From a virus (Duplodnaviria; Heunggongvirae; Uroviricota; Caudoviricetes), in IMG/VR virus record IMGVR_UViG_3300033068_001655: a stretch of DNA of 64,000 nt; one strand, written 5' to 3'. The position numbers were made by a program, and so were the translations under genes. Below, one piece after another: positions 1 through 64,000 of this stretch. Under the pieces are notes generated by a model. That model had not been told where the DNA came from. It did no database searches and saw nothing but the letters and a program-made list of their open reading frames with translations. How positions within the stretch are numbered: the stretch's first letter is position 1; each line of letters opens with the position of its first letter.

Positions 1-114
1 GCAACCAATTCTGGTGAGATTGTAAGAGTAATCGGATATTGTGTTGATGAGCCAGTATCCACCGCAGGTACATTATATTTCTGTCCAGACACAACTTGGA
101 TTGAAATTACATAA
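1..114 (+). CDS. 3' end of a hypothetical protein (5' partial, enters from upstream of window)
   Basis: Frame 1 is open from base 1 to TAA at 112-114 (...GEIVRVIGYCVDEPVSTAGTLYFCPDTTWIEIT*). No recognisable family. Confidence 0.3.
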   Translation, partial: ATNSGEIVRVIGYCVDEPVSTAGTLYFCPDTTWIEIT

Positions 115-149
115 AAAATAAAATAATAGATGGCTTTAATTAACTTTGG

Positions 150-262
150 ATATAGAGTAGATATGGCAACACTGGAAAATCCAGTACTCTCCATATTAGC
201 AGTGAGCAAGGGAATCGAACCCTATACATTTAAACGTACGTGCTGCTTTCCAGGCAGACCCA
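150..262 (-). pseudogene. Degenerate tRNA fragments (tRNA-Ser-like 3' T-arm/acceptor piece joined to a tRNA 5'-flank/start piece)
   Basis: The minus strand reads agggttcgattccc ttgctcact (T-arm + 3' acceptor strand) with no matching 5' acceptor. It is followed by aatatggagag, which copies the 5' flank and first 6 nt of tRNA-Ser at 1263-1275. The 206-228 segment resembles the 3' end of that tRNA-Ser. Confidence 0.35.
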
Positions 263-276
263 ATCACCATCATGGC

Positions 277-1113
277 TTACTCACTATTTTTTATAATATA
301 ATTTATTGTACTTCTTGAGACATTAAAATGTTTTGCAATATCAATTTGTTTTTTACCTTCACTATACATTTTAATAACATCTTCTTTATTAACTCTATTG
401 TATTTTATACCTAATTCATTTTTATATTTTTTTATTATATCACTTATTGTACCATTTGAGGCACTAAAATGTTTTGCAATATCAATTTGTTTTTTACCTT
501 CACTATACATTTTAATAACTAAATCTCTATCAATTTTATGTTGTTTTTCTTTATAATTTATTACTTTAGAATAGATTTCATGTTTATACTTATTATAAAA
601 ACTTATATCAGAGTGTTCTAATACATGACAGTTTGCACACAAAACATCACACTTATTAATTTCATCCTTTATTAGTTTAGAAAGATCATATATAGAGTTG
701 AATCTTTCACTAATACTACCTATTGAAAATTCCTTTTCGTTAGGATCTCTATGATGAAATGTTAAACTAGCAGGACATTTATTGTAACCACATTTTATAC
801 ATTCACTTCCACCATATTCTAAGTATATTAATTTAGATCTACTTCTTTCATTATTATCCTCATTGTAATGATGTTCTCTATGACAATTTTGACACAGTAT
901 AATACATTTATCTAATTCATTTTTTATTTTTGATAATCTATAATTTTTTGATTCTCCAAACTCAAAATCTTTATTATTTTTATCAATATGATGAAATGTT
1001 AACTGAAATATATTATTGTTTTGACAATTTTGGCATACACCATCTTTATTGTTTAATAATATAATTTTTTTTGCATATTTTAGTATTTTCTGTAATTTTA
1101 ATTTTTTTTCCAT
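277..1113 (-). CDS. HNH homing endonuclease with two tandem HNH motifs and two tandem C-terminal HTH repeats
   Basis: Two copies of the C-x2-C...FHH(I/R)D...N...LC-x-NCH-x-x-H pattern (HNH fold). The C-terminus carries a duplicated DVIKMYSEGKKQIDIAKHF helix-turn-helix. Sits next to the tRNA cluster. Confidence 0.7.
   Translation of the reverse strand: MEKKLKLQKILKYAKKIILLNNKDGVCQNCQNNNIFQLTFHHIDKNNKDFEFGESKNYRLSKIKNELDKCIILCQNCHREHHYNEDNNERSRSKLIYLEYGGSECIKCGYNKCPASLTFHHRDPNEKEFSIGSISERFNSIYDLSKLIKDEINKCDVLCANCHVLEHSDISFYNKYKHEIYSKVINYKEKQHKIDRDLVIKMYSEGKKQIDIAKHFSASNGTISDIIKKYKNELGIKYNRVNKEDVIKMYSEGKKQIDIAKHFNVSRSTINYIIKNSE
323..521. repeat. Perfect 56-bp direct repeat (323-378 and 466-521) inside the HNH gene, encoding the duplicated HTH
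   Basis: aaaatgttttgcaatatcaatttgttttttaccttcactatacattttaataac occurs twice, 143 bp apart. Confidence 0.85.
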
Positions 1114-1181
1114 TATTTCGATTATTTTATTTATATATTAAATAAACTAATCGAACTTTTCCAAATATGGATTTTTTATAG

Positions 1182-1269
1182 AAGAGAGCGAGGGATTCGA
1201 ACCCTCAACCCAGATTCCTCCGAGCTACCACTTTTCAAGAGTGGCTCTTCATCCAACCAGATGCTCTCC
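1182..1269 (-). tRNA. tRNA-Ser (anticodon UGA), type II with long variable arm
   Basis: Minus strand: ggagagc-at-ctgg..., anticodon arm ccact/cttgaaa/agtgg, long variable arm, T arm gaggg ttcgaat ccctc, acceptor gctctct. No encoded CCA. Confidence 0.85.
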
Positions 1270-1275
1270 ATATTG

Positions 1276-1347
1276 TGATTCCAGAGGGATTCGAACCCCC
1301 ATCTGATCGTTCGTAGCGACCTGTCCTATCCATTGAACGATGGAACC
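1276..1347 (-). tRNA. tRNA-Arg (anticodon ACG)
   Basis: Minus strand: ggttcca..., anticodon arm ggtcg/ctacgaa/cgatc, T arm tgggg gttcgaat ccctc, acceptor tggaatc. Confidence 0.85.
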
Positions 1348-1391
1348 AATTAAAAACAAAAAACCCTTGAACTTTTTTGGTTCAAGGGTTT
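1348..1391 (-). terminator. Rho-independent terminator / strong hairpin (12-bp stem aaacccttgaac/gttcaagggttt, then T-run on minus strand)
   Basis: Perfect 12-bp inverted repeat with a 7-nt loop. The minus strand continues tttgtttttaatt. Lies between the embedded protein gene and tRNA-Arg/Ser. Confidence 0.5.
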
Positions 1392-1565
1392 CAAATAACT
1401 TTTTACTGAAAAATTATGAATACACAAGAACCTCCCTCAATTTACTTGAGCGACTAGACGAACTTGACGATGTACTGATAATTGTTTTCATATTATTTAT
1501 ATATTATATTTTATTTCTTTGTTTATACAAAATTACAAACTTTTTTTAATTTAACCTAATTTTTT

Positions 1566-2756
1566 TTAACTTCTTAATTGAAATGTACCATTTGTCTCAT
1601 TTAACAAGAAGTGTCTTTTATCTGGTTGTTGAGTATATAAAGTTGCTGTATTTCCTTTATCCTCAACATTAAACACCATAAATCTAAAACTATCTAAATA
1701 TGGAAATGGTTTATTCATATCCACTTTAATTTTAGTTGTCATTTGTTGATTATTATTACCATTATAGTGAGATAATTTATACTCATTACTCTCTGCCCAT
1801 TTCTTAAATAAGTTTTGAATATGATCATTAGCATAAACACGATCCATATATTTACCTTTATCAGTTTCCCAAAGTAAACAACGTCCTATCAATTTATCCT
1901 CTGCATTAGTAAGAATTAGCATCTTAACATTATTATCTATATTCGTATAGATGTCAAAGAAATCTTGACATTGATTTAATCTCATACAAGAATTGTTTAA
2001 TGTACCACAACCTTTTGCATAATTTGCTTCCAAATACCATTTCTTAACTTCTTCACCTTCAACAACTTTGAAGTATTCAAAAGCATTTCTATCAAATGCA
2101 TTGTTTGATTTATATAAATTGACAAAAGTTTCAATGTCTTTCGCGTTAAATTTAACGTGTTTGTTGTTTTTTTGAATTTCAGTTAAAACTTTATTAAGAA
2201 ATCTACCGAACTTAATCTCAGTTGATTTTGTAGTACTATCATCAATTGATGGTCTTAATGCACTTATTTGTCTAAGACTGTCTGCATGAAGAATAGAAAA
2301 TTCTTTCTCTTGACCAACAGAAGTTAAATGTATGATTTTATAATCACCTTCATATCTACTCCAAGCAGGATATTCTGCAACAATTTTAAATTTAACACCT
2401 TGTGTACTATCTCCTTGGTTAAACCTTCCGTTAAAAAATACGTTTTTTGAATAACGGTTTTCGTCATTTGCTTCAATTCCTTCTGCTTGTAACATTTGTT
2501 TTAATGCCACTCTATAGATTTCATGATTTAAACCAACTACGGTTGGATTAGGAAGTGTGTATAAAAAGTTATCTTTAGAGACTTTACTACTATAAAATTT
2601 TACAGTATCATCATCTTTACCTTTGTCTACTGATAAAAAATCAGTTATTTTATAAGAATCACTTAAAAAATAACTTAGAATGTCCATCTGTTCACCAGTT
2701 GTACATTGATTCTGAATTGTTCTGATTATACTATGAAGTTGTTCTCCTATTAACAT
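1566..2756 (-). CDS. Hypothetical protein embedded in the tRNA cluster; paralog of the 29036-30226 protein
   Basis: Long ORF. Track start 2861 overlaps the tRNA 3' end, so start was moved to internal ATG at 2756 (396 aa, same length as its paralog). Shared C-terminal block IGRCLLWETDKGKYMDRVY versus IGRALLWTLDDGRQLMDTIY. Function unknown. Confidence 0.6.
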   Translation of the reverse strand: MLIGEQLHSIIRTIQNQCTTGEQMDILSYFLSDSYKITDFLSVDKGKDDDTVKFYSSKVSKDNFLYTLPNPTVVGLNHEIYRVALKQMLQAEGIEANDENRYSKNVFFNGRFNQGDSTQGVKFKIVAEYPAWSRYEGDYKIIHLTSVGQEKEFSILHADSLRQISALRPSIDDSTTKSTEIKFGRFLNKVLTEIQKNNKHVKFNAKDIETFVNLYKSNNAFDRNAFEYFKVVEGEEVKKWYLEANYAKGCGTLNNSCMRLNQCQDFFDIYTNIDNNVKMLILTNAEDKLIGRCLLWETDKGKYMDRVYANDHIQNLFKKWAESNEYKLSHYNGNNNQQMTTKIKVDMNKPFPYLDSFRFMVFNVEDKGNTATLYTQQPDKRHFLLNETNGTFQLRS

Positions 2757-2830
2757 ATTTGCTTGGTTTTTATTACTCGACAAAAGTAATAATAAGTTAT
2801 GAGTTATACAAATAAAATTTGATTTTTTTG

Positions 2831-2963
2831 GTAGAAAGGTGGGACTCGAACCCACAACCACGGCTTTAAAAGAGCGAAGTAACTTATTTCATTGCTACTA
2901 AATTTCTTTAGAGAAAGACTGATTAAGTATGATTACGTGCTCTACCAATTGAGCTACTTTCTA
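2831..2963 (-). tRNA. tRNA gene with ~60-nt internal insertion (putative intron or disrupted tRNA); isotype undetermined
   Basis: The 5' half tagaaag-ta-gctc aattggta gagc and the 3' half gtggg ttcgagt cccac ctttcta are perfectly complementary acceptor halves. They are separated by ~60 extra nt, and no intact anticodon arm exists in either half. Confidence 0.5.
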
Positions 2964-2969
2964 CATTTG

Positions 2970-3044
2970 TGGAGACTCCAGTTATCGAAGCTGGGTCGCA
3001 AGGGCCCTTCCGCCCTCCGCTCTACCATTCTGAGCTAAATCTCC
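2970..3044 (-). tRNA. tRNA-like gene with non-canonical anticodon loop (6-nt ggaagg loop, or 8-nt if the closing pair is open)
   Basis: Acceptor ggagatt/agtctcc and D arm gctc agaatggta gagc are canonical, with a T arm. The anticodon region agggc ggaagg gccct lacks U33. Possible pseudogene. Confidence 0.45.
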
Positions 3045-3049
3045 ATTTG

Positions 3050-3122
3050 TGGAGCCGACGGGTTACGATCCCGTTCCTCTGGATTTTCAGTCCAGCGCAA
3101 TGACCACATCTGCCACAGCTCC
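3050..3122 (-). tRNA. tRNA-Phe (anticodon GAA)
   Basis: Acceptor ggagctg/cggctcc, anticodon arm ctgga/ctgaaaa/tccag, T arm acggg..cccgt. Confidence 0.8.
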
Positions 3123-3129
3123 AATTTTG

Positions 3130-3202
3130 GGTGTAAGACGGGACTCGAACCCGCAATACCTTGGTTCACAACCAAGTGCTTTGACCATTAAGCTACCTAC
3201 AC
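3130..3202 (-). tRNA. tRNA-His (anticodon GUG), no encoded G-1
   Basis: Acceptor gtgtagg/cttacac, discriminator C, anticodon arm cttgg/ttgtgaa/ccaag, T arm gcggg ttcgagt cccgt. Confidence 0.75.
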
Positions 3203-3204
3203 AG

Positions 3205-3279
3205 TGACCCCGGTGGGGCTCGAACCCACGACCCCCTGATTAAAAGTCAGGTGCTCTAAACCAACTGAGCTACGAAGTC
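3205..3279 (-). tRNA. tRNA-Lys (anticodon UUU)
   Basis: Acceptor gacttcg/cggggtc, D arm gctc agttggttta gagc, anticodon arm cctga/cttttaa/tcagg, T arm gtggg ttcgagc cccac. Confidence 0.85.
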
Positions 3280-3288
3280 AAATTTTTG

Positions 3289-3361
3289 TTCTCCCGGTAG
3301 GGCTCGAACCTACGATCCATGCATTAAGAGTGCGTTGCTTTACCAACTCAGCTACAAGAGA
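3289..3361 (-). tRNA. tRNA-Lys (anticodon CUU), one C·A mismatch in the anticodon stem
   Basis: Acceptor tctcttg/cgggaga, anticodon arm acgca/ctcttaa/tgcat, T arm gtagg ttcgagc cctac. Confidence 0.6.
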
Positions 3362-3370
3362 ATTTTCTTG

Positions 3371-3456
3371 TTCCCCCTACAGGACTCGAACCTGTGACCC
3401 ATCGTTTAAAAGACGATTGCTCTAAGCTTAACGCAAACCAACTGAGCTAAGAGGGA
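3371..3456 (-). tRNA. tRNA-Lys (UUU)-like with ~11-nt insertion in the D-loop
   Basis: Acceptor tccctct/aggggga; anticodon arm atcgt/cttttaa/acgat and T arm acagg ttcgagt cctgt are perfect. The D region gctc agttggtt-tgcgttaagct-ta gagc is ~11 nt too long (86 nt total). Confidence 0.55.
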
Positions 3457-3464
3457 ATATATTG

Positions 3465-3535
3465 CACGCCCAAAAGGATTCGAACCTTTATCAACGGTTT
3501 TGGAGACCGTCATGCTACCGTTGCACCATAGGCGT
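3465..3535 (-). tRNA. tRNA-Trp (anticodon CCA)
   Basis: Acceptor acgccta/tgggcgt, anticodon arm acggt/ctccaaa/accgt, T arm aaagg ttcgaat ccttt. Confidence 0.85.
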
Positions 3536-3541
3536 ATGTTG

Positions 3542-3613
3542 TGCGGACTATCGGAATCGAACCGATCTCTTAGGTGCTTCAAACCTACGCTAAACCGTCT
3601 CAGCTAAATCCGC
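3542..3613 (-). tRNA. tRNA-Phe-like (anticodon GAA; loop ttgaagc)
   Basis: Acceptor gcggatt/agtccgc, anticodon arm taggt/ttgaagc/accta, T arm atcgg ttcgatt ccgat. Confidence 0.6.
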
Positions 3614-3624
3614 ATTATATTTTG

Positions 3625-3697
3625 TGGACCCTCAGGGAATCGAGCCCTGTCCTTTGGATTTTCAGTCCAACGTACGCACCAGCTATACGAAAGGTCC
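3625..3697 (-). tRNA. tRNA-Phe (anticodon GAA), paralog of the 3050-3122 gene
   Basis: Acceptor ggacctt/agggtcc, anticodon arm ttgga/ctgaaaa/tccaa, T arm caggg ctcgatt ccctg. Confidence 0.75.
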
Positions 3698-3777
3698 ATT
3701 ATTATTTTGGGTGCCCCTTATCTAGTATTTCTACCACAGGTAATCTTATCATATTCGGATTAAACCGAACCCCCTTG

Positions 3778-3850
3778 GGTGAAAGACGGGGATCGAACCC
3801 GCGACATCCAGAACCACAATCTAGCGCTCTACCACTGAGCTACAATCACC
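3778..3850 (-). tRNA. tRNA-His (anticodon GUG) with genomically encoded G-1 opposite C73; two U·U mismatches in the acceptor stem
   Basis: g-gtgattg-ta-gctc agtggta gagc, anticodon arm ctaga/ttgtggt/tctgg, T arm gcggg ttcgatc cccgt, acceptor 3' ctttcac + C. Confidence 0.65.
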
Positions 3851-3859
3851 ATATATTCG

Positions 3860-3932
3860 CACAAGCCAAGGGAGTCGAACCCTTTCCATCCGAGGTTTTG
3901 GAGACCTGGTGCATACCATTATGCTGACCTGT
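3860..3932 (-). tRNA. Degenerate tRNA-Trp-like (anticodon CCA) gene
   Basis: Acceptor acaggtc/ggcttgt and T arm aaggg ttcgact ccctt are sound, with anticodon loop ctccaaa. However position 8 is A, the D-loop is 4 nt, there is a C·C mismatch in the anticodon stem and the variable loop is 7 nt. Likely pseudogene. Confidence 0.4.
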
Positions 3933-3941
3933 ATTTTTTTG

Positions 3942-4014
3942 TTCCCCCGATGGGCCTCGAACCCACTACTCCTTGGTTAAAAGCCAAGTGCCCGTCCACA
4001 TGAGCTTCGAAGGA
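3942..4014 (-). tRNA. tRNA-Lys (anticodon UUU), third copy
   Basis: Acceptor tccttcg/cggggga, anticodon arm cttgg/cttttaa/ccaag, T arm gtggg ttcgagg cccat. Position 8 is A. Confidence 0.65.
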
Positions 4015-4017
4015 TTA

Positions 4018-4428
4018 TTAGTATTTCATAATTTCTCTTATAAATTCATCAATTGTATTGAATTTATTTTTTTTATATAATTTTAATATTTTTATTTTAG
4101 ATATATTACCATTTTTACTTTTTCTTCTATTGATAGAATGTTTTAAATTTTCTTGTTGTGTCAGACATTCTAAATTATTAACATTATTATTTTGTCGGTC
4201 ACCATCTATATGATTAACTTGTAAATCTTCACTATAATTATTAACAAATGTCATTGCTACAATTCTGTGTACAAGAAGCGTCTTTGACTTTTTATTATTT
4301 GTTAGACTCACATCCATATATCCTCTATTATTTAATCTTACTCTCATTATTCTATTTGTCTTTGTATTTATTATGACACCATCCTCATTTATAGAATAAT
4401 TTTCAAATCCTTTAATTTTTTTAAACAT
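4018..4428 (-). CDS. HNH homing endonuclease (NUMOD4 + HNH_3 type)
   Basis: N-terminal GFENYSINEDGVI (NUMOD4-like) and LVHRIVAMTF...VNHIDGDRQNNNVNNLECLTQQENLKH (HNH_3). Bounds the 5' side of the tRNA island. Confidence 0.75.
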   Translation of the reverse strand: MFKKIKGFENYSINEDGVIINTKTNRIMRVRLNNRGYMDVSLTNNKKSKTLLVHRIVAMTFVNNYSEDLQVNHIDGDRQNNNVNNLECLTQQENLKHSINRRKSKNGNISKIKILKLYKKNKFNTIDEFIREIMKY

Positions 4429-4453
4429 AACAATTTATTTTTATTGTATATAT

Positions 4454-4480
4454 AAAAAAACCCGAACGCTTTTGTTCGGG
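4454..4480 (-). terminator. Rho-independent terminator (cccgaac/gttcggg stem, T7 run on minus strand)
   Basis: aaaaaaa cccgaac gctttt gttcggg. Downstream of the minus-strand run of small genes 5520-4727. Confidence 0.5.
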
Positions 4481-4726
4481 TTATATGTTATGTTTTTAAT
4501 CTCTATAATACTAATTTGGAGTTATACTCCATCAAAGTCTGAGAACGACATACTCATACATCCGAACTTGTGGCTAAACCACTTGAACGATTTACTAAAG
4601 CTTGTATGTTTAAAATTTGTTCTCATTATTGTATATATTAAAAGTTTATTCTTCCTTTTTGTTATTTTGTTATTTTTATAGTACAAAAGTAATAAAAGTT
4701 TACTTATCTACCAAATTTATTTTAAT

Positions 4727-4978
4727 TTATTTTAAAATTTCGTTTAATTTATCATTTCGGAGTGTACTAACACTTCTTTTTACATTAGCATATACTTTCA
4801 TGTCATTCTTAATAACTAATTCATAATCAAATTCATCATCTTCTTTAATAGGTAATAATGTTTTAATTTGACTCAAATCTAAAAATATATGAGTTAGTAA
4901 ACTATACATAGTAGTTGCAAAAACTCCATCATCATCTATGAGTGAGTAGTTATCGTTACCGTCTGTTATTAGTTTCAT
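4727..4978 (-). CDS. Hypothetical small protein
   Basis: 83-aa ORF in a minus-strand operon. TATATTTG motif lies directly upstream of the ATG. Confidence 0.4.
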   Translation of the reverse strand: MKLITDGNDNYSLIDDDGVFATTMYSLLTHIFLDLSQIKTLLPIKEDDEFDYELVIKNDMKVYANVKRSVSTLRNDKLNEILK

Positions 4979-5005
4979 ATCTTATACAAATATACAAAAT
5001 TATTT

Positions 5006-5251
5006 TTACAAACCAAGAATTTGTTCAAGTTTTTTATCTCTGTATTCTTCTAAAGTTAGAAAATCTCTTGCGTAGTATTGTCCAAGTTTATTCTTCTTAT
5101 CGTCATAAACATCATATATAGGACAGATACCATAATCACCTAGAAGTTTCTCTTCTATATAAGTACCCCAATAAGTTTCGTTTACAACTAATTTTTTATT
5201 TCTTGTATAGGAAATATCTGGTTCCTCTATACATATTATTTTTAAAACCAT
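5006..5251 (-). CDS. Hypothetical small protein
   Basis: 81-aa ORF, tightly packed with its neighbours. Confidence 0.4.
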   Translation of the reverse strand: MVLKIICIEEPDISYTRNKKLVVNETYWGTYIEEKLLGDYGICPIYDVYDDKKNKLGQYYARDFLTLEEYRDKKLEQILGL

Positions 5252-5253
5252 AT

Positions 5254-5520
5254 TTAAAGTCTTTTAATGTCAGGTAAAGTTTCACTTGAGTTTATTAAGT
5301 TACGAATAACTGCTTTTTTTAAAGGAGTAAGTTTTTTATTCTTTAAAGTTTCTTCTACAATAGTGTGATAAGTTAGTACAGACATATTGTGACTTTTGAA
5401 GTTAGTTGACTCATTTTTAATGAGTTCATCATAATCTGCACTTGGCATTGATTCTTTAAATAATTGACGATGTATATCGAGAATTATCTTTTCCTCTTTA
5501 CTAATTTTGGTCATTTCCAT
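5254..5520 (-). CDS. Hypothetical small protein
   Basis: 88-aa ORF. Confidence 0.4.
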   Translation of the reverse strand: MEMTKISKEEKIILDIHRQLFKESMPSADYDELIKNESTNFKSHNMSVLTYHTIVEETLKNKKLTPLKKAVIRNLINSSETLPDIKRL

Positions 5521-5566
5521 AATTATATTTTGTGTTTTTTATATATAAAAGAAAAAATCTGTTAAA

Positions 5567-5770
5567 ATGCCTGCTAAATCGAGACAGCAATTAAAATACA
5601 TATTTGCGATGCGTCGTAAATATAAAAATAAAAAAAGTGCTCCTAAACATATGAAGTGGGTATTTAACAAAGATTGGACCCACAATGTCAAAGCATCGGG
5701 GTTACCAACCAAAGTTAAAAATTTTCAAACCTATATATCCGAGAATTATGATGCTACTACTAAAAAGTAG
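5567..5770 (+). CDS. Small basic protein, DUF3008-like (MPAKS...KxxGLPxKV)
   Basis: MPAKSRQQLKYIF...KASGLPTKVK resembles the phage DUF3008 family from memory. Converges on and overlaps the tyrS 3' end by ~25 nt. Confidence 0.4.
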   Translation: MPAKSRQQLKYIFAMRRKYKNKKSAPKHMKWVFNKDWTHNVKASGLPTKVKNFQTYISENYDATTKK

Positions 5771-6999
5771 TTTTTCTTACCTCTCTGAACTATAATAAAT
5801 TTGTCATTTATCAAATCACCATCAGTTACGATGTAGTTATCTTCTCTTTTTATTTTATTTATTGCAACAGAGTTTTCTTTTAAGGCTCTTCTTGCTTCAC
5901 TAACAGATTTTAAGAACCCAGTTTTAAATAAAATATCAGTCATTGATATACCATTTACAATATCTTTCATTGGAATATTTGCCATTGGTAATCCACTAAA
6001 TATATCTAAAATTGTTTCATTATCAAGTGAATTTAAGTTACCGTTATTGAATAGAATGTTTGATGCTTCTACTGCTTTGTTAAACTCTTCTTCACCATGA
6101 ACCATTATAGTGATTTCTTTAGCCAATGTTTTTTGTAATAAAAACAAATGTTTGGCTTTATTGTGTTCTTCTATTAAATTATCAATAGTTTCTTTATCTA
6201 AAAATGTAAAGATTTTAATAAATCTTTCTGCATCTGCATCATCAGTACTTACCCAAAATTGGAAAAACTTGTAAACAGATGTTTTATCTTTATCTAACCA
6301 TATATTCCCACCTTCTGATTTACCAAATTTTGTACCATCAGCTTTTGTTAAAAGAGGACAAGTCATTGCAAATGCTTCTCTACCTGGGAACATCTTATGT
6401 ATCAATTCAGTACCGGTTGTTATATTACCCCATTGATCAGAACCACCCATTTGTAATAAACAGTTATGTTCTTTATTAAGGTGTAAGAAATCGTACCCTT
6501 GAATCAATTGGTAAGTAAACTCTGTGAAAGACATACCTTCACCTTCAATACGGTTTTTTACAGACTGTTTTGATAACATGTAATTTACGGTAATTCTTTT
6601 ACCAATGTCTCTTACAAAGTCTATAAAACTAAACTTTGACATCCAATCGTAGTTGTTAAGAACTGGTGTATCACCTAAAAATCTGGTTAAAGTATTTTTT
6701 ATACCTTCTACATTTTTATTAAGTATTTCTTCATCTAAAAGATTTCTTTCAGAAGATTTACCAGAAGGGTCACCGATCATACCAGTAGCACCACCGACAA
6801 CTGCGATTGGATTATGTCCAAAGTTCTTCATGTGTTTTAACAGAATTATTGGAACTAAACTACCTATATGTAGAGAATCTGACGTTGGGTCAAATCCAAT
6901 ATAAGCGGTGGTGGCTTCTTTTAAAAGTTGAGCCTCCGTTCCGGGTATCATATCATGTACTAACCCACGCCATTTTAATTCTTCTACTATATTTTTCAT
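5746..6999 (-). CDS. tyrS: Tyrosyl-tRNA synthetase, bacterial type with C-terminal S4 domain
   Basis: HIGH-class motif DPTSDSLHIGSLVP, GGSDQWGNI, KMSKS-equivalent KFGKS, C-terminal S4-like region. Confidence 0.9.
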   Translation of the reverse strand: MKNIVEELKWRGLVHDMIPGTEAQLLKEATTAYIGFDPTSDSLHIGSLVPIILLKHMKNFGHNPIAVVGGATGMIGDPSGKSSERNLLDEEILNKNVEGIKNTLTRFLGDTPVLNNYDWMSKFSFIDFVRDIGKRITVNYMLSKQSVKNRIEGEGMSFTEFTYQLIQGYDFLHLNKEHNCLLQMGGSDQWGNITTGTELIHKMFPGREAFAMTCPLLTKADGTKFGKSEGGNIWLDKDKTSVYKFFQFWVSTDDADAERFIKIFTFLDKETIDNLIEEHNKAKHLFLLQKTLAKEITIMVHGEEEFNKAVEASNILFNNGNLNSLDNETILDIFSGLPMANIPMKDIVNGISMTDILFKTGFLKSVSEARRALKENSVAINKIKREDNYIVTDGDLINDKFIIVQRGKKNYFLVVAS

Positions 7000-7403
7000 T
7001 ATGCTAATACTTCTTTAATTACTTCTGATACAACTTTTCTATCCACTTGTGCAGTAGCAAACTCTTTCATAATTCCACCAACATTGGTAATCCCTGATGC
7101 TACAAGTGCATTAACTTTTACAACAACATCTTCTCTTGTCATAGCAGCTGGAAGTAAAGCTTCAACCATTTCTAATTGAACTACAGACTCAGCATCACCA
7201 GAAGTTGCAATAACTTCTTTAAGAGATTTCGCAGTTTTATTAAGAATTTTAATTACTTCTGCATCAGAAAGACAATCTACTCCTGTATTTTTCTCAATAG
7301 TTTGGATCTCTCCTTTTACCACAGAAAGTAAGTTTTTTGCTACAGCATTTTTCTCTTTGAAAGCTGTCATGTAGTCTTTGCTAATTTGCTCTTTTAAATT
7401 CAT
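6999..7403 (-). CDS. yqeY: GatB/YqeY domain protein
   Basis: MNLKEQISKDYMTAFKEKN...LLSVVKGEI matches the YqeY family. Its stop overlaps the tyrS start (operon). Confidence 0.7.
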   Translation of the reverse strand: MNLKEQISKDYMTAFKEKNAVAKNLLSVVKGEIQTIEKNTGVDCLSDAEVIKILNKTAKSLKEVIATSGDAESVVQLEMVEALLPAAMTREDVVVKVNALVASGITNVGGIMKEFATAQVDRKVVSEVIKEVLA

Positions 7404-7660
7404 AATATTTAATTTTTAATAATTTTCTAAAAAAAATACCTTTTACATCTATTTTCTATATTTAATATCAAGGTAGTTCACTGTTTTTCATAAAAGGTAT
7501 TGAAAATTCATTTACCAGCTACTTACTACCATAAACACTAACTAAAACTATTTTGACCAAACTTTATTCTAACACGGTCGAGTTATAGTAGCTCATTATT
7601 TATTACTGCAAATATACTATAAAGTTTCAAATTAAAAAAATAAATTTAATATATAGTTGT

Positions 7661-9256
7661 ATGAAATACTTAAAATTATTTGAAGGCTTTGAATCTAATA
7701 GGATTAGTGCCATACTATCATTCTTAAATAAAAAACTAAATAAAACTAATGCTGATAGATTCTTAGGGGATCTAATTAGATTGGCAAAGAAATATGATTT
7801 TCCATTAAGTACGTTAACTGATAACGAAATACAATACCTATCTGTAAATAAAGCTTTAGAAATCAAGGAAGAAGCTATGAATCCTAGTGGTATTTATGCC
7901 ATCAAGTATTGGTTTTCATTAGAAAAAGGTTATTTATGTCAAACTGGGGTTGGTAATCAAGAAATGAATTTTGGTAACTATGAACAGTTTATGGAAACTG
8001 GTAAATCGGATTTGACTAAAGGGCATTTAGATTATTTGGTAGATACTTATAATTTAAAAGGTTTAATTGTACCTTGTAGTTTTGATACGTTGCAAAGTGG
8101 TGATAAGGTAGTAATGGCTTGTAATGATACCTTTTATGGTAATGCTAATGAATTAGCGTACGGTGTAATATATGTTGATAATAATGACGGTGAATATTAC
8201 TTTTTTAATAATAAATTTGAGGGTACAACACCTGATGATGGATATACAGAACCAGGATATAGATACTCTTGGATTTTAGGATCTCAAGAGTATGAAAGTG
8301 AGGATCACTGTATGATTCATAAAATTATTGAGGATGACAAACCATTAAGATTTAATGGTATTTCTAAGGAAGAAGAGACTTTAAAATCTGTTTGGGATTT
8401 CAATCTACCATTGAAAAATAATCCACCAATTGAATTAGAAACATGGCAAGGTAAATATAATGAAACTTTAAAGCTTGTAAAAGAAGCTAACTTTGCAATT
8501 GTTCTTTATTTAGATTATGTATTGGTTAAAGATATGAGTAAAGAAGAAATTTCTAAAGAAAGAAAGGATAGTAGAAAAGATGCCTTATTCTTAATGAAAA
8601 ATGAAGATATTAAAAAGGCAAATATTAAAAGATACTTAGAAAAACTATTTGATAAACTAGGAATTGAGAAGGATAAACAGGAATTGAAAAATCTTAACAG
8701 TGTAATTAAATCAACTATTCTTGGTGAGTATTTTCTTATTACAAGTTATAATTCTGGCTTCATGGATAGATTGACTAATTTTACAACATCTTTATATAGA
8801 GTTATGTCAAAAAATGATGAGGAATACTACTTCAATGTATTACTTGAAGTTTTTAAAAAAATTAAGAAATATCGTTTAGAAGTATCATCGAAATATATTA
8901 CTAATATTAAATATATTAAATCTTTAAAATCTGATAACAGTGATAAGGCGAATGAGGTACTTAAAATAGTTCTTAGAATAGGTAAAACTATTTCTGATTA
9001 TTTTAGTAATAAGGAGATTACTACAATTGAAGATCTTAAATATACTCAAATGAAATTAAAAATGATTTCTGGGTTATATCAAGATGATATTTTTTATTTG
9101 TCAGGATTTATGTCAAGTTTATTAGATTCAATGGATACTGATACAGTTGAAATAGAAAAAAGTTTAAAAAGAACTTATTCTGATAAAGAATATGGAAAGG
9201 ATATTAAAAAATTAGAAAAGTTAGAAAGAATTATCAATAATGATTATTTAAAATAA
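7661..9256 (+). CDS. Hypothetical 531-aa protein with CTS-like N-terminus (MKYLKLFEGFE)
   Basis: Long ORF. TAATATATAGTT motif 3 nt upstream of the ATG. Confidence 0.5.
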   Translation: MKYLKLFEGFESNRISAILSFLNKKLNKTNADRFLGDLIRLAKKYDFPLSTLTDNEIQYLSVNKALEIKEEAMNPSGIYAIKYWFSLEKGYLCQTGVGNQEMNFGNYEQFMETGKSDLTKGHLDYLVDTYNLKGLIVPCSFDTLQSGDKVVMACNDTFYGNANELAYGVIYVDNNDGEYYFFNNKFEGTTPDDGYTEPGYRYSWILGSQEYESEDHCMIHKIIEDDKPLRFNGISKEEETLKSVWDFNLPLKNNPPIELETWQGKYNETLKLVKEANFAIVLYLDYVLVKDMSKEEISKERKDSRKDALFLMKNEDIKKANIKRYLEKLFDKLGIEKDKQELKNLNSVIKSTILGEYFLITSYNSGFMDRLTNFTTSLYRVMSKNDEEYYFNVLLEVFKKIKKYRLEVSSKYITNIKYIKSLKSDNSDKANEVLKIVLRIGKTISDYFSNKEITTIEDLKYTQMKLKMISGLYQDDIFYLSGFMSSLLDSMDTDTVEIEKSLKRTYSDKEYGKDIKKLEKLERIINNDYLK

Positions 9257-9601
9257 TAAGTATAAATCATTTTGTCTAGCTTCTAATTCTGTTAAAAGAA
9301 AAACACATTCTCTTCTTAAATCTTTAAGTTTTAAAAAATCTGAGGTATTACTTACTTTAGATAATTGATCGTTAAGATTATCAATCTCAATTTTTATCAT
9401 ATCTATCATTAAGCTCATTTCTTTGATTATATCACCTTTTAAATCAAGTACTAAGGATTTAAAATAAGGATTTATCATAATAATTCCTTTATAATCACTA
9501 GAAGTAAAATTCTTCATGATTCTTTTAAGTATTTCTATGACTTCATCCTCAGTACCTGAAAGGTGTAGTTTATCGAGATATTCTAATAAGCTTAACTTCA
9601 T
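9248..9601 (-). CDS. Hypothetical protein
   Basis: 117-aa ORF. Confidence 0.4.
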   Translation of the reverse strand: MKLSLLEYLDKLHLSGTEDEVIEILKRIMKNFTSSDYKGIIMINPYFKSLVLDLKGDIIKEMSLMIDMIKIEIDNLNDQLSKVSNTSDFLKLKDLRRECVFLLTELEARQNDLYLLF

Positions 9602-10452
9602 ATCATCTTTTTACATTTATATATAAGACTGCTACTAAATCCTTTTTTTAATATATCCTTGATTGAGTAACCATCTTTTAACAAACCTTTTACCAATTCT
9701 TTTTTATCAGATTTTAATAACTTATCTTCTATTCTATCCCACTTTCTAGACATTATTGGTAGATTTAAACGAACACATTGTTCTTTAATATCTTTAAGTA
9801 TATTATACTTTGATATAAAGATAATTGAACAATTTTCATATATTTTTGCATCTTTAGTTTCCTTAGTTAAATGAGTATAGAAATATTCTAATATAGAAGA
9901 CCAAGATTCATGACATTTAATTATCAATCTACCTTTTTTATTAATAGAGCCATCACCGTCAATAAACCCTATTATTAAACTAAATAATTGTTCATCATTT
10001 AACCAATTAGGTAGTATAGGAGGTATTTTAGTTTTATTGGATTTCCAATTAAAATCTCTAGTAATTTTATCTATAGTTATTTTATCAGATAAAACTACAC
10101 TAATTCTACTTTCATTTTCATATACTTTTACATGACCCAAATGATCTGTTATTTTTAATATATGTAATCTATCCTTAGTTGATATATTTATTTGTATTCT
10201 TTTATCTTTTGTAATATGTCCATCTGCTAACATAAACCCCAACCAATAACAAGAAATATTATCATATTCTATTAATTTGGAATATTTAAAACTATTATTG
10301 TTTTCATTAAAACTTCTTTTTATTTTAAAAAAATGTGCTTTCTTTTGTATATAGTTCCAAGATAATCCTAAATCAGTAATAATAGTTTCTTTACTTGAAG
10401 ATGGATAATTTTCTTTTAAATAGTTCTCTAACTTTGTTTTAGTGTGTCTCAT
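9598..10452 (-). CDS. LAGLIDADG homing endonuclease (double-motif, free-standing)
   Basis: YWLGFMLADGHI and LIIGFIDGDGSI motifs. TAATATATAGT motif ~20 nt upstream of the ATG. Confidence 0.8.
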   Translation of the reverse strand: MRHTKTKLENYLKENYPSSSKETIITDLGLSWNYIQKKAHFFKIKRSFNENNNSFKYSKLIEYDNISCYWLGFMLADGHITKDKRIQINISTKDRLHILKITDHLGHVKVYENESRISVVLSDKITIDKITRDFNWKSNKTKIPPILPNWLNDEQLFSLIIGFIDGDGSINKKGRLIIKCHESWSSILEYFYTHLTKETKDAKIYENCSIIFISKYNILKDIKEQCVRLNLPIMSRKWDRIEDKLLKSDKKELVKGLLKDGYSIKDILKKGFSSSLIYKCKKMI

Positions 10453-10470
10453 ATTACATATAGTTTTTTA

Positions 10471-10914
10471 CTATATATTAATATTTAGATTTCTCTTTAG
10501 ATCTAATTTAATATCTCTTGCTTTAATATCTTCTTTTTTATCCCAAGTTTTCTTACCTTTAGCAACTGCTATTTTTATTTTTATACGGTTATGTTTAATA
10601 AACATACCCAGTGGAATTGCGGTCGTACCTTTATCTTCCAATTTTCTTTTGATTCGAGTAATTTCTTTTTTATTTAAAAGAAGTTTCTTATCACGATTTT
10701 CTTCGTGTTTATCTAAAGTGTGTGCTGACTTATAAGGAGCGACTTTTAGATTTTTAATCCAAACTTCATTATCCTTTATATAAATGAAAGCATCCACCAG
10801 AGTCACATTACCCATTCTAACTGACTTTACTTCACTACCAACCAATACAATACCACAATCAATCTCTTCTAAAAAGATATAATCGTATCTGGCTCTTCTA
10901 TTTAATGCTATCAT
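10471..10914 (-). CDS. smpB: SsrA-binding protein SmpB (trans-translation factor)
   Basis: ALNRRARYDY...GSEVKSVRMGNV...KKLLLNKKEI...GMFIKHNRIKIKIAVAKGKKTWDKKEDIKARD aligns along its full length to bacterial SmpB. Confidence 0.85.
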   Translation of the reverse strand: MIALNRRARYDYIFLEEIDCGIVLVGSEVKSVRMGNVTLVDAFIYIKDNEVWIKNLKVAPYKSAHTLDKHEENRDKKLLLNKKEITRIKRKLEDKGTTAIPLGMFIKHNRIKIKIAVAKGKKTWDKKEDIKARDIKLDLKRNLNINI

Positions 10915-11452
10915 ATTTTATAATTTTATAAGAATCTCCTTCCCTGTTCTTAATTACTTTTATTATATTATCTTTGTTTTGTTGAGTTATAATCACTGCT
11001 AAATCTGAGGAATATAGTGTAGATGAACCACCCATAAATGAACCATTACCAGTTGTATTTAGTGGACAAGTAAGTATCAACTTAATATCACAAATTGATT
11101 TATTATTTCTATTGTCTCTTAAATAATCTCTTACATCATAAATAGTTGACTGTATTGCTCTAGAAGCTTCCATATCACGATTAGTGAAGTTATTTCTTTC
11201 TCTAAATAAAGTTCTTATATCATTTATATCTAATACAATGTAATCAATTTTATGTTCGTTATTTAAAACTTGGTCAATCTTCATATCTCTAAAAATAGAC
11301 TTCATAGAAAAAGATGAACTTAAATCTATTTTCTTGGTTGAACCAAGATTAGAAATAATTTCATCTTTAACTCTTTCATCTAAAAATCGATAACCAATTA
11401 AGGTTGTCTCATTTTTACTAATTAGATCATATAAATAATCTATAGTTTCCAT
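10898..11452 (-). CDS. Hypothetical protein (possible degenerate RecA/KaiC-like fold)
   Basis: 184 aa; no Walker A motif seen. Confidence 0.35.
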   Translation of the reverse strand: METIDYLYDLISKNETTLIGYRFLDERVKDEIISNLGSTKKIDLSSSFSMKSIFRDMKIDQVLNNEHKIDYIVLDINDIRTLFRERNNFTNRDMEASRAIQSTIYDVRDYLRDNRNNKSICDIKLILTCPLNTTGNGSFMGGSSTLYSSDLAVIITQQNKDNIIKVIKNREGDSYKIIKYDSIK

Positions 11453-11769
11453 TATAGATATTGCTCTACAAGTTCAGACAATTTTTCTTTAGTAGTCATA
11501 CCAACACTTCTATCTACAATTTCTCCATCTTTATAGATTAAGATTGTAGGAATGTTTCTAATACCTAACTCCGCGACTTTTTCACCATTTGGGGTTGCGT
11601 CTAATTTACCAACACTAACCTTTCCTTGAAAGTCAATTGAAATTTGGTCTACAATTGGTGCTATTTGACGACATGGTCCACACCAAGTTGCCCATATATC
11701 TACTAATACTACTCCACTTTCTACAAACCCATCATAGTTTGTTTCATTTAATTCTGTTATAAATGCCAT
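11452..11769 (-). CDS. trxA: Thioredoxin
   Basis: WATWCGPCRQIAP active site, 105 aa. Confidence 0.9.
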   Translation of the reverse strand: MAFITELNETNYDGFVESGVVLVDIWATWCGPCRQIAPIVDQISIDFQGKVSVGKLDATPNGEKVAELGIRNIPTILIYKDGEIVDRSVGMTTKEKLSELVEQYL

Positions 11770-11816
11770 AATTTATTATTTAAAGTTTTTTATTATATTA
11801 TTTTTTTGTTAAAAGT

Positions 11817-13055
11817 TTAAAATTCACAAGCAACACACTCACTAACCTCTGTTTTAGATAAAATATTATCAACCATTGCATTATGTCTATCATCTACTAT
11901 TTCTTTTCTTACTGTAAGTTCATAAAGTAAAGCAGTCGCATCATCAATTTCTTGATCAGGTTCAATCATATGTTTTTCCAATACAGAAAAAGCAATTGAC
12001 TTATCGTGTTTGTACCTTTCTAATAGTGATTTTATTATTTTAATTTGTTCAGTTAGTTTATATCCTCTTAGATTAAGAATTGTCCTTGGTAAAAACTTAA
12101 TTGTATTTGATAATAGCTTCATATCTTCTATATCAACTCCACCATCTACATAATCTTCATTTATAAATAAAGGTCTCAATTGATTCCATATATTTTTCAA
12201 TTCTTGATTATTATAAATGTTTCTTAAATAAAATAGTAAATCTTCACCTTTATGAATTGCTAGAAGATTGTTATCAATGAATACTTGTTCTTTTTTAGTT
12301 TTTAAAGTCCATAGATTCACATCTTTGTTGTATGTCTTTTTGACGTGTTCTATACAATCTAAATCTTGTTCTATTGTAAAATAGTTATTAAGTATTTTAT
12401 AATTGTTAAACATATTGAAATATCTATCTTGAAATCTAACTTTATAAACGTCTTGAAGCTGACGTACTAAAACATATTGAATAATATCTAATTCAAATAA
12501 GTTTAAATCAACTTTAAGTTCTTCTGATTTTTTTACAATTCTAATTGCTGTATGACAAGGTGTTTTTAAATTAGTTATTTTAAGCTTACCAGTCTTTAGA
12601 AATTTTTCAAATTCTGGTGTCCAATAAAACCTATCTTCTTCAATTGAATAACCAACTGCAGTACAGTTTATATCAAATGATTTGATAATAATTTCTGGAT
12701 TATGAGTATTTGATTTATAACTAACGTAGTTGAACATACCGTCGGTGGTTGACTCACAAATAGAGTAATAATTTTTAGCTCTGTCAATAAATCTAAGACC
12801 AGAGTAATCATCATACCAAACGTTTTCTTCATCTTCTTTAAATGAAAAGAAATACTCTTTTCTATCTTCGTTATAATTTTCTAAAAGTCCATCAAACAAA
12901 AAAACATCAATATCATTGATGATTGCTTTTGTACCGGAGACTTCCTCCCATATAAGATTTGATATAGAACCACCTGCAATAAACCCTCTTTTGGGTAGAC
13001 CCCATTGTGATTTTATTTTATTGATAGCATTCCTTGCTAATTGTTCAACATTCAT
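11817..13055 (-). CDS. Putative nucleotidyltransferase (Pol-beta superfamily fold)
   Basis: N-terminal GFIAGGSISNLIWEEVSGTKAIINDIDVFLF carries GS...DxD. Confidence 0.4.
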   Translation of the reverse strand: MNVEQLARNAINKIKSQWGLPKRGFIAGGSISNLIWEEVSGTKAIINDIDVFLFDGLLENYNEDRKEYFFSFKEDEENVWYDDYSGLRFIDRAKNYYSICESTTDGMFNYVSYKSNTHNPEIIIKSFDINCTAVGYSIEEDRFYWTPEFEKFLKTGKLKITNLKTPCHTAIRIVKKSEELKVDLNLFELDIIQYVLVRQLQDVYKVRFQDRYFNMFNNYKILNNYFTIEQDLDCIEHVKKTYNKDVNLWTLKTKKEQVFIDNNLLAIHKGEDLLFYLRNIYNNQELKNIWNQLRPLFINEDYVDGGVDIEDMKLLSNTIKFLPRTILNLRGYKLTEQIKIIKSLLERYKHDKSIAFSVLEKHMIEPDQEIDDATALLYELTVRKEIVDDRHNAMVDNILSKTEVSECVACEF

Positions 13056-13195
13056 TATTTTTTCTTTTTGATGTTTAAAACTTGTGCTACGTGGTCATTT
13101 ATTACTCTAACAGGAGTATCAGAAGAAGTCTGATTTACATCCTTTACTTCTTCTGATTGTTCTTCTGTTGTTTTTGTTTCTTTGTCTTTATTCAT
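13055..13195 (-). CDS. Small 46-aa ORF translationally coupled on both sides (TAATG overlaps)
   Basis: MNKDKETKTTEEQSEEVKDVNQTSSDTPVRVINDHVAQVLNIKKKK. Its ATG overlaps the sigma-factor stop and its stop overlaps the next ATG. Not in the track (under 60 aa). Confidence 0.35.
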   Translation of the reverse strand: MNKDKETKTTEEQSEEVKDVNQTSSDTPVRVINDHVAQVLNIKKKK

Positions 13196-13797
13196 TAGTC
13201 TAAATACATTTCATCTATTTGATCAAACTCTTTCTTAGATTGTTCCATCAAAATCTGACGACCGTTTCTAATTTGAGATTTTATTGTAGATAAATTTTTT
13301 CCTAACTTATCCGCAATGTCTTTATATTGCATTCTTTCAATCTCTCTCATTATAATAACTGTCTTATACGGTTCTTTTAATTCAGAGATATGTTTTTTCA
13401 TTACGTCTGCTTTTTGTGAGAAAACATCATAAACTGCTTCATTACTTTCTGTTTCTTGTATAAAGTCTTTTAAAGTAGTTCCTTCATCATCAAACTCAAT
13501 GTCTAATGATATGTTTCTGTTTTCAAGTTTTTTATCTTGTAAAGATAAGTTTTTTGCGATTGTGAATAACCACGTTGAAAATTGTGATTTTTCTTTTTGA
13601 TACATTTCTATTTTTTCCAGTGCTATCATAAATGAGTCTGTTGAAATGTCTTCAGCTTTTTGTACATCATTACAAATTCTTGATGTAAAGTAGATTAGTT
13701 TTGGGTAATACTTTTGATAAAGTGTTGCGAAATCTTTACCAGTTCTTTCTTTAAAAATTTTCTCTTGTTCAGAGAATGGGGTTGTGCTTAATTCCAT
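13195..13797 (-). CDS. RNA polymerase sigma factor, sigma-70 family (ECF-like, regions 2 and 4)
   Basis: Region 2 FATLYQKYYPKLIYFTSR...AEDISTDSFMIALEKI...FSTWLFTIAKN and region 4 YKTVIIMREIERMQYKDIADKLGKNLSTIKSQIRNGRQIL. Confidence 0.8.
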   Translation of the reverse strand: MELSTTPFSEQEKIFKERTGKDFATLYQKYYPKLIYFTSRICNDVQKAEDISTDSFMIALEKIEMYQKEKSQFSTWLFTIAKNLSLQDKKLENRNISLDIEFDDEGTTLKDFIQETESNEAVYDVFSQKADVMKKHISELKEPYKTVIIMREIERMQYKDIADKLGKNLSTIKSQIRNGRQILMEQSKKEFDQIDEMYLD

Positions 13798-13907
13798 AGA
13801 TTGCTTTTGATTTTTCTAGTTGACTTGCCGTCAATTGCTTTTGATTGTGTGCTCGTAATTTTCTAATTGCCTTAATAATATTATATTATTTATATATTAA
13901 AAAGTTG

Positions 13908-14477
13908 TTATTTCCCTAGTTTTTTTATCCAATCTATAAAAGTATTTTTTACTGGTTTATCAAACTTTTTCATCCACCCAATAAAAGTATTTTTTTCTGG
14001 GTTATCAAATTTCTCAAAGTCATAACCACTCCAAATATTTATTATTGGCTTAACTGCAGGTTCTGTAGCAAAATTTTTTAATTTTATATCTCTAATATAA
14101 GATTTATCATGATATAATCTATCAATATATTCATTTAATTCAGTGCTATTACAAATACTTTCATCAAACTTTTCATATGTCCACCCTAAATTATTTACAA
14201 GATATTCAAGACACATCGGTGCCAATTCTTCTTCTGGAAGTAGATAAGACCTACCACCACTTAAATCTAAATTATACTCACATTCACCTGTTATAAGGTA
14301 TAAAAAATCTTTATCATTATCAAAATTCTCCCAAAAATTTATAATTTTTAGATACGCATTTCTACTACAATGACCATCATAATCATAGTGACTATCATTA
14401 TCCATTTCTGCAAATTCCTTTATGTTACTCTTTGGTAGTTGAGTAAGCATAAACTCTCTAATTTCTTTTAATGTCAT
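13908..14477 (-). CDS. Hypothetical protein
   Basis: 189-aa ORF. Confidence 0.4.
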   Translation of the reverse strand: MTLKEIREFMLTQLPKSNIKEFAEMDNDSHYDYDGHCSRNAYLKIINFWENFDNDKDFLYLITGECEYNLDLSGGRSYLLPEEELAPMCLEYLVNNLGWTYEKFDESICNSTELNEYIDRLYHDKSYIRDIKLKNFATEPAVKPIINIWSGYDFEKFDNPEKNTFIGWMKKFDKPVKNTFIDWIKKLGK

Positions 14478-14855
14478 TTAATTAAGTATTTGTTCAATTT
14501 TATCATTACGTCTTTTTGACAAATCATCTTCAATCCATTCAATTTTATCTGAATGTATCCAGGTATTATTAAGCATACCCTTAATTCGATCTCTAGTTAA
14601 ATCCGTATTAAATTCTGATTGATCTGCTACTAAAGAAACAACTTCTACCTTAGATCTTGCTGACGTTTTTTCTAATTCACCTAATTCAAATTGAACCTCA
14701 AATGACTTACCACCAACAGTGGTATAAGTATTTGTAAAAATACCTCTTCTTAAAAATTTCTCTTTAACATTCTTATCTTTTTTGTTAGATAGAAAATATA
14801 GAGAGGTAGAACCCACACCTAGTATGAGTCCTATAATTATCCCTAACCAAATCAT
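14478..14855 (-). CDS. Hypothetical membrane protein (N-terminal TM helix)
   Basis: MIWLGIIIGLILGVGSTSLYFL hydrophobic N-terminus. Confidence 0.4.
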   Translation of the reverse strand: MIWLGIIIGLILGVGSTSLYFLSNKKDKNVKEKFLRRGIFTNTYTTVGGKSFEVQFELGELEKTSARSKVEVVSLVADQSEFNTDLTRDRIKGMLNNTWIHSDKIEWIEDDLSKRRNDKIEQILN

Positions 14856-15457
14856 TATTTTTTATTTTTACGTTTATCCTTTTTCAATTCTAACTTTGCT
14901 TGTTTAAATGCAGAACTTAATTCAGCACTAGCTTCTTTCTTAATATATTTCCTTTGTGTTCGATCATAATATTGACCTAAATTACAATCTCTAAAATTAT
15001 GAATAGTTAAAATTGCTTTAATCCACTCTAAATCATTTGATCTTGCAAAAAAGTAATTCTTATTGTTTATAATATACTTTTTAAAATCATCAATATCAAA
15101 TTTTGCATTATTAAGATTACGTGAGTGATTTGCTCTATATCTTTCGTTATCCTCAAATTGAGGGTACATATTGATAATAGTCAATACCGCATTATCCATT
15201 GGATCTAATTGGTCCAATAAAGTTTTTAATTGTAAATCTCTCTCATTACTAACCTTAGCATGATCTGCTGCTACTTTATAATCAGCAACTGTACCAGATT
15301 CACTAATAGTATAAATCTGATAACTTAGTCTAGATGCGTAACTGTTTTCAAAATCTGCTCTTGAAATCAATCGTTTCATGTTATTCAAAAAGGTCGTCTC
15401 TGATCTATATACAGAATCTCCCAGTACATAAATCTTATCTCTTTTAATCTTCGCCAT
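14855..15457 (-). CDS. Hypothetical protein with basic C-terminus
   Basis: 200-aa ORF. Confidence 0.4.
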   Translation of the reverse strand: MAKIKRDKIYVLGDSVYRSETTFLNNMKRLISRADFENSYASRLSYQIYTISESGTVADYKVAADHAKVSNERDLQLKTLLDQLDPMDNAVLTIINMYPQFEDNERYRANHSRNLNNAKFDIDDFKKYIINNKNYFFARSNDLEWIKAILTIHNFRDCNLGQYYDRTQRKYIKKEASAELSSAFKQAKLELKKDKRKNKK

Positions 15458-15458
15458 T

Positions 15459-15620
15459 TTAATATAATTTTATAATTTTATTTTCTGGTATTGGTTCGCC
15501 ACATACCGCACATTCTGTATTATATTTCCAATCTTCTTCATTGTCAAAACCTTCACCACAATTATCACAACATCCTCTTGATACTTTTGTATCACTTAAT
15601 ATTTTTTGATTATCCTTCAT
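15459..15620 (-). CDS. Small zinc-ribbon-like protein (53 aa, CCDNCG...CAVCG)
   Basis: ATG at 15618-15620 and stop at 15459-15461 fill the gap between two genes. Two CxxC pairs. Not in the track (under 60 aa). Confidence 0.35.
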   Translation of the reverse strand: MKDNQKILSDTKVSRGCCDNCGEGFDNEEDWKYNTECAVCGEPIPENKIIKLY

Positions 15621-15636
15621 ATTTCTATTTTTATTA

Positions 15637-15930
15637 CTAAGTAAGTAGTTCTTTTAATCTGTTTTCTCTCAATTCCTTTACAATCAAATTTTTATCTTTG
15701 TTAAATTTGTGATAATAACGAAATTTATAAGCATTTAAAATCGTATGTAGTTGATGTCTATTCGCTTTATGAAGGTTATTTATAATACCTTCTTCTATAT
15801 TTTTAAATGTGGCTGCTTCTATATTAGAACTAAAATTCTTAGCTCTAATTGCAAAGTCTTGTAATTCTAAAATATCTTTCTGTAACTTTTCTAATCTATT
15901 GATTATTGCCTCTGTTATATCACCTTTCAT
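15637..15930 (-). CDS. Hypothetical protein
   Basis: 97-aa ORF whose stop overlaps the ligA start. Confidence 0.4.
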   Translation of the reverse strand: MKGDITEAIINRLEKLQKDILELQDFAIRAKNFSSNIEAATFKNIEEGIINNLHKANRHQLHTILNAYKFRYYHKFNKDKNLIVKELRENRLKELLT

Positions 15931-17762
15931 TATTTTAATAAATTTTCTAATTCTTCAACTGTTAAAATAGTTACACCTAATCCAATTGCTTTTGTTTCTT
16001 TAGATGAACCAGAACCTTTAGCTTTCATTACTAAGTAAGTAGTGTTTTTAGATACAGAACCAGCAACTTTACCACCACGTGATTCAATTACTTCTTCTAA
16101 GTCCGCTCTACGAACACCAGTAAATACAAATGATTTACCTTCTAAGTCAGAACCAACTTTTACTGCTTCTACTTTCTCAGCAATTGTTATTGGAAGACCT
16201 TTTACAAATGTAAAGAAATTATCATAGTTATCAACAAAAACTTTTGCAGAAATTTCAGCAAATCCTTCAATCTCCATAACTTGGTCAACTGTAGGTTTAG
16301 TTGTAAAGTGTTCTAACAAAGCTAACTTCTTACTACCTAATCCTCTGAACAAACCTGTAGCGTGTTGAAGTTTAGATAATTGTACATCTTTAGTAGACTT
16401 TTGAATTGAGTTGTAAACAATTTGAGCTTTACGTTTACCAAATCTATCAATTTTTTCTAATTGAGATTGAGTAACATTTAAAATATCTTCTATTGTTTTA
16501 TAACCAGCATCCCATAATTGAGTAATAATACCTTCTGACACATTGTCAGCTTCTAAGATTTCAAAGAAAGCAATGTTTTGCTTTAACTTTTGATCGTCAG
16601 TTTCGGTTAAAGTAACTAACTCAATACCATTCTCATTCCAACCAATTTCAGTACCTTCAACAGTTGGCATAACAAAGTCAACAGTTTCTAATACTTCAAC
16701 AATCAATGGAATAACCATACCACTTCTTTTAACAACAACTTTCGCACCAATTCCTAAACCCATATCTTTTACGAATTTAGCATTGTTACCAGTTACGTTA
16801 GAAACAGTTACACCGTCTAATTTAATAGGAGTTATATGTAAAACAGGTTTTAAAAGCCCGTGTTTAGAGATGTTCCAAGAAATACCTAAGACTTCAGCTT
16901 CAGCTCTTTGTTCAAAGGAGTCGTGTTTAAATGCTCTTGCATAACAAGGATTGTTAGAAGAGGTTTCACGTCCTAAACTTTTTTGTAAACCTAAATCATT
17001 TACCTCAATGATAAGTCCATCAATTTCATAATCAACTGACCATTCTTTGAATAAAGATATAAGTAATTCTTCACTAATACTTTCTATATTAGTTAAGTGA
17101 TATTTAACTTTGATTTCCTGACCTTTATTTAATTCATCTAAGATTTGACTTTTAAATTCAAATGATGCTCCTTTTGTAGGAATTGCACCATATTTAATAA
17201 ACTCACAATCTTTTAATGACTCTCTTGCATCTGGTGAATTTAATAAACCAGCCACTAAGTTACGTGGATTTGCAAAGTCAGAATATTTTTCTGTGAAATT
17301 TTTCTTTGACATCATTACTTCACCATAGGTAAAGTCAAATATGTTAGTTTTAGATGTAAAGTGATTTTTTATTAGTTTGTAGTGTTCGTCAGATTTTTGA
17401 CCATACTCACCATCGCCTCTTGTAAAGGCTTCTTTGGTTGACTCATTAACACATAATGATAAACCATCAAATTTAGGTGTAATAACAAGTTCGGCACATT
17501 TAACAATGTTTTTCAATCTAAACCAGTCAAGAATGTCTTGCATAGTTTTGATTTTATTCATTGATGCCATATCAATTGGAAGTTTAGCTTTTCTAGTTTC
17601 ATCGATAACTTCTAATCCTACTTTAGAGAAAAACTCATTCTCTGGATCATATGAGTAAAGTAAATCAACCATTTCATCATACTCTTTGTCTGACATGATT
17701 GCATTACCAGTTCTATAAGCGATATTTGCTTCTTCTAATTTAGTTACTATTTTATCTATCAT
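15930..17762 (-). CDS. ligA: NAD-dependent DNA ligase (LigA)
   Basis: N-terminal Ia domain YRTGNAIMSDKEYD, adenylation motif VITPKFDGLSL (KxDG), OB/Zn/HhH regions. C-terminal BRCT-like FVFTGVRRADLEEVIESRGGKVAGSVSKNTTYLVMK. Confidence 0.92.
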   Translation of the reverse strand: MIDKIVTKLEEANIAYRTGNAIMSDKEYDEMVDLLYSYDPENEFFSKVGLEVIDETRKAKLPIDMASMNKIKTMQDILDWFRLKNIVKCAELVITPKFDGLSLCVNESTKEAFTRGDGEYGQKSDEHYKLIKNHFTSKTNIFDFTYGEVMMSKKNFTEKYSDFANPRNLVAGLLNSPDARESLKDCEFIKYGAIPTKGASFEFKSQILDELNKGQEIKVKYHLTNIESISEELLISLFKEWSVDYEIDGLIIEVNDLGLQKSLGRETSSNNPCYARAFKHDSFEQRAEAEVLGISWNISKHGLLKPVLHITPIKLDGVTVSNVTGNNAKFVKDMGLGIGAKVVVKRSGMVIPLIVEVLETVDFVMPTVEGTEIGWNENGIELVTLTETDDQKLKQNIAFFEILEADNVSEGIITQLWDAGYKTIEDILNVTQSQLEKIDRFGKRKAQIVYNSIQKSTKDVQLSKLQHATGLFRGLGSKKLALLEHFTTKPTVDQVMEIEGFAEISAKVFVDNYDNFFTFVKGLPITIAEKVEAVKVGSDLEGKSFVFTGVRRADLEEVIESRGGKVAGSVSKNTTYLVMKAKGSGSSKETKAIGLGVTILTVEELENLLK

Positions 17763-17791
17763 AATTATTTTATTTCTACAAATATACGAAT

Positions 17792-18028
17792 TTATATTAG
17801 TTTTTCCAAATTTTTATCACGGTTGTATGATTTTTCATCATAAACTTCAATAATATATCCTTCTATTTTGAACTCAGTTGCCCAAACATCATATCCTGTT
17901 TTATAACTAGGACGTTTTTCCAATACTTTATCAATTGCTTCTTGTTTGTTTTCAGCTACTACTTGAAAACTCGGTAGCGGACCACTATGCCAACCACCAT
18001 CATTAAATGTTACATCATATATTTTCAT
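17792..18028 (-). CDS. Hypothetical protein (start moved to internal ATG; track start 18043 is TTG)
   Basis: MKIYDVTFNDGGWHSGPLP... TTGTATATTTGTG motif directly upstream. Confidence 0.35.
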   Translation of the reverse strand: MKIYDVTFNDGGWHSGPLPSFQVVAENKQEAIDKVLEKRPSYKTGYDVWATEFKIEGYIIEVYDEKSYNRDKNLEKLI

Positions 18029-18101
18029 AACACAAATATACAAAATAAAAGTTAAAGAATAAACAAAATTTAATATATACTAAAAAATCAAAAATCATAA
18101 A

Positions 18102-21100
18102 ATGGTTCAAAGTTCATTTCCAAAAGTAGCGGATCAAATAATAACGTATAATAAAAATATAGTTGAGATTTTATCAAAAATCAATTCTTTACAAACTACT
18201 CAAAATCCATCTGTAACTTTACAAGTATATGATGAGAATGGTGTGTTAAGAAATTATACACTACCATCTTTTTCATCTTTAAAAGCAGATATTGATAGAT
18301 TGAATAATAATATCAATTCTCTTTATAGTATTGATGCAGCAGGTGCTTTAATTCAAACATCAACTCAAAATAAATACAAAAAAATCATTACTGTTGATTT
18401 GAATAGAGACCCTACTCCTGTAGGAAGTTTAGGTTCTTTGACTACTTTTAAATCTGCACCTAACTGGTTCTTTGACTCTCTTATGGACCCTATGGTTTCA
18501 GTAGAGATTGATTTATCAGGTAAGATTGAGGATAATGTTAGAAAATGTTTAGTTAGAAGATATATTGTAGAGTTTGCAAAAAATGCAGACGGTACATTTA
18601 CTACACTTGGACAATCAGCGTTAAATAGTTATAACCAATTATTTAGAGGAAATGGAAATATAGTTCTATCAGAATTTGAGAACTGGTATACAACAACTAC
18701 TGGTTTAGTAAACCCTAGTAATCCTAAATATGATGAACAAATGTTTGATTTAGAACCTAATAACTTATTATATGATGGTCAGTTTAGTGTTTTAAGAATA
18801 CAAGAAGATAGATTAAATAGAAAACTTTGGTATGTTTTAGATACACTTGATTATTTAGTAGTTGATACAAACTCAACTAAAAAATTATCTATTGGTGATG
18901 AAGTTATTATAAACTCTGATAAAACATCGACAAGATATAAAATATTAGAAGTTTCTACTGCAGAGTCTAATCCAAAAATTAGAGTTGAGAGAGTTGAAGG
19001 TATTGAACCAATTCCAGTTGGAATTGGAACTTTGAAAGTTTATTCATCGGTTATTTATACTAAAAAAGTTAGAGTAAGTGTTGGTTATAATGAGAGAAAT
19101 ATTCTTTTTATCAAACCAGTAAATGCTGATAATAATTTAGTTGCAAAAAAATGGAGTTTAGGTACAGGTTACTATACAAATGATTTGAGATTGGATTCTA
19201 CATCTAGTGCAAATGGTTTATCAATGGAACAATTTTACATCGATTATGTTTATGATTATGGGGTTGTTTTACAAGATTTAGTTGCAAAGAAAACTCCTAA
19301 TTCATTGGCCGGTACACCATTATCACCAACATTGACAACTGATAACTTTAAGGTTGTTCAAATTAATAAACACCTTACAGATACACCTGATTCTAACTTA
19401 ATTAAACAAAAACATAACTATCAATTATCTTTAAAATCTGAGATACAACAAATACAAGAAGCTATATTAGCGAGAAATAAAGCTGGTAAGTTTACTAAGT
19501 TTAAGTCAGATTCTGCCAAAAAACAAGCAGACTTAGAAATACAAGATTTAACTACTAAGAAAGATAGTAAAAGTAAACTATTGGCATCCGTAACTCAAGA
19601 AATTATTGACTTATCAAAAGATCCAAAGAATAAAGTGGCTCCTAAGTTTAGTGTAAGAGGTTTCTGGACTATACCAAGTGCAGTTGTTACTACTGGTACT
19701 AAACCACAAGAGATCGTTCAATTTAGAGTACAGTATAGATATACAAGTAAAGATGGTAAAGAAGCTCCAGTAGATACATTTACTATTACTGATTCTCAAA
19801 GTAAAGCTTCCTATTCTAACTGGAATGAGTATAAGACAGATGCTAGAAAAAGAGAATATAATAGTACAACTGGTGAGTACACTTGGGCAATAGAAGATAT
19901 TACTAATGCAGATACTCCGAATATTAATCAAATAGATATTCCAGTTCAGTCTAATGAAAGAGTTGATATTAGAATTAAATCTATTTCTGAAGTTGGTTGG
20001 CCAGAATCTCCAGTTGAATCTGATTGGTCAGAAATTATCACAATTGACTTCCCAGATGATTTAAACACTATCGCAAATGAAAATGATTTCATTTTGGCTG
20101 CCGCAACTAAAGAAGATTTAAAAGTAAGTGTTAATTCAGAATTATCCGCAAAAGGATTAGATAGTCACTTAGCAGATACGGTAACTGTAAATAATGTTAC
20201 ATTTCATCATGAGGCTAAAAAGATTTTATCCGGTTTCCAAGATGAGAATGGTGTATCATTAGATTTGTATGCTTACATTCAAAAGTTGACTGATAGAATT
20301 ACTTCACTAGAAGAAAAAATCACAAGAGCTAAAGGTGAACTTCAAATTATTATTCTTAGAAATAATCAAGAGTTTATTGTTAATAATGGTTCAGAGACAA
20401 CATTCAACGTTGAATGTGAAGATTATTTAACCACATTTACTGGACAAGGTGCTCCAACAGGAAGAGTTTATGAGAATAACATTTATGTTATTAAAGACTT
20501 TGTTATAAAAGTTAAAAATAATGCAAAAGAGTCATCATTAGGTTTATTATCAAATAGAACTTACTTGGGTAATTCTGATACTGTTTATAACCCAATAACA
20601 CCACAAGTATTCTGGGTTAATAATCAGGATGAGTTGAAAACAATTGATGTGATTAGTGGTCAAACAAGAACTCAAATGGATAATCAATTTATTTGGTCAG
20701 TAAACTATGACTCGATTACTCAAACTACAGTTGCAAAACTATCTGAAAACATTGGTAATAACTTTACTAATTCAGGAGTAAACTCAAACTCTATTACAAA
20801 TGTACTTTCAACAAACGATTATAATGTTGGATATAACGAAAATACATTGTTATCATTTATTGGTAAAAATAATTCATTGTTAGATCCTTCAAAATGGATT
20901 GATACTGCAGTTTCTGTTTCTTCAACAACTAAATTCTTAACTACTATACATCCAGTTGTAAAAGACTTGGAAAATATTCAAGAGTTAAATAGTGATAAAG
21001 TTAAAACAATTGCACCAGGTGATAAAAATTCAGTTATAATACCATTAAATATTTATTTCAAATTAAACTCACTTGATACAAGCTTAACAGGTTTAAACTA

Positions 21101-21308
21101 TCAATATGTTGATTTTAATAATGCAACGAAAACTGTTAAACACGTTAAGAAGTTAAAGTTCTTCTTAGAGAATGAATCTGAAAACAGACCATTTGTATTT
21201 ACTCTTAAATTTAACTTAAATAGAAATAAAGTTATTGTTAGAAAGTTTAATTCAACTGGTGGCGGACCTGCTTATATTGATGATTGGTCAACATCAAGTA
21301 AAAAATAA
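18102..21308 (+). CDS. Large Asn/Thr-rich putative virion structural protein (1068 aa)
   Basis: Long ORF with TAATATATACT motif 22 nt upstream. No recognisable enzyme motifs. First gene of a plus-strand block of large proteins. Confidence 0.5.
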   Translation: MVQSSFPKVADQIITYNKNIVEILSKINSLQTTQNPSVTLQVYDENGVLRNYTLPSFSSLKADIDRLNNNINSLYSIDAAGALIQTSTQNKYKKIITVDLNRDPTPVGSLGSLTTFKSAPNWFFDSLMDPMVSVEIDLSGKIEDNVRKCLVRRYIVEFAKNADGTFTTLGQSALNSYNQLFRGNGNIVLSEFENWYTTTTGLVNPSNPKYDEQMFDLEPNNLLYDGQFSVLRIQEDRLNRKLWYVLDTLDYLVVDTNSTKKLSIGDEVIINSDKTSTRYKILEVSTAESNPKIRVERVEGIEPIPVGIGTLKVYSSVIYTKKVRVSVGYNERNILFIKPVNADNNLVAKKWSLGTGYYTNDLRLDSTSSANGLSMEQFYIDYVYDYGVVLQDLVAKKTPNSLAGTPLSPTLTTDNFKVVQINKHLTDTPDSNLIKQKHNYQLSLKSEIQQIQEAILARNKAGKFTKFKSDSAKKQADLEIQDLTTKKDSKSKLLASVTQEIIDLSKDPKNKVAPKFSVRGFWTIPSAVVTTGTKPQEIVQFRVQYRYTSKDGKEAPVDTFTITDSQSKASYSNWNEYKTDARKREYNSTTGEYTWAIEDITNADTPNINQIDIPVQSNERVDIRIKSISEVGWPESPVESDWSEIITIDFPDDLNTIANENDFILAAATKEDLKVSVNSELSAKGLDSHLADTVTVNNVTFHHEAKKILSGFQDENGVSLDLYAYIQKLTDRITSLEEKITRAKGELQIIILRNNQEFIVNNGSETTFNVECEDYLTTFTGQGAPTGRVYENNIYVIKDFVIKVKNNAKESSLGLLSNRTYLGNSDTVYNPITPQVFWVNNQDELKTIDVISGQTRTQMDNQFIWSVNYDSITQTTVAKLSENIGNNFTNSGVNSNSITNVLSTNDYNVGYNENTLLSFIGKNNSLLDPSKWIDTAVSVSSTTKFLTTIHPVVKDLENIQELNSDKVKTIAPGDKNSVIIPLNIYFKLNSLDTSLTGLNYQYVDFNNATKTVKHVKKLKFFLENESENRPFVFTLKFNLNRNKVIVRKFNSTGGGPAYIDDWSTSSKK

Positions 21309-21318
21309 TATTTAAAAA

Positions 21319-24300
21319 TTGAGAAGCTTTGGTTTATTAAGAACAAATGTTGGATTGACAACAAATATAAAAGTTATGGTTGATACTAATTATAAACTTA
21401 GTTTAGATAGTATTGATTCTGATGTTAATTTATCATTTGATAAATTTAAAAAAGTTTCCTTTACAAAAGATAATTACTATGATGAGTTGATTCCTTATTT
21501 CTATAAGGATTTACCAGCAGATACTGCATTCTCTATTAAATATGAGAATGATTCTGAAAGTATGTCTGATGACTTTAAAAATCAATACGATGAGTTATAT
21601 AACTATGGTGCTCGTAATATTGTTGATAATAAAAACTATTCTGAGGAATATGAGTACTTTGCACCTTTATACATTACTAAGAATGGGTTACCTAAGAAAT
21701 TTATAATTTTTAGAGTTGATGGTTCTGGTATTGGTAATCTAAGAAAAGATAACTTTAAAAGTGAGATACTTAAAAAGTTAAAAACAGTTAAGTTATTTGA
21801 CTTAACTAAGGAATCTGCATTAGGAGAATGGATTGGTAAAAACTTTACCGATAATAAATACTTTCCAGACTCACCATTGGATATTGATTTTAGAAACTTA
21901 GAGTTTTGTAGATGGAATGGTATTGATTATCAGAATGGTGGTTATACGTATAAATCATTATTCATAGATGATATATTAGACGAAGAGAAAGAAATATATG
22001 AACTTGAAAAGTTTGTATTTGACTCATATAAGAATAATAAAGTTGTTTTCCCAAACATACTAAACCTTTCATTCTTATTTGATGATACACCTTCTACACC
22101 AGAGATTAAAAGAAAATGGTCGATAAACAGGTATTATGGGTTCTATTTAGAAGATTTAGAATTTGTTACATCAATATCACCATATCTTCCGGTTGGATTA
22201 CAGTCTGATATACAAGTACTACCAGGAAATATCTTATATTCCGCAACTAGTTCTAATCCATTTCTTCAAGATTGGAGCGATAAAAAACCATTTTATGTTG
22301 AATATAATGGTACTTATTATAAAGTAGAACAGTTTACAGAAACAGTAACTAATCAATTGATTAAGATGAATAATCCATTAAGTACTGTTGAAAGTAGAAC
22401 TAAAAAAGATTTGGGATTTAGAACCTCTAAAGGTTCTTCTAGTAATGATGTAATTAAGAAGTCTGTAACTACAAATGCTAAGTCTGCAGTAGAAGAATTT
22501 GGAGATATTATTATTACTAAATATAGAATTATATCAGACTTGGATCTAAGTGGTTTAACAGCATCTAGTTTAAATCAAAATTTTGGTCAAATTGATTCTA
22601 CAAATAGATTGATTCGAGACAATAATGCTAATTTTGAAATTAGTAGTTTTGATGATCAGGATGGTAATATTGGTGCTTGGCTAATAGAGATCGATGGTGT
22701 TTATCATAATTTAATTAAAGATGGTACTGTATTAAAACTTAGTACTGATTATTCATTTACATTTAATCAAAATGACTTTTCTTATAAAGTTGCAGGAAAA
22801 TCAACAAAGGTTAGTACAGTTGTTGATTTTAATAACGTACCTAAAAAGTTTCCTATTTATAGAGTAAAGTTTACTGATATTAAAGATTTTGATACCAGAA
22901 TTGTTGATACTGAGTTTTCAAAATACGAGTATGAAGAATATGATAAGATAACTAAAACTGATGAGACAAAGATGTATTTAGAAAATATTCTAAGTAATTC
23001 TAGTCCTATAGATTTAGATGACTTTATTTATAAAGATGAGGTTGTCAATATCCCAGTTTCATCAGAATATACTGCAAATTATGAAACTTTTAAAATAGAT
23101 ACAGATTTATCAGAGATATGGAGAAAGAATTCTGTTTATTGTAGATGGGGATTTCAAAAATCTTTATCTGCAAATGATATGCCATATCTATTAAATAACT
23201 CTTTAATATTTGAAGATTTTAATAGAACTGCTAATATTATGGATCCGTTCCCTAAAAGAATGGAGAGAAATTTAGATTATTTCTATACTATAAACTCTGC
23301 AAGTGCTTCTTATTTACATCACACCTTACACGTAGAAAATGTAGATAATGGTAACATTGATAGTACTTTTAGATTTAATTTAGAGAAGTATTTAAACTTT
23401 GGAACTTTCTCACATGATTATTTCTCATATTTATTTGGTAAGAAATCAAGTTTTTTAAATGATAAGATTCAAAAAAATACTACAAAGTATTCTTACTTTA
23501 ATGTAGGAGATGAGTCGGTTCCGAATCATACCTTATTTAGAGGATTAAGATTTGATCTTTATGAGGTAAATGGAATTAGTTTAAATTCTAATAATCAAAT
23601 AGATAAAATAAATATTAAGTCTTCTAATAAGTTTGATGATTATAAATTTTCTATTTTACTATCCGATAATGATTATCAACCAATATTTGCAACTAATTCT
23701 AATCAAATCATTGGAATAACTCAGTCTATAAATGATCTTCAATGGAAGGTATTAAAAGAGTGGAGAATGGACACACAATATAGTATTGATGATATTGTTA
23801 TTTTTCATGATATGTTATTTGTTTTAAGTGGTTCACAATCTAAAAATAGTCCAGTTGCTAAAATTGGAAATACTTCAGTTTCATCAAATCCTATTACGCA
23901 AGGTTTTCAATTCTATGAAGAGCAATTGGCAAGAACTATATTTTGGAGTCCTAACTATAATAAACAATATGTTTATAATTCAGGTGAGTACTACTTTCAG
24001 AAGAATGGTGATGTAGACTTCTGGAATCCAAGTATTTCTTATGATTTGGGTAGTATAGTTTTATTTAAGAATAGTTATTATAAATCAATTATAAGTGATA
24101 ATAGATATAACCCTTTAGAGTCTAATGGTTGGGAGAAAACAGAATTGACAGAACAAACTTCTAAATGGGGTTTAATAGAAGTTTGGAATCCAAAAAAAAT
24201 ATATGTCTCAGATACTTATGTTATATTTAATGATGAGTTATATTATATTCAACCGAGTTTAACACCGGTATTAAATGAAGCAAAGAAAAAGGTTAACGAT

Positions 24301-25413
24301 GTGTTTTCTACATCACCTTTAGAAACCAACTATTGGGTAAAAAAACCATCATTGTATGCTGATACAACATCAAAATTTAATCTAAATAATGTAGTTGAAA
24401 TGAACGATTCATATTATTTATGTACTGCAAAGAGTCCTGATTCTACATTAGATAATAATATTATTATTTATATCAACAAAAAATGGAAAAACGTTTTAGT
24501 CAATATAAATATTGCAGATAATACCTATATAAATATATCAGAGACAAATAGAGATAATTTATATGATATTCTTTATAAAAAATTGACTGCACTTAATTTT
24601 ACAAATGTAGTAAATGATATTACTAATAAATATGGATTCTCTGACTATATCTCATATATAATTACTGAAGAGGATGGAACGACTAAGAAGTATGGATATC
24701 AATTCTATGATTCGATTCATAATAGAAAAATAGAGAATATTAAGGATCTACCTTATTTACTTAGATGTGAAGAAGCTGATAAATTAGATGTTAAGGTTGA
24801 TTCCTTGATAAAAAGAGCGGTTCAACTACCAAATACATTAAACCCATTCAGAAAATTGAATAATGGTAAAATAGTTGACTTAACACAATTAAACTATTAT
24901 AACAACATTCCAGTTGCTGCAAATATTATTGAGAGTCAATTTGAACCAAAGGTATTTGAAAATTATCATGGTAATAAAAATATAGTTACTAATGACATTT
25001 ATAGATATAGTGGTTACTATTCACCTATCTTCTATGATATTCAGTTATTTGAAAGAAATGAATTTGATTTAGGTAATTATAAGTTTGATCTTAGTTTAAC
25101 TGATTTTGGTTTAATGAAAGAAAGAAAAGTTAGAAAAATAAATAGAAAAGGTAGTCAGTTGAGATTAGTAAATGTAAATGATGAAAAGTCAATATATCCG
25201 ATGTTGGATGAGTTTGGTTATTCAGTTTATGATTTCTTTATATTCTCATCAACTTGGGATTTAAAGTATTATTTAGAAACAAGTCAATTAAGTAAAACAT
25301 CTAATTATTTAGAGAGATATACTATTGATGAAAATGTAGTTAATAATTTACAGGATGTTACTATACCTACTTTAATACCTACTGATATAGGACAAATACA
25401 AAATAATAATTAA
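21319..25413 (+). CDS. Large putative virion structural protein (1364 aa; apparent TTG start)
   Basis: Long ORF starting ~10 nt after the previous stop, in a different frame. Confidence 0.5.
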   Translation: MRSFGLLRTNVGLTTNIKVMVDTNYKLSLDSIDSDVNLSFDKFKKVSFTKDNYYDELIPYFYKDLPADTAFSIKYENDSESMSDDFKNQYDELYNYGARNIVDNKNYSEEYEYFAPLYITKNGLPKKFIIFRVDGSGIGNLRKDNFKSEILKKLKTVKLFDLTKESALGEWIGKNFTDNKYFPDSPLDIDFRNLEFCRWNGIDYQNGGYTYKSLFIDDILDEEKEIYELEKFVFDSYKNNKVVFPNILNLSFLFDDTPSTPEIKRKWSINRYYGFYLEDLEFVTSISPYLPVGLQSDIQVLPGNILYSATSSNPFLQDWSDKKPFYVEYNGTYYKVEQFTETVTNQLIKMNNPLSTVESRTKKDLGFRTSKGSSSNDVIKKSVTTNAKSAVEEFGDIIITKYRIISDLDLSGLTASSLNQNFGQIDSTNRLIRDNNANFEISSFDDQDGNIGAWLIEIDGVYHNLIKDGTVLKLSTDYSFTFNQNDFSYKVAGKSTKVSTVVDFNNVPKKFPIYRVKFTDIKDFDTRIVDTEFSKYEYEEYDKITKTDETKMYLENILSNSSPIDLDDFIYKDEVVNIPVSSEYTANYETFKIDTDLSEIWRKNSVYCRWGFQKSLSANDMPYLLNNSLIFEDFNRTANIMDPFPKRMERNLDYFYTINSASASYLHHTLHVENVDNGNIDSTFRFNLEKYLNFGTFSHDYFSYLFGKKSSFLNDKIQKNTTKYSYFNVGDESVPNHTLFRGLRFDLYEVNGISLNSNNQIDKINIKSSNKFDDYKFSILLSDNDYQPIFATNSNQIIGITQSINDLQWKVLKEWRMDTQYSIDDIVIFHDMLFVLSGSQSKNSPVAKIGNTSVSSNPITQGFQFYEEQLARTIFWSPNYNKQYVYNSGEYYFQKNGDVDFWNPSISYDLGSIVLFKNSYYKSIISDNRYNPLESNGWEKTELTEQTSKWGLIEVWNPKKIYVSDTYVIFNDELYYIQPSLTPVLNEAKKKVNDVFSTSPLETNYWVKKPSLYADTTSKFNLNNVVEMNDSYYLCTAKSPDSTLDNNIIIYINKKWKNVLVNINIADNTYINISETNRDNLYDILYKKLTALNFTNVVNDITNKYGFSDYISYIITEEDGTTKKYGYQFYDSIHNRKIENIKDLPYLLRCEEADKLDVKVDSLIKRAVQLPNTLNPFRKLNNGKIVDLTQLNYYNNIPVAANIIESQFEPKVFENYHGNKNIVTNDIYRYSGYYSPIFYDIQLFERNEFDLGNYKFDLSLTDFGLMKERKVRKINRKGSQLRLVNVNDEKSIYPMLDEFGYSVYDFFIFSSTWDLKYYLETSQLSKTSNYLERYTIDENVVNNLQDVTIPTLIPTDIGQIQNNN

Positions 25414-25415
25414 AC

Positions 25416-26105
25416 ATGAGAAGAACTTATATATCACCAGAGTATCAGAATAGAGCTGTATATGGTACATTAAATATGGTTGAGGAAAGTACATTTTTTG
25501 GTGCAAAGATGTTGGAGGTCGAAGATACTATTTCTATTGATAATCAAGATATTATTTATTATCAAAAGTTGAATGGTGAACAATTAGACTTTTCGGTTGA
25601 GTCTTCACTATCTTCCACTGTTTACTCATCTTCTACTAATAAATTGGATAATCATACACTAATTATTGATACAACTCAACCAAAATATCAATTAGATAAT
25701 AATACTAGATGGATACTAACAATTGATTTAAAAACAATACTTACTGAGTATCTTTATGCGACTCTTAAAAAATATAGAACTTTCGAGGGTGTTAAAAACG
25801 AGATGACCATGTTTAATGATATTAATGTTGGTATTAGAAACTATATACAGTTTAATGTTTTAAACCGATATAAGCTTAAAAATGTAGAAATTTATGTGAG
25901 ATACCAAGATTTAAGAGATCAAAGTTTACTGAGATATAAGAATAAATGGGATAATACTATTATAAACCCAACCTACAATTTGACTAAATTTCAAACTGAA
26001 ACAGAGTTTGATGATTCATCTATTAAAATTACCTTCAATCAAGAAAAGCCGAGTAATACATATAGTATGGATTATTACTTCAATATTTTATTTGAAAAAA
26101 TCTAA
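25416..26105 (+). CDS. Hypothetical structural-module protein (229 aa)
   Basis: ATG 2 nt after the previous stop. Confidence 0.45.
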   Translation: MRRTYISPEYQNRAVYGTLNMVEESTFFGAKMLEVEDTISIDNQDIIYYQKLNGEQLDFSVESSLSSTVYSSSTNKLDNHTLIIDTTQPKYQLDNNTRWILTIDLKTILTEYLYATLKKYRTFEGVKNEMTMFNDINVGIRNYIQFNVLNRYKLKNVEIYVRYQDLRDQSLLRYKNKWDNTIINPTYNLTKFQTETEFDDSSIKITFNQEKPSNTYSMDYYFNILFEKI

Positions 26106-26135
26106 ACTTATTATTTACTTATTCATAAAAATGAT

Positions 26136-26498
26136 ATGAATAATGAAGAATTGAACGAACACTTGGCTAACTTTTTAAAGATGTTTAAAAACAGACCTTA
26201 TCATCTGGCTAAATATTTAATTGATAATTCTGCACTGAATAAATCATTCATTAATAAAATTATAAAAAGTGGTAAACTAGAAGAACAAAAACCGGAAGTT
26301 TACCTAACTGATATTTCTGAAATGGAAGATTATTATAGTTCTATTTTAGACCCTATTAAAATGGGTAATAAAACTGTAGAAGAAATCACCAAGGAGATCA
26401 ATGATAAGATGGATGAACTTATCAAAAACGAGAAATTTGAAGAAGCTGCGAAACTTAGAGATTATATGAATAAAAAATCTATAAAAAGAATCAAATAA
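26136..26498 (+). CDS. UVR-domain protein
   Basis: C-terminal KNEKFEEAAKLRDYMNKK matches the UvrB/UvrC UVR motif. Confidence 0.45.
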   Translation: MNNEELNEHLANFLKMFKNRPYHLAKYLIDNSALNKSFINKIIKSGKLEEQKPEVYLTDISEMEDYYSSILDPIKMGNKTVEEITKEINDKMDELIKNEKFEEAAKLRDYMNKKSIKRIK

Positions 26499-26548
26499 AA
26501 ACAACTTTTTTAAAAATCGAACTAAAACATAAACACTAAAATAATTAT

Positions 26549-27637
26549 ATGACAAACGAAATTTTAAACCCAGAATTAGGAAACCCAGATTTCGAGCTTT
26601 TATTCGAGGAAAAAAGCTATAGAAAGGGTAAAAATATGAGTGATAAAGATCTTGATGCTCTTTATAGCTCTATTAAATTAGAAGTGCCACAAGTAGGTAA
26701 TGTGGTTAGATCTAAATACCAAGGTATTATGGCAAATCAGTTTGTATTTAGCGTTGACGGATTCAAAGATGATGTTAGAGTTGAAGACAAACCAGGTGAA
26801 GCTAAATACCTTAAAAATTGCAACACTGGAGATGAGGTTGATGTTTTAATTACCGAGATAAATCACGGTCAATATTTCATCAAAGGAAGTATAGCTTCTT
26901 TATATGAGTCAAGAGCTCACGAAAACCTTAAATCTCTAGAGGAAGGAGAATCAGTAACTGCCTACGTTAGAGCACTTAACCCAGCTGGTTATGATGTTGA
27001 GATTACAAATGGAGGAGTAACTCTTCCAGGATTTATGCCAAATACCTTAGCAGGTATCAACAAACTTTACGACCCAACTTCAATTGTTGGAGATACGTTC
27101 CAAGTTATGATTGAGTCTTTCTCAGAACATGAAGGAACTTATATCGTAAGTCGTAGAAAATACTTACAAACTTTAATTCCAGAAGAAATTAGTAATCTTG
27201 AGTTTAATGTGTTGTATAGTGGTAGAGTAACTGGAACAACACCATTTGGTATCTTTGTCGAGTTCAACGAGTGTTTAACTGGTATGATTCACAAAGCAAA
27301 TGTGACTGAAGAGTGGCAAAACAGAATCTCCGAAATTAAACCAGGACAAGAGATTGAGTTCTTTATTAAAGAAATCATTAAGGAGAAAATTATCCTTACT
27401 CAAGTTCTGAGAGAAACACTTTGGGACACCATCAAAAACGGTCAATTGATCGATGGTAAAGTAAAAGATGTTAAGCAATTTGGAGCTTTAGTTATCTTAG
27501 ATGATGAAACAGTTGGATTAGTCCACACATCAGAAATGGAGAAACTTGGTAGAAAGCTTACATCTGGACAGGACATCAAAGTAAAAGTTTTATCAGTTGA
27601 TAGACAAAGTCGTAAAATTTTTCTTACAATTGGATAA
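26549..27637 (+). CDS. Multi-S1-domain RNA-binding protein (ribosomal protein S1-like)
   Basis: Three S1 repeats recognised, including C-terminal GKVKDVKQFGALVILDDETVGLVHTSEM...GQDIKVKVLSVDRQSRKIFLT. Confidence 0.7.
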   Translation: MTNEILNPELGNPDFELLFEEKSYRKGKNMSDKDLDALYSSIKLEVPQVGNVVRSKYQGIMANQFVFSVDGFKDDVRVEDKPGEAKYLKNCNTGDEVDVLITEINHGQYFIKGSIASLYESRAHENLKSLEEGESVTAYVRALNPAGYDVEITNGGVTLPGFMPNTLAGINKLYDPTSIVGDTFQVMIESFSEHEGTYIVSRRKYLQTLIPEEISNLEFNVLYSGRVTGTTPFGIFVEFNECLTGMIHKANVTEEWQNRISEIKPGQEIEFFIKEIIKEKIILTQVLRETLWDTIKNGQLIDGKVKDVKQFGALVILDDETVGLVHTSEMEKLGRKLTSGQDIKVKVLSVDRQSRKIFLTIG

Positions 27638-27674
27638 AAATAAAAAGACCCATTTTTAAATGATAAAACAAAAG

Positions 27675-27701
27675 ACCCTAGAGAAATCTGGGGTTTTTTA
27701 T
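27675..27701 (+). terminator. Rho-independent terminator after the S1-like gene
   Basis: accctaga-gaaa-tctggggt stem-loop followed by tttttt. Confidence 0.55.
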
Positions 27702-27715
27702 TTAATATATACTTT

Positions 27716-28180
27716 ATGATTAAAAATTGGGAAACTTTTTTAGAAGCGGCTAGGTTAAGTGATATTGCAAATCTAAAGGGATTTGATTCTAAGACAAAAT
27801 CAGATTGGGGATTTGATAAGAAATTTGATTTAAGTGGTAATTTAGTTAAAATTATTTCTACCAATAAAAGAATAGGTGGTAGAAAACTTCAACTTAGAAT
27901 AACTTATTTTGATGATACTCACCATAGTATTGCTGAGAGGATAAGAGATAGAACTAATTTAAAAAGTGTTGAAGAATTTAATGTGATTTTAAAAGAAACT
28001 TTAAATAAATTAGTCGAGGAAAAAGAAGAATTTATTTTTGATAAAAAGTATGCGGTTTATTTAAAAGAGTATCGTTTTGTTATTGTATTTACATTAGATT
28101 ATGATTTAAAAGAGCTTAATATTTATACAATTTTACCAGGTTCTAACGTAAATAATGTTGGAAAAATTTTTGTATATTAG
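27716..28180 (+). CDS. Hypothetical protein
   Basis: 154-aa ORF; TAATATATACTTT directly upstream of the ATG. Confidence 0.45.
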   Translation: MIKNWETFLEAARLSDIANLKGFDSKTKSDWGFDKKFDLSGNLVKIISTNKRIGGRKLQLRITYFDDTHHSIAERIRDRTNLKSVEEFNVILKETLNKLVEEKEEFIFDKKYAVYLKEYRFVIVFTLDYDLKELNIYTILPGSNVNNVGKIFVY

Positions 28181-28202
28181 AAAAAAGTTGTATCTTTGAA
28201 GT

Positions 28203-28430
28203 ATGAAAAATATGATAGACAAGTTTGCTGGTATGTGTGAGTTAATTAGTTTTAACTCTAATAATGGTCAATTCTTTTTTGACTCTGTTGATGTAGAATT
28301 TACTGATATATATACTGATAAAGATTATCCTGTTTTAAAAGAAAAAATGGATAAACTTATCAACTTAATCAATGAAGATAATTCATTGATTGAAAAAGAT
28401 CTTCAAGATGAACTTTGGGTAATGTTATAA
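28203..28430 (+). CDS. Hypothetical small protein
   Basis: 75-aa ORF. Confidence 0.35.
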   Translation: MKNMIDKFAGMCELISFNSNNGQFFFDSVDVEFTDIYTDKDYPVLKEKMDKLINLINEDNSLIEKDLQDELWVML

Positions 28431-28431
28431 T

Positions 28432-28466
28432 AAAAAAGCTATCGATTTGATAGCTTTTCTTTTTTA
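28432..28466. terminator. Bidirectional rho-independent terminator between convergent genes
   Basis: aaaaa agctatc gattt gatagct tttctttttt. Confidence 0.55.
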
Positions 28467-28847
28467 TATAAATTCCCATTGTTTAACCTCTGATAATTTC
28501 CATTCACGTTTTTCTTTACCTAACGTTTTTCTAAATGAATTCACATATTCAACCCAAAGATATTTATCTTCATCATCATTGTATCGATATGGTGGTCTAT
28601 TACTTTCTAAATAAGCAGTATATTTATCACCATTATTTAATGTAATTTTACAAGGTATAACAAGTGGTGGTAATTTTAAATTCTCTATTTCAACACCAGC
28701 AAGTTGTGCAATGTTTAGAACTTTTTTATGAAAGCTTAGTGTATTATTTTTCATTAAGTCAACTATTCTACCAACAGTTCCACTTGAATCCGAAGATTCA
28801 AATGTTTTAAATCCTTCTATTTTCTTTTTCATTAGTATGTATTCCAA
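28464..28847 (-). CDS. Hypothetical protein
   Basis: 127-aa ORF. Confidence 0.4.
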   Translation of the reverse strand: MEYILMKKKIEGFKTFESSDSSGTVGRIVDLMKNNTLSFHKKVLNIAQLAGVEIENLKLPPLVIPCKITLNNGDKYTAYLESNRPPYRYNDDEDKYLWVEYVNSFRKTLGKEKREWKLSEVKQWEFI

Positions 28848-29017
28848 TTTTTTATATGTATAACACCATTAGAGTCTATTGTAGAACCTTTATCCTCAAC
28901 CTCTTCATCTTCTTCTTCATCATCAAAAAAACCAGGTTTAAGTACATCATCAATTGTTTTGTCTGATAACTCAGGCATTGTTTCAACAAATTGTTCAAAA
29001 AGTTTTAAATATCTCAC
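28832..29017 (-). CDS. Small acidic protein with CTS-like N-terminus (MRYLKLFEQFVE)
   Basis: 61 aa with a poly-acidic stretch DDEEEDEEVED. Confidence 0.4.
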   Translation of the reverse strand: MRYLKLFEQFVETMPELSDKTIDDVLKPGFFDDEEEDEEVEDKGSTIDSNGVIHIKNWNTY

Positions 29018-29035
29018 TTAGTATATATTATTTTT

Positions 29036-30226
29036 TTACCAATCATTATCTTGATCATCATCCCATTCTTCATCACCATCATCTTGTGACCATATAATTC
29101 TTTGTGAACCTGGGAAAGGTTTATTACTAATCTGACCAGTTTCTGGGTTCCAGTTATTCATATTATCTACTGATGGATATTGATCAAATGTACCAGGATT
29201 TATATGTGTAGTAAATGTTTGTCCATAACTCATTTGTATATATCCTTTTGAATTACCATATTCAATAAATACATTTCTATCAGAATCTTTACTTGTATAG
29301 ATGGTGTCCATTAGTTGTCTTCCATCATCTAATGTCCAAAGAAGAGCTCTACCAATTATTTTATCATCATAATTTTCAGATCTTAACATCAATAATTTTA
29401 CAGTTTGTGGATTATCAATATAAATTTGTAACCATCTAAGATTACCAACTGCTTGACAAGAACCACCTAAAGTTCCTTGATGTGGAAATTCATAGTTTCT
29501 TCTGTTATACCAGAATCCTAAGTCGTCACCTTCAACGATCTCAAATCTTGAGAACACATCATTCATAATTGCTAAAACTGCTCTAAATTCGTTTACAAAC
29601 GTTTCTATCTTAGCATCTGTAACTGGATAGTTATAAGCTTGTAATAAAACTCTAACTGCTCTACCTGTTCTTACTTCTTGACGACTTCTAGTGAAGACAA
29701 CTTTTTGTTTATCTTCTACAATAGGTCTTAGTTTTTCAATGTTATATACACCTTCACCAGTTGGAAACTTAACATAACACCAAGTTTTACCAGTTTTCTC
29801 AGATGTTACTCTACTAATAACTTCTCCAGCATCATTATTATTTGGATGGAAAACTTCTTCTGTTGTAGGTGTAAATCCTAATCTTGCAAAAATAGCACCG
29901 TTAGTTCTAAGGTTATTAGTAAGCCAACCACCTCTACGACCAACATATTTAACAAATTCTCTAGTATCACCAAGTATTTCTTGTGCAACTCTATCTGGAG
30001 TGAAAGTCAAGATATTATCATTGTCAATTTTTACATCAAAAAAGTTAGAAACAACTTCTAAATCCTTATTTTCAATCTCTAATAATTTCTGAGCAATTTC
30101 GTTGTCAGGTAATTTACTAAGTGCTCTTTTAAACTTAGCAGAATAAACTACATTAGATTCTAATAAAAGTTGTTCTAATATAAGTTTTTCTACAATAAAT
30201 TCTTCATACTTGTTTAAGCTTCTCAT
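29036..30226 (-). CDS. Hypothetical 396-aa protein, paralog of the tRNA-island gene 1566-2756; CTS-like N-terminus
   Basis: Shared conserved block with 1566-2756. N-terminal MRSLNKYEEFIVEKLILE. Confidence 0.55.
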   Translation of the reverse strand: MRSLNKYEEFIVEKLILEQLLLESNVVYSAKFKRALSKLPDNEIAQKLLEIENKDLEVVSNFFDVKIDNDNILTFTPDRVAQEILGDTREFVKYVGRRGGWLTNNLRTNGAIFARLGFTPTTEEVFHPNNNDAGEVISRVTSEKTGKTWCYVKFPTGEGVYNIEKLRPIVEDKQKVVFTRSRQEVRTGRAVRVLLQAYNYPVTDAKIETFVNEFRAVLAIMNDVFSRFEIVEGDDLGFWYNRRNYEFPHQGTLGGSCQAVGNLRWLQIYIDNPQTVKLLMLRSENYDDKIIGRALLWTLDDGRQLMDTIYTSKDSDRNVFIEYGNSKGYIQMSYGQTFTTHINPGTFDQYPSVDNMNNWNPETGQISNKPFPGSQRIIWSQDDGDEEWDDDQDNDW

Positions 30227-30973
30227 TTAATATGTTAATATTTTTAATACAACATCCTCAACAAATTCTTTCATATCTGCTGGATCAATTGTTGCAACCG
30301 TGTCTTTAGTAGAGTGACAATGAAATAACATTGAATAATCTAAATAAGTTTCATCATCCCACTTAACATTTGTTTTACCTTCTAAAACTGGAGGTAATGG
30401 ATTTATTACTACTGAATCAATTCCATTTCTTCTAAATGTCACTGAGTCGTTAAAAGGTGTTCTAACTATTGGACAATCAAATAATGTCTTTATATGATTT
30501 GTTAAAGGTCCTGGGTAATCACCAATGAAAAAGTGTCTACCACCTTTACCGCTTAATTCTAAATTAAGTACCCATTCTATATCACCAAACTTACCTTCAT
30601 TGATTTGTTCAGATGCTCTATTAGAACCAATTCCACCCACTTCTTCACCATCTAATAAGATTACATTCATCGTTGGTAATAGTTTCTTAATCATTATTGC
30701 ATTGATTACTGATGCACTATTATCATTTGCATTATCTATATTAGGGTTATTTATATCGTGATGTGCAACAACCATTCTATTTGAAGTTCCTTTTAAGATA
30801 ATGTTATATCCGGTTACATCTTTAGTAAAGAATTTATCTAATTCATACTTAATTCCCTCTGATTCTAGTAATTCCATTAAAAATTGAACTCTAGGTGGTG
30901 GAGTTTGTGAATTATTATCATAAATAGTTCCTTCGTTTCTAACTTTACAAAAGTCATATATTTTATTGTACAT
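30227..30973 (-). CDS. Putative M28/M42-family metallopeptidase-like protein
   Basis: VVAHHDI...DNSASV...LDGEEVGGIGS...HCHS matches the spacing of the M28 zinc-ligand signature H-x-D / D / EE / D / H. Confidence 0.45.
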   Translation of the reverse strand: MYNKIYDFCKVRNEGTIYDNNSQTPPPRVQFLMELLESEGIKYELDKFFTKDVTGYNIILKGTSNRMVVAHHDINNPNIDNANDNSASVINAIMIKKLLPTMNVILLDGEEVGGIGSNRASEQINEGKFGDIEWVLNLELSGKGGRHFFIGDYPGPLTNHIKTLFDCPIVRTPFNDSVTFRRNGIDSVVINPLPPVLEGKTNVKWDDETYLDYSMLFHCHSTKDTVATIDPADMKEFVEDVVLKILTY

Positions 30974-31000
30974 AAATGTATATATTAAATTTTTAAAATA

Positions 31001-31038
31001 AAAACACCCCTATTTAAAAATAGGGGTGAATTTTCTAA
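31001..31038 (-). terminator. Rho-independent terminator downstream of the flotillin gene
   Basis: cacccctat/ataggggtg 8-bp stem; the minus strand continues tttttatttt. Confidence 0.6.
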
Positions 31039-31051
31039 TCAAAAGTCTCTA

Positions 31052-32944
31052 TTATTTTTTAGAGTCTTTTTTATCTGTTGTAGTTTCAACTACTGCATCA
31101 GTATCTACTACATTTCCGGTTTTCATACCTTTACCCATCATTTCCATGATTTGCATTCCAAGTAATCCATCTAATGAACCGTTACCTTGTCCACTACCAT
31201 TGATTAGTAAATCTGGCATAATTTTCACTTTACCTTTACCAATCTCTTCTGTTACTTTGAATGTCGTAAAGTTGTCTTTACCCATTGCATCAACAGCCAA
31301 TCTATACGCTTCTGCAGTTGATTTACCCACTGATAAGATTGCATTCGCTTCTGCTTCACCAATAACGGTTTTTCTTGTAGCTTCTGCTTTAGCATTCAAT
31401 GTTGTAGCTTCTGCGTTAGCTTCTGCTGCAATTTTTACTGAACGAGCTTTACCAGTTGCGTCTTTAACCGCGGAGTCAGCTAATCTTTCAGAGATTTGAA
31501 CACCTTGGTCAGCTTTTACTAACTCACCTTGCATATCAGCAATAGCAGTTTCTTTTTCAAGAGTTTGACGTTGTACTTGAGCTTTTTTCTGAGTCTCAAA
31601 TGTTACTTGTTGCTCTTCTGCAATTTTACGGTCAGTTAATGTTTTCATCAATGACTCTGGTGGAGTAATATCTCCGATAAGTGTATCTACAGCGTGTACG
31701 TTATATTCGTCCAATACTTTAGAGATCTCTTTCTTAGCAGCATCTTGTCTTGATTGACGAGTAGATAAGAACGCGATAACGTCTGAATCTTGAGCAGAGT
31801 TACGGAAGTAGTTACCAATTGTTGGTTCTAATACTTGAGATACAAGTGCTTGTGTAGAACCGAAACGAGCAATTACTTTAGGTGCTTCATTCATTGGAAT
31901 GTGGATAATCTGTGATACATCCAAATTGAATGGGAAACCGTCTTTAGAACGTACTGTAATTGTACTTAAACCTTTATCTAAGTTGTGAGACTCTGTACGA
32001 GCATTTGCCCAGTTAAGTACAAGATTTGTTGTAGGTACAATCTCAATCTTAGTTGTATAAGGGTTGATTGCATATTTACCTGGACCCTTAGGTTCAGCCC
32101 AAACACCTTTTTGTCCTTTAGATACTAAGTTACCGTGTTTAAACCCAGCACCAGTTACGTCAACTCCTTCTTCACCAACATATGAAATAACAACACCACA
32201 ATTACCAATTGGAATATTAGTCATTTGTACTTCTTCAACTTGAACAGCCCAAGGGTTTAAGTTGTAAGAACCTGCTTGAATAACTTGACCTTGTAATCCA
32301 CGATTACCACCTGCTGCTAAGAAAGCATCAAAATCTTGGAAGTTATTGTGTCCTTCAACAGATTCTCCTGCAATTTGACCTGAACTAAGTGGTTCACCAT
32401 CTAATGTAGTAACAATACCCACCATATTTTCTTGAACGCTAACTTGTTTAACTGCAGATACTTCAAATAAGAATGTATTGATTTTATAGCTACCGTTAGT
32501 AATATAAGCGGCTTGACGACCTTTTTGACCACCATTTTGAAGGAAAGCTGTAGCATCTTGATAATTATCACATTCAACTTTACGTCCTAAGATACGTCCT
32601 GTTGGTGGAACTTTACCATCTTTAGAAGAAATTAAACCAATGTGTCCCTCAGGAATAACTATAAATCCTTGCATATCAACTGAATACTGCCATGGCCACA
32701 TAAACCAATGTAAACCAGTTTCTAACATTTTTGCTTGTAAACCTGCTTCACCATTTACTGCGATGATTCTATCACCACTTAATTGTTTGTTCTCACCAAA
32801 AAGAACGAATTTTTTCGTTACTAAACCAATCTTGTTCTCAGGAACAATAACTAGTCCAAAAAATACACGAAAAATGAACTTGTACATAAGAATACATACT
32901 AGTCCGAGAATTGCTGGCCAATAGGCCAAAATCTGTGTTACCAT
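31052..32944 (-). CDS. SPFH/band-7 (flotillin-like) membrane protein, 630 aa
   Basis: N-terminal TM helices, an SPFH core, and a long Ala/Glu/Gln-rich flotillin-type coiled coil (AEEQQVTFETQKKAQVQRQTLEKE...AEANAEATTLNAKAEATRK). GC ~40% against a ~27% background. Confidence 0.8.
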   Translation of the reverse strand: MVTQILAYWPAILGLVCILMYKFIFRVFFGLVIVPENKIGLVTKKFVLFGENKQLSGDRIIAVNGEAGLQAKMLETGLHWFMWPWQYSVDMQGFIVIPEGHIGLISSKDGKVPPTGRILGRKVECDNYQDATAFLQNGGQKGRQAAYITNGSYKINTFLFEVSAVKQVSVQENMVGIVTTLDGEPLSSGQIAGESVEGHNNFQDFDAFLAAGGNRGLQGQVIQAGSYNLNPWAVQVEEVQMTNIPIGNCGVVISYVGEEGVDVTGAGFKHGNLVSKGQKGVWAEPKGPGKYAINPYTTKIEIVPTTNLVLNWANARTESHNLDKGLSTITVRSKDGFPFNLDVSQIIHIPMNEAPKVIARFGSTQALVSQVLEPTIGNYFRNSAQDSDVIAFLSTRQSRQDAAKKEISKVLDEYNVHAVDTLIGDITPPESLMKTLTDRKIAEEQQVTFETQKKAQVQRQTLEKETAIADMQGELVKADQGVQISERLADSAVKDATGKARSVKIAAEANAEATTLNAKAEATRKTVIGEAEANAILSVGKSTAEAYRLAVDAMGKDNFTTFKVTEEIGKGKVKIMPDLLINGSGQGNGSLDGLLGMQIMEMMGKGMKTGNVVDTDAVVETTTDKKDSKK

Positions 32945-32984
32945 AATTTAATTGTTTTAATTGTTTTAGTTCTATTTTTAATTT

Positions 32985-33713
32985 TTAATTTGTTTCGATT
33001 AAATCTAAAATATCTTTTAGAGGCATTTCTAATAGGTCTTTATAATCATCAACCTTTACTTCTGTTTTTTTAGACACTTGTTGAATACCCCAATCAAGTA
33101 TTTTTAATCCATGTCTATTAGGATCTAAAATCGATTTTGAAATGATCTTTAACAATTCTAAGTTTTTGTTTTTAACTAAATCAATTTTTCTTGTATCATT
33201 AGTAGTAATCAAACCCGTTGCTTCATCAAAAAGTAACTGACTTAATGCAAGTTCTCTAGACTCTGCGGTTGTTAGTTTTCTAAAAGTCCAACCATTAAAC
33301 TTTAGTTTTCTTTTAACTCCTTGAAAATTAATGAAGTATTCTACATAAGGTGGTAACGCAATACCGTTTCTAGTTGTTCTAGGTGTTTCCTTACGAATAA
33401 TATTCTCAACACGATACATACCATCTTTAACTAAACACTTGTATCTATCTTGTGTACATACAATTATATCACCATTTGATACATCCTCACCTTTTAGTAA
33501 TTCAAATCTTTGGTAGAAATTTTGTGGTAATGGAATGTCAATCTCTGGAAGAGGTTTGCCATACATTGTAGTAAAATTCTTTACAGTGTATCTTCCGAAA
33601 TCTTTTAATTGTACTGACTTCCAATTTTGTGTAGTAGAGTTCCATAAAGCAACAACTTCATATGAATGTCCTTTTACTAACTTTGTAGTACCTTTTTTAC
33701 ATATTACATTCAT
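32985..33713 (-). CDS. Hypothetical protein
   Basis: 242-aa ORF. Confidence 0.4.
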   Translation of the reverse strand: MNVICKKGTTKLVKGHSYEVVALWNSTTQNWKSVQLKDFGRYTVKNFTTMYGKPLPEIDIPLPQNFYQRFELLKGEDVSNGDIIVCTQDRYKCLVKDGMYRVENIIRKETPRTTRNGIALPPYVEYFINFQGVKRKLKFNGWTFRKLTTAESRELALSQLLFDEATGLITTNDTRKIDLVKNKNLELLKIISKSILDPNRHGLKILDWGIQQVSKKTEVKVDDYKDLLEMPLKDILDLIETN

Positions 33714-33714
33714 A

Positions 33715-34131
33715 TTAGTCTAGTATTGCGTTAGTTGGGTCAGGTAATTTGCCAGAACTATCTCTTTGAGTTATTCTTTTAGCAGATGATGGATTATCAG
33801 CTAGTCCATTTTGCATCCACTCTTTAAAATCTAAATGTTCTAAGTAATCTTGTGCAGTTGGAATAAATCTCATTCCAAAATCTTCTAATATATGTTGTTC
33901 ACATATATCTTTTACAGATACGGTTCTATCAGCAGAGTTTGTGATAGTGTATCCAAATATAGGTATCATCACCTCGTGGATCCAAAATCCATGGTGAGTC
34001 AACGCTCGGTGTCTATTGTCAGACAGGTAAGCTTTAGAACAATCCATCTTCATGTGTATTGCTAGATAATCTTGTGGTTCTCCACCAAATTTACGAGCCG
34101 AAGAAACTGAATGTATGTGTGCGTTTGCCAT
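33715..34131 (-). CDS. Hypothetical His-rich protein with anomalously high GC (~45-48%)
   Basis: 138-aa ORF; compositional outlier. Confidence 0.4.
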   Translation of the reverse strand: MANAHIHSVSSARKFGGEPQDYLAIHMKMDCSKAYLSDNRHRALTHHGFWIHEVMIPIFGYTITNSADRTVSVKDICEQHILEDFGMRFIPTAQDYLEHLDFKEWMQNGLADNPSSAKRITQRDSSGKLPDPTNAILD

Positions 34132-34577
34132 TAATATTTTATTTTATCGATTGTTTCTTGTAATTGTTCTTGTGTTAGTTTATCGAGTACAAATGTAAGC
34201 ATTTCATCTGAATTACCAAAATTTGTTTGAATATGTTGTTTAAGAAAATCTAAATAATCTTGTCTTTCACCAACACCTAACTGTAACATTTTAATTTCTC
34301 TTTGCCATTGAGTCCCACCATTGATTTCAAAATCAGTATCATAATCACCAGAGAATGATAAATTGTATTTCATTTTGTCTTGAAATTCCTTAGTGGACAT
34401 ACCTATAGGTATTTCAAACTCAACTGGTTTATAGGGTCTCTGACAGATTCGATCCGCTATATCTTTAGAGTCTCTTAAACCCAGATCACAGGCTTCTTTT
34501 ATATTTTTAACAAGTTGTAACATATTTTGACAATCATTGTTAAATTTTACTTTTACAATATTTTTCATTATACACAA
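34131..34577 (-). CDS. Hypothetical protein
   Basis: 148-aa ORF. Confidence 0.4.
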   Translation of the reverse strand: MCIMKNIVKVKFNNDCQNMLQLVKNIKEACDLGLRDSKDIADRICQRPYKPVEFEIPIGMSTKEFQDKMKYNLSFSGDYDTDFEINGGTQWQREIKMLQLGVGERQDYLDFLKQHIQTNFGNSDEMLTFVLDKLTQEQLQETIDKIKY

Positions 34578-35218
34578 AGTATTAAACTTTCTTTATATAA
34601 GTATTCATCAATGACTTTTTGATCAATTTGATTTACTTGTTTTAATAAGTTTGGTAGTTTTGCAGGTTGTAAACCAATACTACCTACTACCTCACTACCA
34701 TTATTAAAATTGTTGATAATAAAGTCTGCCATTTCATTTTTCTCTAATGGGTCCATTTCAGTCTTTAATCTATCACGGATATTAAGTAATCCCTCATTTG
34801 TCATATAACGAGCTCTTTTTAATCTGTCTCCTTCTGGGGCAAATACACTAATAGTCATATCAACTTTTTTATCCCACTCTCTTTCAAATAAAATAGAAGA
34901 ATGAAAGATAGTATAGATTGCACCTTTTCTTTCCATTCTATCATTAAATTTTGCAAATGCATTGAAAAGGTCGTCTTGTACGATGTCAAGAATTTTATCA
35001 AATGCAGATTTCTTCAATCTACGGAAATCTAATTGATGATTGATAAAGATGTCAGAACCTAACTCTCTACGCACTTCACCTAATAATTCGTGATTGTGAT
35101 TTAAAATAAACTTTAAAATAAGATCTGCTTCAAAAACAGGAATACCTATTCTTTTGAATACTTGAATTGTAGTGTCTTTTCCTGAGTATCTGCTACCTGA
35201 TAATCCTAATGTAATCAT
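34568..35218 (-). CDS. Dephospho-CoA kinase-like P-loop kinase
   Basis: ITLGLSGSRYSGKDT...GIPVFEADLI parallels CoaE (IGLTGGIGSGKST...G.PVIDADxIA). Confidence 0.5.
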   Translation of the reverse strand: MITLGLSGSRYSGKDTTIQVFKRIGIPVFEADLILKFILNHNHELLGEVRRELGSDIFINHQLDFRRLKKSAFDKILDIVQDDLFNAFAKFNDRMERKGAIYTIFHSSILFEREWDKKVDMTISVFAPEGDRLKRARYMTNEGLLNIRDRLKTEMDPLEKNEMADFIINNFNNGSEVVGSIGLQPAKLPNLLKQVNQIDQKVIDEYLYKESLILCV

Positions 35219-35322
35219 ATATCGTTTTTATATTTTGAAATACAAATGTACGACATTATTTGATAAAAACAAAACTAAACTAATAAATTTTTATTGATAT
35301 AAATAACTAAAACAATTAAGAT

Positions 35323-36432
35323 ATGATAATAAATTTAAAAAGTCAAACAGACCTTTCGGGGTTTTATGTAGTTTATGAAGGTTCAACAAACTTAGAAAAA
35401 CCAGGATGGTATGGAATATCACACTTAATGGAACATCTTGTTTGTAAATCATTTGATCACTTACAAGAAGATTTTGATAGAGATGGTATTGATTGGAATG
35501 CTTATACTTCTTCTAATGAAATCGTATTCTATTTAACTGGATTGGATGAAAAAGTAAACAAATATAAGAATCAATTTGTAGAATTACTAACTTCTTTTAA
35601 TGTAACTAAAGAAGAATTTGAAAATGAAAGAAAAATTGTTCTTGAAGAGTATATGGATTGTTTCAACGATCAGACTCAATCACACATGTTAAACCTTTCA
35701 AGAAAGTTATTCAATGATTATGATCCAATTGGGTTGAAAAAAGATTTAGAGAATTTGAAATTTATGGATTGTCTTAACTTTTTTGAATTACAATATGCTA
35801 AACCAACTAAAATTATCAATGTTTCTAAAAACAAGGATTATAAAAATAAATCAATTGAATTTCAAGAAAGAAAAATTGTAACTAATTTGAGTTTTGGTAA
35901 TCACGATGTTGATTTGGAATTAAATAATGATTTTAAAGATAAAACCTCTATTGTAATTTTATCTCCAGTGATTGAAGAAGATTTTGCTTACGTACACTTT
36001 ATAAATGCAATGTTATCATTAGGTTTAAAATCACCTTTATATCAAGAGATTAGAGAAAAGAAAGGATTAGTTTATTACGTTCATTGTTATCAATCAAGAG
36101 TAAATGATAAAGGATTGAATTCTATTTCGACTTTAACTTCAAATAGAAACTTTAATGAGGTTGTTGACGCTGTTAAAAAAGTGATTACAAACCCAGATAA
36201 GTTTTTAACTAAAGAAAGATTTAACATTGTTAAAGATTACTATGAGGTAAGAAAACAAAAAGACGAAATCAATAGATATGGTGCAGTAAATCAATGGATA
36301 AACCCTGCAGGTTGGTCTGTGTATGACATATTAGAAGAGGTTACTTTGAAAAAGATTAGAGAAGTTTATGATAAGTATTATGACTTTGATAAGTTTTATA
36401 TTTCATCAGACAAGAAAGAATTTAAAAAATAA
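35323..36432 (+). CDS. M16-family (insulinase/pitrilysin-like) zinc peptidase
   Basis: Inverted zinc motif HLMEH near the N-terminus (ISHLMEHLVCKS); 369 aa. Confidence 0.55.
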   Translation: MIINLKSQTDLSGFYVVYEGSTNLEKPGWYGISHLMEHLVCKSFDHLQEDFDRDGIDWNAYTSSNEIVFYLTGLDEKVNKYKNQFVELLTSFNVTKEEFENERKIVLEEYMDCFNDQTQSHMLNLSRKLFNDYDPIGLKKDLENLKFMDCLNFFELQYAKPTKIINVSKNKDYKNKSIEFQERKIVTNLSFGNHDVDLELNNDFKDKTSIVILSPVIEEDFAYVHFINAMLSLGLKSPLYQEIREKKGLVYYVHCYQSRVNDKGLNSISTLTSNRNFNEVVDAVKKVITNPDKFLTKERFNIVKDYYEVRKQKDEINRYGAVNQWINPAGWSVYDILEEVTLKKIREVYDKYYDFDKFYISSDKKEFKK

Positions 36433-36462
36433 ACCCACATTACAAAATTTAATAGATTTTAA

Positions 36463-36493
36463 TAAAAAACCACTCAAATGAGTGGTTTTTTTA
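36463..36493. terminator. Bidirectional rho-independent terminator (accactc aaat gagtggt ttttttt)
   Basis: Between convergent genes; A-run before and T-run after the hairpin. Confidence 0.6.
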
Positions 36494-36494
36494 T

Positions 36495-37052
36495 TTAGTA
36501 GTTTTCTTTTACCCAGTCAACTAATTTTAATAGATTTTCTGTGTTATTTGGATATTTATCCAATAAAGATTCTAGGAATTTTAATCTTCCGTCTTTATAT
36601 AAATCACCATATGCTTTATATTCATTGAAAATTCCATTTTCCCATTCTAATAATTGTTCAAAATCTCTTTCGACAATATTCATATCGTAGTAATTAAAAG
36701 ATTCTGAAAGATTTGTAGTAGCTTGGTGAGTTTTAGTATCTAAAATCATTTTACTAATATCAATCATATCAGGATTATTTTTATCTAGACAACAGCTTTC
36801 AAAAAACTCTGCCGATTTTTCTTCATTATCTTGTTTCATAGGATCATAAACACAATCATGAAATAAAGCAGTAATCAATAACTTTTCATATTCTTTTTGA
36901 GAGTATTTTGATTTACTTTCATTGATTTGCTCGATTAAATCATTTAAGTGATTTAAAGTATGATAAGAACGATGTGATTCATTCCACATTGCTAGTAATG
37001 TATTAACATCACATTTTATATTCCATTTGTTTAATAGTTCTTGTAAGTCCAT
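36495..37052 (-). CDS. HD-domain phosphohydrolase-like protein
   Basis: H...HD motif (YHTLNHLNDL...ALFHDCVYDP). Confidence 0.45.
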   Translation of the reverse strand: MDLQELLNKWNIKCDVNTLLAMWNESHRSYHTLNHLNDLIEQINESKSKYSQKEYEKLLITALFHDCVYDPMKQDNEEKSAEFFESCCLDKNNPDMIDISKMILDTKTHQATTNLSESFNYYDMNIVERDFEQLLEWENGIFNEYKAYGDLYKDGRLKFLESLLDKYPNNTENLLKLVDWVKENY

Positions 37053-37056
37053 TTAT

Positions 37057-37461
37057 TTAATTATTTTTATAAAAATCGACTTTATATCGATTTGCAATTT
37101 CTTCTGCTTTATTTAAGAAAGGTTCAGTTACAAAAAATACCCATTTGAATCCAGGATAGTTTTTATTTATATCAATTACTGACATGAAACTACCAAATCT
37201 TTCTGTATCACCTACTTTTTCTTTTGTACCAATTAGTTCTCCATTTTTATCGACAAACTTTGGTATACTAGCAAAACCTTGTTTCCACATTAGATCATCC
37301 ATTTCTTTACGAATTTTATCTCTTGTTTGCCACCCAGTTTTTATGAAATCAACTACTACACTTGGGTAGATAATTTTTTCTTCACCTTTACTATTATTAA
37401 ATCTTATCGGTGCAACGATAAAATCATCATCTAAACTTTCATTAAATTTCTTTATACGCAT
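37057..37461 (-). CDS. Hypothetical protein (CTS-like N-terminus MRIKKFNESLDD)
   Basis: 134-aa ORF. Confidence 0.4.
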   Translation of the reverse strand: MRIKKFNESLDDDFIVAPIRFNNSKGEEKIIYPSVVVDFIKTGWQTRDKIRKEMDDLMWKQGFASIPKFVDKNGELIGTKEKVGDTERFGSFMSVIDINKNYPGFKWVFFVTEPFLNKAEEIANRYKVDFYKNN

Positions 37462-37676
37462 AAACTATATATTAAAAATCTTTTTTATACTTTCCTTTCT
37501 AAAGTGTTTTCTATGCCATTTTGACATAATTTCCATGTGTGTTTTCACATATGTACTTCCCATTCTTCTTGGTTTCCCGACTAAAAACATTTTTTATAAT
37601 TTTTTTTCTTTTTCTAGGTCGCATTGTTGAATTTATAGCGTTGTAGAAGTTTTCTAAAAGATCGTCACCTTTCATA

Positions 37677-37925
37677 TTATTTTTTTAAAATTTCATCAAT
37701 TTTTGCCTCTCGTTTTGCTGCTTTCTCTCTTAGTAAACGTTCAGCTTTCTCTTGTTCAGTTTCTTCACGTTTTGCAGACTTATCGGCTTTATAAGCCCAA
37801 AGATTATCTAATAGTTCATCAACATATCCATATTTATCTACTTTGGTATAGCTACCTAAATCGTAGTATTTATCATAACTACTTTTATAAGAGTTAAAGT
37901 CGTCAAAAATATATTTCTTTTTCAT
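37677..37925 (-). CDS. Hypothetical small protein
   Basis: 82-aa ORF whose stop abuts the Sir2 start. Confidence 0.35.
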   Translation of the reverse strand: MKKKYIFDDFNSYKSSYDKYYDLGSYTKVDKYGYVDELLDNLWAYKADKSAKREETEQEKAERLLREKAAKREAKIDEILKK

Positions 37926-37926
37926 A

Positions 37927-38670
37927 TTATTTATTTAGTTGGTTAAAAATTGTTTGCATTCCGTTTGTAGCAACATCTTCAATGTGATGAAAATACGGTA
38001 ATTTATAATCTGGTATATCATACATCAACATATCTATTTTAGAAGGTTCGATGTAATATACAGGAGTTTTAAAATCTGTTAAAAATGGAATTTCATTTGC
38101 AGGAGATACTTGTAATGATGTACCAACAATTATACAGAAGTCACATTCTTCTGCAGCTTTTACTGCAGTATTTACATCAGAACTATCTAATTCTTCACCA
38201 AACCATACAATGTGTGGTCGTAGTTGAGAACCAGTTTTCTGACATTTATCACCTATTTTTATTTCTCCGTATCCTATATCAATAATTGTATCTAATGGAC
38301 TTGTTTTATGTGTGTACATACAACCTCTTGCTTTAGTTAGTTCACCGTGTAAGTGAATAACATTGGTAGAACCTGCTCTTTCATGTAGGTCGTCAACATT
38401 CTGAGTAACTACTGTTACATCAAAATTTTCTTCTAGTTTGGCAATTAGTTCGTGTGCTAAGTTTGGCACAACATCTTTTAACTGTGCTCTTCTTTGATTA
38501 TAAAAATCTAAAACTAACTCTCGGTCTTTTCGCCATGCACCTGGTGTGGCGACATCTTCAATCCTATGGTTATTCCATAAGCTCTCGGTAGAATCTCTAA
38601 ATGTTTCGATTCCACTTTCTTTTGAAACTCCTGCTCCAGTAAATACTAATATTTTTTTTCTTTCATTCAT
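37927..38670 (-). CDS. Sir2-family NAD-dependent protein deacylase (CobB-like)
   Basis: FTGAGVSKESGIETFRD, QNVDDLHERAG, Cys zinc ribbon. Confidence 0.8.
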   Translation of the reverse strand: MNERKKILVFTGAGVSKESGIETFRDSTESLWNNHRIEDVATPGAWRKDRELVLDFYNQRRAQLKDVVPNLAHELIAKLEENFDVTVVTQNVDDLHERAGSTNVIHLHGELTKARGCMYTHKTSPLDTIIDIGYGEIKIGDKCQKTGSQLRPHIVWFGEELDSSDVNTAVKAAEECDFCIIVGTSLQVSPANEIPFLTDFKTPVYYIEPSKIDMLMYDIPDYKLPYFHHIEDVATNGMQTIFNQLNK

Positions 38671-38750
38671 ATTTAATTATATTAAAACAAGTAAAATTAG
38701 TTTAGATACTTATAAATTATTTATATATAGTTAAAAACTAAACCATCTTA

Positions 38751-41700
38751 ATGAGTTCAACAAATTTAGTGAAAAAAAATTTATTTACAAAACCATACCT
38801 ATTAACTTTAGATGAGATAAGTCAGATTGGACAGAATATGAATTTAGTAGGATATGATCCTCAATTAAATATAACTAGTGATGATACTAATATTGTATTA
38901 AAATATGGTGTTCCAAGTAGTCCAAAGATTTTAAATTGGGTTGAACCTTATAAGATTAGTGGTATTGACTATACTTTATTTTATACAGAGGTAAATTCAG
39001 GGTTAAGTATTGGTGATAGAGTTTTTATTATCAATGGTACTTATGATAGTAATTTATTGATACAAGCAGATAAATATAAAAAAGGTCATGATGGTTATAA
39101 AGTTCTTTTTATTGATAAGTGTAAAGTAGTTTTAGACATAGAATTTACTGGTTCCTTACCAAGTAATGAAACAACTGAAAATAATGATGACTTTGATGAC
39201 TTTATAAAAGTTTATTATTTAAAAGATGCAAATGATTTCTTACACGTAAATAGACAAATTACTACACGTGTTAGTGGTAATACAGTTGATTTTAAATTTA
39301 ACAACTATCAAAATAATATAGTATTTACAGATAGTAATTTTGGTCCAGTAAATGATACTTGGGGATTAAATTCTGGATTATCAGGTGCACCAGGTTTTTT
39401 TATTAAAGATGGAACTGCTGGTTGGATCGATATAAGTTCTGATTTTATGATCGGTTCTTATTCGATTGCAGCAACTAATTCAAATAATAAGATACTTATA
39501 CTAAATAATGGATTTACATATAATGGTGTTGATTTTAAAGAAAATTCAGTTTATGCGTGGGAATATGATCCTATAAAAGCAACATTTAGCTGGGTAGTTA
39601 ATGTTAAACATGAAAACAATAATGTTCCTATTCTTACTAAGTCTAATTTTAGAGACGGTACCTTTAATGGTACTTTTAATGGTGGCTTATATGGTTCAAA
39701 TGAGAAAAGAATTACGTGGGGTTCAACCACCTCTTTCTGGAATCACGGAACTTTATTAAATACTATCTGGGAAAAGGGTATAATGGAGTCAAGATATAGT
39801 CAAGTTGAAAGTTATATTGCGGAGTTTGACTCATATGGTATGCCTTATCAAAAGTCAACAAATCCTGATAATGATGGATATGGATATAATTTTGTTATAA
39901 ATTCTGAAATACGTAATGCTGTTATCAATAATGCAAATGTTAGTAATTCTACATTAGGTACATCATCAAATTTCTCAATTATTGAAGAGCATGTAAGAGG
40001 TAATTTAACAGATCAATTTATTCAAGATAATTTTAACACTACTCTTATCAATAAAGCTTATTTTGAAAGTTGTGGTATTAGTAATACTAATATAGAAAAT
40101 GCAATAATAAAAAACTCAAGAGTTAGTAACTCAAGATTATATAGTGTTAAGTCGATCAATACACATTATAAGTCATCTTTATTTAAAAACTCAAACTATA
40201 TAAGTGATAATATAATTAAAGTATTAGATTTTGATGAATTTGAATATACAACTGGTAATAGTACAACACATTTAGTTTATAAATTCTATATAAATAAAAG
40301 AAGTTATGAAAAGTTTAAATTTAAAGATAACTTCTACATTAAGGGTATTAAATTAAATACAACCAATATAGTATTTTCTGATACTGAACCGGTTGGAAAT
40401 ACTATATTAAACTTCTTTGATAAGAAATTTAAGTTAGGACCTTGGACGGAATATGTTGATAATTATGATGATAGCAGTAATACTTTTTATAAACGACCTA
40501 TAAGATTCAATTCCTTTGTATCAACCCCTAAAGAAAATCAATATGAATTTGATAGTAATGGTAATACTAATGTAACAGGTCAAGTTACTAATACTAAGGG
40601 TTATTCATTAGATATTTTTGTTGAATTGGATAGTACTAATATACCTAATTTAACAGACCAAACCATCAGTTATAAAGATATTATAGACTTTTCTAATGCT
40701 TATATTCAAAACTCAGATTTTGAAAGTGGTATTGTTGAAAATTCAAACTGGAATAGTGGTCATCACATCAATTATAGTTATTCCAATAACTTAGTTGGTA
40801 CTTCAAGTCAAAATGGTATCTATGATATAAGTTTAACACAGTCTTCACTGATTTTAAACTCAATTATATCAAATGAGGAAGTTGAGTCAGATTATTACAA
40901 AAATGGTGATATTATTTTCCTAAATGCGGTTGATTATGATTCCAGAGGTACGGTTGATGGAATTTCGATAAGTGTACCGGGTTCTGGATATGTTACATCT
41001 AACAATATATCAACTAACTATGGTGGCACTGGTTTTGGTTTACAAATTAGTATTAGTGCAAGTGTAGTAGGTGGTGTGTCATCACTAACTCATAATGGGG
41101 ATGGGGATGGATTTACTAATGATGGTATTTATAGTGTAACTGGTGGTTCTGGAACTGGTCTGACATTAAATATAACACACGATATTAGTGGTCTTATCGA
41201 TACTTACTCAATTAATAATCCAGGATCTGGATATTTAGTAAATGATATAATCAGTATTGTTGATGCAGGTTTTCCTGCTACATTTAATATAAATAGTATA
41301 ACAAATGGTGAAGTAATAAGTGCATCAGTGAGTACAAGTGGATTATTCTATGAGGTTGGTGATATTATCAATATAGGTACAGGTAATGCTAAAATTGTAA
41401 TTACTAGTGTAACTGGTTCTTTAACAAGATTACCAGATACTTATAGGATTTCGGATTTAAACACATTTACAATTGATGAAGTAGTGGCAACTGGATCAAC
41501 TAGTGTCTTAATAGATCTTTTACCAGTTGGTGTATTTAGTTCTTATGGTGCTAATAATAGATATGGATATTTACATAAAACAAAGTTCTACAAATCAAAA
41601 ATATTATCTGGATTATTCAGAAGAGCTTATTTAAAAGGTTCCTTAATTAAAAATGATACAATTGATATTAGTGATAAAGATTTTACTAATATTGCAAAAC

Positions 41701-44162
41701 TTAAAAATTTAATAATCGCAGATACAATATTTTCTAAAAATGATAATATTTTATCTAATGCTTTTTATATATTCTCATCATTTGTTGGGGGTACTGATAT
41801 ATGGGATAATGGTATTTTATTTAGATCTATTTGGAACGGAATGATATTTAATAATGGTTTAGTAAGAGAATCTACTTGGTTAGATGGTACTTTCGTAAAT
41901 GGTCTATTCTATCTTTCTACAAAACCACCTTTATATAATATATTAGGTACTGGTTTAAATTTAACAATTGATTTACCATATTACAATTCAAATAATATAT
42001 TATCATATTATAGAAGCGGTGATACTACAATTGGTAACAATGATAGATTATCTTGGCAAAATGGTACATTTATCAATGGTGAATTTTATCAAAGTAGATG
42101 GGAATCTGGAGATTTCAATGGTGGTAAATTTTACTATTCTGATTTCTATGATGGTGTAATTAATGGTGGTATAATTGGTGATAAAACACTTTCAACAACA
42201 GATACTATAGTTTATAATGGTACTATCAATTATACAACTGTTGAAAATGCACTTTTTGAAGCTAATTATACTGATTATAATAAATCCGTACAAACTAATA
42301 TAAATTGGTATGATGGTGTATTTAATGGAGGTAAGTTTAGTACTTTTGATAATAATACGGCAACTTGGTACGGTGGTGTATTTAACGGTGGTGAATTCGG
42401 AGATTTGAATATACTAAATAGTTTTGGTAAACCAAAATGGAAAAATGGTACATTTAATGGAGGTAAATTTACATCAATATATGGTGTTGCTTCGAGTACA
42501 TATTCAACTACATCAATATTAAATGATATTAGTAACTATGCTTGGGAAGATGGTGTATTCAACGGCGGTGAGTTTGGATTTGGTGATTTTATAAGTTCTA
42601 GTTCATGGGCTAACAACTCAAGTTGGTTTAATGGAACATTTAATGGAGGTAAGTTTAAAGGAAAAGTTTGGAATAATGGAATATTTACGTTCGGTGAATT
42701 TTCTGGTAGTGGAGTTTCGGCAATTGGAGGAACTGCTTCAGATATTACAAATTCAAATCCAAATAATTTTGTAAAATCATTTATTGATAATGGTAATCAA
42801 TATTATGGATTATGGAGAAATGGATTTGTAACAGATACTAAGAGTAAATACTTAGATGAGGAAATTTTTACAGAATTAAAAAGAAATGACTTTAGTAAAA
42901 ATCAACAATTTGCATTATTGAAAAATATTCTTTGGTTAAATGGTACATTTAGTCATCCTAGTGCAACTATTCAAAATTCAGTTTGGTTAGATGGAGAATT
43001 TGGAAATGGTAGATTTGAAACTAGTTCTTTTAATCCATATGCAATAAGAGCAACTGGTTCCAGTGCGACATTTAACTTTAGTGATACTTGTAAATGGAGT
43101 AATGGTATTTTTGATTCAGGTGAATTTTCTATATCAAATTGGGAGAATGGTAGATTTATTATGGGTACTTCAACTGGTATGATTTGGAAAAATGGTATCG
43201 TAAATTATATGAATGCTTATAATGTATTCTGGGAAGATGGACTATGGAGAAATGGAAACTGGCAAGGTTCTTTCTATAATATAAATTCAGATGGAACTGT
43301 TACGGATCCTTATGTTCAACAAGTTTTAGATAGAGGTATGTCTTGGAGTGGAACTTCTTCTTGTCACATTTGGAGTTTGTTTTATAAAGAAAGTTTAACA
43401 GAATTTAGTGTACCACCAGTAAATGAAATGGCAACAACTGTTACTCAACAATTAGATTCAAGTGAGCCACTACCACCACTACCACCTACTCAATTTGGAT
43501 TGGTAAATTCTAGTACAAGTCCTGTACTGCCTAATCCATCTAATAAACAGTTAGGTTCAATTACTTGGACTGTTGATGGTGGTTCTACTAGTAAAGTAGG
43601 TACGGATTCAACCATTAGTGTTACTTTCACGGGAATTGATCAATTCAATCAAGTTAAGTGGGGAGTGGGTGGCCAAGATATAATTTTAATCAGTGGAATA
43701 TCTGATATAAGAACATTTACTCTACAACCTGGTGAAAATTATTTTGTAGTTAAGGCGACAAACCCGGATAATAATCAGGTTACTTATACTAATACTTTAA
43801 TTTATACTAAAATAGTACCATCATATGTTATAAATGATCCAATTAATCAAACAATAACACCTACTTTTAACAATAAAACAGGAACAATTGTTGTAAATAC
43901 AGCACCTGTGACATTAACACTTACTGCAAACGCGGCCGGTTCAAGTAGTACATTTGGTCTTTGTACAACAAAAGGTATTGCAACAATAAGTCTTTTTGGT
44001 AATCCTATTAACGGAAGTCCATTTAATACATCACTTGCATTAAATACTGGTACATCAGTAAGAACCACAACTATAACATTGACATCAGCAGGTACTTATA
44101 ATGTTACTTTATCAGGTACATTTAATGGATCTTCAGGTCTTGGAACTGTTACACTAACATAA
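38751..44162 (+). CDS. Giant (1803 aa) fibre/adhesin-like protein with W-x-N-G-x-F-x-G-G-x-F solenoid repeats and C-terminal Ig/FN3-like region
   Basis: Dozens of ~20-aa repeats (WYDGVFNGGKF, WKNGTFNGGKF, WEDGVFNGGEFG...). Pro-rich linker (PLPPLPPTQ) precedes Ig-like C-terminal domains. TTATATATAGTT motif upstream. Confidence 0.6.
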   Translation: MSSTNLVKKNLFTKPYLLTLDEISQIGQNMNLVGYDPQLNITSDDTNIVLKYGVPSSPKILNWVEPYKISGIDYTLFYTEVNSGLSIGDRVFIINGTYDSNLLIQADKYKKGHDGYKVLFIDKCKVVLDIEFTGSLPSNETTENNDDFDDFIKVYYLKDANDFLHVNRQITTRVSGNTVDFKFNNYQNNIVFTDSNFGPVNDTWGLNSGLSGAPGFFIKDGTAGWIDISSDFMIGSYSIAATNSNNKILILNNGFTYNGVDFKENSVYAWEYDPIKATFSWVVNVKHENNNVPILTKSNFRDGTFNGTFNGGLYGSNEKRITWGSTTSFWNHGTLLNTIWEKGIMESRYSQVESYIAEFDSYGMPYQKSTNPDNDGYGYNFVINSEIRNAVINNANVSNSTLGTSSNFSIIEEHVRGNLTDQFIQDNFNTTLINKAYFESCGISNTNIENAIIKNSRVSNSRLYSVKSINTHYKSSLFKNSNYISDNIIKVLDFDEFEYTTGNSTTHLVYKFYINKRSYEKFKFKDNFYIKGIKLNTTNIVFSDTEPVGNTILNFFDKKFKLGPWTEYVDNYDDSSNTFYKRPIRFNSFVSTPKENQYEFDSNGNTNVTGQVTNTKGYSLDIFVELDSTNIPNLTDQTISYKDIIDFSNAYIQNSDFESGIVENSNWNSGHHINYSYSNNLVGTSSQNGIYDISLTQSSLILNSIISNEEVESDYYKNGDIIFLNAVDYDSRGTVDGISISVPGSGYVTSNNISTNYGGTGFGLQISISASVVGGVSSLTHNGDGDGFTNDGIYSVTGGSGTGLTLNITHDISGLIDTYSINNPGSGYLVNDIISIVDAGFPATFNINSITNGEVISASVSTSGLFYEVGDIINIGTGNAKIVITSVTGSLTRLPDTYRISDLNTFTIDEVVATGSTSVLIDLLPVGVFSSYGANNRYGYLHKTKFYKSKILSGLFRRAYLKGSLIKNDTIDISDKDFTNIAKLKNLIIADTIFSKNDNILSNAFYIFSSFVGGTDIWDNGILFRSIWNGMIFNNGLVRESTWLDGTFVNGLFYLSTKPPLYNILGTGLNLTIDLPYYNSNNILSYYRSGDTTIGNNDRLSWQNGTFINGEFYQSRWESGDFNGGKFYYSDFYDGVINGGIIGDKTLSTTDTIVYNGTINYTTVENALFEANYTDYNKSVQTNINWYDGVFNGGKFSTFDNNTATWYGGVFNGGEFGDLNILNSFGKPKWKNGTFNGGKFTSIYGVASSTYSTTSILNDISNYAWEDGVFNGGEFGFGDFISSSSWANNSSWFNGTFNGGKFKGKVWNNGIFTFGEFSGSGVSAIGGTASDITNSNPNNFVKSFIDNGNQYYGLWRNGFVTDTKSKYLDEEIFTELKRNDFSKNQQFALLKNILWLNGTFSHPSATIQNSVWLDGEFGNGRFETSSFNPYAIRATGSSATFNFSDTCKWSNGIFDSGEFSISNWENGRFIMGTSTGMIWKNGIVNYMNAYNVFWEDGLWRNGNWQGSFYNINSDGTVTDPYVQQVLDRGMSWSGTSSCHIWSLFYKESLTEFSVPPVNEMATTVTQQLDSSEPLPPLPPTQFGLVNSSTSPVLPNPSNKQLGSITWTVDGGSTSKVGTDSTISVTFTGIDQFNQVKWGVGGQDIILISGISDIRTFTLQPGENYFVVKATNPDNNQVTYTNTLIYTKIVPSYVINDPINQTITPTFNNKTGTIVVNTAPVTLTLTANAAGSSSTFGLCTTKGIATISLFGNPINGSPFNTSLALNTGTSVRTTTITLTSAGTYNVTLSGTFNGSSGLGTVTLT

Positions 44163-44177
44163 AAATAAAATATAAAA

Positions 44178-45842
44178 ATGGGTAAGAAAGCAACAATACA
44201 ATTTACAAGTATACCACAATCATCGGACTTTTTTGGAATAACTATGTCAGGTGCTAGTGCATCATTTGAACTAAGTGAGATTCCTTGGGATGGTAGTGTT
44301 CTTCAACCAGGTGCAACTAAAGAATATTCTGCAACTAGTCTATATAACTATATAAACTCAGTTTTACCTATTGGTACTGATATTACTACAACAATAAATA
44401 GTAATACGATTAACTTATTTAGTGAGAGTGCAACAAGTGTTAAGTTTTTTTCTGACCCTGCAATACTTATTACTAGTGGTATTTTGGATGGTTATTCAAA
44501 TGTGTCTTCACAATCCTGGTCTGCAAATTATAATGTTGGAAGTAATATCTTAAACTTAACCTGGAGTGGAGCATCAGATCCAGAAGAATCTATCAGAGGG
44601 TATCACCTATCATATAAAAAAGGAAATAGTAATTCTTGGATTTCTTTAGGTTTAATTGAGACAAGTGATGGTGGTGCAAGTTATGATTTTACTATACAAC
44701 AACAAGTAACTCATGTTTTTAGAGTAATCACAGTAGATACAACAAATTTAACTAGTGAACCTGCTTATTTTACTTATTCTATAACTCCAATATATCAAAT
44801 AACATCAACTTCTAATTTACAATCTCAGTCAGCTTGTTCATTAGGGATTCCAAATAATGTTATTTATTTAACAACTACAATACCTACCATAAATGAATAT
44901 GTTTATACTGATGCTGCGTGTACTATTGGTTTTAATGGTACTAGAACAACAATATTGGGTAGTCCTGGGCCACAACCTAGAAACTGGAAAATTGGAACTC
45001 CAACAAATGTATATTATAGTTGTACTATAAATTCTGTTGGTATGATCACTACTAATCCTATTTTATGTGAAGGTGGGCCTAACAGTGGACTCATATCTAA
45101 TAATGCATCCACTGAAACGGGTGCTTGTAATTATTTAGTTAATGTAAATAATACTATATATTGGACTGGTACTTTGGCAGTGGGTACTATTCTATACCGA
45201 ACTAATACAAATGGTACTTTAACTAACACTGTTGTATTAGGTTATTATCATATTCTATCAACAGATTCAAATGGTTTAGAATTAGAGTATATTATTAAAG
45301 TAAGTAGTACGGGTGTAATACTTACTATGAAGTTATATTCACAATTTTGTAATATTAGTGGTGGTGGTAGCACTGGCGGTGGCGGTGGTGGTTGTGTTGA
45401 TCCTTTTGTATCAATATTATTACCAAATGGTGTTACTAAATTTGCAGGGGAATTAAAATCAAATGATATTATTCTAACTATACATGAAAAAACTAAAGAA
45501 TTAGGTGAGTTTAAAATACTTAATGCAGAAAAAATTATTCAAGAAAAAGTAATTGTTAAATTTACTGATGATACTGAAATTAAAGTTTCTGACACACACA
45601 AGTTTTTAATGAGTGATGATACTTGGAAACAAATATTTATGTTAAAAGGTAATGAAACTATTAAAGGTCTTGAAGTGGATAAAACTATAAAAGAAATTAT
45701 AAAAATCGGTACTGGTGAAGTAGTTGTACTTGAAGTAGAAGATGCACATACTTATATTAGTGATGGTTTAATATCACATAATGTTAAATTGGCAATCTTC
45801 GAAGACAATTCATTTTCAAATTTTGATGGATTATTTCCATAA
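44178..45842 (+). CDS. FN3-containing protein with C-terminal Hint (Hedgehog/intein-like) autoprocessing domain
   Basis: FN3-like segment (GYHLSYKKGNSNSW...VFRVITVD), then poly-Gly GGGSTGGGGGG|CVDPF (Hint block A Cys), SDTHKFL (block B), EVVVLEVEDAHTYISDGLISHN (terminal HN), then a 19-aa tail. Confidence 0.7.
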   Translation: MGKKATIQFTSIPQSSDFFGITMSGASASFELSEIPWDGSVLQPGATKEYSATSLYNYINSVLPIGTDITTTINSNTINLFSESATSVKFFSDPAILITSGILDGYSNVSSQSWSANYNVGSNILNLTWSGASDPEESIRGYHLSYKKGNSNSWISLGLIETSDGGASYDFTIQQQVTHVFRVITVDTTNLTSEPAYFTYSITPIYQITSTSNLQSQSACSLGIPNNVIYLTTTIPTINEYVYTDAACTIGFNGTRTTILGSPGPQPRNWKIGTPTNVYYSCTINSVGMITTNPILCEGGPNSGLISNNASTETGACNYLVNVNNTIYWTGTLAVGTILYRTNTNGTLTNTVVLGYYHILSTDSNGLELEYIIKVSSTGVILTMKLYSQFCNISGGGSTGGGGGGCVDPFVSILLPNGVTKFAGELKSNDIILTIHEKTKELGEFKILNAEKIIQEKVIVKFTDDTEIKVSDTHKFLMSDDTWKQIFMLKGNETIKGLEVDKTIKEIIKIGTGEVVVLEVEDAHTYISDGLISHNVKLAIFEDNSFSNFDGLFP

Positions 45843-45870
45843 GTAGTATTGAAAAAGTAATATATAGTTT

Positions 45871-48800
45871 ATGCCATTTATAGATACAAACATAGCACCA
45901 TCTTGGACATATGATGCCAATTTAGGAGGAATTAAAAGAATAGTTCTTAATGATACAAATATTAAATTTATTAAGAATACTGTCAATTCTACTTATAATT
46001 TTACTCAATTAAAAAACTATCAATTTGTTACAGGTATTACAGGTTCTGTTGCATTAGGAACGTTCTCTGTTAGATTTAGACCACCATTTACTACAAATAC
46101 TATTAATTTAAGAAGTAGTGTTTTAACTAATGGGGGAGTAGAATTCTATACATACAATAGTCCTAATAATACTCTAGCATCCAATACACTATTATCATAT
46201 GGCTCTGATAATTCTTTTACACAGTCAGTTATAAAATCTACTAAAGTAAATGAACTTAGTTTTCTTATAAATGGATTTAGAGAGTTTAGTTATTTAGATA
46301 GAGATATTGCAACATCATCTCAACCTAGTGGTTGGTTTTATGGTATTGCACCTGGTGATTTTGATCCTTCCTATAATTTCTTTTTATCTTCATCTACGAG
46401 TTCTATATCACCATCTTACTCTACATTGGGTTCAGGTTTAAACACAGTATCAAATAAGAACTTTATAGCAAAATATATTGAATATGATACATTTAACTTA
46501 GAATATAGTTTTTACACATCAACACCAGTGAATATGAGTATGTATTTACTGACTTTAGATAATTTAGGTACACCAGCAAATTGGGCATCACATATAGTAG
46601 CAACATTTTCAACAACTGGGACTTATAGTAATTTAGGATTAGTGGGTACTAACTATGATGGTACTAAAAATTATTTAGTTTTCTCTTGTGAAGCAGTTTT
46701 TAACACAGGTGTAAATTATACTTTAAATAGTAATGGTGATTCAGTACTAACTGATATTTACTCAAAATTATCTAATATAGAAATCTATGGTACTTATCAT
46801 CCAACTTCTAATAATAGATTGTCATTGACTGATACTACTACAAGTCCAATAGGTCTAAGTATTTCTAATGCTGCTTATTCATATACTTTATTAAACAATG
46901 GTGGAACATTCTCAATTCCATCTAGAATTGGTAACGGCGCATTTAGATCGGGTATATGGGAAAATGGAGTTTGGAATAATGGATGGAGAGATGATACCAA
47001 TACAAAGGATTTTGACGATGTTTATATTTCAGTTTTAACTGCATCTGATGTTTCTTGGAAAATAGAGATTAGAGGGGCAACCACTGCAATTGATGGATTT
47101 GCGACTGGTTCAAATGTTTCAATAGGAAATATCGTTGCAATTGATATAAATGATAATAGAAAACTTTTAAAAGATTATTATCAAATCGAATCACTTGGAG
47201 TTGATGCAGGTGATCCACAAAATGGTGTTGCACCGTATGGTTGGATTAGAGTTAATTTAGATACTTCATTTCCTTATAGAAGAATTGAAAAAGATTCACC
47301 TAATCATAAAATCAAAGTAACTAAGAATATTTGGTTATCAGGTGGTTTCTTTAATGGATATTTCTCTGGTGTTTGGAATAATGGTTTGTTTAAAGGCTAT
47401 CCATTATTGACAGAGATGTTTGATTCACATTGGATTGATGGATTATTTGATGGTGGACATTTTAATTCTACCTATTCTAATAACTATGATTTTATAGGAA
47501 TTGGTCCTAAAGTTGCTTGTAGTAATAATTTTATGGACTTAATTTTTGCATCATCATCCACAACACCTTTTTTACAAGGAGATTATATATTCCTTACCTT
47601 ATATGATATTGGTGAAGTATTTTTAACAGGTTCAGATCTTTATTCAGGGGTATGTCAAATTGTTGATGTTAAAGTAGATACGGAACCTTTAATGTCTGAT
47701 AATAACGGAGGGTTTATTCCAAATCCAAACTTTATGTATCAAACAATAACTATTAATAAAAGATCAATTGGTTTACCAAAATATTTTGATACTAATGCAC
47801 CCGCTGGTTATGCATATAGATATACTGCAACTTCTGTTATTCAAAATTTTAAATTTTATGATAATAATAGATCTAAAATAAAGTCATCTGATAGTCAATT
47901 ATCCAATGCAGTATTTAGTTTTAACTCTTGGATAGATGTAAATTATGATGATACAAGATCAGTAACATTAGGAAGAGATTTTAGAGTATATGAACCACTG
48001 ACAAAAAAGTCTGTTAGTAGAAATAATTTATTTGGTTATCCTACTTATGATATTTTATCAAGTGCTTCTCGTTTCAGAGATAGTAACTCACTAGATACTA
48101 AATTATATAAATTGGGGACAAAATATAAGGTGTTTAATGATTTTATTGGAGATTACTCAAAATTCAATGAACCATTTAGTGATTTAGACTTTGGTAGTTT
48201 TATCAGTGCAGGATGGACATATTCGTATGCAAACACATCTGACTTTAAAATTAAAAGAACTGAAAGTTTAATAACATTAAATGATAGTCAATCAACTGCA
48301 CTTTTAAACTCTGGTGTTACTGGTGACGAATTATATATCACTGCAAGTAATACTGGAATTATTTTAAATAATAGTAATGTAAATATAGAGAAATCTAGAT
48401 ATTCAGTAGTAGAGTTTGATGTAGTAACATATAGTGTTCCCAATACAATTTATACTTATGATAATCCAGATATTTATCAAAAAAGAAGTATTAGTAATGT
48501 AGGACTTTCTTTTAGTGAAACAACTAATACTGTAGATGCTTACATAACAAGTAGTTATAACTTAGTTGGTTCTCCAACATTCTCAGTAGGTGACATTGTA
48601 GTAATGGTTGATATATATGGTGATGTACCAGGAACTACAATTAATTTAAAGGCACCTAATGGTAAAATTGTGAATCTTAAAAAAGTAGGTACTGGTTTAG
48701 GTAGTAGAATGAATCAAACTAGATTTAGTTTTAGAGATATTTATGATAGATTTTCTTATATTACTACTCCATATAGTTTAAATAACACAACAATAGCATA

Positions 48801-51096
48801 TTCTGATACTTATCAAATGGATAAAGAAATCGGACAGGGAAATATAGCACCATTTTTATCTAATACTACTTTATTATCAGACTTAGTTTATACTAATGGA
48901 GTTCCTACTATTTATGGTACATGGACTTTATTTATAAAGTATAATCCACTTGCAGTAAATGTTTGTGATTTAGTTAATTGGTCTATTGATATACAATATA
49001 AACACTTAATTATTGAGGATAATGAACCAACTGTGTCATTCCCTATATTGAATTTTAACAATCTTAATTATGATATAACAACTCAATTGTCATGGTATGA
49101 TGATGTACAAATTTATAAAAGAATGAACTATCTACCTATACAAAATAATGTTAATCATTTATTGACACAAAATACATTTAGATTAGACTCTGTTGAATTA
49201 GCAACTCCTGCTAGATGGGGTGGCTTTGGTAAAAATCAAAAAACTAAAAAGTATGAGTATTTCTATAATAAAACTGATATGATGTTAAGTATCAATGGAA
49301 ATGGTGCAACTGGTGGTAGTACATCAATGGTTATATTAGATAATCTTAATATGTATGAGGTTGATATGATTCCATTCTTTAAATACTTTGATACACCTAA
49401 TATTTATAAAGGTGTTGTATTTCCTTATATTGGAATATCACCTGAAATAGATTACACAAATTCAGACTTTGTATTTATTGACAATATTACAATTGGTTTA
49501 GATAGTATTAACCCAGTGGCAGTTGATACTACATTTATTGATTGTGGGACTGCATCATCTGCAACTCTACAACTTAGTGCAAGTATAAATGGATTAGTCA
49601 CACCACCACTTTCTTGGACTACATCATCATACCAGTTTGTAAATATGTCAAATAGTAATACACCTGGTTCAGTAACTTGTTCTACAACATTTGATTCGAT
49701 CAGTTGGACTATTACCCCGTTATTATCTGGATTACCTCCAGTTACAATTTCTAATGCAAATAGTTTATATCCATCAGTATTAGGGTTGACTGCAAGTGGT
49801 GAATATAGTGTAGAGATTACAAGTCTAATTAAAAATGGACCACCATCTCAAGCAATTGGTTTACTTAATAATGGTGTATCAATTAAAGCAACTATTAAAG
49901 TGAATCCTAAACCGACTACAATAATTAATATTCAACCATTGGCACTACAATTTGATTTTGTACCTGGTGATGCAGTATCTCATATTATAGATGAGACTAA
50001 CTTATTGAATAATTACTCAAATAGTAATAATAATAATCCAAGTGCATTTGTTATAGAAAGTTTACCAATTGGAAGTTTATTTTATAATGGTGTGTCAATC
50101 ACATCAGTTCCTTTTGGACCTATCGCAATTGTAAGTGGTTCTATACCTGGTTTATTGTATTACCCAGAGGGTAATCCGCCATTAGTTCCACAAGCAGCTT
50201 CTTTTAGTACATCATTCGACTATACAATTATTGATAATGAGAATAATCCTTATACTACAACAATGCTAATTGTTGCTACAATACTACCTTCTACTATAAT
50301 AGTAGATACACCATTATCTAAATCGATAAATTATAGTTTTAATGAAAGTAATTTACAAGCAACAAAATACTTTAATGAGGTTGATTTAGTTCAAAATTAC
50401 ATTAATACTCCTAATGGTACACCTGCGAATCATATTAAAATTTATAGTGTACCATCAACAGGTGAGTTATCATATAATGGTACCCTAGTGTCTGTAAATG
50501 ATGTAATACCTTATATTGATCTAATTAGTGGTGCTCACTTTGCTTATCATCCACAAGGAATAAACCGTTTAGATACTACAGGTGGTAATTTTAATACAAC
50601 ATTCACATATACTGTATTAGATCCTCAGTCTAATGAAAGTAACTTAGTTACTTTTACTTTAAACTGTACTCAAATTTTAGTAATAAATGGATTTACATTA
50701 GGTCCATATGGTACTATGTATAATCCAGGAGGATTATCAGGAGGTAATACAAGTCATGACTTACTTTTAGGATATCCTTCAAATACGGCAATACTAAAAT
50801 GGAAGGCAACATATACATTAGTTGCTGAAACATATACAGATGCAAGAGTTGCATTTTCTACAAATGATTCTACACCTGCAGTGGTAACGTTGTGGTATGA
50901 TTTTAATGAGGTTAATGGACAAACACCAGGTATTCATTATACAGCTTGGAGAACACTAATACCTTCTTCTGCGGTATATGGTAATCCTATTTCTTGTTTA
51001 TTAAGAAGTAACAATGGACATACTATAACAATTACTGTACAAGCATTAGATTCAAGTAATAATATCCTAGGAACTTATACATTTACATCACCATAA
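45871..51096 (+). CDS. Giant (1741 aa) fibre/adhesin-like protein sharing the W-x-N-G repeats
   Basis: IWENGVWNNGW, WLSGGFFNGYFSGVWNNGLFKG, WIDGLFDGGHF repeats; TAATATATAGTTT directly upstream of the ATG. Confidence 0.6.
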   Translation: MPFIDTNIAPSWTYDANLGGIKRIVLNDTNIKFIKNTVNSTYNFTQLKNYQFVTGITGSVALGTFSVRFRPPFTTNTINLRSSVLTNGGVEFYTYNSPNNTLASNTLLSYGSDNSFTQSVIKSTKVNELSFLINGFREFSYLDRDIATSSQPSGWFYGIAPGDFDPSYNFFLSSSTSSISPSYSTLGSGLNTVSNKNFIAKYIEYDTFNLEYSFYTSTPVNMSMYLLTLDNLGTPANWASHIVATFSTTGTYSNLGLVGTNYDGTKNYLVFSCEAVFNTGVNYTLNSNGDSVLTDIYSKLSNIEIYGTYHPTSNNRLSLTDTTTSPIGLSISNAAYSYTLLNNGGTFSIPSRIGNGAFRSGIWENGVWNNGWRDDTNTKDFDDVYISVLTASDVSWKIEIRGATTAIDGFATGSNVSIGNIVAIDINDNRKLLKDYYQIESLGVDAGDPQNGVAPYGWIRVNLDTSFPYRRIEKDSPNHKIKVTKNIWLSGGFFNGYFSGVWNNGLFKGYPLLTEMFDSHWIDGLFDGGHFNSTYSNNYDFIGIGPKVACSNNFMDLIFASSSTTPFLQGDYIFLTLYDIGEVFLTGSDLYSGVCQIVDVKVDTEPLMSDNNGGFIPNPNFMYQTITINKRSIGLPKYFDTNAPAGYAYRYTATSVIQNFKFYDNNRSKIKSSDSQLSNAVFSFNSWIDVNYDDTRSVTLGRDFRVYEPLTKKSVSRNNLFGYPTYDILSSASRFRDSNSLDTKLYKLGTKYKVFNDFIGDYSKFNEPFSDLDFGSFISAGWTYSYANTSDFKIKRTESLITLNDSQSTALLNSGVTGDELYITASNTGIILNNSNVNIEKSRYSVVEFDVVTYSVPNTIYTYDNPDIYQKRSISNVGLSFSETTNTVDAYITSSYNLVGSPTFSVGDIVVMVDIYGDVPGTTINLKAPNGKIVNLKKVGTGLGSRMNQTRFSFRDIYDRFSYITTPYSLNNTTIAYSDTYQMDKEIGQGNIAPFLSNTTLLSDLVYTNGVPTIYGTWTLFIKYNPLAVNVCDLVNWSIDIQYKHLIIEDNEPTVSFPILNFNNLNYDITTQLSWYDDVQIYKRMNYLPIQNNVNHLLTQNTFRLDSVELATPARWGGFGKNQKTKKYEYFYNKTDMMLSINGNGATGGSTSMVILDNLNMYEVDMIPFFKYFDTPNIYKGVVFPYIGISPEIDYTNSDFVFIDNITIGLDSINPVAVDTTFIDCGTASSATLQLSASINGLVTPPLSWTTSSYQFVNMSNSNTPGSVTCSTTFDSISWTITPLLSGLPPVTISNANSLYPSVLGLTASGEYSVEITSLIKNGPPSQAIGLLNNGVSIKATIKVNPKPTTIINIQPLALQFDFVPGDAVSHIIDETNLLNNYSNSNNNNPSAFVIESLPIGSLFYNGVSITSVPFGPIAIVSGSIPGLLYYPEGNPPLVPQAASFSTSFDYTIIDNENNPYTTTMLIVATILPSTIIVDTPLSKSINYSFNESNLQATKYFNEVDLVQNYINTPNGTPANHIKIYSVPSTGELSYNGTLVSVNDVIPYIDLISGAHFAYHPQGINRLDTTGGNFNTTFTYTVLDPQSNESNLVTFTLNCTQILVINGFTLGPYGTMYNPGGLSGGNTSHDLLLGYPSNTAILKWKATYTLVAETYTDARVAFSTNDSTPAVVTLWYDFNEVNGQTPGIHYTAWRTLIPSSAVYGNPISCLLRSNNGHTITITVQALDSSNNILGTYTFTSP

Positions 51097-51809
51097 TCTC
51101 TAATTAGAAGTAGATATCCAACTTTACCTGGCTCTGTTTTAGAACAGTGACCCATTGCATCAATCTTGGTTTCATCACCAGTTAGTTTGATCTTAGTAAG
51201 TTTTTGTTTCCCTAAAATACGTCTTTCTCCTTTACAAGTTGTACAAGGGTTTAAGCCTACTTTTCCTTTACCAAAACAGAATGGACAATCTTGATCTCTA
51301 TATTTTCCAGTACCTTCACATAAATCACATCCATCTTCTGAATCAAATATCTTTAATATGTTACCATCATTATCTTTAATTAAGATTTTAGAAGAAAGAT
51401 CTTTTCCAGTACCATCACAAGGTTTACAACGAACCCATCTTTCATACTCTACTGTTCCATCAAAAGTATCATCTACCTTTAGATAGATATTATAGATTTC
51501 GTTTTTCTTAAATTGTTCATATTTATCTTTAGTATCATCATGTGAATAATCAAAGTTTGTTTCAAAAAGTTCATAGTATTCGTTATAACAATTACCAAAT
51601 TTACTTTTTTTATCATAATCTTCTCTTTCTTCTCCACAAAGGACATCATATGCTTCTGTCATTTCACCAAAAATAACTGCATCAGACTCTTTATTATTTT
51701 TATCAGGATGTAGTATCTTGGCATTGTTATAGTATGCTTTTTTAATTTCTTTTAATGTTGAATCTTTTGAAATTCCAAGTATTAGGTAATAATTTTTATT
51801 TAGGTTCAT
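51075..51809 (-). CDS. DnaJ-like co-chaperone (J domain + CxxCxGxG zinc finger)
   Basis: YYLILGISKDSTLKEIKKAY...LHPDKN (HPD motif); CKPCDGTGK, CDLCEGTGK, CPFCFGKGK, CTTCKGE repeats. Confidence 0.7.
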   Translation of the reverse strand: MNLNKNYYLILGISKDSTLKEIKKAYYNNAKILHPDKNNKESDAVIFGEMTEAYDVLCGEEREDYDKKSKFGNCYNEYYELFETNFDYSHDDTKDKYEQFKKNEIYNIYLKVDDTFDGTVEYERWVRCKPCDGTGKDLSSKILIKDNDGNILKIFDSEDGCDLCEGTGKYRDQDCPFCFGKGKVGLNPCTTCKGERRILGKQKLTKIKLTGDETKIDAMGHCSKTEPGKVGYLLLIRDYGDVNV

Positions 51810-52440
51810 ATTTTATATATTTTTTTAGATTATCTAGAGCCCATAATGCTTGAAAATTGGTGTAGTGATTTAACTCAATTGCCTCTTCATAAGTTTTTGC
51901 CATAGATATTGGTTTTATATGATCGAAATGCCATTCTCCATGGTTTTCTAATGTCATACCTTCAGTAAAAGTTGATTTAATATGAATTATAAATTCTTCT
52001 ATTGAACATCCTATTATAATTGAAGTTTTTGTTTTCTTTTTATAATTTAGACTTTTTATAGATGATCTTATAGTGTTTCTAATTAGTCTAGTCATTCTAT
52101 AAACCTCATCTTTTGATCTTTTTTTCTCTGACTTTCTTTTTATTTCATTAGACCTCTCTCTATTATTAGAGACCCATTCTTTCAAATAATTAGGATTTTC
52201 TTCAAAGAATTTATCTCTTGCTCTTTTTGTTATTTCTGGATTTTGTAATTTATAAATTTTACTTTTTTCTCTTAAAATATCTCTATTTTTTTCTCTATAT
52301 TTCCTAGAAGATTCTTTTTTTCTACATTTTTTACAAATAAATCCATTCTTTGTAAAAAATTCTTCATCTAATTCAACGATACAAGTAATGCAGGTTTTCA
52401 TAAAGCTAATATTTTTATAATATATATTAATATATGGCAA
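51796..52440 (-). CDS. HNH-family nuclease with N-terminal zinc ribbon
   Basis: CITC...CKKC N-terminus; C-terminal EWHFDHIKPIS...NFQALWALDNLKK HNH-like motif. Confidence 0.45.
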   Translation of the reverse strand: MPYINIYYKNISFMKTCITCIVELDEEFFTKNGFICKKCRKKESSRKYREKNRDILREKSKIYKLQNPEITKRARDKFFEENPNYLKEWVSNNRERSNEIKRKSEKKRSKDEVYRMTRLIRNTIRSSIKSLNYKKKTKTSIIIGCSIEEFIIHIKSTFTEGMTLENHGEWHFDHIKPISMAKTYEEAIELNHYTNFQALWALDNLKKYIKYEPK

Positions 52441-52456
52441 CCACCTTTATCATATT

Positions 52457-52663
52457 TTATTTAGATTCATCTATTAGTTCATTTATTTTTTCTTGTAGAA
52501 TTGGAAAATCATAATTTAAAACTATATCTGATATTTCTTCTGAAAAATCATCCTCAAATACTAAGCAATCTGTGTTTTCAATAAATTGAATTAAGCTTGG
52601 TAATCCTTTTTGATATACGTTTAAAATTTTTTCCTTACTTAAATAACGTTTATTACTTCCCAT
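52457..52663 (-). CDS. Hypothetical small protein
   Basis: 68-aa ORF. Confidence 0.35.
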   Translation of the reverse strand: MGSNKRYLSKEKILNVYQKGLPSLIQFIENTDCLVFEDDFSEEISDIVLNYDFPILQEKINELIDESK

Positions 52664-52809
52664 ATTTTTTCTAATTTATTTATTTTTTTAATTCTTCTAA
52701 GTTTTCTATACTCTATATTATTCATTCCTCTTGGACCTGGCCAGCCTTGTGGTCCGGTTACACCTATTGGACCAACCAAGCCAGTTGGTCCAGATATACT
52801 ATTATTCAT
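52639..52809 (-). CDS. Small ORF (56 aa) with a collagen-like (G-X-Y)7 run
   Basis: MNNSISGPTGLVGPIGVTGPQGWPGPRGMNNIEY... Hand-translated; overlaps the previous ORF by ~23 nt in another frame; not in the track. Confidence 0.3.
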   Translation of the reverse strand: MNNSISGPTGLVGPIGVTGPQGWPGPRGMNNIEYRKLRRIKKINKLEKIWEVINVI

Positions 52810-52823
52810 ATTTTTAAAAAAGT

Positions 52824-54521
52824 TTAGTGTTCATATTGTACTTCTTCGATAGAAGAAAATACTTCTTTATTTATCTTGATAATTCTATCAAACATCTCTT
52901 GATTCAAAATAGCATGATGTACAACAAATATATTGATGTTATAATCATTTGCAAACGATTTAAGAAGTAATAATATAGAATCTATACCTTCGATGTCAAT
53001 AGAGGAAAATACCTCGTCTAAGAACAATATATTGATATGTTTCTTAGTTCTAATCAATTTTAAGTAAGCAATTAAAATAGCAATGTTTACTTTTTTAGAT
53101 TCACCAGTACTTAATGAATCATGTTCAACTACTGAACCTAATGATCTAATCTCTGAACTAAATGTTTCATCTAATTTTACTTCAAATGGTAACCCCATTT
53201 TCTTAATATTTTCTGAAATAAAGTGATTGATAGGTTTAATAATACCTGCAATAATAGACTTCTTGGCACCATCTTCACTGAATACTCTAGTAAGCTCTTT
53301 ATAGTAAAGTTCTTTTTCTTTACAAATAGTTACATTATCATGACTCACTGTTTTTTTAGAACTTAAATCGTCAATAGTTTTTTGAAACTCTTGAATATTT
53401 ACTGACTCACCAGTCTCTTTTGATTTCTTAATATTAAGATTATCAATTTGTGTTTTGTAACTTCTAAGTAAATAGTTTAAATCATTAAAAGAATTATTTG
53501 TACTTTCTGCAATCGTTTTTAATTTGGTTTGTTTTTCTTTAATAGATTTAATATTATCTTCAATTTCTTTTTGAACCGCTTCAAAACCTTCTTTTTTCTC
53601 TACTAAACTAGCTCTTAATGAAATAAAGTGATCAGAATTAAAGTCAGTACTGCATGTTGGACATTTTCCAGAGTCGTATAATCTAATTTCTCTTTGAACA
53701 TTTGTAACCTCATTTTGTGTACTACTTAGTTGTCTTCTCTCAACATCAAGTTCGTCTGTAAGTATTTTCTCTTTTTCTTTAATCTTATCTACTTTTTCTT
53801 TAAGAAGTTTATAATCTTCTTTTTTAGAGTTCATTTCTTCGGTAAGTGAATCAATTTCTTGTTGAATATTCTCTTTTTCTTTCTCAATCGCTTTTTCAAT
53901 TGACTTTTGAATAGAACTAATAGAGTCTTCTAATGTTCTTATTTCAGAATCTAATGAGGTCATTCTTAATTTATTATTCTTATTTATATCTTTAAGAATT
54001 CCATTTAAAATATTGATAACTTCTAAATTAAATAACTTATCTAATAACAATTGTTTTTCCTCGTTTGTCAAGGAAATAAAGTTTTTAAAGTCATTGATTG
54101 ACATTGAGATAAATGATTTAAAAGTTTCTATATCTAACCCGATATACTTTTCGATTTTATCATCAATATTGGCTTTACCTGCTCTTTCATTTGGAATACC
54201 ATTTTCAATCAATTCTAATACTGCTGGAGAAATTCCTCTTTTGATTTCTACATCTGTTCCATTTGAGATAAATTTTATACGATTTAATAGTTCACCGTTG
54301 ATTCGGTTAGGCAACGAAGATAGTTTGTGCCATTTTTTTGCTTTCCCAGATTTTACTTTTCCGTAAATAGCATATTCAAAGGATTCAAGTAATGAAGACT
54401 TACCATTACCGTTGTTTCCTACAAGAAGTACTAATTCTCCTTTTTCTGTGTTTAATTTTAATACTTGTTCATTGTTTCCAAAAGATTTATAACCTCTGAT
54501 TCCTATTTCACTAATTAACAT
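52824..54521 (-). CDS. SbcC/Rad50-like recombination ATPase (T4 gp46-like), 565 aa
   Basis: Walker A LLVGNNGNGKSSLLE, long coiled coil with CPTC zinc hook, Walker B/D-loop ILFLDEVFSSID. Confidence 0.7.
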   Translation of the reverse strand: MLISEIGIRGYKSFGNNEQVLKLNTEKGELVLLVGNNGNGKSSLLESFEYAIYGKVKSGKAKKWHKLSSLPNRINGELLNRIKFISNGTDVEIKRGISPAVLELIENGIPNERAGKANIDDKIEKYIGLDIETFKSFISMSINDFKNFISLTNEEKQLLLDKLFNLEVINILNGILKDINKNNKLRMTSLDSEIRTLEDSISSIQKSIEKAIEKEKENIQQEIDSLTEEMNSKKEDYKLLKEKVDKIKEKEKILTDELDVERRQLSSTQNEVTNVQREIRLYDSGKCPTCSTDFNSDHFISLRASLVEKKEGFEAVQKEIEDNIKSIKEKQTKLKTIAESTNNSFNDLNYLLRSYKTQIDNLNIKKSKETGESVNIQEFQKTIDDLSSKKTVSHDNVTICKEKELYYKELTRVFSEDGAKKSIIAGIIKPINHFISENIKKMGLPFEVKLDETFSSEIRSLGSVVEHDSLSTGESKKVNIAILIAYLKLIRTKKHINILFLDEVFSSIDIEGIDSILLLLKSFANDYNINIFVVHHAILNQEMFDRIIKINKEVFSSIEEVQYEH

Positions 54522-54653
54522 TTAATAAATAATATTTCTTATTTATATGAAAAAAGACTATATTGTTTATATAGTCTTTTTAAATAATCTTTGTATTTTA
54601 ATAATACGTTTGTATTTTTTTTGGAAATTTACATAATGTGGCAGTGGCATAGT

Positions 54654-54941
54654 TTATTCTTCATTTTTTAAATATTCAGATACATCTACTGGATCTAACC
54701 TTGTTATCATTTCATCGTAAGGTACAACTTTGTTCATTAGTTCTAAAACTAAATTGTTATATCCAAACCATTCTTCTATTTCTCCGATTATCTCTTCAAG
54801 TTTTTCGTCAATAGTTAAAGTGACAAAATTTTCTTTATAGAAAAAAGTGGCATCGTAATACTCATCTTCATAATTCAATGAAATAAGTACTAAAACACCA
54901 TCTTCAAATTTTCCTAAATATTCAATTATATCAAAGGTCAT
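54654..54941 (-). CDS. Hypothetical small protein
   Basis: 95-aa ORF. Confidence 0.35.
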   Translation of the reverse strand: MTFDIIEYLGKFEDGVLVLISLNYEDEYYDATFFYKENFVTLTIDEKLEEIIGEIEEWFGYNNLVLELMNKVVPYDEMITRLDPVDVSEYLKNEE

Positions 54942-55237
54942 TATCCTAATATACTCACAATTTTTTCTTCTCTTTCTTCTTGAGTCACATGTTTTAAGAA
55001 GTCACCTTTAATTAAAGTATTCATAAGTGATTGTGCTTCTTTTTTATTATTCAACGAAACAGCAGTAACAAGATCTCTATAGTATTTATGTATGTTTTGT
55101 CTTTCATCTTCATTTATTAAAAATGATACCTTTTTAAGGTCTAAGTAATAATCTTCTATATTCATAATTCTATTATAATTTTTGTCCAACAACAAATTCA
55201 ATTTTTTTGAATTTATCATCAGTATCGGTAAAAACAA
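54941..55237 (-). CDS. Hypothetical small protein
   Basis: 98-aa ORF. Confidence 0.35.
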   Translation of the reverse strand: MFLPILMINSKKLNLLLDKNYNRIMNIEDYYLDLKKVSFLINEDERQNIHKYYRDLVTAVSLNNKKEAQSLMNTLIKGDFLKHVTQEEREEKIVSILG

Positions 55238-55445
55238 TTTGTATTTTTTCTACATCAACAAACTCTTTTGCTTCTCCAGAAAATTCATTTACCATTACAT
55301 CTTTTTTGTAGATTACATCAATTCCAGGCTCTTCTCCTAAAAATCTACGCATATCTTCTTTAATTTGTGAGATTTTCCAATCATCATTCACAAAATCAAT
55401 CTTTGAAATATATTCTCTAATTGAAAATTCTTTAAGTGAACTCAT
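55173..55445 (-). CDS. Hypothetical small protein
   Basis: 90-aa ORF that overlaps its neighbour; true start uncertain. Confidence 0.3.
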   Translation of the reverse strand: MSSLKEFSIREYISKIDFVNDDWKISQIKEDMRRFLGEEPGIDVIYKKDVMVNEFSGEAKEFVDVEKIQIVFTDTDDKFKKIEFVVGQKL

Positions 55446-55477
55446 ATATTCTTTTTTATTTTATATCTTATTTAACC

Positions 55478-55810
55478 TTAAAAGTTTGGATTATCTAGGT
55501 AATAAGTATTATGTTCTGTAATGAACTCGAAGTTATCGTGTAAAGTCTTACAATAACCTTTAAAAGCATGTACATCTTCTTCGTTTAGTTTAAACCATTC
55601 ACCTCTTACTTTTTTAGTTTTAAAAATTCGGTGTAAACTACTTTCTATTTTAGTCCCCCATTTTGATTTAAACGAGTCAACTAAGTAAAGGTCCGCGGCA
55701 TTTCCAGTTCTAAATTCTTTCAGCCTTGTTTCAATTTTTCTTTTAGTGAAGCCTATCTTATGTAGTTTTTCACCATCTATATCAGCACAAATTAAGTAAA
55801 TGTTCGTCAT
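55478..55810 (-). CDS. T5orf172-domain (GIY-YIG-like) protein
   Basis: IYLICADIDGEKLHKIGFTKRKIETRLKEF...GEWFKL matches the T5orf172/MUG113 pattern. Confidence 0.5.
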   Translation of the reverse strand: MTNIYLICADIDGEKLHKIGFTKRKIETRLKEFRTGNAADLYLVDSFKSKWGTKIESSLHRIFKTKKVRGEWFKLNEEDVHAFKGYCKTLHDNFEFITEHNTYYLDNPNF

Positions 55811-55821
55811 AGAAGTATATA

Positions 55822-56244
55822 TTACTTCTTCTTGACTCTCTTTTTTACTTTTTTAATAGGTTTAACGACTGGTTTTTTATAGATCTCAACTAAAGTATCA
55901 CCATAATTGACTTTTTCATAGTAATATTTAACAGATACAAAATTATTTTTTCTGTCTATTTCTAATCTACCGGTTACTTTAATATTTCTTATATCTACTA
56001 TATAAGGTCCATTTTTAAGTTTTTTATAGTTTTTTAGAATAAAGTCACAAACCTCTGCTCTTATAAGAGGTCTTGATTTATAGTTAGAGTAGACAATCAT
56101 TGAATCACCAATTCTACTTACGTATTCCATACCATCATAACCATAGTTATAGTATTCTATCTTTTGTTGTGAATAGGTAAAAGTGGTAATAAATAATAGT
56201 AATAATATTTTAATTTTTTCTAACATAGTATCAATCATTTTCAA
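55822..56244 (-). CDS. Hypothetical secreted/membrane-anchored protein
   Basis: N-terminal hydrophobic signal-like segment ILLLLFITTFTYSQQ and a basic C-terminal tail. Confidence 0.4.
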   Translation of the reverse strand: MKMIDTMLEKIKILLLLFITTFTYSQQKIEYYNYGYDGMEYVSRIGDSMIVYSNYKSRPLIRAEVCDFILKNYKKLKNGPYIVDIRNIKVTGRLEIDRKNNFVSVKYYYEKVNYGDTLVEIYKKPVVKPIKKVKKRVKKK

Positions 56245-56381
56245 ATAAATAAACTCCAGGGCTAATATACTTATTCTTTTCGGGAAGACCTAATAATCTT
56301 CTTAGTTTTTTTAAACGAAGATACTTTCGAGTTCTATCTTTTTCATATAAATTTACACCAGGTGGTGTAAATCGATTCATT

Positions 56382-56693
56382 CTATTCATTGACCTTAAAT
56401 ATGTTATTGATTTTTTTCTTTCTTGTTATGTGTTTTGTATCACCATATTGATAATCAACATAATTTAATATACCTTTAGGTGCTGACATTGGTTTAACTG
56501 ATACTAAATCTAAACCAATTGTTTGTGCAGCAATTTTCATTGCAATTGGAAACATATTAAGGTTTGATTGTGTATTTGTTTGTGATTGTTGTAGACCGGC
56601 ATATTGAGACATCCAATCTGATTTAGAACCGGTTAGTCCTATATTACCGATTATATTTTTCCATTTATCCTCGGTTTTTTTTCTTTGATCCAT
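56382..56693 (-). CDS. Hypothetical protein
   Basis: 103-aa ORF. Confidence 0.35.
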   Translation of the reverse strand: MDQRKKTEDKWKNIIGNIGLTGSKSDWMSQYAGLQQSQTNTQSNLNMFPIAMKIAAQTIGLDLVSVKPMSAPKGILNYVDYQYGDTKHITRKKKINNIFKVNE

Positions 56694-56709
56694 AAAAAAA
56701 CTTTTATTT

Positions 56710-56994
56710 TTATAGAAAAGTTTTGTATATTTGTTTGATTTCTTTTTCCAACTCTTTTTGTTGTTGTTCGTTTAGTTTTTTAAACTCTTTTTCATACCAG
56801 GAAATCAATTGATAGATAACCATTTCTTCTGCTTCACCATTACTAACAGATTTATAGTTGTCTTCATCTGACCACTCTTTAATTTCATCTGCTAACATTT
56901 CTGATACAATTTCTTCTGTAAAGTGTTCTTTAATCTTTACAATAGCATGATGTATATCTGAATTATTTTCGTTATATCTTTTTAAGTATTTCAT
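56710..56994 (-). CDS. Hypothetical protein (CTS-like N-terminus MKYLKRYNE)
   Basis: 94-aa ORF. Confidence 0.4.
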   Translation of the reverse strand: MKYLKRYNENNSDIHHAIVKIKEHFTEEIVSEMLADEIKEWSDEDNYKSVSNGEAEEMVIYQLISWYEKEFKKLNEQQQKELEKEIKQIYKTFL

Positions 56995-57947
56995 TATTTC
57001 AATTTAATCTGTATGTATAACCAAAATGAGTGTGGTTTAACACTTATAAGGACTTTTTCACCCCATTTCTTAGTGATGATCCAATTATTAAAGTTTATCT
57101 TAATGTTTGATAATTCTCCTTCATCTAATTTACCATTATCCCATTTACCAACACCATAATAAGCAAATGTTATTACTTTGTCAGTAATAGTTGGTTTCAT
57201 TTCTTTTTCAAAATAACCTGGTTTAAACTCTTTCATATCATTCTTAATCTTACCTAGCATAAGTATATCTGAATATGATAAGTTTACAATTTCCTTTTTC
57301 AAAGAAGTTGCTGATTTAGACTCAATAGTTACTAACCATCTTACTATTGAAGGAGTTAGTTTAAATTGTCCAATAGGATTTAATTTATCATATGCAATTC
57401 CATATTCAAATGTACCATCACATTTAATACCAAAATATAATGCACAATCATTTTTACCATAATCAATCATTTCAATATATCTAGTCAATGATTTGAATCT
57501 ACTAAATACTGATTTTACATCAGTTGTAGATAAGTCTGTGTAATGCCAAAGTAATAAGAAATGTGAAGGACATTTTTCACTGTTTGGTCCTTTTTCTTTT
57601 TGACCTAATGCAGTTAAAACTTTTAAGAATGAATTAAAAATAGATTTTCCAGCAACTGTAATATCAGTTGATTCGTTTATCTCTGTTGATACAATAACTT
57701 CGGCATCTTTATCTTCTATACCATTTTGAAGGTAAGTATCAATTTGTGCTTTGATGTCATCTTGTTCAGATTTTTCTAATGTATTGATTGCATTAGATAA
57801 TCTAATATCCGGTGAGACATCTTCTAAGAAACGGTTTACTATGTTTTTAACATATTCATCATCATACAAAGACTCAACCCACTCTCCAAGTGAATTGAAG
57901 TCTTGTAATTCAGATTCTTTAATAAACTCTAAATACTTTTTTATCAT
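56994..57947 (-). CDS. Hypothetical protein (MIKKYLEFIKESE N-terminus)
   Basis: 317-aa ORF; TAATATATACTC directly upstream of the ATG. Confidence 0.45.
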   Translation of the reverse strand: MIKKYLEFIKESELQDFNSLGEWVESLYDDEYVKNIVNRFLEDVSPDIRLSNAINTLEKSEQDDIKAQIDTYLQNGIEDKDAEVIVSTEINESTDITVAGKSIFNSFLKVLTALGQKEKGPNSEKCPSHFLLLWHYTDLSTTDVKSVFSRFKSLTRYIEMIDYGKNDCALYFGIKCDGTFEYGIAYDKLNPIGQFKLTPSIVRWLVTIESKSATSLKKEIVNLSYSDILMLGKIKNDMKEFKPGYFEKEMKPTITDKVITFAYYGVGKWDNGKLDEGELSNIKINFNNWIITKKWGEKVLISVKPHSFWLYIQIKLK

Positions 57948-57975
57948 AGAGTATATATTAAATTTTATTTTACTT

Positions 57976-60900
57976 TTATTTAATTTTTCTATTTACTAAT
58001 ATACCTAATCCATATGATTCCTTATAATTGTAAAATTCTAATTCAAAATTATTTGCAAGTTCTTGACAAGCTCTTTTTACCTCAGAGAAAGATTCAGTAT
58101 CATGGAAAATAGTAACTTTTGAGTGTTGTACTGCCCATTCACCACATTCATAAGTGTGTTCAAAATCGTGTACTATATCAATATGTGTTAGACCATAATA
58201 ATCAGAATTATCTTTAATAAAGTCTTTATAGTCAGATTTTATTAAATTTATATTCTTATATGATTCTAAGTAACCTTTAGTTTGTTCTAAATGTTCATCT
58301 TTTAAGGTACTATGTATATCACCAGTGAAGGTATCTACCCCAATTACATTAGTAAAATAGTTTGCTAATGCTGAAGTTGAATAACCATATTCTACACCAA
58401 ATTCTAATGCGTTAGTTGTATCAACTTCAAATCTTTCGATAATATCTTTTAAGATAGTTGGTATATTTCCCCAAGCTGAAGGATGTGGTTGTTCGGCTAA
58501 TCTAGGAAAATCTCTACAATTTGGAATAAATTCTACTTCATTGTTACTTCTATAATATGGAGTTTTTCCTGAATCTATCGTAGATATAACTTGTTTTGAC
58601 GTAATTGACTTACTACATTCAAATTGCTTATCAGTTCCTTTATTTATTGGACACCAATTCCAATCTCCTGGATCTAATTTGTGAGAGTTAAAACACCCAT
58701 TACAAACTGATTCATTGAATATTCTAATAACATTATCATCTAATGGTTCTGTTACTGGTTTACTAAATCCCGATATGATTACAGTCTTTTTGTTTAATGC
58801 CCAGGATAACCAACTGATACCAGAACTTATACCAATAAACATTTCACAGTTATATAAATAAGTCATCAAAGTATCCATAGAACTATCCGTCATATAAATA
58901 ACACCATTTGGATTCTTATTACCCATATAGCCATCTTCTTCTGAACTTACAATAACAACTTCATAACCATTTAATTTATAATGATCTACAATCTCTTGCC
59001 ATCCGGTTGGATTATTCCAATATTTTGCTTGTGCCGTTGAGTGTATTGCAATACAAATATATTTAGTATCTAATGGTGATTCGGTATTTTTAACTTTAAT
59101 AAACGGTTTTATTGAACTTTCTTTTAATCCTAAAATATCTGATGTTGTTGATTGTAAAGGAATATTTTTGAAGTCTCTAGGATTTGTAAAAAGATTTACC
59201 TTATTATTATCATAGAACCATCCTATCGAATAATTACAATAAGTATTTTGATAGGTTGTTCCTGGATTTACAAAATTTAACCTAGGGTATTTTTCAATGT
59301 CAAATAAAAAGTTTTTAAATGTACTAAGTATTACAGTACAGTTATTTTTCTCTGCAAACTCATTTACATGTGGCATCCACGCTAGTGTATCTCCTAAAGA
59401 TGATGATTCTAAACTAACTCTAACAATTTTATTATCTAGGTTAAATTTATCAATAGTTATCTCTTTGGTAGATAGATTTTCAATTTCAATTCTCCAGTTC
59501 ACAAAATATTTAATAGAGCATTTAGTCCATTGATTTGCAGATATAGCACATTCATATAATGTTTTATTCTTATCTGAGTCAATAAATTTAACAAAATAAT
59601 TATAATCTGACTCACCAAGTATTTCAACAAATGGTCCATCTAAATAATTTATTGTTATTTTATCTTCTTTCTTATTGATAAACGGTATATTATCTAGTAT
59701 ACCAGGTGTTTTAATAATAATATTGGCATTTGCGTCGTCGATAGTAAATAAATCATCATTTACATTTATTCCTTTTACTAAGTCGGATTTATTGACTTTT
59801 ATAAATTTACAATAAGTGTCTGCAATAACATTATATTGTTTATTATCTATCTTTAAGTGATATTTCTCATTGTTATTTTGTAGAAAAATGATATAATAGT
59901 TATTATCATGTTCAGAAATCATACATCCTGAACTATATACCCAACGAATATTAACTGAAACTGCATTTACAATATTATTATCTTTTATTGAATCAATATC
60001 TATTAAATGATATTTAATATTATTTTTAAGTACTGCGGAACCAATAACATTCTCTAGTATTACAGAACCCGGATATTTAAAGTAATTTTTCTTTGAATTT
60101 AGATCTTTTACAATATTATTAAAAACTGAGATATTAGTAGAGAAAAATCCAGTATTTAAAGCAAATTTATCATTATAAGTTTCCCATTTATAACTAACTA
60201 TATCATTACTATTTAATAACAGTGAGTTATTTTCTAATGTATTATCATTTATAATATAATCATAGTTTACAAAGTGAACCTTCTCAAAACCATTAAGTTC
60301 TGCTAATATGGCACCATTTTTTATTAGTTTAAGTGCGGCATAACTATGATTAAATTTGAATGGTTGTGTAATATCAAAATCTTTAAAACTCCAAAATGAA
60401 AATATTTTATCATTAGTATATTCATTTGACTCTTTAAGTGTTATTATAGGATTATCTCTGTCAATTATAATATAATCCACCAAACTAGAAATGTGTTGAG
60501 GTACATCTATATGTGATGATAAGATTACCGTATATCCGTTTCTCTTGTTTGCCAATACACACTTTTCTAGTAAATCTTGTTTATGTTCATCGTCTGCATG
60601 TGACATTACAACAACAGCATCTTTTTTATTTACTTCAAATTTTATGTTCATATCAATAATATTTTTTAAGGTTTTATAACCATCAATACCTATTTTAGTC
60701 CAATTGAACCTCTCCTTAATTATTTCAGCGTCTTTTAAAGCACATTCTTTCTTTGTTTGATAATTATCATAACAATCAATTAAAACTCTCTGTAAGTCAT
60801 TATAATCAGGTTCTGCATATAGTCCTGGTGTATCACCTGCAAAACCTAAGTCTTTACCAATATTTGCAGGTAGTTCGGTTCTAATTTCAACTGGATTACC

Positions 60901-61803
60901 TAATCCTTTTGCAAATTCCAATTGAGCACCCCAGTTAGAATATATGGTCGGTGTCCCTGCAGCCATTGCTTCTATTAGAGGAATATTCCATCCTTCACTA
61001 CGAGCACAAGTAATTAAAACATTACCTGTTTTAATATAGTTTACATACTCTTCGTATTTTGGAAAGTGAAGAACTTTTATTCTATCATCATTAAAGTTAT
61101 AGTGTTTTAATCTTTCTTCGGTAGAATTAAACCCATCAATTGAATATGGATTATCTGCACTTAGTATAAGTTCAACATTGTCATTATTAGGAAATGATTT
61201 TAAGAATGTATCAATAATCTCAGGTACTGCTTTTCTATAGTCCCATCTACCAAAAAACATAAATTTGAATTTATCATTATTAGTTTCGGTATGATGTTCA
61301 AAGAATATAGAATTTACTCCTTCATTTACAATGAAAACTTTATCTGCTGGATATCCTTGTTTAATGATCATATCTTTATGCCATTGAGTAACAACCCAAA
61401 GATAATCAAACTTTAGAAGTTGATTAAAAAAACCTTGTTCGAGTTCAGTACTTTCCCAAACCGTGTAAGCAATTTTAATGGGTGCAGTATATTCTTGGTA
61501 GAAATATAAATGATGCATATCCATAAGTACAATATCAACATCTTGTTTAAAATCTTCTTTATTTTTCCAAGGTAAATTTGGAAATGAATATGATATAGGA
61601 TAATCAGAGTATGTATTATCGGAATTACTTAATGTGATTCTATCTAAAATTGAATAATCAATTTCATCTAATTGTGGATTGGACTCCCAGGTATAATTTC
61701 GTACTCTTAGATCGACGTGTTTAGATAGTTCTCTAAAGAAGTTTCTTGCGTGTGCTGCAAATCCGGTATGACCTAGATAGCAGGTATGTGCTCTTACATT
61801 CAT
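57976..61803 (-). CDS. Multi-domain glycosyltransferase (GT4-like N-terminal domain, GT9/heptosyltransferase-like domain, C-terminal methyltransferase-like domain), 1275 aa
   Basis: GT4 motif EGWNIPLIEAMAAGTPTIYSNWGAQLEF; GT9-like motif CEMFIGISSGISWLSWALNKKTVIISGFS; C-terminal LEFGVEYGYSTSALANYFTNVIGVDTF (Rossmann/SAM-MTase-like). Confidence 0.7.
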   Translation of the reverse strand: MNVRAHTCYLGHTGFAAHARNFFRELSKHVDLRVRNYTWESNPQLDEIDYSILDRITLSNSDNTYSDYPISYSFPNLPWKNKEDFKQDVDIVLMDMHHLYFYQEYTAPIKIAYTVWESTELEQGFFNQLLKFDYLWVVTQWHKDMIIKQGYPADKVFIVNEGVNSIFFEHHTETNNDKFKFMFFGRWDYRKAVPEIIDTFLKSFPNNDNVELILSADNPYSIDGFNSTEERLKHYNFNDDRIKVLHFPKYEEYVNYIKTGNVLITCARSEGWNIPLIEAMAAGTPTIYSNWGAQLEFAKGLGNPVEIRTELPANIGKDLGFAGDTPGLYAEPDYNDLQRVLIDCYDNYQTKKECALKDAEIIKERFNWTKIGIDGYKTLKNIIDMNIKFEVNKKDAVVVMSHADDEHKQDLLEKCVLANKRNGYTVILSSHIDVPQHISSLVDYIIIDRDNPIITLKESNEYTNDKIFSFWSFKDFDITQPFKFNHSYAALKLIKNGAILAELNGFEKVHFVNYDYIINDNTLENNSLLLNSNDIVSYKWETYNDKFALNTGFFSTNISVFNNIVKDLNSKKNYFKYPGSVILENVIGSAVLKNNIKYHLIDIDSIKDNNIVNAVSVNIRWVYSSGCMISEHDNNYYIIFLQNNNEKYHLKIDNKQYNVIADTYCKFIKVNKSDLVKGINVNDDLFTIDDANANIIIKTPGILDNIPFINKKEDKITINYLDGPFVEILGESDYNYFVKFIDSDKNKTLYECAISANQWTKCSIKYFVNWRIEIENLSTKEITIDKFNLDNKIVRVSLESSSLGDTLAWMPHVNEFAEKNNCTVILSTFKNFLFDIEKYPRLNFVNPGTTYQNTYCNYSIGWFYDNNKVNLFTNPRDFKNIPLQSTTSDILGLKESSIKPFIKVKNTESPLDTKYICIAIHSTAQAKYWNNPTGWQEIVDHYKLNGYEVVIVSSEEDGYMGNKNPNGVIYMTDSSMDTLMTYLYNCEMFIGISSGISWLSWALNKKTVIISGFSKPVTEPLDDNVIRIFNESVCNGCFNSHKLDPGDWNWCPINKGTDKQFECSKSITSKQVISTIDSGKTPYYRSNNEVEFIPNCRDFPRLAEQPHPSAWGNIPTILKDIIERFEVDTTNALEFGVEYGYSTSALANYFTNVIGVDTFTGDIHSTLKDEHLEQTKGYLESYKNINLIKSDYKDFIKDNSDYYGLTHIDIVHDFEHTYECGEWAVQHSKVTIFHDTESFSEVKRACQELANNFELEFYNYKESYGLGILVNRKIK

Positions 61804-61843
61804 TAAAATATTTTATTATTTATATGTAAATAAAATATTTTGT

Positions 61844-64000
61844 TTATATTAGATAATCATATGGACGTATTAGTGGAAATTCTTCAAATAGACCATACCC
61901 TGATACGGATAAATCTGGAGCTGAAACTGCAGGACCACTAAGCTCAGTAAAAGAACCATCATATGGGTTACCACCACCAACATCATAATTATGTACATTT
62001 CTTGAAACATACCATATTGGTATGCCAGTACTAAGATTCTTTAATGGAGTTCCTTTTCTTATAATAGGATCAGGAGCTACTTCTATTGCCATATTTCCTC
62101 TAAAAATAACACAGTTATCTATCCACATACCTATTGCACCATTATCTATAACTGATAAGTGATAATCACCATCTAAACTATTATTGGTATCCGCATTTAC
62201 AAAACGACTATTTCTAAATCTAAGTTCTGTGGATATTCCATGTCCTTCTCTTTGTGTTGCATATGTATAAGTATGTGTATAGATTGCACCAAGATTATCA
62301 TCATAATTTAGTAATGTAATTTGACTATTATATATTTCTACAATAGCCCCTATACCATCTGCTTCTTTATCTTTTAGAAATCCCATTGCTATATTTGATA
62401 ATATTTCTGGTGGGGCACCCTTATCTACACTAAATTTATCATTTGTCATAAGATTACAATTTCTTAGGGTAAGTCTTGAATAAGAATCCATTAAAAATGA
62501 TGAGTATTGTGTTGTCACAGTGTTAAATGGTGAGTCAAAAATACTAACATTTTCAAAAAGCATCTCTACATTTTGATCAATATAAGCAATATATCCAGAG
62601 ATTGGACTATCATAACCGTTAACATTACCAATATTTTCTATTGAATTTGTACTATCTTCAGATGTTACCGTTACGGTGAACTTTTTGCCACTCTCTATAA
62701 GACTAGCATGTGTTTGAAAAATTGGTGAATCATATAATCCTAAATCATCTTTGTTATATGTGTATAAAATACGTACACCTGGTTTCAAATGTAATTTCCA
62801 ACTTTTCTTTGCGATCAGTGGTGAATTGATAAAATGATCATATGAACTACTTGGAAGTGTATTATAAATACCACCTACTGTTATTGCATTTGTGTTCATA
62901 CTTCCATTTTCACCTGGCCAAACTTCAATAACTCCATTTTCAAATGGACCTGATCCATTACCATCCATGTCAAGACCGTTTACCTCATAGAATGCACCAT
63001 TTATAGTTGCAAATGGTTTATTAAAGTCACCACGCATACCAGTTGAATCATCACCATTAGGATGAACAAAACAAACATTTGTATATGGAAAACTGGAACC
63101 TCCACCACCTGGAATATCTACCGTTACAGCACCAGATCCAGATGCAACAACACCAGCACCGGTAAAGTCAATTGATACAACATTTGTTGTAACTAAACTT
63201 CCTTCATCATATATTGTTATAGGACTACCTGTACCTGAAGTACCAGATGATCCAGAACTTCCAGATGAACCACTTGAACCGGATGAACCAGATGTACCTC
63301 TTGTACCAGAACTTCCGGATGAGCCACTAGAACCAGATGTTCCGCTACTACCAGATGAACCACTTGAACCGGAACTTCCAGATGAACCACTTGAACCAGC
63401 CGTTCCACTACTACCAGACGTTCCACTACTACCAGACGTTCCACTACTACCAGATGAACCACTTGAACCGGATGTACCGGAACTTCCAGATGTACCTCTT
63501 GTACCAGAAGAACCGGATGTACCAGAAGAACCGGATGTACCAGAAGAACCGGATGAACCACTTGAACCGGATGTACCAGATGAACCACTTGAACCGGATG
63601 TACCAGATGAACCACTTGAACCGGATGTACCAGATGAACCGGATGAACCACTTGAACCGGATGTACCAGATGAACCAGAAGAACCACTACTACCGGATGA
63701 TCCACTTGAGCCTGATGAACCACTAGTTCCACTAGAACCTGAGTTTCCACTAATACCAGAAGTACCCGAAGAACCTGAAGTTCCGGTACTTACACTTAAA
63801 TTATATTCTATATCATCAGAATTTATTAAAAATGGATTTGTAATAGATAATACAAAAGTACTATTTATATTAGTTGAACCAGATGTTATGTAAACTAATG
63901 TTCCGTTAATAAAGTCATCTGATGTTGATGCATCTAAAGATCTTACCCAAGTAGATGAACTAACAACATATATCCCATTTTCTGATAATGTTGATTGGTC
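61844..64000 (-). CDS. Collagen-like (Gly-Ser/Thr-Ser)n stalk fused to a C-terminal beta-helix (pectate-lyase-fold, tailspike/depolymerase-like) domain; 5' partial
   Basis: Hand translation shows the frame of the listed 61844-63037 ORF stays open upstream through 64000. Residues encoded by 63230-63790 are ~62 consecutive G-X-Y triplets (GSSGSSGTSG...). The C-terminal 397 aa show beta-solenoid periodicity. Confidence 0.7.
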   Translation of the reverse strand, partial: DQSTLSENGIYVVSSSTWVRSLDASTSDDFINGTLVYITSGSTNINSTFVLSITNPFLINSDDIEYNLSVSTGTSGSSGTSGISGNSGSSGTSGSSGSSGSSGSSGSSGSSGTSGSSGSSGSSGTSGSSGSSGTSGSSGSSGTSGSSGSSGSSGTSGSSGTSGSSGTRGTSGSSGTSGSSGSSGSSGTSGSSGTSGSSGTAGSSGSSGSSGSSGSSGSSGTSGSSGSSGSSGTRGTSGSSGSSGSSGSSGSSGTSGTGSPITIYDEGSLVTTNVVSIDFTGAGVVASGSGAVTVDIPGGGGSSFPYTNVCFVHPNGDDSTGMRGDFNKPFATINGAFYEVNGLDMDGNGSGPFENGVIEVWPGENGSMNTNAITVGGIYNTLPSSSYDHFINSPLIAKKSWKLHLKPGVRILYTYNKDDLGLYDSPIFQTHASLIESGKKFTVTVTSEDSTNSIENIGNVNGYDSPISGYIAYIDQNVEMLFENVSIFDSPFNTVTTQYSSFLMDSYSRLTLRNCNLMTNDKFSVDKGAPPEILSNIAMGFLKDKEADGIGAIVEIYNSQITLLNYDDNLGAIYTHTYTYATQREGHGISTELRFRNSRFVNADTNNSLDGDYHLSVIDNGAIGMWIDNCVIFRGNMAIEVAPDPIIRKGTPLKNLSTGIPIWYVSRNVHNYDVGGGNPYDGSFTELSGPAVSAPDLSVSGYGLFEEFPLIRPYDYLI
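63230..63790. repeat. Coding tandem repeat array (9-bp GXY units; higher-order 27-bp units gaaccacttgaaccggatgtaccagat) inside the collagen-like gene
   Basis: Near-perfect tandem repeats visible directly in the sequence. The track's ORFs 63217-63750(-) and 63337-63726(+) are wrong-frame artefacts of this array. Confidence 0.85.

Follow-up and report, generated by a model that had tools for sequence, protein, structure and literature searches.

The locus examined here raises two questions: what a membrane-anchored SPFH protein does for a phage, and whether its GC content, together with that of a histidine-rich ORF close by, marks a recent arrival from a cellular genome, as an initial annotation made from the DNA letters had proposed. 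The proteins of the window (the whole 64,000-nt stretch analysed) are 75–80% identical to those of LR756502.1 (642 kb) and LR745206.1 (635 kb), with gene order conserved, and the window encodes 13 tRNAs, a TyrRS, an S1-domain protein and an NAD-dependent ligase. Its source is very probably a relative of the ~0.6-Mb uncultured “Mahaphage”-type phages whose predicted hosts are Bacteroidota, a confidence that we hold jointly for this assignment and for the identity, history and compositional parts of the explanation developed below.

The SPFH gene (31052..32944, minus strand) encodes a 630-aa membrane-anchored protein of the Band 7, COG2268/YqiK-like type. Its placement in the SPFH superfamily, already proposed in the initial annotation, is borne out by a Pfam Band_7 (PF01145) match spanning aa 275–458 (90.6 bits against a cut-off of 23.6, E = 1.6e-25), which recurs in 17 of 17 aligned relatives, by a match to PHROG 200, and by Foldseek matches of the SPFH fold to stomatin, prohibitin, erlin, HflK/C, QmcA and flotillin (E = 1e-10 to 1e-5); NCBIfam models gave no match for the protein. 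The name “flotillin-like” holds as far as an SPFH-superfamily membrane protein is meant, but not for flotillin sensu stricto, as the Pfam Flot domain (PF15975) was not detected in the window protein and appeared in one of 17 relatives only at a non-significant E of 0.47. 

Structurally, the AF2 model (mean pLDDT 76.6) begins with a helix at residues 2–28 that contains a putative transmembrane anchor (about aa 5–28; 32861..32932, minus strand), comprising the hydrophobic stretch ILAYWPAILGLVCILMY and then K22 and R26; this hydrophobic anchor is conserved in all aligned family members, and the positive-inside rule would give it an N-out/C-in topology. Four tandem homologous beta modules follow (aa 31–93, 94–167, 168–241 and 242–306; 32027..32854, minus strand), the fourth being the N-terminal beta part of the SPFH domain, and lead into the SPFH alpha/beta core recognized by Pfam Band_7 and Foldseek (aa 307–428; 31661..32026, minus strand). 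Beyond the core lie Ala/Glu-rich long helices, a predicted cage wall/cap coiled coil (aa 430–570; 31235..31657, minus strand; AF2 helices 430–493, 505–554 and 556–570, with low confidence over 481–522), and a Gly-rich and hydrophobic C-terminal tail (aa 571–630; 31055..31234, minus strand; pLDDT <50), in which the motif P577...G583 is conserved family-wide and the pattern KIMPDLLINGSGQG...LDGLLG appears to resemble the C-terminus of E. coli YqiK and flotillin. The gene does have its own strong terminator, as first annotated: an intrinsic hairpin (30995..31028, minus strand) with a 10-bp stem containing 5 G-C pairs, a 4-nt loop and a T-run (CACCCCTATTTTTAAATAGGGGTG plus TTTTTATTTT, 31028->31005, 24 nt past the SPFH stop codon) ends the SPFH transcription unit, and a hairpin with a T-run occupies the equivalent position in five related contigs (L001, L083, L084, L085 and L086), with differing stem sequences. 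A sigma-70 consensus scan found 32 sites against 42.3 expected from shuffled sequence, a result that we set aside because Bacteroidota promoters differ from that consensus.

The SPFH gene is represented by at least 120 protein clusters (76–90% identity in the cluster search, 72–100% across the phage clade), several of them on contigs of 415–642 kb. Wherever its position was compared, on contigs of 69, 415, 630 and 642 kb, it occupies one and the same syntenic slot, as L001, L083, L084, L085 and L086 show; in the window it is surrounded by metabolic and housekeeping-type genes rather than structural ones. The exact protein sequence also occurs on a 175,757-bp JGI contig. LR745206 lacks the gene, which is therefore dispensable in at least one lineage; where it is present in LR756502, the protein is 75% identical, versus only 27–44% for its neighbours orf148, orf242 and CoaE. 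Evolutionarily, a tree built on numpy-computed distances places the phage proteins, uniform in length, in one clade with 100% bootstrap support, and this clade groups with Bacteroidota at 99%, with 31% for Bacteroidota monophyly and 64% for the phage clade as sister to the core. The Bacteroidota chromosomal orthologues, gathered by a genome scan using a 6-sequence alignment, match the phage protein over its full length at 64–68% identity and sit among housekeeping genes; across 65 loci no neighbour is common to more than 27, and a conserved operon partner was not found, the neighbours scanned being housekeeping enzymes. The nearest non-phage relatives are thus Bacteroidota chromosomal genes, so that a cellular origin is plausible and this part of the initial annotation stands, and a single, fully supported phage clade grouping with Bacteroidota points to an old, single and probably host-derived acquisition, although the nodes that bear on the direction of transfer are those with 31% and 64% support. 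That such a protein is unusual for a phage was, in turn, overstated, given the PHROG 200 match and at least 25 viral proteins with an SPFH fold in BFVD, many of them from phages.

What sets the protein apart is the wall of beta modules between anchor and core. HHalign comparisons between the four modules returned probabilities of 90–99.7% (E = 1.6e-6 to 2.7e-27), no Pfam family was found over aa 31–274, and the beta-module fragment was modelled at a pLDDT of 90.2. With this repeat fragment, the best 15 Foldseek matches in the PDB were all major vault protein (MVP), including the R1–R7 crystal structure 3gf5 (E = 2.4e-4 to 1e-2; TMq 0.41–0.49 save one of 0.19 and one of 0.35), and with the full model the top 12 were MVP chains (E = 2.6e-13 to 3.9e-11, 629–815 aligned columns); in both, other SPFH cages come next. 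Searches by sequence gave a different picture: none of 17 family members matched Pfam Vault (PF01505) or MVP_shoulder (PF11978), even with E allowed up to 1, PDB searches with the whole-family profile or the module profile returned no MVP, the single SPFH protein found no match and the module profile nothing relevant, and the family profile matched weakly QmcA (E = 1.4e-4) and the flotillin-2 coiled coil (E = 5e-4, compositionally biased). In these models, then, the likeness to MVP is structural only, with moderate TM-scores (0.41–0.49), and the predicted domain order is of the MVP type, with tandem beta repeats, an SPFH shoulder and a long helix. Family representatives carry from 1 to 13 modules per protein, the 1802-aa protein of the cyanobacterium Symploca having at least 13 recognizable ones. 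A bolder proposal, and one we consider rather unlikely, is that the phage protein and its Bacteroidota orthologues are membrane-anchored “half-vaults”, a prokaryotic and viral intermediate between canonical SPFH membrane domes and the vault. Their walls would have been raised by tandem modules born from duplication of the SPFH domain's own N-terminal beta part, and these modules would share ancestry, rather than mere resemblance, with the MVP repeat domains of eukaryotic vaults; if true, evolution could adjust the height of the cage through the number of modules, from 1 to at least 13, and infecting huge phages would be setting up a compartment of this kind on the membrane of the host.

Taken together, we favour, with a probability of roughly 0.6 for the explanation as a whole, a long-resident SPFH scaffold whose GC content is compositional and which forms a membrane cage in infection. 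On this view, the ORF at 31052–32944 encodes a Bacteroidota-type SPFH scaffold that has been handed down vertically among the phages, probably captured once, long ago, from a genome of the host phylum and then recoded to phage codon usage; for these identity, historical and compositional components we see little room for doubt. What the analysis shows is the identity and architecture of the protein, the homology of its repeats, its phylogeny and synteny, and the compositional cause of its GC content. The cage mechanism, with its oligomer and topology, and the role in infection are more tentative, and somewhat short of an even bet, being drawn from the analogy of SPFH assemblies whose structures are solved (HflK/C, QmcA, flotillin, prohibitin and the vault). 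By that analogy, the N-terminal helix would insert in the host cytoplasmic membrane, leaving the bulk of the protein in the cytoplasm, and the SPFH core and long helices would oligomerize laterally into a closed ring or dome above a membrane patch. The four beta modules that separate anchor from core would stack and so raise the wall into a tall, half-vault-like cage. As a separately terminated unit, the gene could equip the phage with a source of host-type membrane-organizing cages of its own over a long infection, and the product may either stand in for the host protein, to which it is 67% identical, or assemble together with it.

That last possibility leads to the alternative that fares best among the others, namely that the protein serves in conflict between phages or in takeover of the host, either through superinfection exclusion, in which a changed membrane keeps out the DNA of competing phages, or through co-assembly that poisons or hijacks the host SPFH cage. 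Al-Shayeb et al. (PMC7162821) note that how susceptible a cell is to other phages may depend on membrane-localized huge-phage proteins; 67% identity to the host-phylum orthologue could permit mixed oligomers, and many unrelated phages and giant viruses have SPFH genes of their own. However, PADLOC defence models matched none of the six ORFs between 29036 and 34577, no effector partner gene is conserved next to the SPFH gene, and a clade that is 72–100% identical and uniform in length is unlike fast-evolving conflict genes, so we regard this role as improbable.

Slightly less probable still is the suggestion, also made in the initial annotation, that the protein modulates a membrane protease in the manner of FtsH/HflKC, to which one may add a possible part for the M28 and M16 peptidases encoded nearby. 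SPFH cages of the HflK/C, prohibitin and stomatin types regulate proteases, HflK/C is among the structural matches, and an M28 peptidase gene lies 79 nt downstream and an M16 peptidase gene ~2.4 kb upstream of the SPFH gene. Yet both peptidase genes keep their positions in LR745206, which is without the SPFH gene, and their linkage to it is therefore not specific; the terminator stands between the SPFH and M28 genes, and the bacterial orthologues have no protease neighbour. Nor did the expected partners appear: the 64-kb window has no HflK/HflC paralogue pair, a second SPFH gene being absent both from it and from beside the related phage orthologues, NfeD was not matched in neighbouring ORFs of the window, of related phage loci or of Flavobacterium loci, and AAA-protease families were not matched in nine ORFs at 29036–37052 or in ten ORFs elsewhere in the window, while by sequence the protein is nearer the QmcA/flotillin/YqiK type than HflK/C. 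That the product is instead a vault-like container, closed and not bound to the membrane, or a part of the virion or of its assembly would suit the MVP proteins as best structural matches and relatives reaching 13 modules, but is very hard to reconcile with a conserved hydrophobic N-terminal anchor exactly where MVP halves would dimerize, with a gene placed among metabolic and housekeeping-type rather than structural genes, and with an orthologue in free-living Bacteroidota.

Returning to the long-resident scaffold that we favour, its compositional part depends on where in the codons the extra GC lies. Against a window average of 29.0%, the SPFH gene has 36.9% GC (at most 41% in any 200-nt window within the gene) and the His-rich ORF 36.7% (maximum 40%). 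The contrast with the background that had been noted is thus real, amounting for the SPFH gene to about 7 binomial SD over 1.9 kb, but its magnitude was overstated, at ~40% and ~47%, respectively. In GC content the two occupy ranks 2 and 3 of the 48 window ORFs that reach 100 aa, behind only an antisense artefact, which makes them the highest-GC protein-coding ORFs. Other GC peaks in the window are the tRNA array (48.9%, at 3–4 kb) and a Ser/Gly-repeat region (41%, at 63–64 kb). In both genes the additional GC falls in codon positions 1 and 2 rather than at silent sites: GC1/2/3 are 0.526/0.379/0.203 for the SPFH gene and 0.475/0.381/0.245 for the His-rich ORF, GC3 ranking 9 and 5 of 48, respectively, against a window median of 0.173. 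From its amino acids under window codon usage, the SPFH gene is expected to have 35.1% GC and is observed at 37.0%, a residual of +1.9 points (z~1.2), and the His-rich ORF shows +2.5 points (z 1.7). The same offset is found in the bacteria, as in 80 of 80 Bacteroidota orthologues the SPFH gene exceeds its own flanks (mean 0.402 vs 0.351), with GC1 (~0.50) and GC2 (~0.376) constant and GC3 ranging from 0.19 to 0.66 in step with each genome. The excess in the SPFH gene is thus a by-product of a Gly/Ala/Val-rich, Asn/Tyr/Lys-poor protein, not a footprint of recent transfer, and that in the His-rich ORF a by-product of an Ala/His/Arg/Pro-rich, Asn/Lys/Tyr-poor one.

The His-rich ORF (33715..34131, minus strand) is a real gene, as annotated, encoding 138 aa with 9 His (6.5%, versus 1.4% in the rest of the window), but as a cellular import it finds no backing: it belongs to DUF6915 (Pfam PF21866, E = 6e-35, 119.9 bits against a cut-off of 27, profile positions 2–102 of 102) and PHROG 8143 (E = 1.3e-34), a family carried by 126 cultured phage genomes and not recognizably cellular. 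A large protein collection contains 733 homologues. Invariant in the family are H7, H26, H41, H46 and H80, with several D/E, and the protein probably binds metal. Between it and the SPFH gene lies a 242-aa ORF (orf242; 32985..33713, minus strand) that has no Pfam or PHROG match and is syntenic in LR756502 and LR745206 at 43–44% identity. A functional link between DUF6915 and SPFH was considered and rejected, given this intervening ORF, the absence of DUF6915 from L086, where SPFH is retained, and the layout of Streptomyces phage StarPlatinum, whose genome encodes both families but has no Band-7 gene closer than 6 kb to DUF6915.

Of the proposal that both GC-rich genes form an island recently transferred from a higher-GC cellular genome, very little remains. 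On its side are the two highest GC values among protein genes of the window, the cellular nature of the closest non-phage SPFH relatives, the absence of both genes from the syntenic locus of LR745206, and the small positive residuals. The two genes are not one island, because orf242 between them has 29.4% GC, and they vary independently among relatives (L086 being the case in point); no integrase or transposase was found among their neighbours, and DUF6915 is a widespread phage family. Excess at positions 1 and 2, a phage-typical GC3 and an offset shared by all 80 orthologues leave recent acquisition unsupported and GC uninformative as evidence of transfer. Two of the checks suggested in the initial annotation agree: codon usage revealed no departure of silent-site composition from the resident genome for either gene, and the phylogeny returned a conserved monophyletic phage clade at a fixed syntenic position, only 64–71% identical to any bacterial sequence, an outcome that the annotation itself had listed as counting against it. 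With GC3, codon usage, the orthologue-wide offset and phylogeny all opposed, we rejected recent transfer, which is largely refuted.

For genome scanning, the locus carries a caution, as 8 points of extra GC in a 29% GC phage need not mean a foreign gene; here GC3 and the same offset in orthologues of 80 other genomes show that the protein itself imposes the signal. Biologically, a strongly conserved SPFH scaffold akin to that of the predicted host phylum is carried on phage-type contigs of up to 642 kb, and the data point to an unrecognized SPFH architecture (anchor, tandem vault-like modules, SPFH core and coiled coil) that is widespread in Bacteroidota. Were the cage model true, bacteria and phages, with Flavobacterium as host, would make a tractable system in which to study how SPFH cage and vault walls are built, and one that would reveal the use of a membrane cage to a phage with a very large genome.

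Compared with known systems, other viral SPFH proteins (PHROG 200; Vibrio phage Kuja, Rhizobium phage Pasto, Streptomyces phage StarPlatinum and giant viruses) are likewise virus-carried membrane proteins, but mostly single-domain ones of 260–430 aa; the SPFH protein of the window is only 22–27% identical to the Vibrio phage proteins, and identity in the structural alignments is 8–16%; only an 802-aa Harvfovirus protein aligns over a comparable length. The HflK/HflC–FtsH and QmcA–YbbJ (NfeD) complexes share the SPFH fold and a predicted ring or dome on the inner membrane, and differ in that the phage SPFH has no paralogue pair, NfeD partner or linked AAA protease in the scanned ORFs, is probably cytoplasmic, as its predicted topology suggests, and bears extra beta modules absent from these complexes. 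Flotillins and E. coli YqiK (COG2268), whose name JGI gives to the phage homologues (“YqiK”), are, like it, attached to the membrane at the N-terminus and combine an SPFH domain with an Ala/Glu-rich coiled coil and a Gly-rich C-terminus, whereas the phage protein has ~210 extra residues, three added beta modules, between anchor and SPFH domain, modules that YqiK and flotillins are not known to have. MVP (on which, with bacterial or viral “MVP-like” proteins, see PMC3762200; bioRxiv 10.1101/872010; bioRxiv 10.1101/2023.11.10.566534) has 9 repeats against 4 modules, and the phage protein has a transmembrane anchor at the end where MVP halves join, so that at most a membrane-bound half cage is expected. 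Published phage MVPs are ~811 aa long and BLAST-detectable with human MVP, and the gut phages encoding them cluster with phages of Bacillota. The closest counterpart is the Bacteroidota “SPFH domain-containing protein / YqiK-like” (for example, Flavobacterium psychrophilum AIN73943.1, 636 aa), a full-length orthologue of the same length with the same anchor, four modules, SPFH core, coiled coil and GC1/GC2 signature, which differs in being chromosomal, among housekeeping genes, and in a GC3 that tracks its host, whereas the phage copies form a clade of their own.

Three minus-strand genes make up the locus, namely the SPFH gene (31052–32944, 630 aa, 36.9% GC), orf242 (32985–33713, 242 aa, 29.4% GC) and a His-rich ORF (33715–34131, 138 aa, 36.7% GC), all co-directional with a terminator (31028–30995, −) within or next to this interval. 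The strong terminator proposed for the SPFH gene by the initial annotation is indeed present: it begins 24 nt past the stop codon, as a 10-bp stem (5 G-C pairs) closed by a 4-nt loop, with the T-run TTTTTATTTT behind it. A hairpin and T-run also lie 3′ of each phage orthologue examined, with stem sequences that vary from contig to contig, and the SPFH gene closes its own transcription unit. TTATATTTG occurs directly past the terminator in three related phage contigs (L001, ~9930–9950; L085, ~8975–8985; L086, ~8945–8955), and the window carries only the degenerate TACATTTA at the same position. The Bacteroidota −7 promoter consensus is TAnnTTTG; TTATATTTG matches it, which would fit the predicted host phylum. 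A 396-aa ORF with an acidic tail (29036–30226, −) had no match in Pfam or PHROG searches. LR756502 and LR745206 lack it at the syntenic locus, and two closer relatives, L083 and L084, have it (394 aa).

The interval had been read as a GC-rich island, with ~40% GC in the SPFH gene and ~47% in the His-rich ORF, figures that we could not reproduce; the richest 200-nt windows reach 41% and 40%, respectively. Against a window GC of 29.0%, the elevation is real, with the two genes second and third in rank of the 48 ORFs that reach 100 aa (the first-ranked ORF is a plus-strand antisense artefact across a Ser/Gly-repeat region), but it is lower than claimed and is broken by orf242, which is of ordinary composition. 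GC1/2/3 is 0.526/0.379/0.203 in the SPFH gene and 0.475/0.381/0.245 in the His-rich ORF, with window medians of 0.374/0.294/0.173, which places the excess in codon positions 1 and 2. Re-coding both proteins with the synonymous codon preferences of the window predicts a GC of 35.1% (SPFH) and 34.5% (His-rich ORF), and both genes are observed at 37.0%; the differences, +1.9 and +2.5 points, fall inside the scatter of the 45 remaining genes (SD 1.3 points) and are exceeded by those of two other ORFs in the window. Relative to the rest of the window, the SPFH protein is high in Gly, Ala, Val and Gln and low in Asn, Tyr, Lys and Phe. The decisive control is the comparison with orthologues: in 80 bacterial genomes, too, the gene is richer in GC than its flanks (mean 0.402 versus 0.351), with near-invariant GC1 (~0.50) and GC2 (0.376, SD 0.005), and with GC3 ranging from 0.19 to 0.66 and tracking the genome. 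The 'island' thus stems from the protein and not from the history of the gene.

Elsewhere in the window, the largest GC excesses over amino-acid expectation (+3.9 and +3.4 points), together with the least typical codon usage, belong to 26549–27637 (+), which encodes an S1-domain protein, and 55478–55810 (−); on this criterion, these look more 'foreign' than the flagged genes. Two further GC peaks have local causes. The 48.9% peak at 3–4 kb is due to an array of 13 tRNA genes (1181–4014, −; Phe, His, Lys and Trp duplicated), in which one call (2969–3044) has a four-base anticodon, 'gaag', and could be either a frameshift-suppressor-like tRNA or an ARAGORN artefact. The 41% peak at 63–64 kb is due to a minus-strand, Ser/Gly-rich low-complexity linker with imperfect tandem repeats (63200–63790; ccagatgaaccacttgaaccggat...), the antisense of which gives a plus-strand ORF (63337–63726) with a GC3 of 1.00.

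In the SPFH protein, Pfam detects Band_7/SPFH alone (aa 275–458) and PHROG 200 matches also, with no match in NCBIfam or PADLOC. Among 1.84 billion cluster representatives we found 2567 relatives (457 at E<1e-30), many of which align to the query more than once; the maximum is 11 stretches, in an 1802-aa protein from Symploca. By inspection and HHalign (probability 90–99.7%), aa 31–306 consist of four homologous modules of 63–74 aa each, the fourth being the N-terminal beta part of the SPFH domain itself, and family representatives carry between 1 and 13 copies by a module HMM. One representative, P0241 (Symploca sp. SIO2E6, NET58509.1, 1802 aa), named 'VWA domain-containing protein' at NCBI, has at least 13 recognisable tandem modules followed by an SPFH core and a coiled coil; this cyanobacterial protein is the same architecture at extreme expansion. 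An AlphaFold2 model (mean pLDDT 76.6) predicts an N-terminal helix (residues 2–28), the four beta modules (pLDDT ~90), an alpha/beta core (residues 308–423), long helices up to about residue 570 and a disordered tail beyond.

Foldseek searches of the PDB with the full model placed the major vault protein (MVP) on top (12 chains, E 2.6e-13 to 3.9e-11, 629–815 columns), followed by prohibitin, erlin, stomatin, HflK/C, flotillin and QmcA over roughly 260–450 columns. With a modules-only model (pLDDT 90.2), the top 15 matches were all MVP, including crystal structures of repeats R1–R7 (E 2.4e-4 to 1.2e-2; TMq 0.41–0.49 in 13 of the 15); the next match came at E 0.19, and other SPFH proteins cover about one module. 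At the sequence level, the Vault and MVP_shoulder models were unmatched and Flot had no significant match; the family profile hit only QmcA (1.4e-4) and, with compositional bias, the flotillin-2 coiled coil (5e-4), and a module profile search returned nothing relevant. On these fold and profile results, the protein is assigned to the SPFH superfamily, with a C-terminal half judged YqiK/flotillin-like and an overall predicted architecture that is vault-like. Identification as HflK/C was rejected, as was MVP, whose sequence models go unmatched. The SPFH identity proposed earlier holds, but the label 'flotillin', sensu stricto, does not.

The gene is tightly conserved among very large phages. At least 120 clusters in a large protein collection match it at 76–90% identity, nearly all of 620–642 aa and several on contigs of 412–642 kb. 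The order M16 – CoaE – orf145 – DUF6915 (the His-rich ORF) – orf242 – SPFH – M28 ... S1 is kept in L083 (69 kb), L085 (630 kb), L086 (415 kb) and L001 (642 kb), with L086 lacking CoaE and DUF6915 and retaining SPFH. Between the window and LR756502.1 (uncultured phage, 642 kb), identity is 75% for SPFH, 75% for M28 and 80% for M16, versus 42% for CoaE, 44% for orf242 and 27% for orf148; SPFH thus stands far above the last three, indicating strong constraint. The M16 peptidase gene also has a match in LR745206.1 (635 kb), with 76.5% identity at the nucleotide level; in that phage, the neighbour genes are kept and SPFH and DUF6915 are both missing, with no SPFH match at E<1e-5 in the whole genome. 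Genomes of at least 634 kb have been assigned to the 'Mahaphage' clade, with Bacteroidetes as predicted hosts (Al-Shayeb et al., PMC7162821). Besides its 13 tRNAs, the window encodes TyrRS, an S1-domain protein, an NAD-dependent ligase, an SbcC-like ATPase and glycosyltransferases.

Evolutionarily, an ultimately cellular kinship of the SPFH gene holds. A scan of prokaryotes, with one genome per species, returned more than 530 relatives, the best 80, complete chromosomes among them, being full-length at 62–68% identity; by record title, 79 of these are Bacteroidota (mostly Flavobacterium, also Chitinophagaceae, Pedobacter, Mucilaginibacter and Saprospiraceae), and one is a MAG labelled Methylophilus. 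None of the window's neighbour genes is present at the bacterial loci, where the flanking genes scanned encode, among others, housekeeping enzymes and restriction-modification functions, with no partner common to all. In neighbour-joining trees (200 bootstraps), 122 phage-type sequences are monophyletic (100%) and cluster with Bacteroidota apart from more distant representatives (99%); within this group, Bacteroidota monophyly receives 31%, and a sister relationship of the phages to the main Bacteroidota group 64%. Identity is 72–100% inside the phage clade and 63.5–71% between phages and bacteria. Such a conserved phage clade, the very result that the initial annotation had named as refuting its reading, speaks against the recent acquisition that had been suggested. 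It fits a gene taken up once, long ago, from the host phylum and since then passed on vertically, with occasional loss. The GC-island and transfer claim is an ordinary one, and largely explained away.

The His-rich ORF belongs to DUF6915 (PF21866, E 6e-35; PHROG 8143), with 733 homologues in the large protein collection and matches in 126 cultured phage genomes (phages of Streptomyces, Bacillus, Gordonia, Sinorhizobium, Microbacterium, Synechococcus and Ralstonia), in which any feature annotated at the matching position is a 'hypothetical protein'. Its invariant residues (H7, H26, H41, H46, H80 and several Asp/Glu) suggest a putative metal site; our search for a solved homologue found none. 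Several JGI records label homologues 'cysteinyl-tRNA synthetase', and the copy in Streptomyces phage StarPlatinum sits in a tRNA-rich region, close to a Ro-like RNA-binding protein, which may reflect an RNA-related role or mis-annotation. A functional tie to the SPFH gene was rejected on the basis of L086 and of StarPlatinum, which has both families but shows no Band-7 gene within 6 kb of DUF6915.

It is established (summarised in PMC13100048 and PMC12624060) that solved SPFH proteins all form lateral rings or domes round a membrane patch. In the phage protein, K22 and R26 come directly after a hydrophobic N-terminal helix, a pattern that suggests N-out/C-in anchoring and a cytoplasmic cage. 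Stacked between the anchor and the SPFH core, the four modules would raise the wall of this cage, by analogy with MVP repeats in the vault barrel, and only a half cage would be expected because the N-terminus would sit in the membrane. We posit that the phage version probably supplies a host-type cage, or mixes into the host's own, during infection. Protease regulation by the cage and superinfection exclusion both rank as weaker readings, since the SPFH gene shows no specific linkage to a protease, NfeD or effector gene, matches no defence model and evolves slowly.

An SPFH protein had been considered unusual for a phage, yet BFVD contains at least 25 virus-encoded examples, of which many come from phages and several from giant viruses. 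The top structural match among viral proteins there (A0A3G5A4K1, Harvfovirus sp., 802 aa, 'prohibitin domain-containing protein', 765 columns) points to a further SPFH protein with repeats and a vault-like build, encoded by a eukaryotic virus. The family is annotated solely as 'SPFH domain-containing/YqiK', and literature searches, not aimed specifically at the architecture, returned no description of it. Its interest lies not in the GC signal but in this vault-like architecture and in how tightly the family is conserved among the largest known phages. Earlier work described 'MVP-like' proteins of bacteria and two 'MVPs' of gut phages as BLAST-detectable homologues (PMC3762200; bioRxiv 10.1101/872010; bioRxiv 10.1101/2023.11.10.566534). 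In contrast to these, the SPFH family described here is predicted to be membrane-anchored, goes undetected by Vault models, and is conserved both in Bacteroidota and in the huge phages of that phylum.

Follow-up and report, generated by a model that had tools for sequence, protein, structure and literature searches.

A 554-amino-acid open reading frame from a huge tailed phage raises the question of whether its product is built to remove its own C-terminal end after translation. The reading frame (positions 44178..45842, + strand; stop codon at 45840-45842; product of 59.9 kDa) lies within a 64,000-nucleotide stretch of Caudoviricetes DNA from IMG/VR record IMGVR_UViG_3300033068_001655, hereafter called the window. 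An initial annotation, made from the letters alone, had proposed that the protein ends in a Hint (Hedgehog/intein-like) autoprocessing domain. A protein identical to this precursor (P0001) is encoded on a metagenomic contig of 175,757 bp. A homolog search recovered 36 additional homologs. As argued below, we consider it probable that the reading frame encodes a precursor with an active Hint domain of the bacterial intein-like (BIL) kind, whose self-removal after translation would release the N-terminal part of the protein, hereafter called the cargo.

The initial annotation described an FN3-containing region of roughly 400 residues followed by the linker GGGSTGGGGGG, and this layout agrees closely with what we find, namely a cargo of ~394 amino acids in which an FN3 beta-sandwich is present and a Gly-rich linker at residues 395-405 (45360..45392, + strand). 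Three cargo domains can be distinguished, all on the + strand. Domain 1 (residues 1-109, 44178..44504) is modeled by AF2 as an alpha/beta domain (pLDDT 73-92), and Pfam, PHROG, and NCBIfam return no match by which a family could be assigned to it. Domain 2 (approximately residues 110-205, 44505..44792) is the FN3-like beta-sandwich and includes the segment NLTWSGASDPE. Domain 3 (residues 206-394, 44793..45359) is beta-rich (pLDDT ~80-95) and carries five Cys residues, at positions 220, 282, 297, 317, and 391, that are invariant in alignment A1. When this alignment was used in a locus search, no viral loci and two metagenome loci were recovered.

Searches of PHROG, Pfam, and the PDB do not place the complete reading frame in any known tail or fiber family, and a tblastn comparison of the full-length precursor with 50,697 GenBank phage records gives no match. 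A BFVD search with the model of the full-length precursor returns only weak fold matches that are driven by the FN3 domain, with tail proteins among them. Three distant homologs (P0066, P0040, and P0063; 31-37% identity) likewise have C-termini composed of a poly-Gly run and a Hint module.

The C-terminal 130 amino acids (residues 406-535, 45393..45782, + strand; 14.6 kDa) constitute a genuine mini Hint domain, as judged from Foldseek, family profile A4, and omega values. Every one of the 50 top PDB matches found by Foldseek for an AF2 model of residues 400-538 is an intein, a BIL domain, or Hedgehog (best E 2e-7, TM ~0.55-0.58); the model has a pLDDT of 72, and its final ~15 residues, which include block G, are of low confidence. 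Profile comparison with the PDB leads to the same assignment. Specifically, all 35 matches to profile A4 are inteins or BIL domains, with the gp41-1 intein scoring best (2.8e-10), the C. thermocellum BIL at 3.5e-7, which is no better than mini-inteins, and BUBL BIL2 at 7.7e-7. When the precursor is compared as a single sequence with Pfam, PHROGs, NCBIfam, and the PDB (phmmer), the Hint matches are sub-threshold only. Among 84 relatives, 43 match the Pfam family Intein_splicing and 32 match PT-HINT (best 7e-11). The module displays the features by which the HINT superfamily is recognized: a horseshoe beta-fold, a nucleophile (Cys or Ser, here Cys) at position 1, a TxxH-type His in block B, and significant profile similarity.

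The residues expected to carry out the chemistry are all intact, as the initial annotation had read them. Cys406 (codon 45393..45395, + strand), which is Hint residue 1 and the predicted nucleophile, is invariant in A2, A4, and A5, and the first residue is Cys in all 147 complete family modules. It is preceded by Gly405, the -1 residue and predicted cleavage site. Gly occupies this position in 31 of 31 Hint-bearing orthologs, and positions -1 to -5 are mostly Gly across the wider family. The block B motif S471-D-T-H474 ([S/T]xxH; 45588..45599, + strand) aligns to intein block B in the comparison of profile A4 with the PDB, and its His is invariant and its Ser nearly so in alignments A2, A3, and A4. 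Blocks F and G (DAHTYISDGLISHN, residues 522-535, 45741..45782, + strand) close with the penultimate His534 and the terminal Asn535, which align to the HN end of mini-inteins. This His-Asn pair is found in 146 of 147 modules and is kept even where the tail that follows is just 4-14 amino acids long. By manual alignment, the block F Asp of inteins (F:4) is apparently not conserved in the module.

Beyond Asn535 the precursor extends for only 19 amino acids (VKLAIFEDNSFSNFDGLFP, 45783..45839, + strand; 2.16 kDa), with Val536 at +1 and Lys537 at +2, which bears out the earlier observation that a short tail follows the Hint domain and offers no +1 nucleophile. Orthologs have Val, Leu, Lys, or Ile at +1, and Thr in one case; among 147 family modules this residue is Ser or Thr in five and Cys in none. 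A Lys is present at +1 or +2 in 134 of 146 modules compared to a background of 4.7%, a count that carries a slight and minor bias toward matches with Lys at +2 because profile A2 held three flanking columns. The rest of the tail shows little conservation. Taken together, an invariant His-Asn and a retained Lys imply that the reaction at the C-terminal end of the module matters as well.

The module is not a singleton; the family around it is large and carried nearly exclusively by phages. This family comprises 283 clusters at E<=1e-10 and has the signature polyGly/C-[PV]-x-P ... DAHTY..G..SHN/(x)K, where slashes stand for the module boundaries. A hand-made degenerate DNA pattern for this signature gave 14 matches in cellular genomes (596 Gb, 185,579 species genomes) and identified at least 120 IMG/VR contigs. 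Proteins that carry the module at the C-terminus are mostly phage tail-fiber, J-like, or other tail proteins, and more than 100 amino acids lie downstream of the module in 48 of 146 cases. Tail-fiber proteins from Sphingomonas and Stakelama prophages (L013, L018) are among the family members. In small Hint-bearing phage proteins, E1_FCCH matches sit in the cargo, outside the Hint domain.

All ten family representatives that were checked are metagenomic proteins, and no cultured phage carrying the family was found. The initial annotation knew of no Hint-mediated maturation step in phage fiber assembly, and literature searches on phage tail proteins gave no such report either. Likewise, we found no publications on Hint modules located at the ends of tail proteins; the papers recovered deal with conventional inteins, for instance in TerL, RNR, and helicase. 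The family has apparently not been described before, probably because it is essentially absent from cultured phages.

BIL domains are defined as Hint domains that lack a +1 nucleophile and reside in variable regions of non-conserved proteins (PMC7664689, PMC7765530). The module is of this type, and is neither a splicing intein nor a Hedgehog-type domain: it lacks the +1 nucleophile, lies in a variable region of a non-conserved protein, and has the C-terminal His-Asn of the A-type. It shares with BIL domains, and especially with A-type examples such as C. thermocellum BIL (PDB 2lwy), the Hint fold, Cys1, the block B His, the terminal His-Asn, the absence of Cys, Ser, or Thr at +1, and the variable host region, and N- and C-cleavage rather than splicing is the expected outcome. 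The A-type was reportedly treated by Amitai et al. in 2003 and by Dassa et al. in 2004. However, BIL domains are parts of cellular secreted proteins, whereas the present family is phage-borne, is very often terminal with a tail of 4-30 amino acids, and has a signature of its own.

The initial annotation had likened the domain to Hedgehog or bacterial intein-like domains; the second half of that comparison stands, but the first does not. The Hedgehog Hog domain (PDB 1at0; E ~9e-5) is also a C-terminal Hint that cleaves a Gly-Cys junction through a thioester, as is predicted here, and releases an N-terminal cargo. However, Hog lacks the terminal His-Asn that is retained in the phage module, and mini-inteins and BIL domains are much closer matches. 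Sterol transfer of the Hedgehog kind, in which cholesterol is the nucleophile, was considered and rejected, as there is no region resembling a sterol-recognition region and only 19 unconserved residues lie past the Hint domain.

Given the intact catalytic residues, the lack of a +1 nucleophile, and the short tail, self-cleavage via a thioester is the natural prediction, and we infer from the sequence that cleavage between Gly405 and Cys406 is the likeliest function of the module. Specifically, Cys406 would attack the carbonyl of Gly405 in an N-S acyl shift, which would yield a thioester. This intermediate would be resolved, most simply by hydrolysis, with water as the presumed nucleophile, and a ~43-kDa cargo composed of the N-terminal domain, the FN3 domain, and the Cys-rich domain would be released with a flexible poly-Gly end. 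Cyclization of Asn535, assisted by His534, would detach the 19-amino-acid tail from the Hint domain. BIL domains without a +1 nucleophile are reported to give mainly N- and C-cleaved products (PMC7664689).

If it acts in this manner, the module would discard itself, akin to the chaperone domains that cleave themselves from the C-termini of tail spikes. The Peptidase_S74 chaperone of tail spikes and fibers may be viewed as a functional analogue, as it is a self-cleaving C-terminal module that is discarded after maturation. The two devices are not homologous, however: Peptidase_S74 is a Ser-Lys dyad protease with an unrelated fold, compared to the Cys thioester and Asn cyclization predicted here. 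Peptidase_S74 is also present in two representatives of the Hint family.

Hydrolysis alone may not account for everything, because an N-terminal release of the Hedgehog kind would by itself require neither the His-Asn pair nor the Lys at +1 or +2. One possibility, which we judge to be unlikely, is that the module is a ligase-like Hint in which an amine rather than water captures the Gly405 thioester, as in BUBL or BIL trans-aminolysis. The capturing amine could come from the Lys at +1 or +2 (its epsilon-amine), from the tail (the new alpha-amine that it would gain after Asn cyclization), or from a Lys of a partner protein such as one of the giant neighbors described below. Such a capture would join the cargo to the tail (45.3 kDa) or cross-link it to a partner, through a peptide or isopeptide bond. 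The frequency of Lys at +1 or +2 and the retention of His-Asn ahead of very short tails fit this proposal, and Tetrahymena BUBL BIL2 (PDB 6tmm, 6y75) ranks near the top of the matches to the module in both structure and sequence. For that domain, ATP-independent formation of a K(epsilon-NH2)-C-terminus isopeptide has been reported (PMC8616854).

The two systems share a BIL-type Hint located after a cargo with a Gly-rich C-terminus, and the Lys that resolves the BUBL thioester into an isopeptide has a possible counterpart in the conserved Lys just past His-Asn. The poly-Gly end of the cargo also loosely resembles the Gly-Gly end of ubiquitin-like proteins. However, the similarity is confined to this end, as the BUBL cargo is ubiquitin-like while the cargo here contains FN3, and the module is followed by its 19-amino-acid tail rather than by a downstream acceptor domain, in a phage rather than a eukaryote. 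Moreover, the tail is otherwise unconserved and there is no evident purpose in retaining it, and support of folding or of Asn cyclization could explain the conserved Lys. By analogy with BUBL, the phage family at large might act as an ATP-independent ligase for virion assembly, with capture of the poly-Gly thioester by the conserved Lys, or by a Lys of the giant neighbors or of other tail components, giving isopeptide links in tail structures, but we regard this broader idea as slightly more doubtful still. The transfer of the cargo onto a fiber protein or a glycan, as raised in the initial annotation, is speculation, although a lysine-directed version would have a precedent in BUBL.

A quite improbable alternative is that the Hint fold is catalytically dead and was kept for a structural or adaptor role, or as a handle for recombination where variable genes reach their 3′ ends. 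In some pairs the Hint module has a lower dS than the cargo (0.27 compared to 0.89 for L001 versus L008), as could arise if lineages exchanged the module, and BIL domains are said to occupy hypervariable regions (PMC7765530). However, it is precisely the catalytic positions (Cys1, the block B His, and His-Asn) that never vary over hundreds of clusters, and omega is low. The Hint module has dN of 0.03-0.20, dS of 0.27-0.65, and omega mostly of 0.1-0.3, and purifying selection on the cargo is weaker (omega 0.27-0.68).

Orthologs without a Hint module bear on the question of splicing. Four of these occupy the same syntenic slot, and three of the four stop inside the linker (...GG[W/F]G followed by the stop codon), which suggests that the cargo can stand alone. 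None has any homolog of the tail, and none shows the cargo-tail fusion expected of a canonical mobile mini-intein near the 3′ end of the gene that splices cargo to tail via a +1 nucleophile. We consider such an element very improbable, even though, among solved structures, mini-inteins of phages and cyanobacteria (such as gp41-1 and DnaB) come closest and both Cys1 and the terminal His-Asn are present. The module adjoins a variable linker rather than a conserved active site, and the locus offers neither the +1 nucleophile of a canonical class 1 intein nor a conserved insertion site with contiguous exteins in intein-free alleles. A splicing intein was rejected on the grounds that there is no +1 nucleophile, no homing endonuclease, and no conserved C-extein, the sequence in that position being short.

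Least credible of all is a PT-HINT (PF07591) of a polymorphic toxin that frees a C-terminal effector: this family is also an autoproteolytic releasing module of modular, variable proteins, and both its Pfam matches among the relatives and the modules with long downstream regions could be taken in its favor, but the protein in the window has no PF07591 match, no toxin domain after its module, and no immunity-like gene nearby, its released product would be the N-terminal cargo, and C-terminal modules of the family sit on tail proteins.

The precursor gene is flanked by two giant reading frames, of 1803 amino acids upstream (38751..44162, + strand) and 1741 amino acids downstream (45871..51096, + strand), which are its syntenic partners. 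This arrangement is kept in L001, L002, L008-L010, L146, and L147. In LR745206, a homolog of the downstream giant directly follows a homolog of the upstream giant, with no Hint gene between them. P0033 and P0035 carry an alternative C-terminal cassette whose only matches are two small stand-alone ORFs, with no Pfam family; this cassette probably arose by in-frame fusion of a small gene lying downstream, and the L002 spacer contains remnants of it.

The terms "structural module" and "giant fibre proteins" used in the initial annotation prove to be assumptions. The giants have no informative homology, and their reading as fibers was set aside for lack of PDB, Pfam, or PHROG support; for the precursor and the giants together, these three resources yield a weak pentapeptide match, one PHROG of unknown function, and nothing else. 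The giants also resemble none of the Hint-bearing host proteins, and the neighboring genes are non-structural (Sir2, DnaJ, SbcC, CoaE, and M16 peptidase). We infer that the cargo may be a virion or tail component that acts with its two giant neighbors. A structural role has indirect support, by association, from the presence of the same module family on tail proteins of other phages and from the weak FN3-driven fold matches to tail proteins.

Hint chemistry is well known from inteins, Hedgehog proteins, BIL domains, and pre-toxin HINTs, but we found no account of its use in the maturation of tail or structural proteins of phages. The module is compact (130 amino acids), has a permissive poly-Gly N-terminal junction, and needs no +1 nucleophile, and it could find use in removing tags or generating C-terminal thioesters. 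Should the conserved Lys prove to be a nucleophile, the family would represent a natural system for protein ligation. If the predicted cleavage takes place, the annotation of tail-protein lengths and of receptor-binding tips in metagenomic phages would be affected, and tail proteins would have, beside Peptidase_S74, another class of C-terminal module that removes itself, by a different chemistry.

The protein of interest is encoded by a 554-aa ORF (44178–45842, + strand) located between two giant ORFs of 1803 aa (giant-1, 38751–44162) and 1741 aa (giant-2, 45871–51096), both co-directional with it and lying 15 and 28 nt away, respectively. Its translation contains all the sequence features claimed in the initial annotation: a Gly linker, GGGSTGGGGGG (aa 395–405); Cys406, the first residue of CVDPF; a block B motif, S471-D-T-H474; a module C-terminal block, DAHTYISDGLISHN (aa 522–535); and a 19-aa tail, VKLAIFEDNSFSNFDGLFP, whose +1 residue is Val.

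When searched as a single sequence, this protein produces only sub-threshold matches to Pfam Intein_splicing (17 bits; cut-off 35.8), to Pfam fn3 (E = 0.03), and to the Spl DnaX mini-intein (E = 0.055), the top PDB match by phmmer. The identity of the domain is resolved by its homologs. A database search yielded 37 relatives, all metagenomic, on contigs of up to 635 kb. An AlphaFold2 model of aa 400–538 (input of 14 orthologous modules, pLDDT 72) was compared with the PDB using Foldseek, and the top 50 matches all have the Hint fold. These include the NpuDnaB and Ssp DnaB mini-inteins (2e-7), gp41-1, Tetrahymena BUBL BIL2 (7e-7), a Clostridium thermocellum bacterial intein-like (BIL) domain (7e-6), and the Hedgehog autoprocessing domain (9e-5). 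Likewise, a profile of the broader family (A4, with the window module as row 1) matched 35 PDB sequences, all of which are inteins or BILs (top match gp41-1, 2.8e-10). These alignments span the full length, with Cys406 at intein residue 1 and His534-Asn535 at the terminal His-Asn. The profile and fold comparisons thus agree with the Hint assignment made originally from sequence, and a self-processing Hint domain is well supported as the core reading.

An exhaustive HMM search with the module profile against 1.84 billion cluster representatives recovered 806 proteins at E ≤ 1e-3; of these, 283 passed a threshold of 1e-10 and 54 a threshold of 1e-30. Matches among 84 representatives to Pfam Intein_splicing (43/84) and PT-HINT (32/84) tie this family to the Hint clan, and the other domains present are diverse, with Peptidase_S74, S8, and NlpC/P60 among them. 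The best 150 of the 806 proteins contain 147 complete modules; every one of these starts with Cys (C-[PV]-x-P), 146 end with S-H-N, and positions −1 to −5 are mostly Gly. Lys stands at +1 in 84 modules, Ser or Thr in just 5, and Cys in none, and Lys occupies +1 or +2 in 134 of 146 (background Lys frequency 4.7%). In 60 of 146 modules no more than 30 aa follow His-Asn, and in 48 the tail exceeds 100 aa. Some metagenomic and viral proteins (P0038, P0039, P0041, P0043, P0044, P0048, P0054, P0091, and P0131; L043, L063, and L080) contain tandem arrays of two or three modules, joined by short linkers that are basic or Gly-rich (e.g., HN|LVGKGGG|C or HN|KRRRPQ...). Double cleavage of such arrays would free short peptides.

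We consider it fairly probable that the module acts by cleavage at both of its ends. Cys406 would form a thioester with Gly405, whose hydrolysis would free a 43.2-kDa cargo ending in poly-Gly, and cyclization of Asn535 would separate the 14.6-kDa module from its 2.2-kDa tail. A module that removes itself in this manner would be similar in function to Peptidase_S74, the discarded C-terminal chaperone of tail spikes. However, simple hydrolysis does not account for two features that persist even with tails of 4–14 aa: a His-Asn that is invariant and a Lys that is nearly universal at +1 or +2. BILs are also able to ligate by using a freed α-amine. Moreover, Tetrahymena BUBL BIL2, which is among the closest solved relatives of the module, employs a lysine ε-amine to resolve the thioester into an isopeptide (PMC8616854). 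These two precedents make ligation of the cargo to the tail or to a partner a live, though clearly less probable, alternative.

Other types of Hint domain fit the module less well than a BIL-type domain does. BILs lack a +1 nucleophile, reside in variable regions, and yield mainly N- and C-cleaved products, and the A-type BILs retain the C-terminal His-Asn (PMC7664689, PMC7765530). A canonical intein is rejected based on the +1 residue (V, L, K, or I, with Thr in one ortholog), the lack of an endonuclease, a short and unconserved C-extein, and the absence of fused exteins from Hint-less alleles. In place of the Hedgehog analogy drawn in the initial annotation, “BIL-type” is the better term given that the sterol-recognition region is missing and the terminal His-Asn is kept. 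A pre-toxin HINT domain is dismissed because just 19 residues follow the module in the window protein.

Among 31 Hint-bearing orthologs, conservation is much stronger in the module than in the cargo, with a mean column identity of 87% for the module (alignment A2) versus 59% for the whole protein (A1). In a codon comparison of six loci (the window, L001, L006, and L008–L010), the module exhibits dS values of 0.27–0.65, dN values of 0.03–0.20, and omega values mostly of 0.1–0.3, versus a cargo omega of 0.27–0.68. Because dS is substantial and dN is low, the module is under purifying selection rather than in decay. For some lineage pairs, module dS is far below cargo dS (0.27 versus 0.89 for L001 and L008; 0.27–0.32 versus 0.89–0.93 for L001 or L006 against L008), which may reflect recombination, gene conversion, or module exchange among phage lineages.

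The syntenic position is also occupied by four orthologs without the module, three of which terminate (...GG[W/F]G*) within the linker. Thus, the cargo can stand alone with a C-terminus near the predicted cleavage point. Remote cargo homologs with 31–37% identity (P0066, P0040, and P0063) also end with polyGly and a Hint module in the same synteny, so the pairing of cargo and module is old. In the orthologs P0033 and P0035, a different C-terminal cassette of ~115 aa (GGPKIICNLLYSQGF...IYKLIISKRKK) replaces Hint. The spacer after one Hint-less ortholog (L002:4179-4338) retains both of its ends (NGGPKIICNLLY and, in a different frame, IYKLIISKRKK*), a pattern that deletion of the interior would produce. 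The only other matches to the cassette are two short independent ORFs (114 and 90 aa), and it may represent a small downstream gene subject to occasional in-frame fusion.

Every homologous locus retrieved has the gene order giant-1, Hint protein, giant-2, DnaJ, SbcC (L001, a 635-kb contig; L002; L008–L010; L146; and L147, a 378-kb contig). In LR745206.1 (292778–315457; L003), the giant homologs (1591 and 987 aa) adjoin with no gene between them, and therefore the Hint-bearing gene is an accessory member of the cassette. The giant-2 homolog there has a Gly-rich C-terminal end, ...PPSGGGGNSGEGLFIL. The proposal that this locus is a structural module with giant fibre proteins drew no support from the giants themselves, which match nothing in the PDB and gave one weak Pfam pentapeptide-repeat match and one PHROG of unknown function, and their surroundings are non-structural. 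Host-like accessory genes around the cassette encode an S1 RNA-binding protein (26549–27637, +), an SPFH/Band 7 protein (31052–32944, −), an M16 peptidase (35323–36432, +), Sir2 (37927–38670, −), and DnaJ (51075–51809, −).

The window (GC ~28%) also encodes an NAD-dependent ligase, an SbcC-like protein, CoaE, and 13 tRNAs (1181–4014, −; Ser, Arg, three Phe, two His, three Lys, and two Trp), one of which has a four-base anticodon (gaag; 2969–3044, ARAGORN call). A bacterial-type TyrRS gene (5746–6999) adjoins this array. Two free-standing homing-endonuclease-like ORFs, an HNH and HTH ORF (277–1113, −; 278 aa) and a LAGLIDADG_3 ORF (9598–10452, −; 284 aa), are not linked to the Hint module. A 1068-aa ORF (18102–21308, +) shares 74% identity with a region of LR745206 (634,780 bp) and 68% with one of LR756502 (642,428 bp), both uncultured huge phages, and has more remote kin in Lak phages and Sphingomonas phage PAU. 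Based on these resemblances, the window is a huge-phage fragment.

Carriers of the module were surveyed with a degenerate DNA pattern for D-A-H-T-Y-[IV]-x-x-G-h-h-S-H-N, for which ~0.02 matches are expected by chance in 596 Gb. For this one motif variant, matches occur at only 14 places in cellular genomes (185,579 bacterial and archaeal species, one genome each), mostly in ORFs of Sphingomonas and relatives that resemble prophage tail proteins, versus at least 120 viral contigs in IMG/VR. The module is essentially absent from the GenBank phage collection (mostly cultured isolates), where one uncultured gut phage matches and the remaining matches are to conventional inteins within TerL or RecA-like genes (~29% identity). 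NCBIfam holds no model for proteins with this module. In small Hint-bearing phage proteins (~325–400 aa; L044, L064, L099, L122, L126, and L129), the cargo upstream of the polyGly-Hint junction matches Pfam E1_FCCH, the FCCH domain of ubiquitin-activating enzyme E1 (best E = 1.3e-8; three of the matches exceed the gathering score), which is curious beside the BUBL/ubiquitin analogy.

Of 30 non-redundant proteins from the pattern loci in which the module is C-terminal (tail ≤32 aa), 10 match “tail fiber protein” (phrog_5616), 8 “central tail fiber J” (phrog_31), and 7 “tail protein” (phrog_376), and others match additional tail PHROGs. Pfam matches of C-terminal-module proteins are to Phage-tail_3 and Rcc01698_C. 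One of the 30 proteins, of 1386 aa (IMG/VR contig L056:1517-5674, −), is homologous to the 1068-aa window ORF (29% identity over ~800 aa). Because this homolog ends with polyGly and the same Hint module, the family of the window ORF (phrog_29329, function unknown; related to PAU gp264) is suggested to be a tail or structural protein as well. The initial annotation knew of no Hint-mediated maturation of phage fibres, and likewise our full-text literature searches returned no account of phage tail proteins that end in a Hint or BIL module. What began with a single gene extends to a large, phage-specific, and apparently undescribed family of Hint modules at the ends of tail proteins.

Follow-up and report, generated by a model that had tools for sequence, protein, structure and literature searches.

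Among described glycosylation systems, those closest to the locus analysed here include that of TibC, a cytoplasmic enzyme of the TibC/AAH type that hyper-glycosylates the serines of a fibrous adhesin and recognizes the beta-helix of TibA (PMC4358343). Collagen-repeat peptides are O-glycosylated on Thr and Ser by SgtA of C. difficile, the gene of which lies beside bclA3 (PMC7157674). In viruses, Mimivirus L230 combines a lysyl hydroxylase with a glucosyltransferase acting on hydroxylysine (PMC9614988), and mycobacteriophages modify their own structural proteins with their own glycosyltransferases (Freeman et al. 2023, as cited in PMC12619734). In the literature searched, we found no published account of a phage fibre paired with a four-module enzyme of the kind described below, which is encoded in a 64,000-nucleotide stretch of viral DNA (IMGVR_UViG_3300033068_001655, hereafter the window).

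The phage-type context proposed in the initial annotation is borne out by a tRNA array and SbcC-like and T5orf172 genes within the window and by relatives on IMG/VR and 386–648 kb contigs. Both genes of interest are on the minus strand. The 3′ part of the fibre gene (61844–64000) comprises 718 open codons followed by a stop codon (61844–61846), with the start codon lying beyond position 64000; the Gly-X-Y region was checked for coding and its frame is open from 64000 to that stop. The enzyme gene had been placed directly upstream of the fibre gene, but the order in transcription is the reverse, and the two are separated by an AT-rich spacer of 40 bp (61804–61843). This spacer contains TATAAATA at 61817–61824, a motif that shows no enrichment across the window (29 observed versus 22.4 expected). 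No terminator-like site was found between the fibre and enzyme genes, and they are presumably co-transcribed.

The fibre begins with a non-repetitive N-terminal part, of which 72 residues are visible in translation (63785–64000, minus strand) and which presumably serves as the virion-attachment end. Visible residues 2–106 match positions 33–137 of phrog_17264; since this alignment begins at profile position 33, approximately 30 N-terminal residues are probably missing. Tail-fibre families in PHROG were also matched, with the collagen repeats driving the matches. Residues 73–258 (63227–63784, minus strand) form a collagen-like stalk (Pfam Collagen, E = 3.9e-26) in which Gly-(Ser/Thr)-Ser triplets follow one another exactly 62 times without a break, in agreement with the approximately 62 triplets initially annotated, although this count rests on the metagenome assembly of a repeat and could be off. 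The triplets are GSS (40), GTS (16), GTR (2), and one each of GIS, GNS, GTA, and GTG; of the 62, 58 have Ser at position Y. The stalk thereby has the long run of glycine at every third residue that is characteristic of collagen triple helices. The composition that stabilizes collagens (Pro/Hyp or charged pairs) is absent from its 186 residues, which include no Pro, no Lys, and two Arg. At the DNA level the repeat units match one another by only 64–82% and four Ser codons (TCA, TCT, AGT, and TCC) are in common use, so that the repeat is kept at the protein level and is not a fresh DNA duplication. The ORF list also contains entries in other frames over 63217–63750, which are alternative readings of the repeat.

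The C-terminal 460 residues of the fibre (61847–63226, minus strand) form a head that is predicted to adopt a right-handed parallel beta-helix (pectin-lyase fold), the architecture of the pectin-lyase-fold tailspikes and the one initially annotated after the triplets. Identity to each fold match is 16% or less, and non-enzymatic adhesins (PfbA, SRRP, and Vag8) score as well as enzymes do; the fold is also similar to that of the autotransporter passengers Vag8 and UpaB. The head may bind a receptor, degrade polysaccharide, or do both. It could act as the depolymerase suggested earlier, the fold being what speaks for that activity.

The gene downstream of the fibre (57976–61803, minus strand) encodes a protein of 1275 amino acids that, based on its ORF and domain matches, is a putative glycan-assembly enzyme with four modules. 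A fusion of GT4, GT9, and methyltransferase-like domains had been recognized in the initial annotation, and the fusion stands; the list of three was incomplete, as a module with a GT-A fold had been missed. Module 1 (aa 1–385; 60649–61803, minus strand) is a GT-B glycosyltransferase of the GT4 type that matches Pfam Glycos_transf_1 (aa 173–297, E = 3.3e-11, 43.5 bits with a cut-off of 26.4) and phrog_2170 (E = 1e-27) and is weakly similar (22–26% identity) to glycosyltransferases of Streptomyces phages. Its E-x7-E motif consists of E270 and E278 in the sequence SEGWNIPLIEAM, and both residues are invariant in alignment A1. Module 2 (approximately aa 396–606; 59986–60618, minus strand) is the one previously missed, with a putative GT-A or nucleotide-diphospho-sugar-transferase fold; no Pfam match was obtained for it, and its N-Y-D-Y sequence (D515) is invariant and located where GT-A enzymes carry DXD. 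Module 4 (aa 1078–1275; 57979–58572, minus strand) resembles class I methyltransferases. Its match to Methyltransf_24 (aa 1133–1229; DNA 58117–58407) scored 25.1 bits within the whole protein and 28.4 bits when the C-terminal 198 residues were scanned alone, compared to a cut-off of 26.3, and this family is matched by all eight of the eight clade members. No PDB sequence match was found for module 4, and comparison using hhalign with the canonical CmcI/MT24 domain that sister proteins carry detected no similarity. We therefore consider its assignment as a methyltransferase marginal. In other phages, the GT4, GT-A-like, TibC-like, and methyltransferase modules are fused in differing orders or encoded by separate adjacent genes. 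No nucleotide-sugar synthesis gene was seen within the window.

Module 3 (aa 730–1077; 58573–59616, minus strand) had been annotated as a GT9 (heptosyltransferase-like) domain. The underlying Pfam match to Glyco_transf_9 (aa 906–1040, E = 1.7e-8) was recovered, and the module can be assigned more specifically to the TibC/AAH-type (BAHT) protein O-glycosyltransferases. It matches TibC in the PDB (4RAP, chain 4rap_A) with E = 2.5e-53 over TibC residues 37–384, and the NCBIfam equivalog TIGR04414 with 282 bits (cut-off 200) over model positions 26–372 of 374, whereas the model for LPS heptosyltransferases (TIGR02193) gave only 22 bits (cut-off 185). The catalytic base of TibC, Asp-110, corresponds to D805 (DNA 59389–59391), the beta-phosphate ligands Thr-226 and Lys-230 to T923 and K927, and Trp-305, which contacts O4 of the heptose, to W998. 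Four candidate iron-finger cysteines (C1034, C1037, C1051, and C1063; DNA 58615–58704) align with Cys-339, Cys-342, Cys-358, and Cys-370 of TibC. Across 162 phage and metagenome domains, these positions are retained in 100% (D110), 99% (T226), 97% (K230), 99% (W305), and 97.5% (the four Cys) of cases. The hydrophobic residues at the thumb's tip are alike in kind, being Phe/Val in TibC and Tyr/Met in module 3. One position differs: Arg-286 of TibC, which contacts N1 of the adenine, is replaced by Leu-979, and an equivalent Arg is present in 9% of the phage and metagenome domains and none of 29 bacterial enzymes that fall in the subclade of module 3, compared to 48 of 50 members of the canonical cluster. 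Because this adenine-reading residue is not conserved, the sugar donor may not be ADP-heptose, and the chemistry may differ accordingly. The dodecameric ring and the use of ADP-heptose are features of TibC, with which module 3 is here compared by sequence.

The locus resembles TibC/AAH systems in that the homology of module 3 extends over almost the entire chain of TibC, in that the residues listed above other than Arg-286 are retained, and in that the neighbouring gene encodes a fibrous surface protein rich in serine. It differs in that the domain is embedded in a 1275-residue phage protein with three other modules, belongs to a separate subclade together with enzymes from Methylococcales and Polaromonas, and is partnered by Gly-(Ser/Thr)-Ser collagen-like sequence instead of AIDA-type beta-helix repeats of 19 residues. 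With SgtA–BclA3 and BclA of B. anthracis, it shares a glycosyltransferase gene adjacent to a Thr- or Ser-rich collagen-like region, which in those systems is O-glycosylated; BclA glycans also carry a methylated terminal sugar. However, SgtA is a GT-A and TPR enzyme that uses UDP-GlcNAc and is not homologous to module 3, and BclA carries Gly-Pro-Thr repeats on the spore, as opposed to proline-free repeats on a virion. The parallel to giant viruses drawn in the initial annotation holds as an analogy, in that Mimivirus likewise encodes both collagen-like proteins and a glycosylating enzyme, but does not extend to the chemistry: L230 targets lysine, whereas this tailed phage enzyme has no hydroxylase domain in Pfam, the 62 triplets contain no Lys, and the linkage would be direct O-glycosylation of Ser/Thr. 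The mycobacteriophage glycans, in the account cited above, are attached to capsid and tail-tube subunits at their C-termini, and neither a TibC-like enzyme nor a collagen-like acceptor has been reported for that system. The likeness to serine-rich repeat proteins (SRRPs) with GtfA/GtfB is limited to fold class, as their repeats are not Gly-X-Y and they are exported by an accessory Sec system.

We propose that this very large phage probably O-glycosylates its own serine-rich fibre stalk, and that the two genes together form a module of fibre and tailoring enzyme. Gene neighbourhood is what points to the stalk as the acceptor. The sequences show which domains are present, that catalytic and iron-finger residues are retained, and that linkage to Gly-(Ser/Thr)-Ser repeat genes is kept in phages and bacteria; from these we infer the acceptor, the order of module action, the sugar, and what the phage gains. 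Within the infected cell's cytoplasm, the TibC-like module would transfer the first sugar onto the hydroxyls of Ser and Thr in the stalk, the GT-A-fold and GT4 modules would extend it to a short oligosaccharide, and the methyltransferase-like module would cap the latter. In the resulting fibre, the proline-free collagen-like stalk would join the attachment end to a beta-helix head, which would bind, and might also cleave, a polysaccharide on the host surface. Dense O-glycosylation would render the stalk stiff, hydrated, and protease-resistant, and the glycans might also stabilize a triple helix without proline.

That a Ser/Thr-rich stalk would be a suitable substrate was a guess in the initial annotation, and synteny in other phages and Gly-Thr-Ser neighbours in bacteria now lend it comparative support. 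Approximately 24 of the 31 phage loci with TibC-like and GT4 modules encode a co-oriented Ser/Thr-rich collagen-like ORF within 10 kb, while in 7–10 related phage loci such an ORF was not found within that distance. A 515-kb contig encodes an enzyme with 86% identity after a fibre of 2323 residues with 152 Gly-(Ser/Thr)-Ser triplets, and Microcystis phage Mel-JY01 encodes an enzyme with 41% identity and, upstream of it, a Gly-(Ser/Thr)-Ser ORF of 805 residues. In GenBank, only antisense ORFs are annotated in the region of this Mel-JY01 ORF. The repeats of the partner ORFs have Ser (44%) or Thr (43%) at position X and Ser (81%) at position Y. When the repeat was masked, 28 partner ORFs fell into 13 unrelated groups, and the head encoded in the window was unique among them; the Ser/Thr-rich repeat is the sole feature common to the partner genes. 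In the reverse direction, 1.05 Mb of IMG/VR DNA chosen only for Ser/Thr-rich GXY repeats contained eight TibC-like matches, compared to four records with such a match in a 2.3-Gb collection of cultured phages. At least approximately 10% of Ser/Thr-rich collagen loci carry a glycosyltransferase module, the stretches compared being short, and Ser/Thr-rich stalks do not obviously need the enzyme.

These data also bear on the possibility that the target of the enzyme is not the stalk but the beta-helix head, or else other proteins of the virion that are rich in Ser/Thr. Canonical TibC acts on a folded beta-helix (TibA), and its known acceptors are AIDA-type repeats, not collagen-like ones (PMC4358343); the head is itself a predicted beta-helix resembling autotransporter passengers, and in one locus (L005) the enzyme gene is directly preceded by a gene for a 931-residue Thr/Ser/Asn-rich protein without collagen repeats. 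We nevertheless regard this reading as unlikely, as the heads vary across loci in the manner described above, and models for AIDA, strand-loop-strand, autotransporter, and target repeats matched neither the fibre nor any other candidate acceptor. Two fibres with the same head are informative in this respect: P0133 (53% identity in the head) has a Ser/Thr-rich stalk and the N-terminus of an enzyme beginning 76 bp downstream, whereas P0125 has a Pro/Gln-rich stalk and no adjacent glycosyltransferase gene.

Bacterial homologues likewise favour the stalk as the acceptor. The closest are from Methylococcales and Polaromonas, and of the 30 bacterial loci nearest to the phage module 3, 19 directly adjoin a gene for a small secreted protein or lipoprotein composed of G-T-S, G-S-S, or G-T-T repeats (22–23 with a looser threshold). 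These partners lack a beta-helix, which again argues against the head as the target. No such repeat neighbour was found in the 50 loci clustering with E. coli TibC, and all six of the canonical TibC-type loci examined adjoin AIDA-repeat proteins, three of which carry an autotransporter beta-domain. If the enzyme were instead the product of an auxiliary gene that remodels the LPS core, O-antigen, or capsule of the host envelope, for instance to prevent superinfection, its proximity to fibre genes could reflect a shared variable host-interaction region. In pelagimyophages, glycosyltransferases encoded in a fibre-associated variable region have been read in this manner (PMC7029224), and GT4, GT9, and GT-A are folds typically seen in LPS/EPS synthesis. 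This explanation is improbable, given that module 3 scores above the protein O-glycosyltransferase equivalog threshold and far below that for LPS heptosyltransferases, that unrelated phages, and bacteria too, repeatedly show linkage to Gly-(Ser/Thr)-Ser genes, and that no full-length four-module protein was present among the best 80 matches in 185,579 bacterial species genomes. Extending the proposal of stalk glycosylation, it is conceivable, though we suggest this only tentatively, that the TibC-like subclade of very large aquatic phages, methanotrophs, and Betaproteobacteria comprises dedicated Gly-(Ser/Thr)-Ser glycosyltransferases with a donor other than ADP-heptose, and that dense O-glycosylation allows a proline-free collagen-like sequence to adopt a stable rod form. 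This would then be a previously unrecognized way to build glycoprotein fibres on virions and bacterial surfaces.

Flexible linkers are classically rich in Gly and Ser, metagenome assemblies are prone to errors in repeats, and the stalk, with no proline and almost no charge, is unlike characterized bacterial collagens; yet it is very improbable that the region is an unglycosylated linker or an assembly artefact and that the enzyme acts elsewhere, such as on phage DNA, because no domain of the enzyme resembles a DNA glycosyltransferase, Gly occupies each third position across 186 residues with variable X and Y and diverse codons, and the same stalk design occurs in more than 100 independent contigs.

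The fibre gene and the gene for the 1275-aa enzyme both lie on the minus strand of the window, which is AT-rich (about 27–30% G+C). The fibre reading frame extends for 718 codons without a stop from base 64000 down to a TAA codon at 61844–61846, and as the frame is still open through base 64000, the gene starts beyond the window. The visible product comprises 72 non-repetitive residues, 62 triplets, and a 460-residue C-terminal region. The initial annotation had counted approximately 62 uninterrupted Gly-X-Y triplets, and the stalk (63227–63784, minus strand; residues 73–258) consists of exactly that number without a break, namely 40 GSS, 16 GTS, two GTR, and four singletons, with Ser at position Y in 58 of the 62 and no Pro or Lys in any of them; the Pfam Collagen model matched the fibre with E = 3.9e-26. 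That this region is coding is borne out by the open frame and the diversity of codons at the repeat: the DNA repeat units are only 64–82% alike and four Ser codons (TCA, TCT, AGT, and TCC) are in common use, so the periodicity is held at the protein level and does not stem from fresh DNA duplication. ORFs in other frames within 63217–63750 are alternative readings of the stalk repeat. The enzyme gene had been placed upstream of the fibre gene; the order is the reverse, the fibre gene coming first in the direction of transcription and the ATG of the enzyme following 40 bases downstream, at 61803. Given this short spacer and the lack of any detected terminator-like site within it, the two genes are probably co-transcribed. 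A T4-like late promoter (TATAAATA, 14 nt 5' of the enzyme ATG) is not claimed because the motif is not enriched in the AT-rich window (29 observed versus 22.4 expected). In searches for the fibre 5' end beyond base 64000, an exact look-up of the enzyme protein and exact 52-mer scans of metagenome_contigs and viral_contigs gave no match, and a look-up of the downstream 317-aa protein returned only contigs of 2–3 kb.

The enzyme gene spans 1275 codons, from 61803 to 57976 on the minus strand. Module 1 (aa 1–385), already proposed as a GT4 domain, is a GT4-type GT-B glycosyltransferase (Pfam Glycos_transf_1, E = 3.3e-11; phrog_2170, E = 1e-27) with an E-x7-E motif at E270/E278. The domain previously assigned to GT9 (module 3, aa 730–1077) aligned with residues 37–384 of the E. 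coli TibC crystal-structure sequence (E = 2.5e-53) and scored 282 bits, with a cut-off of 200, against the NCBI equivalog model for Aah/TibC autotransporter O-heptosyltransferases; judged by these matches it is TibC-like and not a generic GT9 domain. When the essential residues defined in the TibC structure paper (PMC4358343) were mapped onto the enzyme, the catalytic base Asp-110 corresponded to D805, the beta-phosphate ligands Thr-226 and Lys-230 to T923 and K927, and Trp-305 to W998, and the four iron-finger cysteines were present as C1034, C1037, C1051, and C1063. Arg-286, which contacts adenine N1 in TibC, is replaced by Leu-979. The third part of the proposed fusion, module 4 (aa 1078–1275; 57979–58572, minus strand), is probably, though not provably, methyltransferase-like: scanned alone, it matched Methyltransf_24 with 28.4 bits (cut-off 26.3), as did the C-terminal domains of all eight clade members, and a PDB sequence search gave no match. 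Two related proteins, P0007 and P0021, are 69–76% identical to the enzyme over aa 1–1077 but end in a canonical CmcI/Methyltransf_24 domain, to which module 4 showed no profile–profile similarity in hhalign, suggesting domain replacement at this position. More than 100 protein clusters from metagenomes, on contigs of up to 648 kb, share the multi-module architecture. The methyltransferase precedes the TibC-like module in Microcystis phage Mel-JY01, and other phages either fuse the GT4 and TibC-like modules and encode the GT-A-like module as its own gene or encode every module separately. Such shuffling between phages is the pattern expected of cooperating parts. A role for the enzyme as a DNA glycosyltransferase was considered and rejected.

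Among cultured phages, only Mel-JY01 (PP395634.1) yielded a long match to the enzyme (41% identity over aa 3–1077). Directly upstream of its enzyme gene, an 805-aa ORF of GTS, GSS, and GTR triplets runs from 635 to 3052 on the plus strand; across this collagen-like region the GenBank annotation gives only antisense Pro/Val/Glu-rich "hypothetical proteins" (1–651 and 739–2298, minus strand), and the four-module enzyme is labelled only "methyltransferase FkbM". On a 515-kb contig, an enzyme 86% identical to that of the window is preceded by a 2323-aa fibre with 152 Gly-(Ser/Thr)-Ser triplets. Scanning IMG/VR resulted in 34 related loci, and with all loci taken together, a co-oriented collagen-like ORF was found within 10 kb in about 24 of the 31 loci having TibC-like and GT4 modules. 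A Ser/Thr-rich candidate within that distance is lacking in 7 to 10 of the phage loci. In the partner ORFs of the phage loci, the X and Y positions are 69–99% Ser/Thr. Whether a phage locus has a collagen partner bears no relation to the loss of Arg-286 (7/10 versus 17/27), and a base-rate control with loci around DNA ligase comprised only three loci (n=3). A naturally occurring contrast is in line with the pairing of stalk and enzyme: in the related phage sequence P0133, the window's fibre head (53% identity) follows a Ser/Thr-rich stalk and the N-terminus of the enzyme begins 76 bp downstream, whereas in P0125 this head follows a Pro/Gln-rich stalk with no adjoining glycosyltransferase.

A scan of 185,579 bacterial species genomes gave 322 relatives, of which the best 80 were analyzed; among these, the match is confined to the TibC-like part, save for two MAG contigs in which it reaches the GT-A-like module. 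The 30 loci nearest the phage module, from Methylococcales, Polaromonas, and other Burkholderiales, share 35–52% identity with it. In 19 of these, a stand-alone TibC-like gene directly adjoins one for a small secreted protein or lipoprotein of G-T-S, G-S-S, or G-T-T repeats (22–23 of the 30 at a looser threshold). Examples are L182 (11172–12053, minus strand), with a signal peptide followed by about 40 GTS triplets, L176 (7282–8232, plus strand), where the repeat gene lies immediately upstream of the TibC-like gene, and L173 (11136–11450, minus strand), and the pairing recurs in L169, L172, L174, L175, L177–L180, L185, L186, L188–L190, L193, and L197. None of the other 50 loci among the best 80 has a G-T-S-type repeat neighbor. 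Average-linkage clustering of the TibC-like domains by p-distance, which falls short of a rigorous phylogeny, grouped the window domain and 42 domains from phages with the complete set of 18 bacterial domains linked to repeats, and placed E. coli TibC with the 50 others. AIDA-repeat neighbors were found in all six canonical loci examined, three of which also encode an autotransporter beta-domain. Arg-286 is present in 48 of the 50 canonical domains, in none of the 29 bacterial subclade members, and in 4 of the 42 phage members of that cluster. We found no literature account of a TibC-like gene paired with a Gly-Thr-Ser repeat protein in bacteria.

On the strength of this linkage in phages and bacteria, we favor with moderate confidence the reading in which the enzyme is a protein glycosyltransferase acting mainly on the stalk; the earlier observation is confirmed, and its interpretation of the Ser/Thr stalk as an O-glycosylation substrate is supported and extended. 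From family function and gene linkage, the TibC-like module would start O-glycosylation on stalk Ser and Thr residues in the cytoplasm, and from domain content and precedents, the GT-A-fold and GT4 modules would lengthen the glycan and the methyltransferase-like module would cap it. The glycans of BclA bear a methylated terminal sugar, which is a precedent for capping. The outcome would be a stiff, hydrated, and protease-resistant bottle-brush stalk displaying the beta-helix head. The scan of window ORFs of at least 100 aa revealed no gene for nucleotide-sugar synthesis, and a "cytidylyltransferase-like" protein of Mel-JY01, checked as a possible donor-synthesis enzyme, gave a marginal Pfam match and none in PDB or NCBIfam.

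Glycosylation could instead be directed at the head or at other virion proteins. We regard this as unlikely; with repeats masked, 28 partner ORFs fell into 13 unrelated groups, among which the window head is unique, and what they have in common is Gly-(Ser 44% or Thr 43%)-(Ser 81%). The head belongs to a rare family, matched at E ≤ 1e-10 by 43 of 1.84 billion cluster representatives. Its AlphaFold2 model, built with nine homologues, is all-beta (pLDDT 67.7, pTM 0.75) and supports the right-handed beta-helix fold predicted previously; non-enzymatic beta-solenoid adhesins (PfbA, the binding region of an L. reuteri serine-rich-repeat protein, Vag8, and UpaB) score similarly to enzymes, and matches in BFVD are weak (E ≥ 1.5e-3, TM ≤ 0.44). 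In L005, a 386-kb relative, a 931-aa Thr/Ser/Asn-rich protein without Gly-X-Y, for which Pfam and NCBIfam gave no match, is encoded directly upstream of the enzyme (6948–9743, plus strand), and a Ser/Thr-rich collagen-like ORF of 130 triplets lies further upstream (1914–4085). Glycosyltransferases encoded in the fibre regions of pelagimyophages have been proposed to remodel the host envelope (PMC7029224); this is a doubtful role for an enzyme whose TibC-like module resembles protein O-glycosyltransferases and whose relatives neighbor repeat genes. As a reverse test, 120 IMG/VR stretches (1.05 Mb) were chosen only by the presence of at least 12 Gly-[STRCW]-[STRCW] codon triplets. Coding ORFs of the Ser/Thr-rich collagen type were found in 116, of which only 11 contained a glycosyltransferase module (TibC-like in 8), a lower bound given the limited length of the stretches (median 9.4 kb). 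Ser/Thr-rich stalks thus often occur with no TibC-like enzyme nearby, and the TibC-like count (8 per 1.05 Mb) is far above that for cultured phages (4 records per 2.3 Gb). A third alternative, an unglycosylated linker beside an unrelated enzyme, is highly improbable.

The core of the enzyme would work like TibC/AAH and lies near that family by sequence. The description that fits it best is a variant subclade, as it departs from the family in two defining features, the adenine-reading Arg and an acceptor of the AIDA type. Members of the TibC/AAH family were previously thought to serve autotransporter adhesins, and the present loci would broaden its scope to collagen-like Ser/Thr repeats in phages and bacteria alike. 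To our knowledge, self-glycosylation of tailed-phage virions has so far been demonstrated only for mycobacteriophage capsid and tail-tube proteins. That precedent (Freeman 2023, as cited in PMC12619734) involves other proteins and other enzymes. The closest functional analogue is SgtA-BclA3 of C. difficile, where the glycosyltransferase gene sgtA adjoins a collagen-like one and its product attaches O-glycans to Thr and Ser of the repeats (PMC7157674); the enzymes are unrelated. Membership of the Mimivirus L230 system was rejected, as its chemistry, glucosylation of hydroxylysine (PMC9614988), differs. Literature searches linking TibC or heptosyltransferase with phage or collagen-like returned nothing relevant. 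The locus suggests a second phage self-glycosylation system, widespread in metagenomes and aimed at host-recognition fibres, where glycosylation would affect adsorption and host range as well as stability and recognition by antibodies. Glyco-engineering might also profit from having initiation, extension, and capping of an O-glycan on a simple repeat combined in one polypeptide.

Proteins 62–87% identical to the enzyme are encoded on contigs of 386–648 kb with T4-like markers nearby, in keeping with the phage-type context noted initially. By these relatives the source is a very large tailed phage and not a giant eukaryotic virus, an origin that was rejected for the locus; megablast of 57000–64000 against cultured phages gave no match. 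Ser/Thr-rich Gly-X-Y matches are also present in L053 and L089, IMG/VR contigs labelled as giant-virus MAGs, indicating that this type of stalk is not limited to tailed phages. ARAGORN identified an array of 13 tRNA genes (1181–4014, minus strand), including a "tRNA-???" at 2969–3044 with the four-base anticodon gaag; this may be a tRNA of the frameshift-suppressor kind or an artefact of the prediction. The window also encodes tyrosyl-tRNA synthetase (5746–6999, minus), a YqeY-like protein (6999–7403, minus), SmpB (10471–10914, minus; 169 bits), with no partner tmRNA gene detected in the window, and an S1-domain protein (26549–27637, plus). Four very large plus-strand ORFs (18102–21308, 21319–25413, 38751–44162, and 45871–51096; 1068, 1364, 1803, and 1741 aa) gave no informative Pfam match; one of the four matches phrog_29329, a family with no assigned function, and the 1803-aa ORF has only sub-threshold matches, to phrog_15350 and Pentapeptide_4. 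Homing-endonuclease-type genes on the minus strand are of the HNH+HTH (277–1113), HNH_3+NUMOD4 (4018–4428), LAGLIDADG (9598–10452), and T5orf172/MUG113 (55478–55810) types. Host-like accessory genes encode a sigma-70-family factor (13195–13797, minus), Sir2 (37927–38670, minus), an SPFH/Band-7 protein (31052–32944, minus), M16 (35323–36432, plus) and M28 (30227–30973, minus) peptidases, DnaJ (51075–51809, minus), dephospho-CoA kinase (34568–35218, minus), and thioredoxin (11452–11769, minus), and the window further codes for an NAD-dependent ligase and an SbcC-like ATPase.
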